Source: an uncultured bacterium (GTDB lineage Bacteria > Fidelibacterota > Marinisomatia > SCGC-AAA003-L08 > JACNLC01). Taken from it: 42,368 bases of DNA. How positions within the stretch are numbered: the stretch's first letter is position 1; each line of letters opens with the position of its first letter. Location: positions 1 to 42,368 of the forward strand of contig CAZIYQ010000001.1 of NCBI GenBank assembly GCA_964543505.1, in the 5' to 3' direction. The notes under the pieces were generated by a model. That model worked only from the letters and a program-made list of their open reading frames with translations, searched no databases and had not been told where the DNA came from. The translations under genes and the position numbers were made by a program. Shown one piece after another: positions 1 through 42,368 of the stretch.

Positions 1-969
1 CGCAATTTTTCCGGCGCCGGCACCCACAATCGTTACATCCCCCAGCAGATCTGTTTTAAAAGTAAGAGCATTGGTTGCCCCCATGATGCCCGCAAGAGGA
101 TGTGTCAGCGGTACCATCTCGGGACGGACAGAGGCCGAAACACCACTGTCGGTTTTCTCAACCGAGCCAATCAGTTTCCAGCGGGCATTCCGGGACTGTG
201 CCCTGACAATGTCCTCTGGCGTTAAGTTAGTAATGCCCTTGCAACTCACGTCTTCAAGGGCGAGACTCTCTCCCATGACCACATTGGCCAGAATGGTAAC
301 TTTGGCCCTGGCGTCATAACCCTCCACATCGCCGGTTGGATCGGCTTCGGCATAACCCAGGGATTGTGCTTTTTGCAAAGCGGACTGATAGTCGGAACCC
401 TGCTCCATTTCCGACAGCATGAAATTGGTGGTTCCGTTCAGAACACCTTTGACCGCAGAAATGGAACATCCGGCCAGGGGACCATCCGCTAAATTCAATA
501 CCGGTGTGCCACTCATCACGGTGCCTTCGATCTGGAAGCACACATGGTGCTGCCGGGCAAGACGGTTCATTTCGACATAAGCGAGGGCGGCGGGACCTTT
601 ATTGCTGGTGACGATGTGCTTACCCGCAGCAAAAGCCTCTTTACAATGGCTGATGGCCGGTTCCCCGGTTTTCAGATTGGTAAAAGCCAGTTCGCAGACC
701 ACATCTGCATTCGAGCTGCGGATCATTTCCAGCGTATCCCACTCACAAACAGCGGTAATAAATTTCTGACCCAAGCGGCATTCAGCCAGCAGGGTGTCCA
801 CATCGAGACCTCCTGGATTAAAGATGGTGCCAAAACGGGGGTCACTCACGGCGACCACGGCATAGTCATAATTGAATTTCCGCTGAAGTTCGGTTTTCTT
901 GCGCGAGAGGATCTCACAGAGACCCTGCCCCACAGTTCCGAACCCCACAATGGCGATTTTTTGTGTCAT
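1..969 (-). CDS. hom: Homoserine dehydrogenase (C-terminal end cut by window edge)
   Basis: Absent from the supplied ORF track because it runs off the window. Manual translation from the ATG at 969..967 stays open to position 1 (323 codons). Motifs: MTQKIAIVGFGTVGQG (NAD-binding GxGxxG), VTSNKGP, LNGTTNFML, LGYAEADPTGDVEGYDARAKV. Starts 14 bp after the stop of the upstream metY-like gene. Confidence 0.88.
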   Translation of the reverse strand, partial: MTQKIAIVGFGTVGQGLCEILSRKKTELQRKFNYDYAVVAVSDPRFGTIFNPGGLDVDTLLAECRLGQKFITAVCEWDTLEMIRSSNADVVCELAFTNLKTGEPAISHCKEAFAAGKHIVTSNKGPAALAYVEMNRLARQHHVCFQIEGTVMSGTPVLNLADGPLAGCSISAVKGVLNGTTNFMLSEMEQGSDYQSALQKAQSLGYAEADPTGDVEGYDARAKVTILANVVMGESLALEDVSCKGITNLTPEDIVRAQSRNARWKLIGSVEKTDSGVSASVRPEMVPLTHPLAGIMGATNALTFKTDLLGDVTIVGAGAGKIA

Positions 970-983
970 AAATTTTTCTCCTG

Positions 984-2357
984 TTAAATATGGTTCAAAG
1001 CCTGGTCCAGATCAGCGATGATATCTTCGGGACTTTCGAGGCCCACCGATAAGCGCACCGTGCTGGGCTTTACCGCAGCCAGTTTTCGGCCTTCTTCACC
1101 CTGCTGCAGGTGAGTGGAAATTGCATTCAGGGTGGCAACGGTTTTGACCCGGCCCAGATCTGTAGCCCTCCAGATCATGTTCAAAGCATCATAAAATTTG
1201 CGTGTATTGACCGAGCTCCCTTCACCCTGTTCTTTAATTTCAAAGGCCATCAGATAACCAAAGGCATTATCATCTGTGTCAGCCAGTTTCATATATTTTT
1301 TAGCCAGATCATGTGCATGATAGGATGTGAGTCCCGGATAGTGAACCCGGGCAACTTTGGGATGTTCTTCAAGCCATCGGGCAACGGTCAAAGCCGTAAG
1401 GCTCATGACACCGGCGCGTAACCGCAGGCTGCGCATGTCGTTCAGGGTGAGAAAAGCCCCCATGGGATGCAATGCAGGACCATTGTCCCTGAACGGCCAA
1501 AGTTTCACCCAGGTGGCAAAGTCTGCTTTCATCTCGTCGGGTCCAACCCGGCTGGGGAGGTCTTTTTTAGAGACCAGCAAGCCTACGATGGAAGTCCCCG
1601 AGGTTGCAATGAGCTTGGTGGCGGACTGGACCACAATATCTGCCCCATGGGCCAGGGGACGAGTCAGGGCCGGTGAAGCACAGGTGGCATCTACAATCAA
1701 AGGTATGCCGACAGAGTGGGCCAATTTAGCGACAGCCTCAATATCGAAAATATCCACGGAAGGGTTAGATGGGAATTCGCTATAAAGGAAACGGGTTCCG
1801 CCATCAATTTTGGAATTCCAGTCCTCAATGTCAGAGGGAGCGGTGACCCAGCGGACCTCAAAGCCCTGCTCCAGGTGTCGTCTCTCCCAAAACTGCTGGA
1901 AAGCGCCACCGTAAATTTTTGCTGAAACAACCAGATTGGGCGGTGGCAGGGAATCTTCCTTAATCAGAAAGGGGTCGGTTGCTGTCCTGATAGCACTCAT
2001 CCCGCTGGAGGTTGCCAGACCGGATGTTTCGAGATCCGTTCCGTAGCCTTCGAGCAGGGCGATGGTTTCTTCCAGAAAATAAAGGGTTGGGTTTGCAATG
2101 CGGGTGTAACACCAGGTGGGCATCTGGTAGGAAAGCCCCGCCTCCATCTCGGCACTGTTGCGATAGGCCTGTGCGGTTGAAAGATAGATGGGCTCCATAA
2201 TTGAACCGCTATGCGATTCGTGGGCCGCCGTAGCATCATATAAGCCGTGCACGGCAATGGTATCGAATTTCCAGTTTCGGGTTCTGCGGATGCGCCTCTG
2301 ACGGTCTTCTGTCATGCGCCGACCTTCCCCGATCCAGTATTGTAAATCTTTATTCAT
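984..2357 (-). CDS. metY: Cys/Met-metabolism PLP-dependent enzyme, O-acetylhomoserine sulfhydrylase-like
   Basis: 457-aa ORF. The PLP-lysine motif SATKLIATSGTS aligns with the SxTKxxxGHG region of MetY/MetB-family enzymes. FDTIAVHG lies near the N-terminus and the gene sits directly upstream of hom. GGAG is 4 nt before the ATG. The Arg-rich N-terminal 30 aa are unusual, so an alternative start at M15 (2315) is possible. Confidence 0.7.
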   Translation of the reverse strand: MNKDLQYWIGEGRRMTEDRQRRIRRTRNWKFDTIAVHGLYDATAAHESHSGSIMEPIYLSTAQAYRNSAEMEAGLSYQMPTWCYTRIANPTLYFLEETIALLEGYGTDLETSGLATSSGMSAIRTATDPFLIKEDSLPPPNLVVSAKIYGGAFQQFWERRHLEQGFEVRWVTAPSDIEDWNSKIDGGTRFLYSEFPSNPSVDIFDIEAVAKLAHSVGIPLIVDATCASPALTRPLAHGADIVVQSATKLIATSGTSIVGLLVSKKDLPSRVGPDEMKADFATWVKLWPFRDNGPALHPMGAFLTLNDMRSLRLRAGVMSLTALTVARWLEEHPKVARVHYPGLTSYHAHDLAKKYMKLADTDDNAFGYLMAFEIKEQGEGSSVNTRKFYDALNMIWRATDLGRVKTVATLNAISTHLQQGEEGRKLAAVKPSTVRLSVGLESPEDIIADLDQALNHI

Positions 2358-2478
2358 AGCTCTCCAAATATTATAACTGTTTCTTTGGCAGACAATGAAA
2401 TTTAATATTGTATTATTTGATAAAACATCAATTTTATTTTATAATAAGGCAATATCGCAAAATATTATCAAAAAGGGT

Positions 2479-2508
2479 AAAAGGAGCTCCCCGGTGGGAG
2501 CCCCTTTT
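2479..2508 (-). terminator. Rho-independent terminator after the 948-aa surface protein gene (symmetric, potentially bidirectional)
   Basis: AAAAGG-A-GCTCCC-CGGT-GGGAGC-C-CCTTTT. The 6-bp GC stem (2486-2491 / 2496-2501) is extended by AAAAGG/CCTTTT, giving an A-run on one side and a T-run on the other. It lies 29 bp after the stop at 2537. Confidence 0.7.
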
Positions 2509-2536
2509 ATTGTCCTCTGACTGGAGTAAGGAAGGA

Positions 2537-5383
2537 TTATTTTACGAGGAACAATTTTTGAGTGACAGACTGATTCCCTACCGTGATACGGGAGAAATAG
2601 ACTCCACTCGAGTAGTGTTCTGCGTTCCACACCACGTGGTAATTGCCTGACGGGGCAAATTCATTCACCAGAGTCTCGACCAATTGTCCCTCCATATTGT
2701 AGATTGCAACACTAACCTGACCGGGAGCGGTAAGCTCATAACCGATTGTGGTCAGCGGATTGAACGGATTGGGATAGGCTGCCACTTTCATCACATCTGG
2801 CTGGTCGTTGCTGAGTGCTGCTGCAACCTGATTCCCGGATGCATCCGCTACAAGTGCCGTTTCGATCTGTAAAGGGCCAATGTAATCAAAGAGGTTACCA
2901 TTTTTAAGAGCTGCTCCATCGAGGCTGACAATCAGGATAGTATCATCACCGGCATAGAGTTCACAGCCTTCGGGCAATGAGTCGCCTGTGATTTCGTAAT
3001 TCCCGGAAACTTTGAGCTGTAATCCGGCAGCATCACCGATGGTCGTCAATGACAGACTGTTATTGGCCATGGTCAGTTTTGCATTTTCAAGATCTGCCCG
3101 GGAAAGTCCCGAATCGAGAATATAGGAGATGATCATGACGATGTCGGTGACATCCAGAACCCCATCCCCATTAAAATCTGCCGCAGTCAGTTCATCATCA
3201 GTGGGTTCGGCATTTCCAACGATGAAACCGATGGTCGTGACCACATCCACAATGTCAACCGTACCGCTACCGTCCACATCGCCGGGAACGGAGGGTGCAC
3301 CGGTGATTGGACTGTAGCAAATATCATCGAGCCAGAGCTCCTGTCCGCCCACTTTAAACTGATGGATGACATCAAGATTCTGTGTCAGGTAGAGCACACC
3401 GTCGTCGTCGCCAAACCCGTTGGTGACGGCAACATCCACCCCGCCAACCGTTAAACCGTCCAGGGCGACAAAGTCATCGACGTTGCGGAAATCACCGTTG
3501 ATCTCGAAATTAAGGTTGCCGCCGTATTCTCCGAACAATACTTCCATGTATTGTACATCAACTCCAAAATCCAGGTCAACGGATATATTATTAACCATGA
3601 TCTCAAGACCGGAACCATTGGCCATACCGCCATTTTGGATCACGGTCTGTCCATCGTAGTTGAGGGTCCCGTCAGCGTATTCAAAAGCACCGCAAGTAAC
3701 GGCAACCGAATAGGTGTTGAAAACATCGCCGAAGATATTAGTGTCACCCAGGTATTGATCTTCCCAGTCTGTGGCCAATTCATCACATTCCATACCGGGA
3801 CAGGACATGGGTAGATCACTGCAGATATCATCGATCCAGAGTTCCTGTCCACCCAGCGTCAGGTGGTGGATGGTATCGAGGTTGGCCACGAGGGTCAGCA
3901 CACCGTAATCGTCGCCATACCCGTTTGTCACGGAGACATCCACACCACCGATCATCAATCCGTTGACAGCCACGAAGTCATCAAAATTACGGAAATCCCC
4001 GTTGATCTCAAGATTCAGATTGCCACCGTATTCACCGAACAGGATTTCCATATAGCCAACATCAGCTCCCAAGTCCAGGTTCAAGTTAATATTATTGAGC
4101 ATGATCTCGTGTCCCCAGCCATTGGCCATACCGGCGTTTCCAAAAAGGGTATTACCGGAGGCGTAGGGTGTTCCATCAGACCAGATAAAATCCAGGCAGC
4201 TTGCCGTCACCATTCCCGAAGTGAACACGTCACCCACATAATGGGAAGTACCGACAAAGGAGTCTTCCCATTCCGTTGCGATAGATTCACAGCCGCCGGG
4301 TGCTGGCAGGGTCGTCAATTCATCATAGCAAATGTCATCGATCCAGAGTTCTTGTCCGCCGATGGTGAGATGTGAAATAGAATCCGTGTTTGCGCTCAGT
4401 GCCAGGACCCCGTAATCATCGCCGTAGCCGTTTGTAACAAAAACATCCACACCACCGATTGTCAGTCCGTTGATGGCAACGAAGTCATCGAAATTATGAA
4501 AATCTCCATTGATCTCCAGATTCAAATTGCCGCCGTATTCACCGAACAATATTTCCATGTATCCCACCGTTCCGCCCAGATCGAGATTCAGGTTGATATT
4601 GTTGACCTGCATCTCCAATCCGCTGCCGCCGGCCAACCCGGAATTACCCACTTGGGTATAGCCGCCGGATGTTGGCGTACCGTCACTCCAGATGAAATCC
4701 TGTCCCGCTACCGTGACAAGTTCCGATGTGAAGACATCGCCCACATAATAGCTGTTCCCGAGGGTCATATCTTCCCAGTCAGTGGCGATGGTTTCGCAAT
4801 CACCAACGGGAGGAAGGGATCCATCTCCGGATTCGTGATAACAGATGTCATCGATACTGAATTGCTGGCCTCCAATGATAAACTGGTCAATGGTGCTAAC
4901 GGATGAATCCAGGATCAGTGTACCAAAACTGCCCGCGACTCCACCAACCAGAGTAACTGTAACCCCTCCTATTACCATTCCGTCGATAGTCGCCATGTCA
5001 TCAATATTGTGATGGTCTCCATTGATGGAAATGTTGATGTTTCCACCATAATCCCCGAAGAGCATTTCCATATGATCTGGGGCGATGCCAATTTCCAAGT
5101 CCAGATTGATGTTATTTACGATCATAAAATACCCACTGCCATTGGCCATACCGTTTTCACCCACCGTAGTAGAGCCAATATTGTAGGGACTGCCGTCAAT
5201 CAGGTAAAAAGTGTGAGTGCTTACGTTGACGCCATAAGTAGAAAAATTACTCCCGACTGAGTAAGATGCGTCCAGCGTCATGTCTTCCCAGTCTGTTGCA
5301 AATTCATCACAGGCGGGTCTGTCCACTGCAAAAACAGCAGCTACACAAATTAGTAATATGATCATTGTTTTGATTGTCTTCAT
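2537..5383 (-). CDS. Exported repeat protein: signal peptide, 4 tandem unknown-function domains, dockerin-like module, T9SS C-terminal sorting domain
   Basis: 948-aa ORF with signal peptide MKTIKTMIILLICVAAVFAV. AAGGAG is 7 nt upstream of the ATG. The domain structure is listed in the separate features below. Confidence 0.85.
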   Translation of the reverse strand: MKTIKTMIILLICVAAVFAVDRPACDEFATDWEDMTLDASYSVGSNFSTYGVNVSTHTFYLIDGSPYNIGSTTVGENGMANGSGYFMIVNNINLDLEIGIAPDHMEMLFGDYGGNINISINGDHHNIDDMATIDGMVIGGVTVTLVGGVAGSFGTLILDSSVSTIDQFIIGGQQFSIDDICYHESGDGSLPPVGDCETIATDWEDMTLGNSYYVGDVFTSELVTVAGQDFIWSDGTPTSGGYTQVGNSGLAGGSGLEMQVNNINLNLDLGGTVGYMEILFGEYGGNLNLEINGDFHNFDDFVAINGLTIGGVDVFVTNGYGDDYGVLALSANTDSISHLTIGGQELWIDDICYDELTTLPAPGGCESIATEWEDSFVGTSHYVGDVFTSGMVTASCLDFIWSDGTPYASGNTLFGNAGMANGWGHEIMLNNINLNLDLGADVGYMEILFGEYGGNLNLEINGDFRNFDDFVAVNGLMIGGVDVSVTNGYGDDYGVLTLVANLDTIHHLTLGGQELWIDDICSDLPMSCPGMECDELATDWEDQYLGDTNIFGDVFNTYSVAVTCGAFEYADGTLNYDGQTVIQNGGMANGSGLEIMVNNISVDLDFGVDVQYMEVLFGEYGGNLNFEINGDFRNVDDFVALDGLTVGGVDVAVTNGFGDDDGVLYLTQNLDVIHQFKVGGQELWLDDICYSPITGAPSVPGDVDGSGTVDIVDVVTTIGFIVGNAEPTDDELTAADFNGDGVLDVTDIVMIISYILDSGLSRADLENAKLTMANNSLSLTTIGDAAGLQLKVSGNYEITGDSLPEGCELYAGDDTILIVSLDGAALKNGNLFDYIGPLQIETALVADASGNQVAAALSNDQPDVMKVAAYPNPFNPLTTIGYELTAPGQVSVAIYNMEGQLVETLVNEFAPSGNYHVVWNAEHYSSGVYFSRITVGNQSVTQKLFLVK
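2540..2776 (-). other. T9SS (Por) C-terminal sorting domain
   Basis: YPNPFNPLTTIGYEL...VSVAIYNMEGQLVETLV...GNYHVVWNAEHYSSGVYFSRITVGNQSVTQKLFLVK matches the PNPF / IY...G / GVYF / K..L.K pattern of Por secretion tails. Confidence 0.75.
3113..3283 (-). other. Dockerin type I-like double Ca-binding module (aa 701-757 of the 948-aa protein)
   Basis: GDVDGSGTVDIVDVVTTIGFIV ... ADFNGDGVLDVTDIVMIISYIL: two EF-hand-like D.D..G...I.D loops, each followed by a helix. Confidence 0.7.
3311..5311 (-). repeat. Four tandem ~160-aa protein-domain repeats inside the 948-aa CDS
   Basis: R1 is aa 25-184 (nt 4832-5311), R2 aa 196-355 (4319-4798), R3 aa 365-523 (3815-4291) and R4 aa 533-691 (3311-3787). Each starts C[DE]x[FIL]AT[DE]WED, contains MANGSG..NNINL.LD, LFGEYGGNLNLEINGDF.N.DDF and GG.DV.VTNG.GDD.GVL, and ends GGQELW[IL]DDIC. 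The 9-11 aa linkers are Pro/Gly-rich. The DNA copies look divergent at many third-codon positions, so this is not a recent duplication. Confidence 0.9.
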
Positions 5384-5842
5384 TTTATTTCTCCTTAGTT
5401 AACTTGATTTTATTTTTTCGCATTACTTCCAGTACGGACAATACAATTGCAAAGGGAAGACCAGAAGAACTCAACTTATTCGTGTATCAATAAATAACAA
5501 CCGCTTACAGGAAAGAATTAATTTCAAGCGTTGAGATACAGAGTTGATTTTGGAGTTCGTGACCCCAATTAAGGGTAGAGTTTCACTCCAATATTTGAAA
5601 CTCAACGTTACTTGTCAAAGCCAAATGATTCGGTGTTTAAAATCATGTTGACTGAAGGGTAGATCCATGTAGAAAATGTTCTAATGGTGGATGGCAGTGA
5701 GTTGAATGATAAAGTAAACAACCTGCGGCATGCATTTTGCCATAGTCATAGCAGGGTGAGAAATCAACTTATTAAAACTCACCAGGTATTGTAAATTTGT
5801 CAATTGATAACCTTCTGTTTTTTATCGAGTGGTGATACGAAA
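5384..5842. promoter_or_regulatory. Divergent control region between the repeat-protein gene and the AAA+/beta-helix/CHAT cassette
   Basis: 459 bp with no credible ORF. The pentamer TCAAC/GTTGA occurs 7 times (5471, 5530, 5543, 5602, 5647, 5701, 5764). There is an inverted repeat TTGGAGT (5550-5556) / ACTCCAA (5585-5591). A Bacteroidota-style -7 box TAnnTTTG (TAAATTTG, 5792-5799) lies 44 nt before the ATG at 5843. The exact promoters are not established. Confidence 0.4.
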
Positions 5843-7501
5843 ATGAAAATATTTAAAGCGTTGGAATACACGGATGAGGGAAAAATCCCCAAGGTTAAAA
5901 CCCTTGAAATTCAACTTAGTAGCCAACTGGAGGGCATAAAACAGGAACTGGTCAAAGCTTCTGCGCTGGTTGTCCCCGAGTCTGTTGCCGACCAACTGTT
6001 GGAATTTCGTTCGGCGATTTTGGATCGAAAGACCAAGCATCCTGCAAAATCCTTGTCATCCCTGTTACTCGGATACGATAAAATCCCCTTCATCCGGGGA
6101 GGCTACAAAAACACCGGGCAGCTGAAACGGAGCATCAAAACGCTCCTTTCAAGGGCTGCGGAATTATCCGAAAAAAACCTCTATTTAATTGGAGTCTCGG
6201 ATGAATTGTTCGGGCAACTCTGGGAAAAAAGGAAAATTGCTCCGGCCAAACCGGACAGCGCCGGGGAGAGCCAAATACCACCGGAACTTATCCAGCGCTA
6301 TTTGGGGAAATCTAGGGAAATCACCAAAATTCGTGAGATGATCGTGCTGGCCGCCGGCAATGCGGAACCCGTATTGATTCTCGGAGAGACGGGCACCGGC
6401 AAGGAGATCATCGCACAATCTATTCACCGCTACAGCCGGCCGGGAAAACCCTTCCAGGCCATCAATTGTGGTGCTATTCCCGGGGAACTCCTTGAACTCA
6501 CCCTCTTCGGTTATATGAAAGGCTCTCACCATTTGGCTGTGATGGATACCAAAGGCCTCTGGGAGACCGCCGCTGACGGGACGCTTTTTCTCGACGAAAT
6601 CGGTGACCTGGCCCTGAATCATCAGGTTAAGATTTTGAGAGCCCTGCAGGAAGGAAAGATCCGGCGGATTGGCAGCAATACTGAGATCGAGGTTAAGGCA
6701 AGGGTCATCGCCGCAACCAACAAAAACCTCAGCCGTGAGATCCGAGAGAAAAATTTCAGGAAAGATCTGCTTTCAAGACTGGATGTCATCCGCATTGAGA
6801 GCTCCCCCCTTCGCAAGCATCCGGAGGATATCCCGCTCATCGCTCAGGTCCGCTGGCGCGAGATCACCGAAAATTCTCGGCCGCCTTTGTCTGATGAATT
6901 TCTGACAGCGCTCCGCAAATACCATTGGCCAGGAAATGTCCGTGAGCTTGAGAATGTGATTAAAAAATTGCATTATCTCAATCCTGGCTGCCGGCCGGTG
7001 AGAATTGAAAATCTGCAGGAGATTCTAAAAAACAGTGATCTCACTTACCGCCTTGAACAGCTTGCAAAAGAAGGCGCAAACGCATTCGAGATTAACCTGT
7101 GGATTGAATCCAGTACACGAGATTTTGCTCCCGACTCAAAACTGTTCAGTGTGGGAGATCCGATTCAGGTTTGTTTAAAGGCCGACAGAGACTGTCAACT
7201 ATTCCTGTTCGATCTGGGTACGACAGGAGATATTACTTTTATTCCGCCCAAACCGCAGTTGAACAACCACGTTCCTGCCAGAGAAGAGATCCGAATCCCC
7301 GGAGTTCTGAAAGGTACCGCCGGGAACGAGACTTTGTTTGCTTTTGCTTCATCAGCAGAACTTGAAATTGATCCCCGACACTGGTACTCTTCCGAAGAGG
7401 GTCTTCGAGATATCCTGGACATGATAGAGAAATATAATAAGCAGAACCAGGATAGCAGCATTGCCGTAAAATCACTTACATTCGAGATCATTGAAAAATA
7501 A
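5843..7501 (+). CDS. Atypical NtrC/sigma54-activator-type AAA+ ATPase with unknown N-domain and DUF4384-like C-domain (no GAFTGA, no HTH)
   Basis: The ORF opens at TTG 5804; the first ATG is 5843 (MKIFKALEY). Walker A is GETGTGKE (6383-6406), Walker B GTLFLDEIGDL, RVIAATNKNL follows, and sensor II is WPGNVRELENVI. At the GAFTGA position the sequence reads GSHHLA (6521-6538). The C-terminal ~135 aa (VGDPIQVCLKADRDCQLFLFDLGTTGDITFIPP...GNETLFAFAS) resemble DUF4384 rather than a Fis-type HTH. Confidence 0.8.
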   Translation: MKIFKALEYTDEGKIPKVKTLEIQLSSQLEGIKQELVKASALVVPESVADQLLEFRSAILDRKTKHPAKSLSSLLLGYDKIPFIRGGYKNTGQLKRSIKTLLSRAAELSEKNLYLIGVSDELFGQLWEKRKIAPAKPDSAGESQIPPELIQRYLGKSREITKIREMIVLAAGNAEPVLILGETGTGKEIIAQSIHRYSRPGKPFQAINCGAIPGELLELTLFGYMKGSHHLAVMDTKGLWETAADGTLFLDEIGDLALNHQVKILRALQEGKIRRIGSNTEIEVKARVIAATNKNLSREIREKNFRKDLLSRLDVIRIESSPLRKHPEDIPLIAQVRWREITENSRPPLSDEFLTALRKYHWPGNVRELENVIKKLHYLNPGCRPVRIENLQEILKNSDLTYRLEQLAKEGANAFEINLWIESSTRDFAPDSKLFSVGDPIQVCLKADRDCQLFLFDLGTTGDITFIPPKPQLNNHVPAREEIRIPGVLKGTAGNETLFAFASSAELEIDPRHWYSSEEGLRDILDMIEKYNKQNQDSSIAVKSLTFEIIEK

Positions 7502-7513
7502 CCAGGGGAGACC

Positions 7514-9334
7514 ATGAAAAACAAATTTGTCTATTTTACACTTTGCCTTTCAACGATGGTTTATGGAACCATTATCCACGTGGGGCAGGGACAGGGGCTG
7601 CCACTGATCCAGGAGGGAATCGATACCGCTCAGCCCGGCGATACGGTCCTGGTGGATGACGGAATGTATTTTGAAAATCTCAGGCTGAACAAAGAGATCA
7701 CCCTGGCCAGCAGAGCTATTTTAGACGATCCTGTGAACTGGCCCAATAATCCCCACATGATGAATACCATTATCGATGGCAGCGCAGCACCACCGGATGC
7801 CATTCATGGCAGCTGCCTCACCATTGTGACCCCTTTTGACCCGGGAGGCTTGCCCCTGCCAATTTCACCGCAAATATCAGGATTTACTCTACAGCATGGG
7901 TTTGGCACCAGAGTTACCCAAGTTTCATCCTTTGATGACAATTTCATTGAACATCTGCGCTTGGGGGGCGGCGTATTGATCGCCGGATCAACACCCTCAT
8001 TCAGCTTTAACCGATTTTTAGAAAACGGTCAGTCCAATCGAGCAGCCGGTGTAGCACGAGGTGGTGCAGCATACGCTGGAACTGATGTGGATATTGATGA
8101 GATCAGGCCGGGAATTAGACGTCATGAACAGCCAACCCGCAATGACAGCCTTCATTTTTCACACAACATCTTTCTGGCAAATTCAGCCGGGATGGGAAAA
8201 ACGATGTTTGTAGATGGCTACCAGGGGACCATAGCTGTGGACGATTGTTTTTTTGATGTATTTGACTGTGAGCATCAAACGGTTCCCACCGCCTGGATCG
8301 TCGCTGGATCCCCGGGCCTGGAATTTGATTTTTCATTAGGGGAGGGCATGGTTTGCTCCATAAATCATGATGTGTGGATCAGTCCTGCCGGGGATGATTC
8401 GAATGGCACGGGTGACCCTTGGGCACCCTTCAGAACCATAACTCATGGTTTGGAAATGATTTCAGCAAGCCTGGACAATCCCATCGGTTTACATCTGCTG
8501 CCGGGTTTGTATGCACCCTATGAGAATGGCGAGCAGTTCCCCCTGAACCTGCCGGACAACTGTCTGCTGATTGGGGACTTTGGTGACCCTGTTGTCATCG
8601 ATGCGGATTCCACTGCCAGAGCTCTGACCATCATAAACGCTACCAAAACGCGCTGTGAACGAATTGCCATTAGCGGAGGTCAGGCCGGCAGTGCAGCCGG
8701 AGGAGGGATTGGTCTTTGGAATGCTCGTCTTGAGTTACTGAACGTGACACTTTCGGGGAATACTGCTCTTAGCGGAGGGGCGATTTATGCCGAGAACAGC
8801 GAGGTGCAGATGGTCAATACGATTGTGTGGAACAACAGTCCGCCCCAACTGCATTTTAATGCACAGCGTTTCCCTGTCCGGGCTGTGTTGGCCTATTCGG
8901 ACATTCAGGGAGGACTGAACGGTGTTTATTCCAATCTTCCGGACAATCTATTCTGGCTGGCTGGCAACCTGTCCCAGTGGCCCCAGCTCTCAGGTGATTT
9001 TTGTCTGGCGAACGACTCACCGTGTGTGGATGCGGGAATTCAGGACGTGACCATTGTCTATAACATGGAACAGGACACACTCTTTATTCCCCCACTACCC
9101 TTTAGCGGGCTAAATCCGGATATGGGGGCCTGTGAAACCCCGGGCGAGCCCTTTTTGCCCGGCGATGTAGATCAAAATGGTGAGCTGAATATTGTGGATA
9201 TTGTCATTATGGTGGATTTGACGCTGAACGGCGGTGCTTCCTCCTACGAGATGCAAGCCGGTGATCTGGATAACAGTGGCGAGATCAACATTGTTGACAT
9301 TGTTCTGCTGGTTGGAATAATTCTCGACTTATAA
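7514..9334 (+). CDS. Exported right-handed beta-helix protein (two modules) with C-terminal dockerin-like domain
   Basis: Signal peptide MKNKFVYFTLCLSTMVYG, with GGGGAG upstream of the ATG. IHVGQGQGLPLIQEGIDTAQPGDTVLVDDGMYFENL is a typical beta-helix N-cap. A second cap follows (SPAGDDSNGTGDPWAPFRTITHGL), and there are GGAIY/NTALSGG turns. The dockerin GDVDQNGELNIVDIV...GDLDNSGEINIVDIV lies at 9158-9331. Confidence 0.75.
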   Translation: MKNKFVYFTLCLSTMVYGTIIHVGQGQGLPLIQEGIDTAQPGDTVLVDDGMYFENLRLNKEITLASRAILDDPVNWPNNPHMMNTIIDGSAAPPDAIHGSCLTIVTPFDPGGLPLPISPQISGFTLQHGFGTRVTQVSSFDDNFIEHLRLGGGVLIAGSTPSFSFNRFLENGQSNRAAGVARGGAAYAGTDVDIDEIRPGIRRHEQPTRNDSLHFSHNIFLANSAGMGKTMFVDGYQGTIAVDDCFFDVFDCEHQTVPTAWIVAGSPGLEFDFSLGEGMVCSINHDVWISPAGDDSNGTGDPWAPFRTITHGLEMISASLDNPIGLHLLPGLYAPYENGEQFPLNLPDNCLLIGDFGDPVVIDADSTARALTIINATKTRCERIAISGGQAGSAAGGGIGLWNARLELLNVTLSGNTALSGGAIYAENSEVQMVNTIVWNNSPPQLHFNAQRFPVRAVLAYSDIQGGLNGVYSNLPDNLFWLAGNLSQWPQLSGDFCLANDSPCVDAGIQDVTIVYNMEQDTLFIPPLPFSGLNPDMGACETPGEPFLPGDVDQNGELNIVDIVIMVDLTLNGGASSYEMQAGDLDNSGEINIVDIVLLVGIILDL

Positions 9335-9352
9335 TGATGGATTCGTAAACTT

Positions 9353-11818
9353 TTGGGTAACATGCAAAATAGGAAAGTGCTTCTCGAAAAAGCCAAACAA
9401 TTCGTCTCGGACGGTGATTTAATTCAGGCGGTCAATCCCGAAGAAGCAGTCCTGTCGTACCAATCCGCCGTAGAAACTTATCTCGAAATTGATGAACAGG
9501 CCAAAGCGGCGGATCTTCTCAATCACAAAATCGGGGTTTTATACTACAACAAAGGCTTGAACAGGGAAGCTGAAAAATGGTGGCGCAAAGCCCTTGAGGC
9601 CTATCTATCCCTGAAAGAACCTGCCGGGACCAGTGATATCTGCAACAAGCTGGGAGTGGTCCATAAGTTGATGGCCGACTATTCCACTGCGTTGCAATAT
9701 TATCAAAAGGGGCTTGAATCCACAAGCCGGTTATCAGATTCAAAAATTAAAGTCAAATTACTAAATAACCTGGGGTTGGTCTATAAACTCTTGGGACATC
9801 CACGGCGAGCCAAAGAGAAATTCAAAGAGAGCCTTGCTCTGAAAAGAGAGATGGGGGATTTGATTGGTTCCGCCAATACACTGAACAATCTGGGGAATGT
9901 GTACAAAAGCCTGGGCGATCATGCCAAGGCTATCGAAGCTCTGGAAGAATGCAGGGCCATCTTTTTGAATGAACTGAAAACTCAAGATCAGAATAACGAA
10001 GCACTTCATTTCGGACTTGTCGCAGCCACACATGATATTGGCAATTTGCATTTTCAGAATGGACATCTGGAAACCGCCATGGAGTATTACAAGGAATCTC
10101 TCAACTTCAACCGCAGACAGGGGAAGATTGTCAGCCTTTTTGCCGATTATCGGGATTTGGGAGAGATTTACATCCGGCTTAAAAAATTCGAAAGTGCCGA
10201 GCGTTTTCTGAATCAGGCCAAGGCCATTGCTGAAAAGGCCGGTATGGAAGATTGTCTTTTTAGGGCATACCAGTCATTGGGAAATCTAAAACTGGCTGAA
10301 GGAGAATTGGGTGAGGCCTTCGGACAGTACAGAAACGCTATCGAAATACTGGAAAATATTCGCGGGAATCTGCTTTACGAGAGCCATCAAACAGGTTTTA
10401 TGAAAGGCGTGCTCGAGATTTACATCTCTGCCATCTCTGTTCTGATCCGTCTGAACCGTAAAGAGGAGGCTTTTAACTACCTGGAAATGATGAAAGCCCG
10501 GGTCCTGCTGGATGTCTTGGAAGGTGGTTTTTCTGATTTCGAAGAACTGCTGACGGATGCTGAAGTCCACAAGGAGCAGGAACTACTTGAAAAATTGGAA
10601 AAACTTAACAGTGATATCGCAGGTTTGCGGTCGTTCCAACAATCCGAATTTTCTGTGTTTGCCCAAATGCGAGAGCAGGCGCGGGAAGACCTGCACACTT
10701 TTGAGGAAGAATTATATGTCACTCATCCCGATGTAAAGGAGCTGCGGGGCAGGGGAGAACCCCTACCATTTAAAAGAGCCAGAAACCTGATGAGTCGAGA
10801 TGAGATTGCCATATATTATCTCATAGAGGAACAAAAGCTGCTGATCTTCCTGCTCTCACGCCGGGAGCTGGAAATCGTTGAGACCAATATCTCCGCAGAG
10901 GAACTCAAATCGAGAGTAATCGCCCTGCAAAATCCCACCACGCTTTGGGATCATGAGGCCGGCAGAGACTTGTATCAGCTACTCATCGCACCCCTTTTAC
11001 CCTATTTGAAAAATATTGATCGTCTCTGTCTGATACCCGACGGCATCCTGAACACTTTGCCCTTCCAGGCCCTTGAGAATGCCGACACCGGCCGCTATTT
11101 GATAGAAGATTTTGCCGTGTATTATGTGCCCTCTCTCTCTGCACTGAAAAGCGTCCGGAGCCTGGGGAATTACGGCACCAGTTCATTGCTGGCGCTGGGT
11201 GATCCGCAATTTGGAGACCCGCAGCAACAAGCCGGGGGGGACAGGGATAAGATGATGACCCTGCATCCGCTTCCTGCCACGAGAGAGGAAGTTGAAGTTC
11301 TTAAAACGGTCTATGAACCCAAAGTAAAAATACTCACAGGGGCAGAGGCCACAAAGTCCAATTTAAAGAAATATGCTTCCCAATATGGAGTTCTGCATTT
11401 TGCAACCCATGCCTTTACGGATGAGACCAACCCTACTTTTTCGGCCATCGCACTTGCCCATGAAAAGGGAGAATACGGATTTCTTATTGCAAAAGAGATC
11501 ATTAAAATGGAGCTGAATGCCGATCTTGTCGTACTCAGTGCCTGCAAAACGGCCACCGGAAAAGTTGTGGAAGGAGAAGGGATGTTGGGCCTCACGCGAG
11601 CCTTTTTTACCGCCGGAATTCCAACAGTAGTGGCCTCTCTGTGGAATGTGGAGGATTGCTCAACCCGGGAACTGATGGTGCAATTTCATACCCGCTTCAG
11701 AAAGAGGGAGCGCCCTGCAACGGCATTACGCGAAGCCCAGTTGCACCTGCTTCACGAGACGCAATATGATAACCCCTTTTACTGGGCACCCTTTGTCCTG
11801 ATTGGTGATTCAGAATAA
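9353..11818 (+). CDS. TPR-repeat CHAT-domain (caspase-like, clan CD) protease, cytoplasmic
   Basis: 821-aa ORF from TTG 9353; the first ATG is 9362. The N-terminal ~390 aa are TPR_12-like repeats (NNLGLVYKLLG, NNLGNVYKSLG, DIGNLHFQNG, DLGEIYIRL, QSLGNLKLAEG), followed by a helical linker. The CHAT domain is about aa 545-818. The catalytic His lies in VLHFATHA (H686, nt 11408-11410) and the catalytic Cys in LVVLSACKTA (C731, nt 11543-11545). The domain ends with the typical YWAPFVLIGD. No signal peptide. Confidence 0.85.
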   Translation: MGNMQNRKVLLEKAKQFVSDGDLIQAVNPEEAVLSYQSAVETYLEIDEQAKAADLLNHKIGVLYYNKGLNREAEKWWRKALEAYLSLKEPAGTSDICNKLGVVHKLMADYSTALQYYQKGLESTSRLSDSKIKVKLLNNLGLVYKLLGHPRRAKEKFKESLALKREMGDLIGSANTLNNLGNVYKSLGDHAKAIEALEECRAIFLNELKTQDQNNEALHFGLVAATHDIGNLHFQNGHLETAMEYYKESLNFNRRQGKIVSLFADYRDLGEIYIRLKKFESAERFLNQAKAIAEKAGMEDCLFRAYQSLGNLKLAEGELGEAFGQYRNAIEILENIRGNLLYESHQTGFMKGVLEIYISAISVLIRLNRKEEAFNYLEMMKARVLLDVLEGGFSDFEELLTDAEVHKEQELLEKLEKLNSDIAGLRSFQQSEFSVFAQMREQAREDLHTFEEELYVTHPDVKELRGRGEPLPFKRARNLMSRDEIAIYYLIEEQKLLIFLLSRRELEIVETNISAEELKSRVIALQNPTTLWDHEAGRDLYQLLIAPLLPYLKNIDRLCLIPDGILNTLPFQALENADTGRYLIEDFAVYYVPSLSALKSVRSLGNYGTSSLLALGDPQFGDPQQQAGGDRDKMMTLHPLPATREEVEVLKTVYEPKVKILTGAEATKSNLKKYASQYGVLHFATHAFTDETNPTFSAIALAHEKGEYGFLIAKEIIKMELNADLVVLSACKTATGKVVEGEGMLGLTRAFFTAGIPTVVASLWNVEDCSTRELMVQFHTRFRKRERPATALREAQLHLLHETQYDNPFYWAPFVLIGDSE

Positions 11819-11854
11819 GAATTACAAATATTCCATCCGGTCGAAACACCAGAA

Positions 11855-12658
11855 TTATATAGAATCAAGAATACCGATGAGCAGATTTGCGAAAGACTGT
11901 TTTACGCGATCGGTCGTTTCCAGCACTTCAGTGTGAGAAAGGGGTTCGGGTGATATCCCCGCGGCATAGTTTGTGAGGCAGGATATTCCCAATATTTTCA
12001 GACCCAGTTGACTGGCTGCCTGAATCTCCGGGACGGTGGACATGCCCACGGCATCACCCCCGAGACGAGCGATCTTGTTGATCTCTGCGGGAGTTTCGTA
12101 GGTAGGACCCAGAGTCCAGCAATAGACTCCCCGGCGCAAGGGTAATTTATTTTTTTCCGCAACCATGAGCGCTATATCGGTAAGTTTAATATCATGGTAT
12201 CCGTTGCCGGCTAAGACCAAAGGGTCCTTAGACGAATTACGAAAAGTGAAATCGAGATGGGCTGTGATCACCATGAGGTCGCCCAAATTCCATTGCCGCC
12301 GGAGGCAACCCGCAGCATTTGTAATGATCACAGTTTTGCAGCCTATGGCAGAGAAGATTTTAATCGGCAGCGTCACAGTCTCAAGTGCGTGTCCTTCATA
12401 ATAATGAAAACGACCCCTGGCACAAAAAACAGACGTTCTGCCAACATAGCCAAAGACGAATTCACCCACATGTCCGGACACAGAAGGCTGGGGATAACCG
12501 GGAATGTCGGCATAAGGAATTGTAATTTCTCCTGTGAGATGAGTAGAGAAATTTGCCAGACCCGAACCAAGGATAATGGCCGCCTCTGGTGCTTCAGGCA
12601 GGATATTGAGGATGTGTTCTGTAATATCTCCGATCATAAGTTCTCTTTCATGCTTCAT
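11855..12658 (-). CDS. Purine nucleoside phosphorylase (PNP/MTAP family)
   Basis: ILGSGL, SVSGHVGEFVFG, GRFHYYEG, TNAAG and GMSTVPE motifs. I chose the ATG at 12658 (MKHEREL) because it forms an ATGA overlap with the rlmN stop. The longer ORF reaching 12721 would overlap rlmN by 67 nt. Confidence 0.85.
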   Translation of the reverse strand: MKHERELMIGDITEHILNILPEAPEAAIILGSGLANFSTHLTGEITIPYADIPGYPQPSVSGHVGEFVFGYVGRTSVFCARGRFHYYEGHALETVTLPIKIFSAIGCKTVIITNAAGCLRRQWNLGDLMVITAHLDFTFRNSSKDPLVLAGNGYHDIKLTDIALMVAEKNKLPLRRGVYCWTLGPTYETPAEINKIARLGGDAVGMSTVPEIQAASQLGLKILGISCLTNYAAGISPEPLSHTEVLETTDRVKQSFANLLIGILDSI

Positions 12659-13749
12659 TTTCGGTGGTTGCTGGCGGCCAGCTGACCGCAGGCAGCAGCG
12701 ATATCCTGACCCTTGCTCCACCTCACCAGTATTTGTACCCTGCCACGATAATGGTAGAGAGTCTCCAGAAAGTTTTCGATCACCCGTTCATTCGGCCGTC
12801 GATAGCGACCCTCGGTCTCGTTGTAGGGGATGATATTCAGTTTGCAGTCAAAACCCTTGATCATGGTCATCAGTCTCCGGGCATCTTCAGGCGTATCATT
12901 GATGTCTTTCATCAAAATATATTCGAACATGATCTTACGCCGGGAATCCGTTTTGAATGTGCGCAGTTCATCAAAGATCTCCCCAATCGGCCAGGTATGA
13001 TTGACAGGCATGATACGATTGCGAACATCATCAGTTGTCGCATTCAGGGAGATGGCCAGTTTATAACGGCGCTTTTCCTGGATAAAACGTCTGATACCCG
13101 GCAGAATCCCCGAAGTTGAAATAGTAAGGCGGGTCGCACCAAAATCAAACCCCTGGCGATGATGAAAAATATCGGATGCTACCATAACCCGATCATAATT
13201 CAGAAAGGGTTCTCCCATTCCCATAAAAACAATATTGCTCACAGGAACAGAACTAAATTTTTTAACAAAGATGAGTTGATCAACAATCTCACCGACACTC
13301 AGATTCCGGATAAACTCCATGGACCCTGTTGCGCAGAAATCACAATCAACATTGCAGCCGATTTGTGATGAGATGCAGACAGTGTGGCGGTCCTCCTCCA
13401 CCATACTGACGGTTTCAATGAGCCGCCCATCGGCTGTTTTAAGGAGTAGTTTGTTGGTGGTCTCTTCTTTGGAGCTGGTGATTTTTATCAGTTCGAGTGT
13501 TGAGAAGATGCAGTTCTTTTGAAGATATTCCCGGAATCGCAGGGAAATGTTGGTCATCTTTTCAATATCTGACTCGCAATGACGGTACATCCATTCAAAG
13601 AGCTGCGTACTCCGGAATCGGGTCTGTCCCACAGCGATACACCAGGTCTGTAATTCTTCCAATGTCATTCCCTTAAGAATAATTTTTTCAGAATGAACAG
13701 TCTGGTCAGTCTTTGAATCCTGCGGTTTTCCTAAATAATCTATTTCCAT
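12655..13749 (-). CDS. rlmN: 23S rRNA/tRNA (adenine-C2)-methyltransferase, radical SAM
   Basis: CISSQIGCNVDCDFCATG (CxxxCxxC cluster), MGMGEPFLNYD, ISLNATTDDVRNRIMPVN, EYILMKDINDTPEDARRL, NIIPYNE. Confidence 0.9.
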   Translation of the reverse strand: MEIDYLGKPQDSKTDQTVHSEKIILKGMTLEELQTWCIAVGQTRFRSTQLFEWMYRHCESDIEKMTNISLRFREYLQKNCIFSTLELIKITSSKEETTNKLLLKTADGRLIETVSMVEEDRHTVCISSQIGCNVDCDFCATGSMEFIRNLSVGEIVDQLIFVKKFSSVPVSNIVFMGMGEPFLNYDRVMVASDIFHHRQGFDFGATRLTISTSGILPGIRRFIQEKRRYKLAISLNATTDDVRNRIMPVNHTWPIGEIFDELRTFKTDSRRKIMFEYILMKDINDTPEDARRLMTMIKGFDCKLNIIPYNETEGRYRRPNERVIENFLETLYHYRGRVQILVRWSKGQDIAAACGQLAASNHRK

Positions 13750-13869
13750 CGGGTAAATATTACAAAAAGTTCACGGAGGTATTGTTAATTAAAAATTATC
13801 GGTGAACATTCGTGTTGGTTGATGGTTTATGTCCCGTTTAGATTCCACACCCGAAATTATAGGAGAAAT

Positions 13870-14844
13870 ATGGATAACGTAAAATTAGTACAGAAATTAC
13901 ATCAACAAAAATCAGCATTATACGATGAAATTGGTAAAGTGATCATTGGGCAGAAGGATATTGTTGAACGCTTATTTATTTCATTATTATGCAAAGGCCA
14001 TATCCTGTTGGAGGGAGTGCCCGGATTGGCAAAAACCTTGTTGATCAAAACCCTTTCCGATGTTTTGGACCTTTCCTTTAACCGTATTCAATTTACACCG
14101 GATTTAATGCCGTCCGATATTACCGGTACAGATATCATTGAAGATAATGCCGAAACCGGAAAACGGGAATTCAAATTTTTTCAGGGTCCGGTGTTTGCAA
14201 ATATCATTCTCGCTGACGAAATCAACCGGACACCGCCCAAAACTCAGGCCGCTCTGCTGGAAGCGATGCAGGAACACAAAGTCACTACCGGCGGAAAAAC
14301 CTATACTCTTGAAGAACCCTTTTTCGTTTTGGCAACGCAAAATCCCATCGAACAGGAAGGCACCTATCCACTGCCCGAAGCCCAGCTCGACCGTTTCATG
14401 TTTAATGTCTTCATTCGCTATCCTTCCGCTGCGGAAGAGGTGGATATTGTCAAATCCACTACCGGCTCATCAGACGTATCGCTGAACAAGATCATCTCGC
14501 GAAAGGAATTGCTGGAGTTCCAGGAACTAGTCCGCAATGTGCCCGTGGCTGATAATGTGATTGAATACGCCGTTGATATTGTGGGCAAAACGCGTCCACT
14601 GTCAGAGACGGCCCCACAATTCACCAAAGACTGGCTGGATTGGGGTGCGGGACCCCGGGCCAGCATGTTTTTAGTCCTTGGCGCCAAAGCCAGGGCAGTC
14701 CTCGACGGACGCACAACCCCAGACATCAATGATGTTATTTCGCTGGTCAAGCCGGTCTTGCGCCACAGGATCATCACCAATTTTAATGCAGAGGCCGATG
14801 GCATCAAAACGGACGATGTTTTGGATAAATTGATCAAGGGTTAG
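13870..14844 (+). CDS. MoxR-family AAA+ ATPase
   Basis: AGGAG is 5 nt before the ATG at 13870. Motifs: LLEGVPGLAKT (Walker A), RIQFTPDLMPSDITG, ILADEINRTPPKTQAALLEAMQE, ATQNPIEQEGTYPLPEAQLDRF. Confidence 0.9.
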   Translation: MDNVKLVQKLHQQKSALYDEIGKVIIGQKDIVERLFISLLCKGHILLEGVPGLAKTLLIKTLSDVLDLSFNRIQFTPDLMPSDITGTDIIEDNAETGKREFKFFQGPVFANIILADEINRTPPKTQAALLEAMQEHKVTTGGKTYTLEEPFFVLATQNPIEQEGTYPLPEAQLDRFMFNVFIRYPSAAEEVDIVKSTTGSSDVSLNKIISRKELLEFQELVRNVPVADNVIEYAVDIVGKTRPLSETAPQFTKDWLDWGAGPRASMFLVLGAKARAVLDGRTTPDINDVISLVKPVLRHRIITNFNAEADGIKTDDVLDKLIKG

Positions 14845-14854
14845 ACGCAGTCGA

Positions 14855-15745
14855 ATGGCAAAAACCCGGTACCTGACTCCAGATATTATCTCGCGTCTCG
14901 ACAATCTGTCGCTGAAGGCGCGCATGGTGGTTGAGGGTTTCATTGTGGGTCTTCACAAAAGTCCCTACCACGGTTTTTCTGTGGAATTTTCAGAACATCG
15001 GTCATATGGTCCCGGAGATGAAATCCGGCATATTGACTGGAAACTCTGGGGGAAAACCGAACGCTATTATGTGAAGCAGTTTGAAGAAGAGACCAATTTG
15101 CGCTCACATCTGTTAGTGGATCAGAGTCGTTCGATGGCGTTTAAATCCGGAGCAGTGAGCAAACTGAATTACGCCCAGGTCCTGGCCGCTTCCCTGGCAT
15201 ATCTGATGATCAAACAGCAGGACGCCGCCGGCCTCACGCTTTTCGATTCGGAGATCCGTTCTTACGTACCGTCACGTTCCAAAACCAGCCATTTGAATGT
15301 GCTTCTGGGGCAGATGGACCACATCAATCCCGGACCCGAAACCCGCATTAGTCCCATCCTGCACAAAACAGCCGAAGCCATCCGCAAAAGGGGATTGATC
15401 GTCCTCATTTCAGATCTCTTCGATGATCCCGACGAAATGATCTCCGGTCTGAAGCATTTTCGCCACAAAGGTCACGAGGTTATCGTTTTTCATATTTTAG
15501 ACCCCCAGGAATTAACACTCGATTTTACAAATCGAACTCTGTTCAAAGATATGGAAACAAAAGAGGAAATCATCACTGAGCCCTGGCACATTCAGAAAGA
15601 TTATCAGAAGAGCCTGCGAGATTTCTGCGATCACATCCAAAACCGCTGTCGAAGGAATCATATTGATTATGTGCGCCTCACCACGGACCAACCCCTAGAT
15701 CTGGCCCTGGTAGAGTATCTCATCAAACGCAAACGGATGGGATAA
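14855..15745 (+). CDS. DUF58 (vWA-like) protein, MoxR partner
   Basis: HKSPYHGFSVEFSEHRSYGPGDEIRHIDWKLWGKTERYYVKQFEEE is the DUF58 signature. The gene starts 10 bp after moxR. Confidence 0.85.
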   Translation: MAKTRYLTPDIISRLDNLSLKARMVVEGFIVGLHKSPYHGFSVEFSEHRSYGPGDEIRHIDWKLWGKTERYYVKQFEEETNLRSHLLVDQSRSMAFKSGAVSKLNYAQVLAASLAYLMIKQQDAAGLTLFDSEIRSYVPSRSKTSHLNVLLGQMDHINPGPETRISPILHKTAEAIRKRGLIVLISDLFDDPDEMISGLKHFRHKGHEVIVFHILDPQELTLDFTNRTLFKDMETKEEIITEPWHIQKDYQKSLRDFCDHIQNRCRRNHIDYVRLTTDQPLDLALVEYLIKRKRMG

Positions 15746-15769
15746 AAAAAGAGCAGCTATTTAAGCTGC
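15744..15769 (-). terminator. Rho-independent terminator for the minus-strand TPR lipoprotein gene, between convergent genes
   Basis: Stem GCAGCT (15753-15758) / AGCTGC (15764-15769) with loop ATTTA. On the minus strand it is followed by TCTTTTTTT (plus-strand A-run 15744-15752). Confidence 0.6.
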
Positions 15770-15788
15770 CCTAAAGTTCAGACCCGAA

Positions 15789-16838
15789 TTATTGTTTCAT
15801 CGACTCCAACTCCTGAATAAAGGTCTTATCAATGATCTTGATTTTCTTCTTCAATTCCTTGGCCAACCGCCTGCTTTCATTATCATCGGGGTCGTAGGAT
15901 ATGGCATCCATAAAATAACCTCTGGCTTTTTTAAAGAGGTCTTTGGAACCTAAAAACAGCTCAATGATATGGTCAAAATTTTCATTGGCGACATGAGAAG
16001 CTGATATCATTTCATTATATGCATCGACGGCAGTATTATATTTTTCAATGGCCATCCGATGATAGAGAGCACCCAGATTGTAGGCGATGTCTCCATTGTA
16101 ATCTGATATTTTATCGGCATAATCCTGGGCTGCAGGGTAATCATCCATGAGAAATTTTACTTCAAAGAGTCTCAGGTAGAGCTTATCTGAATCCTTTGAA
16201 TCCGTTGATAATTCCAATGCTTGCAGATATAAAGATTCGGCTTTGGAATAATCTTCATCGGCCTTGGCCAGGTCCCCTTTAAGGATGAGCAGATCCATAT
16301 CAATTGGGGCATCTTTTATGGCGTTGAGTGCTTTTTTCTGATTGCCCTGCTTTGCGTAAATGGAATAAAGTGCTTTGTACGCTTTTCCATCTAAAGGCAA
16401 TACATCAATGGCAAGCTTAAAGCTGGCGATGGCTTTGTCCGTTTCATCCCGGTTCAACTGCTCAACACCCTCATTGAAAATTTTACTCCATTCCTGCTGT
16501 CTCTGAATTTCAATGGCCTGCCCCACGGTAGTGATCACCTCATCTCCCACTCTGTAAAACTGTGGCAATTTGGCATCCGGATTGATCTCGAGTGCTTTGG
16601 TGAACATTTTATTCATCTCAGCCCAGCGTTTTTGGGGAACATATACATCTTTTGCCAGCAGATAGGGAACGAGCGCATTTCCGGGTTCGGTCTGCAGGGC
16701 TTGTAAAAAAAAGGTCTCGGCGTTTTCCAGATCATTCTCATTCACATACATTTTTGCGGAACGGAATTCCACACTTTCACAGCCGATCATTAACAGAATG
16801 ACGGCTAATGCCATCGAAGAGCGGATCAATTTTTTCAT
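15789..16838 (-). CDS. TPR-repeat lipoprotein
   Basis: Lipoprotein signal MKKLIRSSMALAVILLMIGC. There are multiple A..Y..AL...P-type TPR-like repeats, but I recognise no specific family. Confidence 0.6.
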   Translation of the reverse strand: MKKLIRSSMALAVILLMIGCESVEFRSAKMYVNENDLENAETFFLQALQTEPGNALVPYLLAKDVYVPQKRWAEMNKMFTKALEINPDAKLPQFYRVGDEVITTVGQAIEIQRQQEWSKIFNEGVEQLNRDETDKAIASFKLAIDVLPLDGKAYKALYSIYAKQGNQKKALNAIKDAPIDMDLLILKGDLAKADEDYSKAESLYLQALELSTDSKDSDKLYLRLFEVKFLMDDYPAAQDYADKISDYNGDIAYNLGALYHRMAIEKYNTAVDAYNEMISASHVANENFDHIIELFLGSKDLFKKARGYFMDAISYDPDDNESRRLAKELKKKIKIIDKTFIQELESMKQ

Positions 16839-17080
16839 TAATTCTCCAGTTTTACTTTCTCAATGCAGCCAGGGGTTCGGCAGGCTGCGATCGTTTAAAA
16901 TTACCATAAATCCCGATTCGTCCAATTCAGCGGAAGTATGCTGATTCCCCTGCTCAAAAACAGTTATCTACTGATAAAATCAGGGGTCAAAATTACTCAA
17001 TCTCTTCTAGGAAAAACCACTGAAAACCCCAGTTGACAGGTCTGTGCCACCAGTTGATTGCCATTGCCGCAAAGAATAGC

Positions 17081-17980
17081 TTAGGACATCTGTTCTTTGA
17101 TAATCCGGCGGCGGGCTTCAATTCCCACGAGGTCTGCAGAGAGAAGTCCCTCCAGACCAAAACCGGAGACCGTATAGGAAGCAACGGCAGCCGCAGTAAT
17201 GACCGCTTCCGTGAGCTCCCCAGGGCCATATTTTGCAAGATGGCCGATGAGTCCGCCCGCAAAAGTATCTCCGGCACCGGTAGGGTCCACAACGGATACA
17301 TGGGGATAAATCGGGATCTGCACCCGCGATTCAGCACTGGCCAGCAGGGCACCCCGTGCACCGCGCTTTATGATAACCGATTGGGGACCACAGGAGAGCA
17401 ATTTGTCCGCGGCATCCTGTAAATTTTCCAGACCGGTCAGCTGCACCGCCTCTTCATCGTTGAGCAGGAAAATCTGTACTTTTTTAAGCACATCCCATAG
17501 CTTGCCCAGATTGTTGTCGATCCACAAATTCATGGTATCGCAGATAATATAACGGGCTTGGGGCAGGAGATCGGCAACTTCAATCTGCAGATCGGGCTGA
17601 ATATTGCCCAGAAAAACGAAGGGGGTCAGCAAATGCTCTTCTGAGATTTTGGGGTGAAAATCCTGGAATACTCCCAATTCGGTAAACAAGGTTTTGCGTG
17701 TGGAAAAATCCGCCGAATATTCGCCACCCCAGCGGAATGTGCTACCCTCCTCGACTTGAATATCTGTAATGTCGATATGCCGGGAGTTCAGCAGTTCCCA
17801 GCCGGATTCGGGAAAATCACGGCCCACAACACCCACCAGCCGAACCGGTGCAAACAATGAGGCTGCCAGTGAAAAATAAGTTGCAGATCCTCCAAGGATC
17901 TCGCGGCGGTTGCCGCCGGCAGTAATCAGATCATCGAGGGCGATTGATCCTACGGCAAGGATAGGTTTTGCTTGTTCCAT
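17081..17980 (-). CDS. PfkB-family carbohydrate/nucleoside kinase
   Basis: GGSATYFS near the N-terminus and DPTGAGDTFAGGLIGHL (PfkB signature 2). Substrate not assignable. Confidence 0.8.
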   Translation of the reverse strand: MEQAKPILAVGSIALDDLITAGGNRREILGGSATYFSLAASLFAPVRLVGVVGRDFPESGWELLNSRHIDITDIQVEEGSTFRWGGEYSADFSTRKTLFTELGVFQDFHPKISEEHLLTPFVFLGNIQPDLQIEVADLLPQARYIICDTMNLWIDNNLGKLWDVLKKVQIFLLNDEEAVQLTGLENLQDAADKLLSCGPQSVIIKRGARGALLASAESRVQIPIYPHVSVVDPTGAGDTFAGGLIGHLAKYGPGELTEAVITAAAVASYTVSGFGLEGLLSADLVGIEARRRIIKEQMS

Positions 17981-18056
17981 AAGGCCGCAATTTTAAAGAC
18001 TCTGATGCATGAAAACCAAGTTGGAATGCACGGCACTTCCTCCATAAATTGAATTA

Positions 18057-18563
18057 ATGGCACACCTTGAATATTGTTCAAATTGCGGTTCAAAAAACAT
18101 CAGCGGCATCAAAGACGGTCACCGGAGACAGTCCTGTCCGAATTGCGGAGCCATCCATTACGAAAACCCCATCCCTACGGCAACATTGATCTGCCCAAGA
18201 GGCGATGACCTGCTGCTGGTTCGCAGGGCAATGGCACCGGCCAAGGGCGAATGGAGTCTTCCGGGTGGTTTCATGGAGCTGGGAGAGACTCCCGAGATGG
18301 CAGCCAGTCGGGAATTGCTGGAGGAGACGAATCTGCAGGGTGAGGCGTTGCGGTTTCTGGGGCATTGCTCTCATTTCAACACGGTGTTTGGGGATGTTCT
18401 GCTGTTAGGGCTGCTCATGAGAATTGATAGTTTTGAGGGGATGCAAGCCGGTGACGACGCCGCCGAGATCGGTTTTTTCAACAAGAACAATCTGCCCCAC
18501 CTTGCCTTTCCCTGCCACGATAAAATTGTGAAATTCTATCTTGAAGGACCAGATGCAAAATAA
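18057..18563 (+). CDS. NUDIX hydrolase with N-terminal zinc ribbon
   Basis: CSNCGS...CPNCG zinc ribbon and Nudix box GGFMELGETPEMAASRELLEETNL. Confidence 0.85.
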   Translation: MAHLEYCSNCGSKNISGIKDGHRRQSCPNCGAIHYENPIPTATLICPRGDDLLLVRRAMAPAKGEWSLPGGFMELGETPEMAASRELLEETNLQGEALRFLGHCSHFNTVFGDVLLLGLLMRIDSFEGMQAGDDAAEIGFFNKNNLPHLAFPCHDKIVKFYLEGPDAK

Positions 18564-18987
18564 TCAGGAAAACATACGCATTGTTGTACTGCACGGACCG
18601 AATCTGAATCTTTTGGGACTCCGCTCTGCCCGGCTGGGCACTCGTGTGACTCTGGACAAAGTGAACCGTGCCCTGCGCAGAGAAGTGCGGAATTCCGGTT
18701 TTGAATTAAAGATCCTGCAGACCGACAGTGAAGCTAAAGCGGTACGGTTTATCCAACGCAACCGCAATAAAGCCAAGGGATTGATCTTGATACCACAGGC
18801 CTGGCAGCATAGCGGACATGTACTGGCAGACACCATCGATCTGATTCGAATCCCTTTCGTTACCGTCTATTTTCGTCAGCCGGGTCAAACTATTTTTAAG
18901 GGTCTGGAGGAAATCGTGAACGAAGACCCCCAAAGGGCTTATCAATCTGCCTTAAAAGAACTGATGAAACTTATCGGAGATGAGTAA
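18553..18987 (+). CDS. Type II 3-dehydroquinate dehydratase-like protein (divergent)
   Basis: VVLHGPNLNLLG and LQTDSEA align with the AroQ motifs NGPNLNLLG and QSN.E.. The ATG at 18553 overlaps the Nudix stop by 11 nt; the ORF opens at TTG 18541. Several catalytic positions appear substituted (see findings). Confidence 0.6.
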   Translation: MQNNQENIRIVVLHGPNLNLLGLRSARLGTRVTLDKVNRALRREVRNSGFELKILQTDSEAKAVRFIQRNRNKAKGLILIPQAWQHSGHVLADTIDLIRIPFVTVYFRQPGQTIFKGLEEIVNEDPQRAYQSALKELMKLIGDE

Positions 18988-19055
18988 ACCAAATCCCGCT
19001 GACACGGCAGGTCTGTGTTATTCCCGGCACATTCAGAAAAACAAATCGCACCCCG

Positions 19056-19955
19056 TCAGCGAATAAGTTTTCTCATGAATCCTGTTGCGGAAAATGTGTA
19101 AAGGATCAGTCCCAGCCAGATGAAAGAAAACGAGATGAGGTGTACTGAAGAAAACCTTTCGTGATAAAGCAGAACTCCCAGCAGTAATTGCATGGTAGGT
19201 GCCAGATATTGCAGGAACCCCACCGTCGAATACCGGATCAGTCGGGTGCCGTAATTGAATAGCAGCAATGGTATGCCTGTGACCACCCCCGCGCCCACCA
19301 GCAATACCCATGTTAGCGGACCCTGTGCAGTGGCCTCTCCTCCCGGCGTCTGTGCAAGCCACAGAAGATAGATCAGGACAAACGGCGTCAGCAGACCCGT
19401 CTCGACCGTCAACCCAATAAGAGACTCTGACTTTGCCGTTTTGCGCAGAAATCCATAACTGCCAAAAGAAAGCGCCAGCGTCAAGGCGATCAGGGGGAAA
19501 TGTCCCACATGGATGGTGAGAATACCCACACCCACGGCAGCTAACACCACCGAGACCAGTTGCCAGCGTAAAAGATGTTCCCTAAGCAGCACGACACCCA
19601 GTAGCACATTGATGAGGGGGTTTATAAAATACCCCAGACTTGCCTCCACAATCTGGCCCGAGTTAACGGCCCAAATAAATATCAGCCAATTGACAGTAAT
19701 GAGTGAGGCAGTGACCATGAGGGTGAGTAAATTCTTTCGATTGCGGATGACCGTGAGCAGTTCCTGCCAACGGCCTTGAAAGGTGAGAATCACAATAAAA
19801 AACAAAAATGCCCAAATAATCCTGTGACTGAGAATTTCCAAAGCAGGGAGAGCGCTCAAAGCTTTCCAGTAAATCGGAAAGAGCCCCCACAGCACGAAGG
19901 CCAGGGTCACAGTTAGGCCCCCCTTGTTGATTTCACGCATAAAATAACGATGCAA
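19056..19955 (-). CDS. rarD: EamA/DMT-superfamily transporter, RarD-like
   Basis: The protein is predicted to have 10 TM segments. LAFVLWGLFPIYWKAL...EILSHRIIWAF is the characteristic RarD N-terminus. Confidence 0.75.
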   Translation of the reverse strand: MHRYFMREINKGGLTVTLAFVLWGLFPIYWKALSALPALEILSHRIIWAFLFFIVILTFQGRWQELLTVIRNRKNLLTLMVTASLITVNWLIFIWAVNSGQIVEASLGYFINPLINVLLGVVLLREHLLRWQLVSVVLAAVGVGILTIHVGHFPLIALTLALSFGSYGFLRKTAKSESLIGLTVETGLLTPFVLIYLLWLAQTPGGEATAQGPLTWVLLVGAGVVTGIPLLLFNYGTRLIRYSTVGFLQYLAPTMQLLLGVLLYHERFSSVHLISFSFIWLGLILYTFSATGFMRKLIR

Positions 19956-20023
19956 AACGCGCAGGATTCAAAGACCACAATCCTCGTTGTTTGGGTACAG
20001 TGAAAGTCATTATTTGTGTTCTG

Positions 20024-20464
20024 TCAGACTTCAGGGTGAGTCCGTTTACAATAATAATGGATATCGTGGTGAAAGACATAGCCGCTGTGCTCAAAAACTT
20101 GTATTGAGGTTTCATTGATCTCATCAATCAAACAGGCGTAAATCTCAATTCCCGCTTTTTCAAGGCGATTTTCCACAGCCTCGATGAGCCGCCTGGCCAG
20201 TCCTTTGCCCTGATGTGGCGGGGATACTGCCAGACGATTGATCCAGCCCTTGCGTCCATCGTGAGTACCAAAAACAGCGCCAATCATTTTTTGATCTTGT
20301 TCAGCTACCAAAAATATCGCTGTTGGCTGAATGATTTCCCGGGCTATTTTAGACTTGGCATCCCGTCCATTGGGTTTATAGGACATGCCGGCGGCCTGCC
20401 ACAAACGGATCAGGGAGTCATAGTCCTGCAGTGTGAATTCTCTGATGCTTACGCCTGTCTGCAT
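20024..20464 (-). CDS. GNAT-family N-acetyltransferase
   Basis: INRLAVSPPHQGKGLARRLIEAVE is the acetyl-CoA motif (Q/RxxGxG/A). The ATG at 20464 overlaps the dapF TGA by 1 nt (TGATG). The longer ORF reaching 20527 would lie inside dapF. Confidence 0.8.
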   Translation of the reverse strand: MQTGVSIREFTLQDYDSLIRLWQAAGMSYKPNGRDAKSKIAREIIQPTAIFLVAEQDQKMIGAVFGTHDGRKGWINRLAVSPPHQGKGLARRLIEAVENRLEKAGIEIYACLIDEINETSIQVFEHSGYVFHHDIHYYCKRTHPEV

Positions 20465-21261
20465 CAGAGCAGATCCTTCGTTTGGAGAGTGGAATGAAAC
20501 AACAGCACAGCGGGACCATTGAGCCAAACCTCGCGCCAGTTTTCGTCGAATTCCACCTGCAGCTCACCGCCGGGTACTCGCACGGTCACCGGGCTCGATA
20601 AATGTTTCTTTCGAGTAGCATCATAGACCGCCGCCACGGCACCGGACCCGCAGGAGAGCATAAAGCGTTCGATTCCCTTTTCATAGGTGAGCACCTTCAC
20701 GGTATTATTCTCAAGCAATTGATAGAAATTGACGTTCACACCCCGAGGGGCAAAGCACTTGGCATTGCGAATGATGGGTGCTGCCGGATTTACTTCCTCT
20801 CTGGTGAAACCCGGTGCTTCAATTACAAAATGGGCGGCTCCTGAATCTACATGGCTGCCCTGATAGTCGGCTACATCAATGTTTTCAATCTCATAATGCG
20901 GAGGCGTCATCTGCAGGCGAATATGCCTTGCGTCCACGATCTCCACCCGGTGCGGCCCATCTCCGGTAATAAACTTCATGGAATTCCCCACGAATCCCCT
21001 ATCGTGCATGTAGAGAGCGGCACAGCGGGAACCGTTCGCGCACATGGTTTCCCAACTGCCGTCGGAATTATAATAGTCCATTTTAAAATCAAAATTTGGG
21101 ACTCGAGATAACACCAATACGGCATCGGCACCAACCCCTAGCCGGCGGGCACAAATAGCCGAGATGAATTCCGGTGTGCGGATTATCTCCGGACACTCCT
21201 CTTCCCAGAGGATGACAAAATCATTGCCGGTGCCTTGTGCTTTTGTAAATGGGATTCTCAT
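20464..21261 (-). CDS. dapF: Diaminopimelate epimerase
   Basis: FTKAQGTGNDFVIL is present, and both catalytic Cys contexts are found (YNSDGSWETMCANGSRC and MLSCGSGAVAA). Confidence 0.9.
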   Translation of the reverse strand: MRIPFTKAQGTGNDFVILWEEECPEIIRTPEFISAICARRLGVGADAVLVLSRVPNFDFKMDYYNSDGSWETMCANGSRCAALYMHDRGFVGNSMKFITGDGPHRVEIVDARHIRLQMTPPHYEIENIDVADYQGSHVDSGAAHFVIEAPGFTREEVNPAAPIIRNAKCFAPRGVNVNFYQLLENNTVKVLTYEKGIERFMLSCGSGAVAAVYDATRKKHLSSPVTVRVPGGELQVEFDENWREVWLNGPAVLLFHSTLQTKDLL

Positions 21262-21467
21262 TTCGTTGTAATTTATCTATCAGATAGCTCCAAGATTAGA
21301 GGTCTCAAAGGACTCGAAAAAAGTGAAAAATGTGTCCATGTCACGAGTATTTAACATCGATTGTTTATCATTCTTAGTCCCTGCTGCGAAGGCTCACAGA
21401 GTAGCGGGGCCATTATTGCTTGTCTCATAAATTCCCGGCCCTCTAAATTGACCCCAAACGGAGCATT

Positions 21468-22076
21468 ATGAATATTTACCTAACGAGTCTGTTGGCCGGT
21501 TATTTACTTGGCTGCGTACAAACTTCCTATTTCATTGGCAAATTTGTCAACCGCATCGATATCCGGGAACATGGCACCAGCAATGCCGGGGCCTCCAATG
21601 TCACCATGGTGCTGGGATTTAAATGGGGTCTGCTCACCTTTTTAGTGGATTTTTTCAAGGCCGCCTTCGCCGTGGTCCTGATCCGTGAGCTTATCGGCGG
21701 ACCGGACATACTGCCGTTTCTGGCCGGCTGCGGCGCTGTCCTGGGTCATATTTTCCCTGTTTATCTCGGATTCAAAGGAGGGAAAGGGATCGCCAGTCTG
21801 CTGGGCGCCATGCTATTTTTTGACTGGCGAATCGGCCTGATACTGGCCATTGTTATGATCGTTTTGTCGCTGGCCTCAGATTATATCTCCATCGGTTCGA
21901 TCATCTTATATGCTCTGTTACCCGGACTCCTTTACGGATTTCGATATTCCGGCGCTATCATTGAGATGTCAGCACTCATCTCACTCATTGGGTTGTTTAA
22001 GCATATCCCCAATGTTCAGAAGCTCCGCAGAGGGGAAGAAAGAGGCATTAGAGCTGTACTTTTCAAAAAGTCTTGA
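21468..22076 (+). CDS. plsY: Glycerol-3-phosphate acyltransferase PlsY
   Basis: A small polytopic membrane protein with HGTSNAGASNV (for GSGN.GATN) and FKGGKGIAS motifs. Confidence 0.88.
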   Translation: MNIYLTSLLAGYLLGCVQTSYFIGKFVNRIDIREHGTSNAGASNVTMVLGFKWGLLTFLVDFFKAAFAVVLIRELIGGPDILPFLAGCGAVLGHIFPVYLGFKGGKGIASLLGAMLFFDWRIGLILAIVMIVLSLASDYISIGSIILYALLPGLLYGFRYSGAIIEMSALISLIGLFKHIPNVQKLRRGEERGIRAVLFKKS

Positions 22077-22103
22077 GCTTGCCCGTAGGGTAGCTTGGCG
22101 GGT

Positions 22104-22811
22104 TCAATTTGTTTCACCGGACAGTCTCTTGATTTCTTTCTCGACTTTGCTGATCAGATCTGTCATTTCAGCGGCTCCGTCATTCTTCACTGGAATCGGT
22201 TTGCCAATATTGAGCGTAACGACACCGGGCCGGAAAGAAAATCGATCCTTGGGTTTGAAGCGGTAAGCACCCACAATGCCGATAGGCAGGATTGGCACCC
22301 CCGTATTCACAGCAAGATGAAAGCCTCCTTTTTTCAGGGATCCCATTTTCCCCGTCACTGTACGTGTACCTTCAGGCAGAACGGCAATATGAAAGCCCTC
22401 TTTTTTAATCAACTGCTCTGCAGATTTGAAATTCTCGATGGCTTCTTCCCGGTTCTCTCGATTGATACTGATGGCCCGAAAACGTTTAAGCATTAGTGAC
22501 CACAGAGGGTATTTATAATTAAAATCAGCAACGATTCCGGTGTATCTCCCGCGAAGAGCTAATGGCAAAAGAAAAGGATCAATGAAAGAACTGTGATTCG
22601 CCATAACAATAAACTGGCCATCCGGAGGGAATTTGCCGTTAATTTTCACAATGACACCCATAGACCCCAAAATAATTCTGGAGATTACCCTGGCAAAGGC
22701 ATGCATTCGGGAGGGCAGTAATAAGGAGAAAACCAGCATGCTGAAACCGCAGATCACAAATACCGGCAAGGCTACACAAAGGATCACGATGGTAAGCAGG
22801 GTTTGCATCAT
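22104..22811 (-). CDS. plsC: 1-acyl-sn-glycerol-3-phosphate acyltransferase
   Basis: N-terminal TM helix, ANHSSFIDP (HxxxxD box) and LPEGTRT box. ATGA overlap with the upstream HAD stop. Confidence 0.88.
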   Translation of the reverse strand: MMQTLLTIVILCVALPVFVICGFSMLVFSLLLPSRMHAFARVISRIILGSMGVIVKINGKFPPDGQFIVMANHSSFIDPFLLPLALRGRYTGIVADFNYKYPLWSLMLKRFRAISINRENREEAIENFKSAEQLIKKEGFHIAVLPEGTRTVTGKMGSLKKGGFHLAVNTGVPILPIGIVGAYRFKPKDRFSFRPGVVTLNIGKPIPVKNDGAAEMTDLISKVEKEIKRLSGETN

Positions 22812-23461
22812 GCGGACAGTGACTGCAACAGGGACGGTGTGATTTCAGAAAGCTGTGTTACGATGGCATGGGCTTCTGGCATATCCCGTTGGGGGACCGA
22901 TCCGGTTAAGGCGATGACTTTTGCTCCTGCTCTCAATCCCGCAGTGATACCGTGCAGAGAGTCTTCAACGACGACACACTGCTTTGGTTGCAGGCCCAAA
23001 ATATCCATCATCTTCAGATACGGCTCTGGATGGGGTTTGCCGTTTGTGGTCATGTTTCCGGTGAGGATATGCGGGAAATATTTACGCAGGTCCAATCTAA
23101 TATTGATCCACTCAAATATATCGGCAGGGGTTGCCGTTACGAGGCCTACCATGAAATGACCATCGATGGATTTGATCAGATGGGTGAATCCAGGCATATA
23201 ATCCAGGTTCTTGGCAAATTCCTCCAACACATATTCGCGACCTCTTTTTATAAGTACCTCAGGCAACTCCTCAATATGATAACGATCTCTCGCCATTTCG
23301 TAAAAGCGTTTTTCAGTCGAGCCCCTGAAGAGCAGCCAATCTTCTTCCGGTATTTTGATTCCGTATTCTCCAAACAGACGCATCTCACCCTTTTGATAGA
23401 GGGGCTCGGAATCAATCACCACGCCATCCAGATCAAAAAGAACCGCCTTAATCGAGTTCAT
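22808..23461 (-). CDS. HAD-IA family hydrolase (beta-phosphoglucomutase-like)
   Basis: AVLFDLDGVVIDSE (DxDxV), GLVTATP, GKPHPEPY, VVVEDSLHGITAGLRAGA. Confidence 0.85.
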   Translation of the reverse strand: MNSIKAVLFDLDGVVIDSEPLYQKGEMRLFGEYGIKIPEEDWLLFRGSTEKRFYEMARDRYHIEELPEVLIKRGREYVLEEFAKNLDYMPGFTHLIKSIDGHFMVGLVTATPADIFEWINIRLDLRKYFPHILTGNMTTNGKPHPEPYLKMMDILGLQPKQCVVVEDSLHGITAGLRAGAKVIALTGSVPQRDMPEAHAIVTQLSEITPSLLQSLSA

Positions 23462-24617
23462 ATAGCAGCGTGAAATGGTCGTTATAGAATTTTCGGATTA
23501 TCTCTTCGTCATTTTTCTTATGATCGTGCCCGACCAGTTTATGATGATCGTAGTGCATTTTCCCCATGAACTGCCAGACACCTATTTGTGGTGTACCGCC
23601 CCAATTTTTTTTCGGTTCAGGTCCGTGGTCTCCAGTGTATGGGGCCTCCATCGAAATGGTATTGACGATACCGTCATTTTCATACCAGGTTGAATCCATC
23701 AGCGAAGATCTGCCAAGGGCAAAACCAGAGGACCACAGATTCCAGGTCATCGCACTATCTGGTATTTGTTTTGGGCTGTGTTTCTGCCGGCGGGTCGCAG
23801 AAGTGGCAAATGAAAAATAATAAACCTCTGGGTCCGTGTGATAGAGCGAGTTGAACTCCCGGGCACCATCAATAGAAAGATCCCAGATGCAGGTATTATG
23901 AGAGTCTTTGAGCGGAGAAGCCTTCAATCGTTTAAAATAGCCACGGAGTTTTTCATCTTCACGACGTTCAAGCCCCCATTGTTCCAGGTCAAAATCATAA
24001 AGTCCTTCGATAAAACTGTCTTCGGTGAGTCCCCCAAAAACCGGGGCAATTTTCTGCAGAAAAGGGAAAAAATCTTCTATGATAGGGGCCAGGGTCGTGC
24101 CGTTATGGGGTGTCGATAGGGTCGTTATGCTCTTGATCCAGCCATCATGAGACTCGGTTAGCAACGAACTTTCCTCATCCGGGAATTCTGTCTTGAGCAG
24201 GTATTCCAGCATCCGGGCGGTGAGTCCCCCCATGCTGTGGGCAAAGATGTGAATGGGGTGGTCCGCATCCCATTGTGGATACAGGCCCGGGTATTGTTTA
24301 CTCTCCGGTTTCCGTATCAGATTGTACTTTTCAGAATGTGCACTGCCATAATCGACCTGTCCCCCTTTGATCTGGTAAAAGGCTTCAATTGCCCGATCCC
24401 AGTTTGAGGATATCGGTCCCATTGATACAGTGTAAACCTCAAAGCCCTGTTGCCGGAGGGAGTCTTCTAGATCGAATGATCCCCCCCAATAACGGTAACC
24501 TTTCATTTCAGCTCTGCCCCAGCCCATAAAGCCATGAAACAGGATGATGGGATCCCGGTTCGCCCCAAGGAGTATCAACGGGGAAAAGATGAGCAGGACT
24601 AACAGTATTTTTTTCAT
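23448..24617 (-). CDS. Secreted triacylglycerol lipase, family I.5/I.6-like (Geobacillus/Staphylococcus type)
   Basis: Signal peptide MKKILLVLLIFSPLILLGA. PIILFHGFMGWGRAEMKGYRYWGG, GPISSNWDRAIEA, AHSMGG (nucleophile elbow), TLSTPHNGTT, YENDGIVNT (Asp) and HYDHHKLVG (His) align along the full length with Geobacillus lipase as I recall it. Confidence 0.85.
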   Translation of the reverse strand: MKKILLVLLIFSPLILLGANRDPIILFHGFMGWGRAEMKGYRYWGGSFDLEDSLRQQGFEVYTVSMGPISSNWDRAIEAFYQIKGGQVDYGSAHSEKYNLIRKPESKQYPGLYPQWDADHPIHIFAHSMGGLTARMLEYLLKTEFPDEESSLLTESHDGWIKSITTLSTPHNGTTLAPIIEDFFPFLQKIAPVFGGLTEDSFIEGLYDFDLEQWGLERREDEKLRGYFKRLKASPLKDSHNTCIWDLSIDGAREFNSLYHTDPEVYYFSFATSATRRQKHSPKQIPDSAMTWNLWSSGFALGRSSLMDSTWYENDGIVNTISMEAPYTGDHGPEPKKNWGGTPQIGVWQFMGKMHYDHHKLVGHDHKKNDEEIIRKFYNDHFTLLYELD

Positions 24618-24626
24618 GCGGTTGTA

Positions 24627-25874
24627 CTACGTCGCCTCTGGGTTGATGTTCCTGAGTGCCAATATTCTCTGCAGAACGGGCGGGTGATCGTAACGCAAGA
24701 TCACGGTAAGGGGGTGAGGCGTGAGATTCCCCAGGTTGTCGGCGGATAATCTCTTTAGCCCAGTGATCATTGGATTGGGGTCTCCCATCGTGGTACCGGC
24801 AAAATGGTCCGCTGCAAATTCATGTTTGCGTGAAAAATAGTTCAGTACAAACGAGAGGAGCAACTCGACCGGTGAGTACAACAACATAGAAAGGATCAAC
24901 CCCGCGTATAGAGACATTTGCTCCATTTTGAAGGCATCAAAAAGCCCCGAATTCTTTATAAAAATTGACAGCAGATAAAAAATGACACCGGAGTGCAGAA
25001 TGCTGACGATCAATCCTTTGAGAATGTGCTTTTTTTTGGAATGCCCCACCTCATGGGCCAGGATGGCCACGATTTCAGCATTGCTGTGTTTGGAGATTAA
25101 AGTGTCGAAAAGAACAATCCGGCGGAATTTTCCGAAGCCGGTAAAATATGCGTTTGAATGAGTACTGCGTTTGGAGGCATCCATCACAAACACACCCGCG
25201 ATGGGGAAATTTACCTTTTTTAGGTAAGCCCGGATCGCATCCCATAATTCACCCTCGGAGAGAGGGGTAAACTTGTTGAACCAAGGTGCAATGAAATGGA
25301 TATATAAGGGTTGAAGCAGCACTGTAAATGCCGTCGTGACAAGCCAGGCCAGCAGCCAGGCAATGTCTCCAAATACCTCGAAAAAATAAAGGACAGCTCC
25401 CAACAGTAGCGATCCGAATAGAATCACCAGAACATAGGACTTCAATTTATCCAGTATGAAGATGCGGGGAGTAAGTTTGTTAAAACCATATTTCTCCTCG
25501 ATGACAAAATGGCCATAGAGGGAAAATGGGGTTGAAATTAAATCCCAGATGATGAACAACAGACCGAAATAAAGCAGTCCGGTAATAAGCTCCGAAAAGT
25601 GAAAATGGCGAACAAACCTGTCGAGATAATTAAACCCCCCGGCGAGGATAAAAACGATTGTGACAATCAAATTAAAGCTCGACGCGATAAATCCAAAGCC
25701 TAGCTTTGTACGGGTATATTCCTGTGAGGTCCGGTATTTTTTGCCGTCATAGTATTCTTCAAATTCCTGAGGCAATTCCGTGCTCAGGGCTTTGAGATCC
25801 AGATAGCCCGACAGGACCCCCAAAACGAAACCCGTCAGCAAGGCCAATAGGATGATGCCCAAATATAGGTTCAT
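24627..25874 (-). CDS. M48-family zinc metalloprotease (Ste24/HtpX-like) with N-terminal multi-TM domain
   Basis: ILAHEVGHSKKKH (HExxH), a downstream E in HEFAADHF, and about 7 TM segments. Confidence 0.88.
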   Translation of the reverse strand: MNLYLGIILLALLTGFVLGVLSGYLDLKALSTELPQEFEEYYDGKKYRTSQEYTRTKLGFGFIASSFNLIVTIVFILAGGFNYLDRFVRHFHFSELITGLLYFGLLFIIWDLISTPFSLYGHFVIEEKYGFNKLTPRIFILDKLKSYVLVILFGSLLLGAVLYFFEVFGDIAWLLAWLVTTAFTVLLQPLYIHFIAPWFNKFTPLSEGELWDAIRAYLKKVNFPIAGVFVMDASKRSTHSNAYFTGFGKFRRIVLFDTLISKHSNAEIVAILAHEVGHSKKKHILKGLIVSILHSGVIFYLLSIFIKNSGLFDAFKMEQMSLYAGLILSMLLYSPVELLLSFVLNYFSRKHEFAADHFAGTTMGDPNPMITGLKRLSADNLGNLTPHPLTVILRYDHPPVLQRILALRNINPEAT

Positions 25875-25878
25875 ATCT

Positions 25879-26145
25879 TCATCCCAAATTATAATGCTTG
25901 CGGATCGGTTTCAGTACGGACCAGCGGCATTCAAAGCCTCGCGGGAATTCAACATAATCGCCGGCTTTGATTCGGATGATGCCATCCTTCGTGGTGAGTT
26001 CCGCCTCACCTTCGAGGATCAGGCAGGTCTCTCTTTCGTCATATTCCCAATCAAATTCGGAGACCTCACAACTCCATATTGACCAACTGCGGATTTTCTT
26101 TTCTTCAATTTCCTGTTCGGCTAGTTGTTTGACAATTATCTCCAT
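25879..26145 (-). CDS. Small cupin-domain protein (DUF861/cupin_3-like)
   Basis: 88 aa. WSCEVSEFDWEYDERETCLILEGEAELT..G..IRIKAGDYVEFPRGFECRWSVLKPIRKHY has the cupin_3 pattern. Confidence 0.7.
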   Translation of the reverse strand: MEIIVKQLAEQEIEEKKIRSWSIWSCEVSEFDWEYDERETCLILEGEAELTTKDGIIRIKAGDYVEFPRGFECRWSVLKPIRKHYNLG

Positions 26146-26155
26146 ACTTTTTCCT

Positions 26156-26773
26156 TTATAGTTGAAGTCCCGTTATCTGTTCGATAAATCTCAAGGTGTG
26201 TTCATAATCACGGTGCAGGTGAGAGATGAATCCCAGTTTTCTGGCAGCCAAAACATGTCTGTTGGTATCATCGATAAAAACGGATTGTGAAGCCACAGCC
26301 CGGGACTGCTCCAGGGCAAACTGAAAAATACGGGGGTGGGGCTTGGGCACACCGGCTGCCTGAGAGGTTATGAACCCATGAGGGGTCTGTAGAAAGGGAA
26401 ACTGTGATTTTAAAAAATCAACATGGCCGGATGTCGTATTGGATAAAACCCAGACCTGATAGTGCAAGGCAAGCTCATGGAGCAGCCCGGCGGTGGGGAG
26501 CTCGGCAATCTGATGATTTAACCAGCGAAGCCGCAGTTCTTTCAAATCGAGGGTACTTCCACCCGGGAGCGACGCTACGAGTTTGGAAAGATAGGTGTCG
26601 AAGCTGATTTCCTGTCGTTCGTAACGCATGAACAGTTCTCCGGTTACAAATTCACGGCACTGCAGGTATGGCAGCTGCAGGCGTTTTGAGATATAGTGAA
26701 TGATCGCGGACTGGTCTGTTCCCAGCAGGACACCAAAGAGGTCAAAAAACAATGTACTTATGGGGGTATTCAT
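26156..26773 (-). CDS. HAD-superfamily hydrolase (variant lacking the second motif-I Asp)
   Basis: LFFDLFGVLLG (D.FGV), SNTTSG, GVPKPHPRIF, VFIDDTNRHVLAARKLGF. Confidence 0.75.
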   Translation of the reverse strand: MNTPISTLFFDLFGVLLGTDQSAIIHYISKRLQLPYLQCREFVTGELFMRYERQEISFDTYLSKLVASLPGGSTLDLKELRLRWLNHQIAELPTAGLLHELALHYQVWVLSNTTSGHVDFLKSQFPFLQTPHGFITSQAAGVPKPHPRIFQFALEQSRAVASQSVFIDDTNRHVLAARKLGFISHLHRDYEHTLRFIEQITGLQL

Positions 26774-26824
26774 TTGTCGGGTGGGCTCACTATCATGCAG
26801 CTCTGGGCAACTGTGACAGGGCTG

Positions 26825-27601
26825 TTATGGCAGGCGACACACATAAATATGCAGATTACTGTCTTCGCTGACAGGGGTTCTTTCATAATCGCCCCAGACA
26901 GCCTCAATTTCAAATCCAGCATCGATCAGCAATCGGTTCATCGTGTCCGGCCAAAGCATGCGCATCGTAAAATCAAAAACCTCTTCACTGCCGTCTTCTG
27001 AAATGTAGTACCAGCGGATACTGTTGATTCCGGTTACGGGTTCGTATTGGTTGGTCTCTTCAATGCGGATGATCCCTCCGGATTCAGAATCGCGATATTC
27101 CATGGTTGGGTAGCGGACGCCCTCAGGGCGGTACAAAAATAATGGATTTGGAATAAAGATATCGATCATAAATCGTCCTCCGGGATTCAAATGATGCCGT
27201 ACGCAGTTTAGACATGCCATGGCATCCTCGTCATTGAGTAGATGCAGAAAGGAGTTGAATCCAATATAGATCAAATCGAATTTTTCGCCAAGCTGAAATT
27301 CCCGTATATCTCCCTGTTTGATTTTTGCCAGTTCTCCGAAGATAGACAATTTGTGTCGGGCCTGGTCGCAAAACTCGTGTGAAATTTCAATTCCGGTGTA
27401 GTCGGCACCTTCCTTTAAGAGGGGTAATCCAATCCTGCCGGTTCCCGCTGCCAATTCCAGAATTTTGTTGCCGGGTGCTTCCCTGAACATAGAGCGCCAG
27501 AAATCAATGTCATCTGTCTTCCACCAGTGTTCATCATCGTAACGTTTGGCGTCATGGTAAATGGAATTTTCATATTCTGAAAAGGAACTTCTGTCAGACA
27601 T
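26825..27601 (-). CDS. Class I SAM-dependent methyltransferase
   Basis: Motif I ILELAAGTGRIGLPL, acidic post-I residue in YTGIEIS, and FDLIYIGFNSFLHL. Confidence 0.85.
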   Translation of the reverse strand: MSDRSSFSEYENSIYHDAKRYDDEHWWKTDDIDFWRSMFREAPGNKILELAAGTGRIGLPLLKEGADYTGIEISHEFCDQARHKLSIFGELAKIKQGDIREFQLGEKFDLIYIGFNSFLHLLNDEDAMACLNCVRHHLNPGGRFMIDIFIPNPLFLYRPEGVRYPTMEYRDSESGGIIRIEETNQYEPVTGINSIRWYYISEDGSEEVFDFTMRMLWPDTMNRLLIDAGFEIEAVWGDYERTPVSEDSNLHIYVCRLP

Positions 27602-27612
27602 ATTGCTCCGGC

Positions 27613-28695
27613 CTATTTCAAAACCAGCATTTCTTTTGGTGAAGCATTCAGGGCTGTGCAGCCATCAGCGTGAATCCAGCAGTCATCTTCGATGCGGACA
27701 CCGCCAAATCCTCCAATATAGATCCCGGGCTCGATTGTTACCACATAATTCTCAAGCAGGGGTTTCGTGTTGGTCTCACTGACCCTGGGATAGGTATGAA
27801 CCTCAAGTCCAACGCCATGACCCGTGGAGTGGCTGAATTGTTTGCCATAGCCCGCCTTGCTGATGATGTCACGGCAGACTTTATCGAGCTCGGCTCCCGT
27901 CATTCCTGCCCTGGCCGCGGCTATCCCTGCTGTATTCGACTCAAGTACGAGATGATATATTTCCCTGTGTCGGTCCGTGGCTTCACCAATGACAACCGTC
28001 CGTGTCATGTCGGCATGATATCCATCGTAAAGTGCGCCGAAATCGAGCACCACAAAGTCGCCCTTTTCAAATTCCTTATCAGAGGGAGTCGCATGGGGCA
28101 GGGCGCTGAACTTTCCACTGGCAACAATGGTGTCGAAAGAATCTCCTTCGGCACCGTTGAGCTGGAACATGTAGGACATCTTTGCCGCTATCTTGCGTTC
28201 CACCGCACCAGCCCTGAGTTCGGGCAGAATATCAGTGAATGTTTTGTCCGTAATGGCAATCGCAGTTTTCAGAGCTTCGATTTCGGATGCATCTTTTACA
28301 GCAGCAATGACTTCTACAATATTTTGTGTCTCCACAAATTTGACAACAGCCCATTCTTTGGTCAGACCCTGATATTGACTCACCGACATATGGGCAGATT
28401 CAAAACCAAGAGGAATATCACCGGGCAGGAGGTTCAGTTTTTTTATGAATTTGGCGTAACCTGTATTATCGATGATATGGATTTCGGCGTTTTTCACCTG
28501 TGCTTTCGATTGCTCAATGTAACGTCCATCCGTGAAAAAGTGAACACCATCAGGCAGGATCAGCAGCTGACCCGCCGAACCGGTATATCCCGAAAGATAG
28601 CGCACATTGGTCAGATTGGTCACATAAAAGCCTTCAATCCCAAATTCTGAAAATCGTTTTTTTACCCTGTCGAGTCTGTTTTGAATATTATTCAT
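27613..28695 (-). CDS. pepP: Xaa-Pro aminopeptidase (M24B)
   Basis: Creatinase-like N-domain plus the metal ligands D in VVLDFGA, YHADMTRT, HSTGHGVGLEVHTYP, TIEPGIY and RIEDD. Confidence 0.88.
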   Translation of the reverse strand: MNNIQNRLDRVKKRFSEFGIEGFYVTNLTNVRYLSGYTGSAGQLLILPDGVHFFTDGRYIEQSKAQVKNAEIHIIDNTGYAKFIKKLNLLPGDIPLGFESAHMSVSQYQGLTKEWAVVKFVETQNIVEVIAAVKDASEIEALKTAIAITDKTFTDILPELRAGAVERKIAAKMSYMFQLNGAEGDSFDTIVASGKFSALPHATPSDKEFEKGDFVVLDFGALYDGYHADMTRTVVIGEATDRHREIYHLVLESNTAGIAAARAGMTGAELDKVCRDIISKAGYGKQFSHSTGHGVGLEVHTYPRVSETNTKPLLENYVVTIEPGIYIGGFGGVRIEDDCWIHADGCTALNASPKEMLVLK

Positions 28696-29383
28696 TATTT
28701 AATTCCTGTTCTGCCATAAGCTTATCAATTCGTTTGCGATCTTTTGAAATACGTTCGGGATTCCCCCCTTTTTCTTCGATGAGATTTAGAATTTCCCGAG
28801 CCTGCAGATAATTTTCCTGCTTAATGAAGACCTCCGCCAAAGTGAAGGTCGCCATGCGGGAATTCACTTTAATATAGTTATCAGTGGATGCGGGAGGGGG
28901 TTCAATTTGGGCAGAGCGGGTTTCTGCTGCCCGTGCCTCTGCTGTTTCAGTAGCTAGTTTTTCCGGTTCGTCGGCCCGGCCTTTATTTTCCCCTAACCAC
29001 TTTAGACACTCTGCATCATCAGGATAAATGCTTAATAAATGTTCTACAGTGGTCTGCACTGTATTTTTGCTGCGGCCTAAGGCAATCTGCACATGTATAA
29101 GGAGCCTCAAGGCAAAAATATGTACGGGGTTTCCTCTCGCAACAATTTTAAGGAGTTTTTCGGCCTCAGCAAGATTTTTGTCCACCAATTCAATTTTAGA
29201 AAGAATGAAAGTCCCGTCAACAGAATCAGGATGTTTGTCCAAGCCTATTTCACAGACCCCTCTGGCATGCTCAAAATCTTTTTGTCTGTAATACAACTCT
29301 GCCAACACGGGAAATATGGGAGTATCACCATGCTCTGCAAAATAATTTTCCATTTCAACAATATCGTTCAGATTCAAACTCAT
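28688..29383 (-). CDS. TPR-like hypothetical protein
   Basis: 231-aa ORF locked between neighbours by 8-nt and 4-nt overlaps. It has TPR-like helices ([27 protein letters not shown]; [18 protein letters not shown]) separated by a low-complexity acidic/Ala linker. Confidence 0.55.
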
Positions 29384-30942
29384 AACGGTATATTCCCATG
29401 TTTCTTTTTTGGATTCGTATCTACTTTAGTGGCAAACAGATCCAAACCACTGATGAGTCGATCACGTGTCTCGTGGGGTTCGATCACATCATCAATATAT
29501 CCCCGCTCGGCGGCAACGTAAGGATTCGCAAATTTTTCCCGGTATTTTTCAGTCAATGCATCCATCTCTGCCGTGGGGTCTTTTGCACCGGCAAGTTCTT
29601 TCCGCCAAATGATCTCCACAGCACCTTTGGGTCCCATTACGGCAATTTCGGCCGTTGGCCAGGCAAAATTTAAATCCCCCCGAATGTGTTTTGAAGACAT
29701 GACATCGTAAGCCCCGCCATAGGCTTTGCGGGTGATCACCGTCAACTTGGGAACCGTACATTCGGCATAGGCATACAGCAATTTTGCACCATTTCTGATG
29801 ATGCCGCCCCACTCCTGATCTGTACCAGGCAGAAAGCCGGGGACATCCACGAAAGTTATTAAGGAGATGTTAAAAGCATCGCAAAATCGCACAAACCGGG
29901 CGGCCTTCTGCGATGATTTAATATCCAGAACACCGGCAAGGTATGCGGGCTGGTTGGCGACTACGCCCACCGAACGGCCCCCGAGGCGTGCAAATCCGCA
30001 GAGGATGTTCCGGGCAAAATCCGCATGGACTTCAAAAAAGGAGTCACGGTCCATTACCATCGAGATGACCTTTTGCATGTCGTAAGGTTTGTTGGGATTC
30101 ATGGGCACCAGGTCGTCAATACTGCCAACGCCATCTGTATTGGGTGCTTGTGGTTTGATCCGGGGCGGCAGCTCCATGTTATTGAGGGGCAGATAGGTCA
30201 TCAATTTGCGGATGCCCGTGAGAACCTGCACTTCATTTTCACAGGCAAAGTGTGCAACCCCCGATTTTTCAGCATGAGTATTGGCTCCTCCCAGATCTTC
30301 CATGGAGACTTCTTCGTGTGTGACCGTTTTAACCACATTCGGTCCCGTGACAAACATGTGGCTGGTCTTCCTGGCCATGAACACAAAATCGGTGATGGCG
30401 GGTGAATACACGGCCCCTCCGGCACAAGGTCCGAGGATGGCCGAGATCTGCGGCACTACTCCTGAGGCCAGTGTATTGCGCAGAAATATATCAGCATAGC
30501 CTGCGAGGCTCACGACACCCTCCTGAATTCTGGCCCCACCCGAATCATTCAAACCGATAACCGGGACCCCGACTTTTAAGGCAAGATCCATAATTTTGCA
30601 GATTTTTTCAGCAAAGGCCTGGGAGAGTGAGCCGCCAAAAATAGTAAAGTCCTGGGAAAATACGAATACCTTTCGGCCATGGATAAGCCCATAGCCTGTG
30701 ACCACACCATCGGTGGCGAATTTTTTCTTTTCCATGCCGAAATCGTGATTGCGATGTTTCACAAACATATCCATTTCCACAAAGGAATTTTTATCCAGCA
30801 GAATATCCAGTCGCTCCCTGGCCGTCAACTTACCTTTGTCATGCTGGCGTTTGAGCCGTTCTTCACCTCCGGCAACACTGGCCTCGGCCCGTTTTTTTAC
30901 GAGCGTCTCCAGCAGCTGGCGTGCTCTATTTGTGGTGTTCAT
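29380..30942 (-). CDS. Acyl-CoA carboxylase carboxyltransferase subunit (propionyl-CoA carboxylase beta / methylmalonyl-CoA decarboxylase alpha family)
   Basis: The whole length matches the PccB/MmdA family: [84 protein letters not shown]. The start is set at the ATG at 30942 (MNTTNRAR); the ORF extends to 30996. Confidence 0.88.
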
Positions 30943-31330
30943 TGACCCAACCGGTGATATAATCCACAGTGTCCTGAATGGCGGTACCGGGACCAAACAA
31001 TTTTCCGACTCCTAAAGCATTCAGTTTTTGCATTTCCTTTTCCGGAATGATACCACCGCCGGTGAGTAAACGATCTCCGATACCATTCTCTGTCATCAGA
31101 TTTAAAACTCTGGGGAAGATGGTCATGTGGGCATTGTTCAAGCTCGAGATTGCAATAACATCGGCATCTTCCTGAACAGCGGCGGACACAATCATCTCCG
31201 GCGTCTGGCGCAAGCCCAGATAGATCACTTCCATGCCGGCATCCCGAAATGCCCTCGCCAGTATCTTAATTCCACGGTCATGCCCGTCCAAACCGGGCTT
31301 GGCCATGACAATCCGTATTTTTCTGTCCAT
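30926..31330 (-). CDS. Methylmalonyl-CoA mutase-type cobalamin-binding subunit (stand-alone B12-binding domain)
   Basis: 134 aa. [29 protein letters not shown] carries the DxHxxG B12 motif, and [10 protein letters not shown] and GGGIIP are also present. Confidence 0.85.
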
Positions 31331-31332
31331 AT

Positions 31333-31779
31333 TTATTTTTCCTTGCTGTCAAGCACAATGGTTACAGGGCCTTGATTGATCAGTTGCACATCCATCATTG
31401 CACCGAAATTACCGGTTTCGACAGGCACCTGCAAATTTTTTAAACATTCGACAAAATAAGAGTACAGTTGCTTCCCGACTTTCGGAGGTGCTGCTCCGTT
31501 AAAACTGGGGCGTTTTCCTTTTTGGCAATTGGCACAGAGCGTAAACTGGCTCACCACCAGTGCTGAACCCTGTACATCCTGAAGAGATATATTCATGTTG
31601 CCTTTTTGATCAGGGAAAATTCTTAACCCCGCTATTTTTTTTGCCATATATTCGGCATCCTGCTCCGAATCATCAATGGAAACACCAAGTAAAATTAGCA
31701 GTCCTGTACCTATTGCCCCAACCGTTTCGCCCTGAACTTCGACGTTGGCTTCCGAAACCCTTTGTAAAACGGCCATCAT
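31333..31779 (-). CDS. dtd: D-aminoacyl-tRNA deacylase
   Basis: M(M)[19 protein letters not shown] and [11 protein letters not shown] motifs. The ATG at 31779 overlaps the dnaE TGA by 1 nt. Confidence 0.88.
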
Positions 31780-34700
31780 CAGCTGATCCAAACATTGTCG
31801 TCTTTAACAATTTTTCTCAAGGCAGCAATGAACTCCGGTGCTGCGGAAACAGTTTTTCCCCCTGCCTTTATTCTCTGGACCGAGCCCCTTGAGCGCACCA
31901 AATGGAACACCAAACTGCAATGCCCTGCGTTTTTTCCGGCAAGATTTTCAATTGCTGTGAGAGGCTCTTTTTCGGCAATCTTCCGAGGGAGTCGGATATT
32001 GACAGTGTGGCTGAAATACTGGCGTGCATGTGTGATGGGGATGATATCATCGGCGAGCAGTTTCAAAACAGCCTCATCGCCATCGCGATTGGATCTCTTG
32101 CCTTTCACGAATACAGGGGCATCTACCTGAATGCGATCGGCTAATTTTGCATATTGCTTCGAAAATACAAAAACCTCAGCAGATCCGGTCAACCCGGTGA
32201 GAGTCAGCAGGGCCCATTGTTTGTTTTTCTTATCGATGAGTTTTTTGACAGCTGAGATGATTCCGCCCACGTGAAGTTCTTCAGGAAGTTTTGTATGCTC
32301 CCAGTGGGCCAGGTCAACATTGTTAAATTCCTTGAGATCTTCAGCAAATTTATCCAGGGGATTCCCGGAGAGATAAAATCCGATGAGCTCTTTTTCTCGA
32401 GTGAGGCATTCGGCTTCCGACCACTCTTCGGCACTCATCAGTTTGGGTTCAGACACCACATTTGAAAGGGCATTGCCGAAGAGATCCACCTGATCTTTGT
32501 TTTTTACCGAGTGAAGAGACTGTCCAAAGGAGAGGACCGACTCCAGTGATGCAAATTTCTCGGCACGGTGCCCCTCAAGCCTGTCACAGGCACCTGATAA
32601 CACGAGACACTCCAGCACTTTGCGATTCAGGATTTGCGGATTTCCAAACTTTACCAGATCGAAGACAGTTTTATAGCAGCCTTTCTCATTCCGGGCGCGG
32701 ACCAGTTCTTCGGCAGCCTTATGACCGATGTTTTTCATGGCCGAAAAGCCATAGACGATGTTTCCATCTTTGGTGGCTGTAAAATCAGCAAAGGATGTGT
32801 TCACATCGGGGGCGAGCACTTCGATGCCCATCTCCCGGGACTCGTTGATGAGTGTAACGACGCGGTCCAGTGTATCCGAATCGGAATTCATATTGGCTGC
32901 CATGAATTCGGCCGGGTAATGCACTTTCAGCCAGGCTGTTTCGTAGGCAACGATGGCATAGGCCGTTGAATGACTTTTGTTGAAGCCATACTCGGCAAAA
33001 CGTTCCAACAGGTCAAAAATTTCAACGGCTTTTTTCTGAGGGATGCCCTGCTTTTCGGCACCTGCGACAAAATCAACTTTAAAGGCGGCCATTTCCTTGG
33101 CTTTCTTTTTTCCCATGGCGCGGCGCATCCTGTCCGCCTGAGCCAGCGTAAATCCACCTACAAGAGAGGCAATCTGCATTACCTGTTCCTGGTAAACGAT
33201 GATGCCGTAAGTCTCTTTCAGGATTCCCTCGAGCTGGGGCAATTGATAGGTGATTTTGTGTGTGCCGTGTTTGCGGGCGATAAACTCCGGGATGTTTTTC
33301 ATGGGTCCGGGCCGGTACAGTGCATTCATTGCGATGAGATCGTGAATGGATGTGGGTTGTAGCTGCTTCAGATATTCCCGCATGCCCCCGGATTCAAACT
33401 GAAAAACCCCTACTGTGTGGGCTTTTGCAAAGAGTTCGAAAGTGTCCTTATCTTCGAGATCCAGATTCTCAATATCGATATCGACACCATGATTTTTCTT
33501 GATCATCCTTACGGCTTTATCGATAACAGTGAGATTGCGGAGTCCCAGAAAATCCATTTTCAAAAGACCCATATCCTCAAGCGAATCCATCTCGATTTGT
33601 GTTGTGACGTCGTTGGAGCCGGCAGGTTTGTAGAGAGGGATGTAATCCATAAGGGGTCCGGGAGCAACCAGCACGCCCGCTGCATGAGTTGAGGCATGGC
33701 GGTGCAGCCCCTCAAGTACATGCGAATATTCCATGAGCTTGCGATGTGTCTCGTCGAGTTTGGAGACTCCAGCCAACTCTTTGTTCACTTTAGTTGCCTT
33801 CGACAATGTCATCTTCAGTTCATTGGGGATCAGTTTTGCAATGCGGTCCACTTCACCATAGGGCATCCCCAAAACCCGCCCCACATCTCTGACAACGGAT
33901 TTAGCTTTCATTTTACCGAAAGTGATGATCTGACAGACAGAATCTTCGCCATACTGTTTTTTAATATAATCGATGACTTTGCCGCGGCCTTCAACGCAGA
34001 AATCAATATCGATATCGGGCATGGAGACTCTCTCCGGATTTAAAAAACGTTCGAACAGAAGGTCGTATTGGATGGGGTCTACTGTTGTAATTCCTGTGAC
34101 GTAGGCCACGATGGAACCTGCCGCAGAACCCCTGCCGGGACCCACTGGGATATGATTGGACTTGGCATATTTCACAAAATCCATTGTGATGAGGAAATAA
34201 CCCGCAAAGCCCATTGTACGGATAACATCCAGCTCATAATCCAGGCGCTGCTCGATCTGCGGTGTGATGTTCTGATATATTTCTGCAAGTCCCTTTTTAC
34301 AGATCAAACGCAGATAGTCGTCAGGGTCCTGAGTGCTGGCATCTGCCGGTATGTGGAATTTTGGCAAATGCAGTTTTCCCATGGGTATTTTCACTTCGCA
34401 CTGCTCTGCAATGACCAAAGAATTTTCCAGTGCCTGGGGTGTATCGCGAAAAAGGTCCCTCATTTCAGTGTCGGATTTTATATAAAACTGTCGCGGTACA
34501 TATCGTTGTCTCGCAGTGTCACTCATATCCGCATTTTTACCAATACAGACCAGGGCATCGTGAGCTTCCCAGTGTTCTTCCCTGGCGTAATGATTATCGT
34601 TAGTGGCCAAAAGGGGGAGAGTCAGTTCCCGGGATAATTTTTTCAGGATCACATGAGAGGCAAGCTCTTCAGGAATTGTATGATTCTGCATTTCGAGATA

Positions 34701-35225
34701 AAAGCGACCGGGGAAGATTTCGGAAAATTCAAGGGCGGCTTTCTTGGCAGCTTCATAGTCACCCCGGGCTGCATGACCAGTCACTTCTCCGGCCAGGCAG
34801 GCAGAGGAGGCAATCAGCCCCTCATTGTATTCCTTTAGCAGTTCTTTGTCCACTCTGGGGCGATAGTAAAACCCTTCCAGGTATCCCAGAGAGACGAGTT
34901 TCATGAGATTGCGATAGCCGGTGGTATTTTGAACGATGAGGATCAGGTGATGATAACCCCATTTTTTCACACCCTGCTGTTGAACCTGTTTTCTATCATG
35001 CCGGCTGCCGGCCGCAACATAAACTTCACAGCCTAATATGGGTTTAATTCCCTTTATGAGAGCCGTTTTGTAAAAAGGCAGCATGGCGAAAAGATTGCCG
35101 TGATCTGTAACAGCAATGGTGTCCATTTTAAGATCATCTAACCTCTGGCACATCTGCTCTACCGACTGAGCGGCATCCAACAGTGAAAAGTCGGTATGGT
35201 TGTGTAAGTGAACGAAATCAGACAT
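31779..35225 (-). CDS. dnaE: DNA polymerase III alpha subunit
   Basis: 1148 aa. PHP domain FVHLHNHTDFSLLDA, polymerase core GPGRGSAAGS.VAY..GIT.VDP, PDIDIDF, FNKSHS.AYA, and a C-terminal OB region. Confidence 0.95.
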   Translation of the reverse strand: MSDFVHLHNHTDFSLLDAAQSVEQMCQRLDDLKMDTIAVTDHGNLFAMLPFYKTALIKGIKPILGCEVYVAAGSRHDRKQVQQQGVKKWGYHHLILIVQNTTGYRNLMKLVSLGYLEGFYYRPRVDKELLKEYNEGLIASSACLAGEVTGHAARGDYEAAKKAALEFSEIFPGRFYLEMQNHTIPEELASHVILKKLSRELTLPLLATNDNHYAREEHWEAHDALVCIGKNADMSDTARQRYVPRQFYIKSDTEMRDLFRDTPQALENSLVIAEQCEVKIPMGKLHLPKFHIPADASTQDPDDYLRLICKKGLAEIYQNITPQIEQRLDYELDVIRTMGFAGYFLITMDFVKYAKSNHIPVGPGRGSAAGSIVAYVTGITTVDPIQYDLLFERFLNPERVSMPDIDIDFCVEGRGKVIDYIKKQYGEDSVCQIITFGKMKAKSVVRDVGRVLGMPYGEVDRIAKLIPNELKMTLSKATKVNKELAGVSKLDETHRKLMEYSHVLEGLHRHASTHAAGVLVAPGPLMDYIPLYKPAGSNDVTTQIEMDSLEDMGLLKMDFLGLRNLTVIDKAVRMIKKNHGVDIDIENLDLEDKDTFELFAKAHTVGVFQFESGGMREYLKQLQPTSIHDLIAMNALYRPGPMKNIPEFIARKHGTHKITYQLPQLEGILKETYGIIVYQEQVMQIASLVGGFTLAQADRMRRAMGKKKAKEMAAFKVDFVAGAEKQGIPQKKAVEIFDLLERFAEYGFNKSHSTAYAIVAYETAWLKVHYPAEFMAANMNSDSDTLDRVVTLINESREMGIEVLAPDVNTSFADFTATKDGNIVYGFSAMKNIGHKAAEELVRARNEKGCYKTVFDLVKFGNPQILNRKVLECLVLSGACDRLEGHRAEKFASLESVLSFGQSLHSVKNKDQVDLFGNALSNVVSEPKLMSAEEWSEAECLTREKELIGFYLSGNPLDKFAEDLKEFNNVDLAHWEHTKLPEELHVGGIISAVKKLIDKKNKQWALLTLTGLTGSAEVFVFSKQYAKLADRIQVDAPVFVKGKRSNRDGDEAVLKLLADDIIPITHARQYFSHTVNIRLPRKIAEKEPLTAIENLAGKNAGHCSLVFHLVRSRGSVQRIKAGGKTVSAAPEFIAALRKIVKDDNVWIS

Positions 35226-35394
35226 AAAATTTCAACGGATTATATTGGATTATTTTAGACATGAACTCAATTAATATCATTTTAAAATGGTTTGTAAACA
35301 GGCCTTCCGAATTTTGTACTTATCCTTGAGGACTTTAGATAATTTGCGATCCGGTAGCATATCTTCCATCCGGGTATTTCCCACGCTATGGCTT

Positions 35395-36240
35395 TCATGA
35401 TAAACCCGAAAGGAAGATGACGCACATTCCTGCAATGGTGGTTAATTTCAGAACGCCTGAGATTTTTCCAGATACATCGGAAGTAGGATTTTTCCAAAGG
35501 TAAAATATACTGAGAATCAGGGGTACCTCAACACCAAAAATGAGCGAAAAGAAATACCATTTTCCGTACAGATCACGAACATAGGGCAGTGGAGCGAACA
35601 GGCACAAGATCAGCACTAAAAATGTCACTACAATCAGCGATGGCCGGAAGCCGAAACGAACAGGAAATGTCTTCAGCCCCATCTTCCTGTCGCCGGGCAT
35701 ATCCTGCATATCTTTCACCAGTTCCCGGATGAAACTCAGCCCGAAGGCTAATGCAGCCGGAATCCACATCTCCCGTACTCGGGCAGTTAGGGCCGCCTCA
35801 CTAAATAAAAAAACCGCCCCCAATATCCCGGCAATGGTCACATTCCCTGCAAGGGGAATGTTTTTGAGCACGGGCGTGTAAAGAATCAATAACGGCAATA
35901 CGATGACAAGTGCTATTAGACGAGCGGGCTGGCTCAAATAAAAGGCCGCCAGCGTGCCAACCAATAACAACAGGAATGCCAGTACCATGGCTTCCCTTTT
36001 GCTCACCGTGCCACTGGGCAGGGGTCGGCTTGGACGGTTGATCTTGTCAATTTCCAGGTCGAAAACATCATTGGTCAAATTGGCGGCAGCAGTGAACAGA
36101 GCCACGATGGCACTGGCCAGTAACAGTGGCCCCCTAACATCCAGCGCTGAGAGCAGCCAGGCACTGATCAGGACGGAGAGAATGCCCAATGAAATGTTCA
36201 GAGGGCGAATCATTTTCCAGATGGCAATCACTTTAGCCAC
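35395..36240 (-). CDS. UbiA-superfamily prenyltransferase, DGGGP-synthase/chlorophyll-synthase-like clade
   Basis: The protein is predicted to have 8-9 TM helices. The first Asp-rich motif is NLTNDVFDLEIDKINRPSRPLPSG and the second is KDMQDMPGDRKMGLKTFPVRFG. Confidence 0.8.
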   Translation of the reverse strand: MAKVIAIWKMIRPLNISLGILSVLISAWLLSALDVRGPLLLASAIVALFTAAANLTNDVFDLEIDKINRPSRPLPSGTVSKREAMVLAFLLLLVGTLAAFYLSQPARLIALVIVLPLLILYTPVLKNIPLAGNVTIAGILGAVFLFSEAALTARVREMWIPAALAFGLSFIRELVKDMQDMPGDRKMGLKTFPVRFGFRPSLIVVTFLVLILCLFAPLPYVRDLYGKWYFFSLIFGVEVPLILSIFYLWKNPTSDVSGKISGVLKLTTIAGMCVIFLSGLS

Positions 36241-36309
36241 GGGTCACATCTCCCAGCGGCAGCAGAATTGTTTCTGCTGCTGAAAAATGTAGATTTATTC
36301 GATATTGAC

Positions 36310-37158
36310 TCATTGGATCTCTGCCACACGGGGAATCCCCTGGAGGTCATTGTGAAAAGTGATACTGAATTTGGCCTCTGTAAATAATTTACGGATTGCT
36401 TCAAGCTGATTTTCTCCGCCCAACTCAAGCAGCATGATACCACCGGGATTCAGCAGTTTTCTGCAGCGACCAAAATGACGATAGAAGCTCAATCCGTCGG
36501 CATTATCGGTTAGCGCTTGCCGGGGATCATAATTTTTTACTTCGATTTGCAGACCGTCCAACTCGTCCACACTTACATAGGGAGGATTTGACACGACCAC
36601 ATCAAAGCTGCTCTTAATCTCATCCTGTAGAAAGTCATGATGTCTGAAGGAAACATTGGAAGTCAGAAATTTTTCAGCATTTTCTTTGGCGATTGCCAGG
36701 GCTGCCTTCGAAATGTCAGTAGCGATAACGGTCTCTGCGAGGTCCTCCAGTATCAGAGTGATGGCAATACAGCCGGAGCCGGTACCGACTTCCAGCACCG
36801 ATGAGACGGGGCCTCTCTTTTTCAAAATTTCGATCAGCAGTTCGGTTTCCGGCCGGGGAATCAGCACCTCCGGCGATACCTTGAAATCCCGTCCGTAAAA
36901 AGGAGCAATGCCAATAATGTGTTGAAAGGGCTCCCCTTTGATTCGGCGCAGTACGAAAGATCGGAAGGTCTCCAGCTCATCCCGGGATAAGGGCTGTTCA
37001 AACAGCAAATACAGGTCGAGCCGTTTGAGGTTTAGGATATGCCCGAGAAACCATTCCAGCTCGCGCCGGGCATTAGGGATATTGTGGGTATTAAAATAGC
37101 CCTCACCCCATTTGATGAGGTCGATGATCCGCCATGTTTTGGAATCCCCCGCGGTCAC
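36310..37158 (-). CDS. prmC: Release-factor glutamine N5-methyltransferase
   Basis: VLEVGTGSGCIAI (SAM motif I), VVSNPPYV (NPPY), and the position directly downstream of prfA. Confidence 0.9.
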   Translation of the reverse strand: MTAGDSKTWRIIDLIKWGEGYFNTHNIPNARRELEWFLGHILNLKRLDLYLLFEQPLSRDELETFRSFVLRRIKGEPFQHIIGIAPFYGRDFKVSPEVLIPRPETELLIEILKKRGPVSSVLEVGTGSGCIAITLILEDLAETVIATDISKAALAIAKENAEKFLTSNVSFRHHDFLQDEIKSSFDVVVSNPPYVSVDELDGLQIEVKNYDPRQALTDNADGLSFYRHFGRCRKLLNPGGIMLLELGGENQLEAIRKLFTEAKFSITFHNDLQGIPRVAEIQ

Positions 37159-37166
37159 ACTGTGAC

Positions 37167-38228
37167 TTAGGCCTCATCAATCTTGATTTTCATATCTTCG
37201 ATCTTGAGGTTTTCGATCACCTCGGCCAGGTCTCCATCGAGAATAGCATTTAGTTTATACAGCGTGAGATTGATGCGATGATCGGTCAGTCTGCCCTGGG
37301 GGAAATTATAGGTGCGGATCTTAGCACTTCGATCGCCGGTGGAGACCATAGATTTCCGGGTTTTGGCTCTTTCGTCAGAGAGTTTTTTTTGTTTCATTTC
37401 ATAGAGACGAGCCCGAAGCACTTTCATGGCCCTTTCGCGGTTTTTGTGCTGGGATTTTTCATCCTGACAAGTGACTACCAGCCCTGATGGAAGATGCGTA
37501 ATGCGGATGGCAGATTCGGTTTTATTGACATGCTGCCCGCCGGCACCTGATGATCGGTAAGTATCAATTTTCAGATCCTCGTCATTGATTTCCATATCAA
37601 CTTCTTCAGCTTCCGGCAGGACTGCAACGGTGGCCGCGCTGGTATGCAGTCTTCCACTGGATTCCGTCGCCGGAACTCTCTGAACCCTGTGAACGCCAGA
37701 TTCAAATTTTAAATCTCCATAAGCACCGTTGCCGATGATGCTGACCACGACTTCTTTGATACCACCGCTTTCTGAACCACTCATATCCAGCAGTTCGGTT
37801 TTCCAGTTGCGCTGTTCAGCATAGCGCATATACATTCTGTAGAGATCAGAGGCAAACAGAGCCGCTTCTTCACCCCCCGTCCCGCTGCGAATTTCAAGGA
37901 TAGTATTTTTGTCATCATCAGGGTCTATGGGGATCAGCAAGATCTTTAATTTTTCTTCCAGTGCAGCCAATTGTGTTTTGAGCTCACCGATTTCCTCTTT
38001 GACCAGTTCTTTTAACTCGTCGTCATTCCCCTGGAGTACCTCTTCATCTTCCTTAAGCTGGTTGCTAATTTCCACGTACTGTCTGGATTTCTCAACCAGT
38101 TCCTCCATGTGTCTGCGCTCGCGCATGAGGTTTTGATAATTTTTCATATCCGAAATAATATCGGGTTGCTGAAGCTTCTCTTCCAGGTTTCGATATTGTT
38201 CCAGGATGGCTTTTGTTTTGTCGATCAT
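37167..38228 (-). CDS. prfA: Peptide chain release factor 1
   Basis: The PAT tripeptide in [10 protein letters not shown] is RF1-specific. [23 protein letters not shown] carries the GGQ motif. Confidence 0.95.
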
Positions 38229-39217
38229 CAGCCTATGGCCTCCGCGGTATATTCTTGGCCTTCATATTCTGCTAATTTTTCGCCAAAAGCCGTTTTAAGT
38301 GATTGGATGGCGACTTCCAATTGTTCATCGTCAGGAGGTTTGGTCGTGATCCGCTGGAGCCAGAGTCCCGGTGCGGAGAGCATCCTGAAAAAGGCTTTAT
38401 CCCGATGACTCGCGGTCAGTTTGAGAACTTCATAGCCCAAGCCGGCTACCAGGGGAATGAGCGGTAAATGTATGACTAGGCGCATCCATACTTTTATGTC
38501 TCCGACAATGAGTACGAGAACGGAATCGATTACAGCAAAAGTGAGGATTGCCACCAGCATGATGATAAAGAGGAAACTGGTTCCGCATCTCGGATGGAAG
38601 GTGGAAAATTCCCGGGCATTTTCAACGGCGAGCTTTTTACCGGCCTCGAAAGTGAAAACAGTTTTGTGTTCGGCACCGTGATACTGGAAAAGCCGCTTAA
38701 TATCCTTCAACAGCGATATGATAAGAAGATAGACCAGGAAGAAGACGATCCGGAATAACCCGGAGATGAGATTGAAAGTGAAGGGATCGTTGTCTTTGTC
38801 GAATAACCAGGTTGTCAGTCCGATGGGTGCGGCGAAAAATAAGCCTATCGCCAGAACTATGGCGAAGGCAGTAGTGAGGTTTTCTAAAAATTTGTTTTTT
38901 GGTTTTTCTGATTCATCAGGCATGGCGATTTCGGCAGACCATTGCAGGGTTTTCATGCCGATTTTGAGAGCTTCGAATAAGCCGATGATGCCCCGCAGGA
39001 TGGGGATCTTCAGCCTGGGTTTTCGGTCCGTGGCAGAGGAGAATTCATTCCGGATCGTTTGAATTTTACCCTGTGGATCTCGCACGGCTGTAGCGTAAGC
39101 ACCAGGCACCCGCATCATAACACCTTCGATAACCGCCTGTCCCCCGACGAGAATATTGGGTTTTGCTACAATCAGCAGCAGAATTTTTTTGATCCATTTG
39201 AATTTGTTTTTTTGCAT
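38228..39217 (-). CDS. DUF1385-family membrane-associated metal-dependent protein
   Basis: [20 protein letters not shown] and HPRCGTSF motifs. The stop overlaps the prfA ATG by 1 nt. I recall this family being linked to prfA/prmC in several phyla. Confidence 0.8.
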
Positions 39218-39412
39218 GTTTTTCCGGGTCCAACCCTGTTCCGGAGCCGTATCTGTCGGGAGCTGGCAGTTTCCTTATTCGTTATTATTTCAAGTTTCCC
39301 TGTGATGATCAGATTGACTTCTGTGAAGCAAATGACGGATTACAACCGAAAACAGGAACGTAAAGATACGATTTTTACCTTTTACGGAACCGAGGCTCTT
39401 TTCTGACGGAAA

Positions 39413-40000
39413 TCAGTTTCCGGACTTCGGCTGTGGGAGCAGAAGTTCTTCCAGACTGTGTTTTGGCACATGGTGGGTCATGTCTGGTTCCCGCCAGTAG
39501 CGGGAGTCCCCCCCTGGTTGTAAGGAATCGATGACAATTTTTTCTTTGGGGATGCCCAGGGCGAGGACGAGTTTGATCTCATAGCGCTCCCCCAATGCGC
39601 AAATCTCTTTCAGTCGATTTTTACGTATGGCAGCCACGATGCAACCCCCCATATCCTTTTCGGCAGCAGCCAGCAGAATCGTCTGTGCAGCGATGCCCAG
39701 ATCATACTCTATCCAGCGATTTGGTAGCTGGGTGTCGTGTGTCATCACAATATAGGCTGTTGGCCGTTCATCGGGAACAGGCCCCGGCCAGTCCTTTAGA
39801 AAACCGGCCCAGGCGAGAGTTTTAAAAATCTCGTCATTTCGTGCCGGATCGCTGCAGATCTGATAACGGATGGTCTGCATGTTTTTGGCGCATCCCGTGA
39901 ACCTGGCATGGTCGATCAGATCGATGAGGATCTGTTCCGCTACGGGTTCAGGCTTAAAGCGCCGGAAGCTTCGGTTTTGTTTTACCAGGTCTTTCAACAT
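39413..40000 (-). CDS. Nitroreductase-family flavoprotein
   Basis: NRSFRRF near the N-terminus, DLGIAAQTILLAA, and a size of 195 aa. Confidence 0.8.
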   Translation of the reverse strand: MLKDLVKQNRSFRRFKPEPVAEQILIDLIDHARFTGCAKNMQTIRYQICSDPARNDEIFKTLAWAGFLKDWPGPVPDERPTAYIVMTHDTQLPNRWIEYDLGIAAQTILLAAAEKDMGGCIVAAIRKNRLKEICALGERYEIKLVLALGIPKEKIVIDSLQPGGDSRYWREPDMTHHVPKHSLEELLLPQPKSGN

Positions 40001-40170
40001 CGCAATTCCCTACCATGACATTAGATTTGTTTACCGGGGTTCAAGGCGAACACAGTTGGGATAATACCTCATTAAATCTGCTGAAAATTATCCGCGGTTC
40101 AGGCCTAATTTTACGGTGTTTAAGGTAAGCGAATTAATTCAATTTAAGAGTATAGCAGGAGCTTATTTTC

Positions 40171-41556
40171 ATGAGAAAATCCACAAATGCCGTCGAAGTC
40201 AATCAAAACATTCTGGAAATGGAATACGCCGTGCGCGGGGCCATCCCCCAAAGGGCGGCCGAGCTGACAGAAGCAGGGAGAAAAATCATACCCTGCAATA
40301 TCGGAAACCCACAGGCACTGGGTCAGGAACCCTTAAGCTATTATCGTCAGGTAATGAGTCTGGTACTGAATCCCGCTAACGATGCCCAGAGTAACTACCC
40401 CGAGGATATTTCGTCAACGGCTCAGTTCATCCTGCAAAAGATGCCGGTGGGAACCGGTGCCTACACCGCCAGTAATGGACCTCTTTTTATCCGCCAGGCC
40501 ATCGCTCGTTTCGTCGATGAGCGTGATGGCGACAACGAAGCCGAATTCGTGGCTTCCGATCCGGATCAGATCTTCCTGACGAATGGTGCCAGTGAAGCTG
40601 CAAAATATATCCTCGATCTGCTCATCTCCGGGCCAAAGGACGGTATCATGATCCCTACCCCCCAATACCCGCTGTATTCAGCCACCATTCGGAAATGCGG
40701 AGGCACACAGGTAAACTATTACCCCGATGAGGACCGTGGCTGGGTAATCGAACAAGATATTCTTGAAGAAGCTTATCGCTCTGCCGAATCAAAGGGCGTT
40801 TCCGTAAAATGTATTGTTGTGATCAATCCGGGCAATCCCACCGGAGCCATTGCTGATGAAACCACGATCAGGCAGGTGATTGATTTTGCAGAGGAGAAAG
40901 GCCTGGCCATCATTGCCGACGAGGTATATCAGGAAAATATGTACGGCACCGCCTTCAGCTCATTTGCAGCGGTTTTGGGGAAAAGAGATGTGACGCTTTT
41001 TAGTCTTCACAGCATTTCGAAAGGATATTCAGGAGAATGCGGACACAGGGGCGGCTATCTCGAAGTTCGCAATGCGCCGGCAGTTAGGGGAACAAAATTG
41101 AATTTATTGGATGTTCTGCATAAACTGGCCTCGGTGAGTTTGTGCTCAAATACGGTAGGGCAGATTTTAACTTATCTAATGGTAACACCGCCGAAAGAAG
41201 GCCAGCCGTCTTACGATTGTTTCGTTCGTGAAAAAACTTATATTCTCGGAGAGCTCTACAGTAAGGCGACGATGATAAAGTCAGCCTTTGAAAAAATGGA
41301 TGGAGTTGTTTCCTTTGGCCGCATCGGGGCTATGTATTTATTCCCGCGCCTGGATGTTATGCCAACAGGGAAAACGGATTTTGACTATTGCATGAGCTTG
41401 CTGGAGAGTACCGGGCTCTGTACCGTGAACGGATTGGGTTTTGGCCAAAAAGAAGGAACCGCTCATTTGCGGATCGCATTTTTACCCCCGAGAGAACTCC
41501 TCGAAGAGGTTCTGCCGAAGTGGATTGACTTTCACAATCGGTACGTACACCAATAG
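40171..41556 (+). CDS. Alanine aminotransferase (class I, eukaryote/plant-type ALT subgroup)
   Basis: AGGAG is upstream of the ATG. Motifs: CNIGNPQALGQEP, PQYPLYSA, INPGNPTG, ADEVYQEN, and SISKGYSGECGHRGGY (PLP Lys). Confidence 0.85.
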   Translation: MRKSTNAVEVNQNILEMEYAVRGAIPQRAAELTEAGRKIIPCNIGNPQALGQEPLSYYRQVMSLVLNPANDAQSNYPEDISSTAQFILQKMPVGTGAYTASNGPLFIRQAIARFVDERDGDNEAEFVASDPDQIFLTNGASEAAKYILDLLISGPKDGIMIPTPQYPLYSATIRKCGGTQVNYYPDEDRGWVIEQDILEEAYRSAESKGVSVKCIVVINPGNPTGAIADETTIRQVIDFAEEKGLAIIADEVYQENMYGTAFSSFAAVLGKRDVTLFSLHSISKGYSGECGHRGGYLEVRNAPAVRGTKLNLLDVLHKLASVSLCSNTVGQILTYLMVTPPKEGQPSYDCFVREKTYILGELYSKATMIKSAFEKMDGVVSFGRIGAMYLFPRLDVMPTGKTDFDYCMSLLESTGLCTVNGLGFGQKEGTAHLRIAFLPPRELLEEVLPKWIDFHNRYVHQ

Positions 41557-41587
41557 AAGCAGTTATTCAGAGCCATAATGTGGTTGA

Positions 41588-42368
41588 TTAAAATCCGTGT
41601 TTTAGACTGAAGGCCGTGACCACACCAGCCGAGCCCAGGTCCTGAAAACCGATGTCGATGGTGAAGAGTTTAAATTTTATACCAAATCCTCCGGCCATAC
41701 CCGAAATGAATTTCTCGTTGAAACTCCCGTTTTCAAGGTTTTTCTTATAACTGCTGGTACTTAGGCGCAGGGTCACATTATCAGAGGTGAATAATTCAGC
41801 GGTTGCGATGTAACGAATCTCATCGTGGCGGTAGTTGACAGCATCCATACTAAGAATCGCAGGTAAATGCTTGGGGCGATAATCCAGTGCAACCCTGAAA
41901 GCTAGTGGCAGGGCTTCGCGGGTACTTCCATAGGGGTCAATGCTGCGTCCCAGGTTTTCGAGAGACAGGCCGACGCCCAGGCGCCGCTTTAACAAGCGTG
42001 TGCGCAATCCCAGATCTACGGCGAGTCCCGATGCCTTAGCCGATGCTAATTTGCTGTAAAAATAGTTCAGCGAGACCCCGTAAGAAAAACTATTCAGCAG
42101 AGTAGATTTCCAGCTTGTGCGAAGCAAGATATCACTGGCGGTAAAACGGTTCAGGGTTTCACTGTCTTCCAGGGAACCATAATTAATGTTTAATAGAGAG
42201 AATCCCACCACTCCTGTGCGAAGAGGGGAGACTGCCGAAATATTGTGCAGTCGGATCGAGGCCGGATAGAGGGCATAGTTCAATTGCAGCCAGAGGCGAT
42301 CGGCTGAAAGGGTTGCAGGATTTTCAGCAGGTTCAGTCGTGGAGACCGAGCTCCTGCCACCGGACAGA
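41588..42368 (-). CDS. Outer-membrane beta-barrel protein, possibly PorQ-like T9SS-associated (N-terminus outside the window)
   Basis: The track ORF starts at TTG 42283, but the frame stays open to the window end (...GGRSSVSTTEPAENPATLSADRLWLQLNYALY...). The sequence shows an alternating beta-strand pattern and a C-terminal ...FSLKHGF with terminal Phe typical of OMPs. The PorQ assignment is a weak recollection only. Confidence 0.45.
   Translation of the reverse strand, partial: LSGGRSSVSTTEPAENPATLSADRLWLQLNYALYPASIRLHNISAVSPLRTGVVGFSLLNINYGSLEDSETLNRFTASDILLRTSWKSTLLNSFSYGVSLNYFYSKLASAKASGLAVDLGLRTRLLKRRLGVGLSLENLGRSIDPYGSTREALPLAFRVALDYRPKHLPAILSMDAVNYRHDEIRYIATAELFTSDNVTLRLSTSSYKKNLENGSFNEKFISGMAGGFGIKFKLFTIDIGFQDLGSAGVVTAFSLKHGF

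Follow-up and report, generated by a model that had tools for sequence, protein, structure and literature searches.

The locus at 5843-11818 of the window, which is the whole 42,368-nt stretch of DNA analysed here, raises the question of what an ATPase of the enhancer-binding-protein type does when it is encoded beside a CHAT protease and lacks both the GAFTGA loop and a DNA-binding domain. As the first-pass annotation had described, three co-directional open reading frames are called in this interval, here named g1, g2 and g3. A divergent gene lies upstream across a shared intergenic region, and the features are as follows.

2537-5383, minus strand: T9SS-exported dockerin protein, 948 aa (Pfam, NCBIfam, dockerin matches to PDB chains, translation)
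5384-5842, no strand: AT-rich divergent promoter region, 459 bp (alignment, repeat and motif counts)
5843-7501, plus strand: g1, cytoplasmic AAA+ protein, 552 aa, ATG start (Pfam, AlphaFold2, Foldseek, orthologues)
5843-6238, plus strand: N-terminal alpha/beta domain of g1, aa 1-132 (alignments, domain model)
6281-7036, plus strand: AAA+ core and lid of g1, aa 147-398 (Pfam, alignments)
7091-7498, plus strand: DUF4384 beta-sandwich of g1, aa 417-503, then a helix and closing strand, aa 517-550 (Pfam, profile, model)
7514-9334, plus strand: g2, exported protein, 606 aa (Pfam, NCBIfam, translation, orthologues)
9362-11818, plus strand: g3, cytoplasmic TPR-CHAT protein, 818 aa, ATG start (Pfam, alignment, orthologues)

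Organisation and conservation of the locus

The spacing between g1 and g2 is 12 bp, and that between g2 and g3 is 18 bp if g3 begins at a TTG codon at 9353 or 27 bp from the ATG codon at 9362, which is the start in the public gene call (P0121, 818 aa). These short gaps suggest, as was noted previously, that the three genes are carried on a single transcript. Read from the translations, a hydrophobic N-terminal leader is present in g2 and absent from g1 and g3, in agreement with the earlier reading; the product of the upstream gene also has one.

The trio was correctly described, but the conserved unit is larger than the three-gene cassette that had been proposed. Four genes, namely the divergent T9SS-exported dockerin gene, g1, g2 and g3, are found together in four orthologous loci (the window, L001, L002 and L094), one of which is from a Neomarinimicrobiota (Marinimicrobia) MAG. 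All four co-diverge, with identities of 42-76% across the loci: 75, 60 and 53% for g1; 72, 49 and 42% for g2, whose orthologue lies between g1 and g3 in every case; 76, 53 and 49% for g3; and 74% (L001), 42% (L002) and 52% (L094) for the divergent gene, which keeps its position. The block is retained in L002, where both flanks have changed, and in L094, where the downstream flank has changed, and the upstream flank is common to three loci.

The flanks consist of housekeeping genes, as reported earlier, which had been read as consistent with an inserted accessory module, but we found no sign of a recent insertion. Module GC is 0.486 against 0.480 in the remaining window. The 42,368-nt window holds no mobile-element genes, integrases or tRNAs and, among its otherwise housekeeping genes, no further defence genes. 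Given this background-level GC, the lack of mobile-element genes and tRNAs, the upstream flank shared by three loci and the co-divergence of the four genes with their flanks, a recent insertion is not supported. We take the module to be vertically inherited within a small clade of Neomarinimicrobiota/FCB-group metagenome bacteria.

The shared intergenic region contains seven copies of AACTCAAC/GTTGAGTT with at most one mismatch, and an inverted pair of the two is located at 5575-5606 with a 10-nt spacer. The counts in the intergenic regions of the four orthologous loci are 7, 8, 7 and 5, against 0.25-0.53 expected from the motif's density across each whole locus. On the pattern of Bacteroidota-type promoters, we take TAAATTTG at 5792-5799 to be an FCB-type -7 box. 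Neither a sigma-54 promoter match nor an Rfam match was obtained within 5384-5842.

Domain architecture of the encoded proteins

g1 comprises a novel N-domain, an AAA+ core, a linker and DUF4384, and its AlphaFold2 model has a mean pLDDT of 89.8. Pfam identifies Sigma54_activat (3.4e-55, aa 154-319) and AAA_lid_14 (2e-14), and Foldseek matches the core to FleQ, NtrC1, FlrC and PspF with an rmsd of ~1.7-2.5 Å. Walker A (GETGTGKE), Walker B (D251-E252), sensor I (T292-N293), the arginine fingers and sensor II are intact, and are invariant or nearly so in alignments; R306, R312 and R367 are present. Judged by these motifs g1 is ATPase-competent, and by its sequence it is descended from sigma-54 activators. 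The L1 loop (aa 227-232, nt 6521-6538) reads GSHHLA in place of GAFTGA, and Pfam finds neither HTH_8 nor any other HTH, so that the earlier description of a protein lacking both the loop and a recognisable DNA-binding domain is borne out. Four clade members (the window and three orthologues) have G[SA]HHLA at this position, and P0005, a partial fourth orthologue, has GSHSTA. That those four share a conserved substitute loop suggests that it was selected for a new partner and did not simply decay.

The N-domain (model pLDDT 94.4) carries a motif that is conserved in alignments, D61-R62-x2-K65-H-x-A-K69-x-L71. It has no Pfam match, its best match among PDB folds reached only E 0.12 with TM ≤0.42, and its profile matched no PDB sequence. 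At the C-terminus, DUF4384 scored 26.5 bits in the full protein, slightly under the 27-bit cut-off, and 29.5 bits, over it, when this part was scanned alone. A profile of the clade C-termini retrieved 372 proteins from 1.84 billion representatives, and Pfam recognised DUF4384 in 108 of the 109 scanned, which upholds the original assignment. The stretch between the lid/linker helix and the beta-sandwich has a short variable loop (aa 411-416) and is modelled with reduced confidence (pLDDT 67-80).

In g3, Pfam detects CHAT (1.4e-80; aa 532-816, nt 10955-11809) and five TPR_12 stretches, with TPR repeats at about aa 9-330. Catalysis is assigned to His683 (nt 11408-11410) and Cys728 (nt 11543-11545). 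This dyad is invariant across 17 aligned sequences, consistent with the catalytically intact TPR-CHAT predicted earlier, in which the same residues were H686 and C731 because numbering began at the TTG codon. The Csx29 NCBIfam model gives a distant match (36 bits, cut-off 300; E 3.6e-9). The nearest outgroup CHAT protein (35% identity) is encoded next to a CHASE2-cyclase and lacks an AAA+ neighbour. A homotypic adaptor pairing of g1 with g3 through DUF4384 is excluded, as g3 has no DUF4384 by Pfam.

Behind its leader, g2 has a region of DUF1565/right-handed beta-helix type, with a type I dockerin at the C-terminus (aa 549-599). Pfam agrees with the previous beta-helix-dockerin call through DUF1565 (1e-07), Dockerin_1 (23.3 bits, cut-off 22.9) and a weak Beta_helix match. 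The 948-aa protein shows in translation a hydrophobic N-terminal leader and four internal repeats of ~170 aa, followed by Dockerin_1 (aa 699-755), which also matches PDB chains, and a T9SS Por_Secre_tail sorting domain (aa 869-944). The two dockerins share 36% identity.

Distribution of the family and its neighbours

The g1 N-domain defines a large uncharacterised family with an N-terminal alpha/beta domain, an enhancer-binding-protein AAA+ core and no HTH; just 36 of 100 members in the alignment have the canonical GAFTGA. The AAA+-DUF4384 fusion does not extend beyond about five sequence clusters; the one record with a name comes from a Neomarinimicrobiota MAG, and "FCB group bacterium" is a further public name. 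On contigs long enough to judge, the fusion gene is always paired with a CHAT gene (four independent loci); at 79 generic enhancer-binding-protein loci, no CHAT gene lies within 10 kb. In addition, a TPR-CHAT gene ends the divergent operon of P0025, a distant member of the N-domain family. The idea that TPR-CHAT is a conserved neighbour across phyla therefore holds for its conservation, in four independent loci, but not for its breadth. All documented cases of the pairing come from a single narrow lineage, and its conservation may in part reflect shared ancestry. When the neighbourhoods of eight wider-family relatives were looked up, most adjoined genes for TIR, DUF4062-STAND, RHS, PIN/MazE, ClpB-like ATPases or RelA_SpoT/RyR, and seven had no CHAT gene nearby.

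The co-occurrence of DUF4384 with caspase-like peptidases, which had been cited as characteristic, is only a weak tie among the nearest relatives of g1, with Peptidase_C14 in 2 of 109. Lon_C is present in 5 of 109, domains of kinase, cyclase or TIR type occur in others, and the periplasmic-type domains CsgG, FlgO, OmpA and LpoB are found in some. PADLOC names no system, as the first-pass annotation had anticipated; its matches are to the AAA+ core of the RtcR and PspF models and to a generic TPR model.

Function of the module and its relation to known systems

We tentatively favour, with a probability of about 0.4, a reading in which the core of the module couples an ATP-gated switch to the CHAT protease; the cytoplasmic pair, g1 and g3, would probably form a two-protein ATP-gated proteolytic switch. 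The N-domain, taken as an input or regulatory domain whose sensing role is assumed, would receive a signal that lets the g1 AAA+ ring assemble and hydrolyse ATP. The ring would then use the altered L1 loop, DUF4384 or both to contact the TPR-CHAT protein, the protease would be either turned on or supplied with substrate, and the state of the cell would be altered through CHAT cleavage. We infer the physical coupling of g1 with g3, its direction and its output; the ring may remodel the protease, as had been proposed from the sequence.

The domain architecture with its intact ATPase and protease motifs argues for this switch, as do the lack of an HTH and of a nearby sigma-54 promoter, the persistence of four genes together in four loci despite flank changes and with parallel divergence, and the specificity of the CHAT adjacency (0 of 79 generic loci, together with the P0025 operon). 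The effector-type neighbours of most examined relatives fit a sensor or switch role beside effectors, and DUF4384 recurs as a C-terminal module on Lon_C, Peptidase_C14, kinase, cyclase and TIR enzymes. Against the switch, seven of the eight wider-family relatives have no CHAT neighbour, the exported g2 lies between two cytoplasmic partners with no place in the mechanism, the conserved AACTCAAC array and divergent arrangement would be expected of a transcription regulator and its target, and the N-domain lacks a known fold relative. Overall the module looks like an undescribed proteolytic switch, gated by ATP, in a few uncultured marine bacteria (Marinimicrobia). For its role, we lean slightly towards lineage-specific regulation linked to the two secreted dockerin proteins that are conserved in the same unit, over a mobile anti-phage system.

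By analogy with Csx29 and Csx30, g1 might instead be the substrate of g3, which would dock on DUF4384 or cut beside it, split this domain from the AAA+ module and thereby free or activate the ATPase. DUF4384 is the C-terminal domain in one Csx30 group, and the TPR-CHAT protein Csx29 cleaves Csx30 where the C-terminal domain starts (Kato et al., bioRxiv 10.1101/2022.08.17.504292). This precedent, the distant relationship of the g3 CHAT domain to the Csx29 model and the variable loop before the beta-sandwich all speak for cleavage of g1. We nevertheless consider it rather unlikely: the Csx29 similarity is far under the family level, neither genes for Cas7-11, Csx31 or RpoE nor a tandem-repeat (CRISPR-like) array occur in the window, the linker of g1 is conserved and predicted to be helical, not a long disordered tether, and many protease-unrelated proteins also carry DUF4384.

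A transcription regulator is likewise a doubtful identity for g1, acting from solution on RNA polymerase or with a DNA-binding partner that reads the AACTCAAC array. Its targets would be the divergent T9SS gene and its own operon, with g2 and g3 as co-regulated cargo. Consistent with this, a divergent regulator/target layout is seen repeatedly among family members (the window, L010, L097 and L099), each of the four orthologous loci has the conserved multi-copy array in its shared promoter region, and the AAA+ core is nearest to genuine sigma-54 activators in sequence and fold. FlgR and CtcC, which have no DNA-binding domain, still activate sigma-54, and GAFTGA is missing from the functional proteins TyrR and Rhodobacter NtrC. 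The known exceptions, however, lack just one of these elements, whereas g1 lacks both. Moreover, the intergenic region has no sigma-54 promoter, the N-domain and DUF4384 match no DNA-binding family, and the canonical loop is kept in a minority of the family (36 of 100).

The same sensor ATPase and CHAT effector core could also serve abortive infection or anti-phage defence, an alternative in role rather than mechanism. Proteases of the CHAT and caspase-like types recur as effectors of immunity, and most of the N-domain relatives that were looked up adjoin TIR, DUF4062-STAND, RHS, PIN/MazE or RelA_SpoT/RyR genes. A defence role is distinctly unlikely, however, given the absence of a PADLOC system match, a window that is otherwise housekeeping and has no other defence genes, integrases or tRNAs, background GC in a stable locus that co-diverges with its flanks, and a conserved unit that includes two secreted dockerin proteins. 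That the genes are adjacent by descent only, with unrelated functions, would fit a set of loci supplied by one lineage and an exported g2 with no obvious tie to the cytoplasmic pair, but is very improbable for a block with short intergenic gaps that outlasts flank changes in L002 and L094, with no CHAT gene in the 79 control loci and an independent CHAT association in L010.

Compared with known systems, the g1 AAA+ core and lid belong to the clade of the enhancer-binding proteins (NtrC, PspF, FleQ), with intact ATPase motifs and 38-45% identity (rmsd ~1.7-2.5 Å) to the FleQ, NtrC1 and FlrC cores. Unlike them, g1 has GSHHLA for GAFTGA, DUF4384 at its C-terminus instead of HTH_8/Fis, no sigma-54 promoter nearby, and an N-domain without a known fold relative, distinct from REC, GAF, PAS and V4R. 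As in Craspase (type III-E CRISPR), a TPR-CHAT protein, here with a weak Csx29-model match in its CHAT domain, is encoded beside a two-part protein whose C-terminal module, in some Csx30 proteins, is DUF4384. The window differs in having no Cas7-11/gRAMP, Csx31, RpoE or tandem-repeat (CRISPR-like) array, g3 scores 36 bits against a 300-bit family cut-off, and where Csx30 has a helical N-terminal domain g1 has an AAA+ ATPase.

Conflict systems that join an NTPase to a caspase-like protease (STAND-CHAT and STAND-caspase fusions; MoxR-vWA ternary systems) likewise place an NTP-dependent switch beside a caspase-superfamily protease, and most examined g1 N-domain relatives adjoin conflict-type genes. 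The g1 ATPase is of the enhancer-binding-protein clade rather than STAND or MoxR, and the module, stable in the chromosome, lacks a vWA partner and encodes two secreted proteins. In the account of MoxR-vWA ternary systems, NtrC-like ATPases are mentioned solely as transcription regulators (Kaur et al. 2020, PMC7159879). Finally, RtcR (CARF-AAA+-HTH) differs from g1, which has no CARF match in its N-domain and no HTH, has lost the sigma-54 loop and aligns in its AAA+ part alone (profile positions 167-438). RtcR nevertheless gives the best PADLOC/NCBIfam-type matches to the g1 AAA+ core, and joins a sensor domain to an enhancer-binding-protein ATPase in the manner proposed for g1.

Gene content and inheritance of the module

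ORF calling and Pfam searches bore out the first-pass annotation of three co-directional genes, which encode an AAA+-DUF4384 protein (g1), an exported beta-helix/dockerin protein (g2) and a TPR-CHAT protein (g3). The spacing is 12 bp between g1 and g2, and 18 or 27 bp between g2 and g3, depending on the g3 start. A fourth gene lies upstream and is divergently transcribed:

2537-5383, minus strand: T9SS-exported dockerin protein (T9SS protein), 948 aa
5384-5842, unstranded: divergent intergenic region, 459 bp, AT-rich
5843-7501, plus strand: g1, ORF of 552 aa
7514-9334, plus strand: g2, ORF of 606 aa
9353 (TTG) or 9362 (ATG) to 11818, plus strand: g3, ORF; the public annotation starts at the ATG (818 aa)

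Hydrophobic N-terminal leaders are found only on g2 and the T9SS protein among the module proteins, so that the translations match the leader initially assigned to g2 and denied to g1 and g3. By Pfam, g2 combines a DUF1565/beta-helix region with a type I dockerin. The T9SS protein has a dockerin and a T9SS sorting domain in addition to four internal repeats. These tandem repeats of ~170 aa each start with C-x-E/T-x-ATDWED, end with GGQ-x-hydrophobic-x-I/L-DDIC and have no Pfam match; the orthologue at locus L002 is longer, at 1475 aa.

Contigs carrying orthologues of g1 and g3 were looked up, and they added three independent loci (L001/L013, L002-L004 and L094/L095), with L013 assigned to 'Candidatus Neomarinimicrobiota bacterium'. 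The four-gene arrangement is identical in all three. The proposed linkage of three co-directional genes therefore stood but its size did not, since the conserved unit comprises four genes and includes the T9SS protein at every locus. The upstream flank is common to the window, L001 and L094; both flanks differ in L002, as does the downstream flank in L094. From L001 through L094 to L002, identity to the window falls in step for all four proteins.

Identity of module proteins to those of the window
Protein: L001; L094; L002
g1: 75%; 60%; 53%
g2: 72%; 49%; 42%
g3: 76%; 53%; 49%
T9SS protein: 74%; 52%; 42%

The suggestion that this is an inserted accessory module was not borne out. The GC content of g1-g3 (0.486) matches that of the rest of the window (0.480), and the scanned window ORFs of at least 150 aa are all housekeeping or module genes (DnaE, RF1, PrmC, DapF, PlsY and similar proteins make up the remainder), with no mobile-element genes among them. 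The window has no tRNAs and no tandem repeat arrays, and in L001 the housekeeping proteins on the flanks keep 70-94% identity. Recent horizontal insertion was rejected on the background GC, the lack of mobile-element genes and tRNAs, and the co-divergence with the flanks. Because its GC matches, its surroundings are housekeeping genes without tRNAs or tandem repeats, and its proteins diverge in parallel, the four-gene module is resident and vertically inherited.

The AAA+-DUF4384 fusion is rare, and the four-gene unit is confined to one narrow lineage. We found ~5 sequence clusters with the fusion in 5.8 billion, two representatives in 1.84 billion, one other species in GTDB genomes and, on scanning JGI metagenome contigs with an alignment of the DUF4384 region, one 2-kb contig, that of P0003. 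A Bat-like set of MoxR (AAA_3, with a weak bpMoxR match), DUF58/vWA and TPR genes lies 2 kb downstream of the module, at 13819-16838. This set is 93-94% identical in L001 and absent in L002 and L094, which places it outside the module.

The g1 ATPase and its N-domain family

g1 matches Sigma54_activat (PF00158) at 3.4e-55, together with AAA_lid_14, and its Walker A, Walker B, sensor I, sensor II and arginine fingers are all conserved. In the AlphaFold2 model (mean pLDDT 89.8) the core superimposes on FleQ, NtrC1, FlrC and PspF with an rmsd of ~1.7-2.5 Å. Judged on its sequence, g1 is an enhancer-binding protein by descent and an ATPase of that clade. The model resolves three parts:

aa 1-132: alpha/beta domain (N-domain), followed by a short disordered stretch
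aa 147-398: AAA+ core and lid, followed by a linker helix
aa 417-550: beta-sandwich, then a helix and a closing strand

As first read, the protein has lost both the GAFTGA loop and the HTH domain. The loop at the GAFTGA position reads GSHHLA in the window, G[SA]HHLA in three orthologues and GSHSTA in the partial orthologue P0005. Pfam gives no HTH_8 (HTH_8/Fis) match, and DUF4384 occupies the C-terminus. A sigma-54 promoter (TGGCAC-N5-TTGCW, at most 2 mismatches) was found neither in 5384-5842 nor in the g1-g2 and g2-g3 gaps, and matches across the window equal chance expectation.

The C-terminal DUF4384 domain (PF14326) scores 26.5 bits in full-length g1, 0.5 bit under the gathering score of 27, and passes that threshold when isolated (29.5 vs 27 bits). 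An exhaustive HMMER search of 1.84 billion representatives with a five-sequence alignment of the clade C-termini retrieved 372 proteins, and 108 of the 109 scanned are Pfam DUF4384, confirming the original assignment; the same profile finds nothing significant among PDB sequences. Partner domains in the closest relatives of this C-terminal domain are Lon_C (5), guanylate cyclase (4), protein kinase (2), Peptidase_C14 (2), TIR (1) and DUF4145 (1), and some other relatives carry the periplasmic-type domains CsgG, FlgO, OmpA and LpoB. The link between DUF4384 and caspase-like peptidases invoked in the first-pass annotation is real, though only a minority of these relatives show it.

Modelled alone, the N-domain reaches a pLDDT of 94.4 and has no fold relatives in the PDB (best E 0.12, TM at most 0.42), no Pfam match and no PDB sequence match by profile. 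Foldseek aligned full-length g1 with the receiver-plus-AAA structures of NtrC1 and NtrC4, at an rmsd of only 10-13 Å; the receiver (REC) identity that these alignments prompted was rejected, as the lone domain has no fold match. Proteins of ~530-585 aa from Acidobacteriota, Pseudomonadota and other phyla, annotated as sigma-54-interacting regulators, begin with this N-domain (motif DRxxKHxAKxL) and form a large family. These share the enhancer-binding-protein core, lack HTH_8 and end in a helical C-terminus unlike that of g1. In an alignment of 100 family proteins, the column of g1 aa 227-232 holds canonical GAFTGA in 36; the loops of other subclades include GVATGV (13), YTFTDA (8), GAFSGA (6), GSHSTA and His- or Ser-rich forms. 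Such variety is unusual for genuine sigma-54 activators, and it suggests that members of the family have moved away from sigma-54 activation more than once.

The neighbourhoods of eight family members outside the Marinimicrobia clade were looked up:

L005: DUF4062-AAA_16 STAND gene; Pup-ligase-like cluster
L007: TIR-STAND-WD40 giants
L008: ClpB-like ATPase, RHS toxin
L010: divergent operon of AAA_2, three unknown genes, TPR and a 1107-aa TPR-CHAT gene; also MazE/PIN and DUF4062
L011 and L012: Pup-ligase-like clusters
L097: divergent AAA_2 operon as in L010; also TIR
L099: GHKL ATPase, STAND-WD40, RyR, RelA_SpoT

As a control we used 79 generic enhancer-binding-protein loci from a genome-contig search with g1, in which the WPGNV motif drove the matches and all hits but one true relative were generic enhancer-binding proteins. 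Neither a CHAT gene within 10 kb nor an N-domain occurs at any of these loci (0/79 each).

Two further gene sets recur beside N-domain members. Pup_ligase clusters adjoin three of the eight (L005 1-4419, L011 2734-7708 and L012 13453-17614; one of these records is annotated as Acidobacteriota) and consist of two Pup_ligase genes, 1-2 small ORFs of ~65 aa and an AAA_lid_9 ATPase of ~400 aa, with Prok-JAB and Mpa-like AAA genes added in L011; they could be a pupylation-like system. The other set begins with a ClpB-like AAA_2 ATPase (~720-750 aa) followed by unannotated genes (L010 690-7894, L097 2928-9684, L008 3500-7916). It is divergent in L010 and L097, where the unannotated products are of ~337, ~715 and 343-435 aa, and in L010 it ends with the TPR and TPR-CHAT genes. 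L008 has a comparable ATPase and a single 733-aa gene, both upstream and on the same strand.

The CHAT protease and readings of the module

g3 contains five TPR_12 stretches and a CHAT domain (PF12770; 1.4e-80, 271 bits). The catalytic dyad initially described as intact holds up, with His683 and Cys728 invariant in 17 aligned homologues, and by domain and conserved residues g3 is predicted to be a CHAT peptidase. The CHAT domain alone has no match among PDB sequences, and full-length g3 matches only TPR proteins there. The nearest outgroup, P0126 at locus L096 (35% identity), has a CHASE2-guanylate cyclase neighbour and no AAA+ neighbour. At this locus (586-7354) P0126 overlaps the end of the cyclase gene, and a reverse transcriptase (RVT_1) gene and three unannotated ORFs precede it.

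What we observe directly is how the proteins are built, that their catalytic motifs are intact, that transcription-factor features have been lost, and that the linkage is conserved and specific. On the reading with the best support, the two proteins g1 and g3 make up an ATP-gated proteolytic switch; we infer the contact between them, its direction and its downstream effect. The N-domain would serve as the input, the AAA+ ring with its conserved replacement loop would engage the TPR-CHAT protein via that loop and/or DUF4384, and the g3 protease would be the output. Homotypic DUF4384 pairing was rejected, as g3 has no DUF4384. A bolder reading, which we hold tentatively at a probability of roughly 0.3, is that an enhancer-binding-protein ring has been repurposed from the remodelling of sigma-54 polymerase to gate the CHAT protease, or to be gated by it, via a new L1 loop and DUF4384; more widely, the N-domain regulators (hundreds, without HTH and mostly without GAFTGA) would be an unrecognised class of sensor ATPases controlling adjacent effectors.

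By analogy with Csx30, g1 might instead be the substrate of the protease. The TPR-CHAT protease Csx29 cuts Csx30 where its variable C-terminal domain starts, and one group of these C-terminal domains is DUF4384 (Kato et al., bioRxiv 10.1101/2022.08.17.504292).

Alternatively, g1 may still regulate transcription, working with an array of AACTCAAC/GTTGAGTT boxes (at most 1 mismatch) in the divergent promoter region. Seven copies lie in 5384-5842, and the three orthologous regions (L001 8082-8544, L002 9546-10000, L094 6127-6493) hold 8, 7 and 5, against a uniform-density expectation of 0.25-0.53 per region. Copy order and orientation are broadly conserved, and an inverted pair with a 10-nt spacer occurs at 5575-5606 in the window and at 8275-8306 in L001. 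The array looks like a putative operator or enhancer array for a DNA-binding protein. A regulatory role for g1 would suit the divergent gene order seen repeatedly in the N-domain family. An Rfam scan of 5300-12000 gave one sub-threshold chance match only.

Finally, the same g1-g3 switch could have an anti-phage role, in keeping with the conflict-type neighbours of N-domain family members. Against this, the module has a stable, core-like location and two co-conserved secreted dockerin proteins, which for us tip the balance slightly against a mobile defence system.

Enhancer-binding-protein ATPases are treated, and annotated by pipelines, as dedicated sigma-54 activators. In g1 both features needed for that job are missing, yet the gene is conserved beside a caspase-like protease. 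It is also one of a large family that shares a new N-terminal domain, and most of the members examined lie beside immune-type genes. If the proposed coupling is true, a new ATPase class would join the bacterial NTPase-controlled proteolytic switches, and DUF4384 would become a testable protease-linked module with a tie to the Craspase Csx30 substrates. Such coupling would also point to a widespread mis-annotation. Only a handful of uncultured genomes are known to carry the module; its architecture is surprising, and the system is compact enough for testing by heterologous expression.

Comparison with known systems

The expectation that the trio would match no named defence system was upheld by PADLOC-DB v2, in which g1 hits the RtcR/PspF models through their AAA+ part alone, g3 hits a generic TPR model and g2 has no hit. 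Literature searches turned up no description of the trio, nor of enhancer-binding-protein-type ATPases as CHAT protease partners or in defence, and a survey of conflict systems (PMC7159879) names NtrC-like ATPases only as transcription regulators. The g3 CHAT domain bears a distant resemblance to the Csx29 model NF041237, at 36.1 bits vs a cut-off of 300. The module was rejected as a Craspase, as g3 falls far under that cut-off and Cas7-11/gRAMP, Csx30, Csx31 and RpoE are absent among the scanned window ORFs of at least 150 aa, with no tandem-repeat (CRISPR-like) array. Unlike the effector-linked MoxR/vWA genes of MoxR-vWA ternary systems, the MoxR and DUF58 pair of the window (13819-15745) stands outside the conserved unit.

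g1 resembles enhancer-binding proteins in its Sigma54_activat AAA+ domain with intact ATPase motifs and in its FleQ/NtrC1 fold, but because it lacks GAFTGA, an HTH domain and a nearby sigma-54 promoter it should not be classed among the sigma-54 activators. Systems that place an NTPase switch next to a caspase-superfamily protease are of a known kind; an enhancer-binding-protein-type ATPase in the place of that NTPase appears to be new.

Follow-up and report, generated by a model that had tools for sequence, protein, structure and literature searches.

The window analysed here, a 42,368-nt stretch of contig CAZIYQ010000001.1 (assembly GCA_964543505.1) from a member of the Fidelibacterota (genus JACNLC01), contains a four-gene cassette in which an AAA+ core of the bacterial enhancer-binding protein (EBP) type is joined to a C-terminal DUF4384 domain. 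The genes and the region separating the divergent pair are as follows:

2537..5383, minus strand: T9SS cargo protein with dockerin and Por_Secre_tail (Pfam), divergently transcribed and the fourth conserved member of the cassette
5384..5842, unstranded: divergent intergenic region with a AACTCAAC/GTTGAGTT motif array and a sigma-54-like -24/-12 element
5727-5740, plus strand: the sigma-54-like -24/-12 element GGCATGCATTTTGC (pattern GGCAT-N5-TTGC)
5843..7501, plus strand: gene for the EBP-type AAA+/DUF4384 protein, 552 aa (open reading frame, translation, Pfam and orthologue alignment)
7514..9334, plus strand: exported beta-helix protein (DUF1565) with a C-terminal dockerin (Pfam) and a signal-peptide-like N-terminus
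9353..11818, plus strand: TPR-CHAT protease, 821 aa (Pfam: CHAT at 271 bits, plus TPR repeats)

The beta-helix gene occupies the middle of the cassette; it begins 12 bp downstream of the AAA+-DUF4384 gene and is followed after a further 18 bp by the TPR-CHAT gene, placing the CHAT domain 3.6 kb downstream of DUF4384 within the same operon. No terminator-like site was found between the cassette genes, and a scan of positions 5300-12100 for sigma-70 promoters and terminators returned nothing above shuffled expectation; a 7-Mb metatranscriptome had no words in common with the locus. The TPR-CHAT protein has no signal peptide, and its catalytic dyad is intact, with His686 (11408-11410) in LHFATHA and Cys731 (11543-11545) in VLSACK. 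The cassette of divergent T9SS cargo, AAA+-DUF4384 protein, exported beta-helix protein and TPR-CHAT protease is found in four lineages, the T9SS cargo neighbour being present also at loci L013, L014 and L108, while the outer downstream flanks vary (PNP_UDP_1, PALP, acetyltransferase). Wherever the AAA+-DUF4384 protein occurs, its gene and the TPR-CHAT gene are fixed together. The clade combining a G[SA]HHLA loop with DUF4384 is confined to the genus of the window and one other genus of the family; a search of genome contigs with the clade alignment, anchored on Walker A, was dominated by canonical EBPs and gave no further orthologues.

The start of the AAA+-DUF4384 gene is placed at ATG 5843 (MKIF...), 7 nt downstream of an SD-like GGTGA, and is fixed there by the alignment of the N-terminus with those of the orthologues; an alternative TTG start lies at 5804, and the numbering of the protein (P0001) starts one codon earlier, at 5840. 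The parts of the protein, for which the AlphaFold2 model has a pLDDT of 88.2, are:

5843..6241, plus strand: N-terminal alpha/beta domain (aa 2-134), predicted as a beta-hairpin and four beta-alpha units; family-defining
6302..6799, plus strand: Sigma54_activat AAA+ core (aa 155-320; PF00158, 186.7 bits, cut-off 20.2)
6383..6406, plus strand: Walker A, GETGTGKE (read from the sequence; invariant within the clade)
6521..6538, plus strand: L1 loop tip, GSHHLA replacing GAFTGA (ungapped FleQ alignment; orthologues)
6578..6610, plus strand: Walker B, GTLFLDEIGDL (read from the sequence; FleQ and orthologue alignments)
6812..7036, plus strand: AAA+ lid, AAA_lid_14 (PF25601; aa 325-399; 53.6 bits)
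6926-6955, plus strand: sensor II, WPGNVRELEN, inside the lid (read from the sequence)
7004..7090, plus strand: two-helix linker from lid to beta-sandwich (aa 389-411; model secondary structure, pLDDT ~70)
7145..7354, plus strand: DUF4384 beta-sandwich (PF14326; aa 436-505) with invariant Cys445 and Cys452
7355..7498, plus strand: helix and strand extending the DUF4384 module at the C-terminus (aa 506-553; model)

Nothing is missing from the AAA+ core, which resembles that of EBPs both in sequence and in predicted structure. A phmmer comparison with FleQ (5exp, 6jdi, 8pb9) gives an E-value of 5.5e-57; the two cores are 45% identical and superimpose with an rmsd of 1.6 Å, and Foldseek overlays of the core on those of FleQ, NtrC1 and FlrC yield rmsd values of 1.6-2.0 Å with target-normalised TM-scores (TMt) of 0.87-0.92. 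Sensor I (RVIAATN) and both arginines of FRKDLLSRL are also present. The earlier note, made from the sequence alone, had matched the Walker A, Walker B, RVIAATN and WPGNVRELEN blocks to the central domain of NtrC and PspF, and the PF00158 score and the FleQ alignment bear this out.

Mutagenesis of PspF, NtrC and NifA identifies the Phe and Thr of GAFTGA as the contacts to sigma-54. The phmmer alignment to FleQ, which is ungapped from Walker A to past Walker B, sets LFGHEKGAFTGA opposite FleQ LFGYMKGSHHLA at nt 6521-6538, with Phe replaced by His, Thr by His and Gly by Leu. This agrees exactly with the GSHHLA reading and the His-His substitution proposed in the earlier note, and no shift of register that recovers a GAFTGA-like loop is seen. 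The pattern G[AS][FY][TS]xA is matched neither by GSHHLA here nor by the G[SA]HHLA found in all orthologues. The G[SA]HHLA loop and every ATPase motif are invariant across four orthologues that are 52-75% identical, and the replaced loop is conserved over orthologues of 52-77% identity. The change of loop is therefore attributable neither to chance nor to decay, and the variant L1 loop is under purifying selection. Furthermore, the same genome carries nine further PF00158 loci, and the eight EBPs read out from these are canonical proteins of REC-AAA(GAFTGA-type)-HTH architecture, which argues against lineage-wide drift of the loop.

Beyond the lid, the model continues with two linker helices (389-411), a beta-sandwich (418-504), a helix (519-535) and a strand (541-551). 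No HTH_8 or other DNA-binding family was found in the protein by Pfam at E-values up to 1, and the confident AlphaFold2 model contains no helix-turn-helix in either its N- or its C-terminal domain; the lack of a Fis-type helix-turn-helix after sensor II, as first read from the sequence, thus stands, and the model shows the beta-sandwich at that place. The modest model confidence in the linker (aa 389-411) makes it a candidate protease-accessible segment.

The assignment of the beta-rich C-terminal region to DUF4384 holds up as well. When the protein is searched, Pfam returns DUF4384 with an E-value of 6.7e-6 and a score of 26.5 bits, half a bit short of the gathering score of 27, and a six-frame search of the genome returns it over 7145-7354 at 30.8 bits, above that cut-off; among the orthologue loci, L014 and L108 show the domain with an E-value no higher than 1e-5, and L013 shows it as a weak match. 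A profile of the C-terminal domain retrieves 366 matches at E-values up to 1e-3, and 134 of the 135 scanned (taken from the best 148 of the 366 by E-value, minus proteins over 900 aa) are DUF4384 by Pfam (PF14326). On these scores, the C-terminus is to be regarded as a genuine DUF4384 domain. The helix and strand that extend it are kept in its closest cytoplasmic relatives, P0122 and P0124, and fusions among the profile relatives include Lon_C, caspase and TIR domains. A profile search of metagenome contigs with the C-domain alignment gave no confirmed locus.

The N-terminal domain, which the earlier note could not assign to REC, GAF, PAS or FHA, is predicted as a confident alpha/beta fold when modelled in isolation (pLDDT 95.4, pTM 0.89), has no match in Pfam or NCBIfam even at E-values up to 10, and finds nothing better than E 0.12 in a Foldseek search of the PDB. 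A receiver (REC) identity was suggested when Foldseek aligned the full model with REC-AAA structures along 375 columns; it was rejected on the rmsd of that overlay (12-18 Å), an hhalign probability of 0.2% against the REC domains of the genome's own EBPs, and the lack of a PDB match for the isolated domain. A CARF domain, as in RtcR, was also considered and rejected, the PADLOC match being confined to the AAA+ part. The domain is common to approximately 90 proteins, which together form a family of EBP-type ATPases lacking a helix-turn-helix. Within this family the GAFTGA-type loop is kept in only 38 of 73 members, and its loss is recurrent. No Pfam match was obtained for the helical and beta-type C-termini of the relatives. 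The family itself has no Pfam or NCBIfam model, no description of it was found in the literature, and the survey of NTP-dependent conflict systems in eLife (2020) does not describe it. The first reading of this DNA had overlooked the conserved N-domain that defines this large family, the recurrent loss of the loop, and, as the partner that is informative, the TPR-CHAT gene two genes downstream.

The 53 genomes surveyed in the phylum carry 60 DUF4384 domains, of which 34 have a Peptidase_C14 or CHAT domain no more than 5 kb away, compared with an expectation of about 0.6%, and the proportion is similar outside the G[SA]HHLA clade (31 of 57). The placing of DUF4384 modules next to genes for caspase or CHAT proteases is therefore not random. 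Three such pairs were confirmed by Pfam, and the gene for P0122, the closest non-EBP relative of the C-terminal domain (E 6e-29), overlaps the start of an HSP70-CHAT gene. However, the phylum's DUF4384-caspase pairs are for the most part signal-peptide or lipoprotein versions, so that the cytoplasmic AAA+-DUF4384 case is an extrapolation from them. A second DUF4384 case read as cytoplasmic occurs at L112; at L114, the neighbour of a cytoplasmic DUF4384 protein shows a weak CHAT-like Cys motif only, on a short contig. Two more cytoplasmic DUF4384 proteins, at L111 and L113, likewise lie on short contigs. In the seven papers that name DUF4384, no connection to ATPases of the sigma-54 type is made.

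Compared with bacterial EBPs such as NtrC, PspF, FleQ and NtrC1, the AAA+-DUF4384 protein belongs to the same AAA+ clade and shares the ATPase motifs, the L1/L2 insertions and AAA_lid_14, but differs in its GSHHLA tip, its lack of HTH_8, its DUF4384 C-terminus and an N-terminal domain that is not REC, GAF, PAS, V4R or CARF. FlgR of Helicobacter pylori and CtcC of Chlamydia likewise have no DNA-binding domain, so that any action of these proteins, as of the AAA+-DUF4384 protein, would be exerted from solution; both, however, still have GAFTGA as well as a receiver domain, and their activation of sigma-54 is proven. RtcR (CARF-AAA+-HTH) resembles the present protein in placing an EBP core behind a non-receiver alpha/beta sensor domain, and RtcR_PspF2 is in fact its best PADLOC match (255 bits); this match is limited to the AAA+ part (profile positions 167-438), and, unlike RtcR, the protein has an N-terminal domain that is not CARF and no helix-turn-helix. 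In caspase and orthocaspase systems, with their DUF4384 fusions and gene pairs, DUF4384 also accompanies a clan-CD protease, yet there it is part of the protease or of a small partner protein, usually exported, and here of a cytoplasmic EBP-type ATPase. A further parallel is the Craspase accessory pair Csx29/Csx30, in which a TPR-CHAT protease is encoded with a DUF4384-bearing partner (the C-terminal domain of Csx30 is DUF4384 in some groups, in some type III-E systems) and in which proteolysis of the partner alters sigma-factor-dependent transcription. In contrast to Craspase, the partner here is an AAA+ ATPase rather than Csx30, and there is no CRISPR or Cas7-11 among the neighbours, no cas or Csx family being found among the called neighbours in the window, L013, L014 or L108; a comparison of the TPR-CHAT protein with Csx29 (PDB) gave no similarity beyond generic TPR repeats.

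Our main reading of this assembly of features, to which we assign a probability of roughly 50%, is that the protein is an EBP-derived ATPase that has been uncoupled from sigma-54 and is tied through DUF4384 to the TPR-CHAT protease of its operon. The earlier suggestion of a repurposed EBP ATPase, still a matter of interpretation, is strengthened by the selection on the loop, the canonical paralogues, the tie between DUF4384 and proteases and the TPR-CHAT gene in the operon. The protein would be an ATP-driven ring ATPase of sigma-54-activator descent, freed from the enhancer and sigma-54 mechanism, in which the N-terminal alpha/beta domain would act as the input that gates ring assembly, as N-terminal domains of EBPs do, and DUF4384 would dock the ATPase onto the CHAT protease. 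In the most likely version, the protease would cut the poorly ordered linker (aa ~385-415) and so switch the ATPase, in parallel with the cutting of Csx30 by Csx29; alternatively, the ring might remodel substrate or feed it to the protease through a His-lined pore. The output would probably be control of the flanking exported dockerin proteins. We infer both the contact between the AAA+ protein and the CHAT protease and the cleavage. The intervening gene, which encodes an exported beta-helix protein, is an ill fit for a purely cytoplasmic ATPase-protease pair.

The intergenic region bears on whether the protein is still a sigma-54 activator, working from solution with a non-canonical L1 tip and controlling the operon that encodes it; DUF4384 and TPR-CHAT would then be no more than regulatory input. 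The genome has rpoN, the EBP-specific fold is fully kept, and about half of the N-domain family keeps GAFTGA though without a helix-turn-helix; moreover, the GGCAT-N5-TTGC element, 115 bp ahead of the AAA+-DUF4384 start, is the sole match in 42 kb and is kept in all three species of the genus. The natural GVATGV variant in D. vulgaris has also been judged possibly compatible with activation (PMC4641369). Against these points, the Phe, the Thr and the next Gly of GAFTGA are all replaced, the two more distantly related lineages that retain the cassette yielded no such element, a chance match is to be expected somewhere in the window (one match of this type per window by chance; 62 of 100 shuffles), and the promoter at 5727-5740 could be served by the helix-turn-helix-bearing EBPs of the genome. 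We regard continued sigma-54 activation as unlikely on balance. Against the main reading, the sigma-54-like promoter upstream, together with the reported GVATGV variant (PMC4641369), leaves room for a transcriptional role.

The AACTCAAC array would suit a regulator of sigma-70-type or other promoters, of the kind represented by TyrR, VpsR, HupR and alphaproteobacterial NtrC, that binds the array through an unrecognised surface. EBP homologues without GAFTGA are well known at sigma-70 promoters (VpsR, PMC6158489; Caulobacter NtrC, 10.1101/2023.06.06.543975), and the position of the array beside the gene is kept in four lineages. Its spacing, however, is constant (78-89 bp) relative to the divergent T9SS gene and not to the AAA+-DUF4384 gene, from which it follows that the array may belong to the T9SS promoter and to another factor. 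Although TyrR, VpsR, HupR and Rhodobacter/Caulobacter NtrC share with the present protein an EBP-type core lacking the sigma-54 contact motif, all of these known regulators keep a C-terminal helix-turn-helix, and most have a known input domain; neither was detected here, where the N-terminal domain is predicted as an alpha/beta fold and the C-terminal domain as a beta-sandwich, which makes such a regulator improbable. Very improbable, finally, is an incidental linkage to TPR-CHAT, in which the protein would be either a chaperone-like ATPase acting on its own or an EBP paralogue in decay, without a specific role: the narrowness of the clade (one genus and one other genus of the family) and the gene for an unrelated exported protein between the AAA+ and TPR-CHAT genes speak for it, whereas orthologues only 52% identical show no change in the catalytic motifs or the variant loop, the cassette is kept while its flanks change, and the association of DUF4384 with proteases is far above chance.

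In the textbook view, the AAA+ motor of EBPs serves one substrate only, sigma-54. A conserved branch in which this motor persists although its hold on sigma-54 and its anchor on DNA are both gone would illustrate how such motors come to be re-targeted, and the gain of a module that travels with caspase-fold proteases points to the new partner. The co-location of DUF4384 with caspase and CHAT proteases, its occurrence in some Csx30 proteins and its presence here on an ATPase provide a first contextual handle on this domain, and the locus offers a simple three-protein system, suited to expression in E. coli, in which to ask whether stand-alone TPR-CHAT proteases cut a DUF4384-tagged regulator. 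Extending the reading of a protease-tied, EBP-derived ATPase, we tentatively propose, as a possibility that we would not ourselves favour at present, that the L1 pore loop has been re-specified (Phe/Thr to His/His) for a new substrate and that the ATPase, docked through DUF4384, might form with TPR-CHAT a CRISPR-independent signalling switch driven by ATP and protease, a cytoplasmic ‘Craspase without Cas’; the N-domain family would then represent a hitherto unrecognised radiation of EBP-type motors whose L1 tips may have diversified at least four times toward targets other than sigma-54. Many genes of this family adjoin conflict-type genes, including those for Pup ligases, TIR-STAND proteins and MORC-like ATPases.

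The AAA+-DUF4384 protein (552 residues) combines an enhancer-binding protein (EBP) core with a C-terminal DUF4384 domain. The gene likely starts at the ATG at 5843 (MKIFKALEY...); a GGTGA Shine-Dalgarno-like sequence precedes this codon and the orthologues start at the same residue.

5804/5843-7501, + strand: AAA+-DUF4384 gene, a single ORF
aa 155-320 of its product: Sigma54_activat (Pfam, 186.7 bits)
aa 325-399: AAA_lid_14 (Pfam)
aa 436-505: DUF4384 (Pfam, 26.5 bits; gathering score 27)

In a phmmer search of the PDB, residues 147-382 align to FleQ, NtrC1, NtrC4, ZraR, LuxO, FlrC and PspF (E 1e-57 to 1e-40), and from Walker A to Walker B the alignment with FleQ contains no gap, placing LFGHEKGAFTGA opposite LFGYMKGSHHLA. 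The earlier note's reading, that His-His replaces the GAFTGA Phe and Thr, is therefore in the correct register: at the loop tip (6521-6538), relative to FleQ, Phe and Thr are both replaced by His and Gly by Leu. Walker A, Walker B, sensor I, both FRxDLxxRL arginines and sensor II are intact. Since the loop is G[SA]HHLA in four of four orthologues (52-75% identical) and every ATPase motif is invariant among them, sequence comparison indicates an alternative loop under selection, as opposed to decay. The window's own genome contains rpoN and nine further Sigma54_activat loci, as well as two weak Clp-type matches; the eight of the nine that were read are all ordinary, with an N-terminal domain, an AAA+ domain bearing a GAFTGA-type loop and a helix-turn-helix (HTH).

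The confident AlphaFold2 model of the AAA+-DUF4384 protein (mean pLDDT 88.2), calculated from a 73-sequence family alignment, superposes its core on those of FleQ, NtrC1 and FlrC with rmsd values of 1.6-2.0 Å and target-normalised TM-scores of 0.87-0.92. The lid is followed by two helices (389-411, where pLDDT falls to ~70), a beta-sandwich (418-504), a helix (519-535) and a last strand (541-551). The absence of an HTH proposed in the earlier note is borne out both by this model, which contains none, and by Pfam, which detects no DNA-binding family in the protein. In NCBIfam the core gives only sub-threshold matches, to many EBP equivalogs, and a PADLOC match to RtcR_PspF2 is limited to the AAA+ part of that profile. 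The DUF4384 assignment made in the same note also holds, as the stretch 7145-7354 scores 30.8 bits, above the cut-off, in a six-frame genome search and a C-domain profile retrieves DUF4384 proteins.

Modelled alone, the N-terminal 135 residues (the N-domain) fold into a beta-hairpin and then four beta-alpha units (pLDDT 95.4, pTM 0.89). Consistent with the earlier view that this domain is not REC, GAF, PAS or FHA, it has no match in Pfam or NCBIfam, its best Foldseek match in the PDB has an E-value of 0.12, and hhalign against the receiver domains of the EBPs of its own genome returns a probability of 0.2%. Superposing the full model on REC-AAA structures suggested a receiver-type reading, which was discounted (rmsd 12-18 Å).

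A whole-protein search and BLAST of the separated domains identify ~90 proteins of 530-590 aa (P0007-P0099; loci L017, L018, L020, L021 and L115) with the N-domain and EBP core in common, none of which contains HTH_8. Their C-termini are of three unrelated types: 61 proteins have a helical domain of ~155 aa, 11 have a beta-rich domain, in every case together with a GVATGV-type loop, and 6 (the HHLA clade) have DUF4384; the helical and beta-rich types have no Pfam match. Among the 73 aligned members, just 38 have retained a G[AS][FY][TS]xA loop. In a maximum-likelihood tree, this family splits from the canonical EBPs with support of 100/99, the HHLA clade forms a monophyletic group (100/98), and non-canonical tips have at least four separate origins: HHLA, GSHDRA/GSHNMA (inside GAFTGA sequences), DVxGPG/NVIHMG and GVATGV. 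Replacement of Phe by His occurred twice independently; the second clade with this His (P0081 and P0085, at L115), lying within GAFTGA-bearing sequences, is a case of convergence. Outside the HHLA clade the gene neighbourhoods are heterogeneous and frequently conflict-like, and include Pup ligases with AAA ATPases, TIR- and DUF4062-STAND-WD40 proteins, a ClpB-like operon and a MORC-type HATPase_c_3 gene. Genes for the beta-type C-terminus adjoin the Pup-ligase/AAA clusters. No description of the Sigma54_activat+DUF4384 architecture or of the N-domain family was found in the literature searched.

Among 61 related genomes, the AAA+-DUF4384 protein is encoded by all three species of the window's genus and by a single further genus of the same family, and was not found in the rest of the order. 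The cassette arrangement is identical in four lineages (AAA+-DUF4384 identities 77%, 75%, 60% and 53%), and the genes outside it vary from lineage to lineage.

2537-5383, - strand (divergent): T9SS cargo protein with dockerin
5843-7501, + strand: AAA+-DUF4384 gene
following gene: beta-helix (DUF1565) protein, ~606 aa, signal peptide
9353-11818, + strand: TPR-CHAT protein, ~820 aa

In the window, the three co-directional cassette genes are separated by 12 and 18 bp, and no terminator-like site lies between them. The Pfam CHAT score of the TPR-CHAT protein is 271 bits. This protein carries His686 in LHFATHA and Cys731 in VLSACK, has no signal peptide, and matches Csx29 in the PDB in nothing past the TPR repeats. 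A C-terminal dockerin on the DUF1565 protein is detected by Pfam in the window and faintly at the syntenic locus L014.

The T9SS cargo protein (948 aa) comprises four tandem repeats of ~160 aa, the dockerin and a Por_Secre_tail; dockerin/Por-tail cargo proteins of 947, 974 and 1475 aa occupy the same divergent position in other lineages, and no cohesin was seen. In the window's genus a MoxR (AAA_3) and DUF58 pair (13819-15745, + strand), placed by synteny with L013, is found 2 kb beyond the downstream end of the cassette, outside the conserved block. Elsewhere in the same genome, from a microbial-mat metagenome, a second, weak CHAT ORF (G000:C28:13635-14312; ~550 aa, 63.6 bits), unrelated to the cassette, has counterparts of similar size in related genera (G001, G003, G005, G007 and G014).

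Searched against 1.8 billion representatives, the C-domain profile retrieved 366 proteins with E-values of 1e-3 or better. Pfam found DUF4384 in 134 of 135 scanned matches (the best 148 of the 366 by E-value, minus proteins longer than 900 aa); further domains on these included Lon_C (5), Guanylate_cyc (4), Pkinase (2), TIR, caspase and DUF4145, and about half are exported proteins with tandem DUF4384. The nearest non-EBP relative, the DUF4145-DUF4384 protein P0122 (E 6e-29), has a stop codon overlapping the start of a 1235-aa HSP70-DUF7363-CHAT gene. Across 301 genomes of the phylum, 60 DUF4384 domains occur in 53, and in those 53 CHAT and Peptidase_C14 searches show that 34 of the 60 (31 of 57 with the EBP clade excluded) share a contig with a CHAT or caspase domain no more than 5 kb away, against a chance expectation of ~0.6% from the density of such domains. 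Pfam scans confirmed DUF4384 followed by TPR-CHAT (L118), DUF4384, WD40, then TPR-CHAT (L120) and caspase followed by DUF4384 (L119). Most pairs in the phylum carry signal peptides or lipoprotein signals; the window's pair carries none. The association agrees with the presence of DUF4384 on orthocaspases (PMC7475262).

In the commonest form (loci L116-L124), a large exported caspase protein is directly followed by a DUF4384 protein of ~300 aa that is a lipoprotein or exported, an arrangement that looks like a general two-gene module. On a 2.4-kb contig (L111), the gene for the Ser/Thr kinase-DUF4384 protein closest to the window's C-domain (P0124) overlaps an upstream ECF sigma-factor gene, an overlap that may recall the Csx30-RpoE connection.

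As an EBP-type motor, the AAA+-DUF4384 protein retains every catalytic residue; its pore tip is conserved but is not GAFTGA, and it has no DNA-binding domain. Its C-terminal module is protease-associated, and its gene is obligately linked to that of a TPR-CHAT protease whose dyad is intact. The protein descends from an EBP and appears to work like one, but lacks two of the features that define a sigma-54 activator. TyrR, VpsR, HupR and alphaproteobacterial NtrC also lack GAFTGA but keep their HTH, whereas FlgR and CtcC lack a DNA-binding domain but still have both GAFTGA and a receiver domain. A TPR-CHAT protease encoded together with a DUF4384-bearing partner is reminiscent of the accessory logic of Craspase, although the cassette has no CRISPR context. 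From genomic context we infer a function in which the N-domain would act as a signal input gating ring formation and DUF4384 as a dock between ATPase and protease; the protease might then cleave a flexible linker and so switch the ATPase, as in Csx29/Csx30 logic, or the ring might instead remodel a substrate for the protease, and the output would act on the dockerin-bearing exported proteins flanking both sides. The probability of this mechanism as a whole is put at about 0.5.

The main rival, that the protein still acts on sigma-54 from solution, is considered unlikely. The second of two features of the divergent intergenic region bears on it.

5384-5842, divergent intergenic region: repeat array AACTCAAC/GTTGAGTT, 5-7 copies
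5727-5740, + strand: sigma-54-like -24/-12 element GGCATGCATTTTGC, 115 bp upstream of the AAA+ start

In favour of this rival, the element is the sole GGCAT-N5-TTGC match in the window and is kept by each of the three species in the genus, half of the parent family retains GAFTGA, and a GVATGV variant was judged functional in Desulfovibrio (PMC4641369). Against it, the element is missing from the two more distant lineages that retain the cassette, chance alone would be expected to produce one match in 42 kb (62 of 100 shuffles), and the present protein carries a substitution at each of the three key positions of the loop tip. A TyrR/VpsR-like DNA-binding role is improbable, as no DNA-binding domain is detectable, and slightly less credible still is the view that the linkage to TPR-CHAT is incidental or the gene decaying, which is contradicted by the conservation.

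The repeat array is probably an operator or UAS of some DNA-binding regulator. Its two exact matches in the 42-kb window both fall within 5384-5842, its order and spacing are kept in four lineages, and its first copy stands at a constant 78-89 bp from where the divergent T9SS-cargo gene begins.
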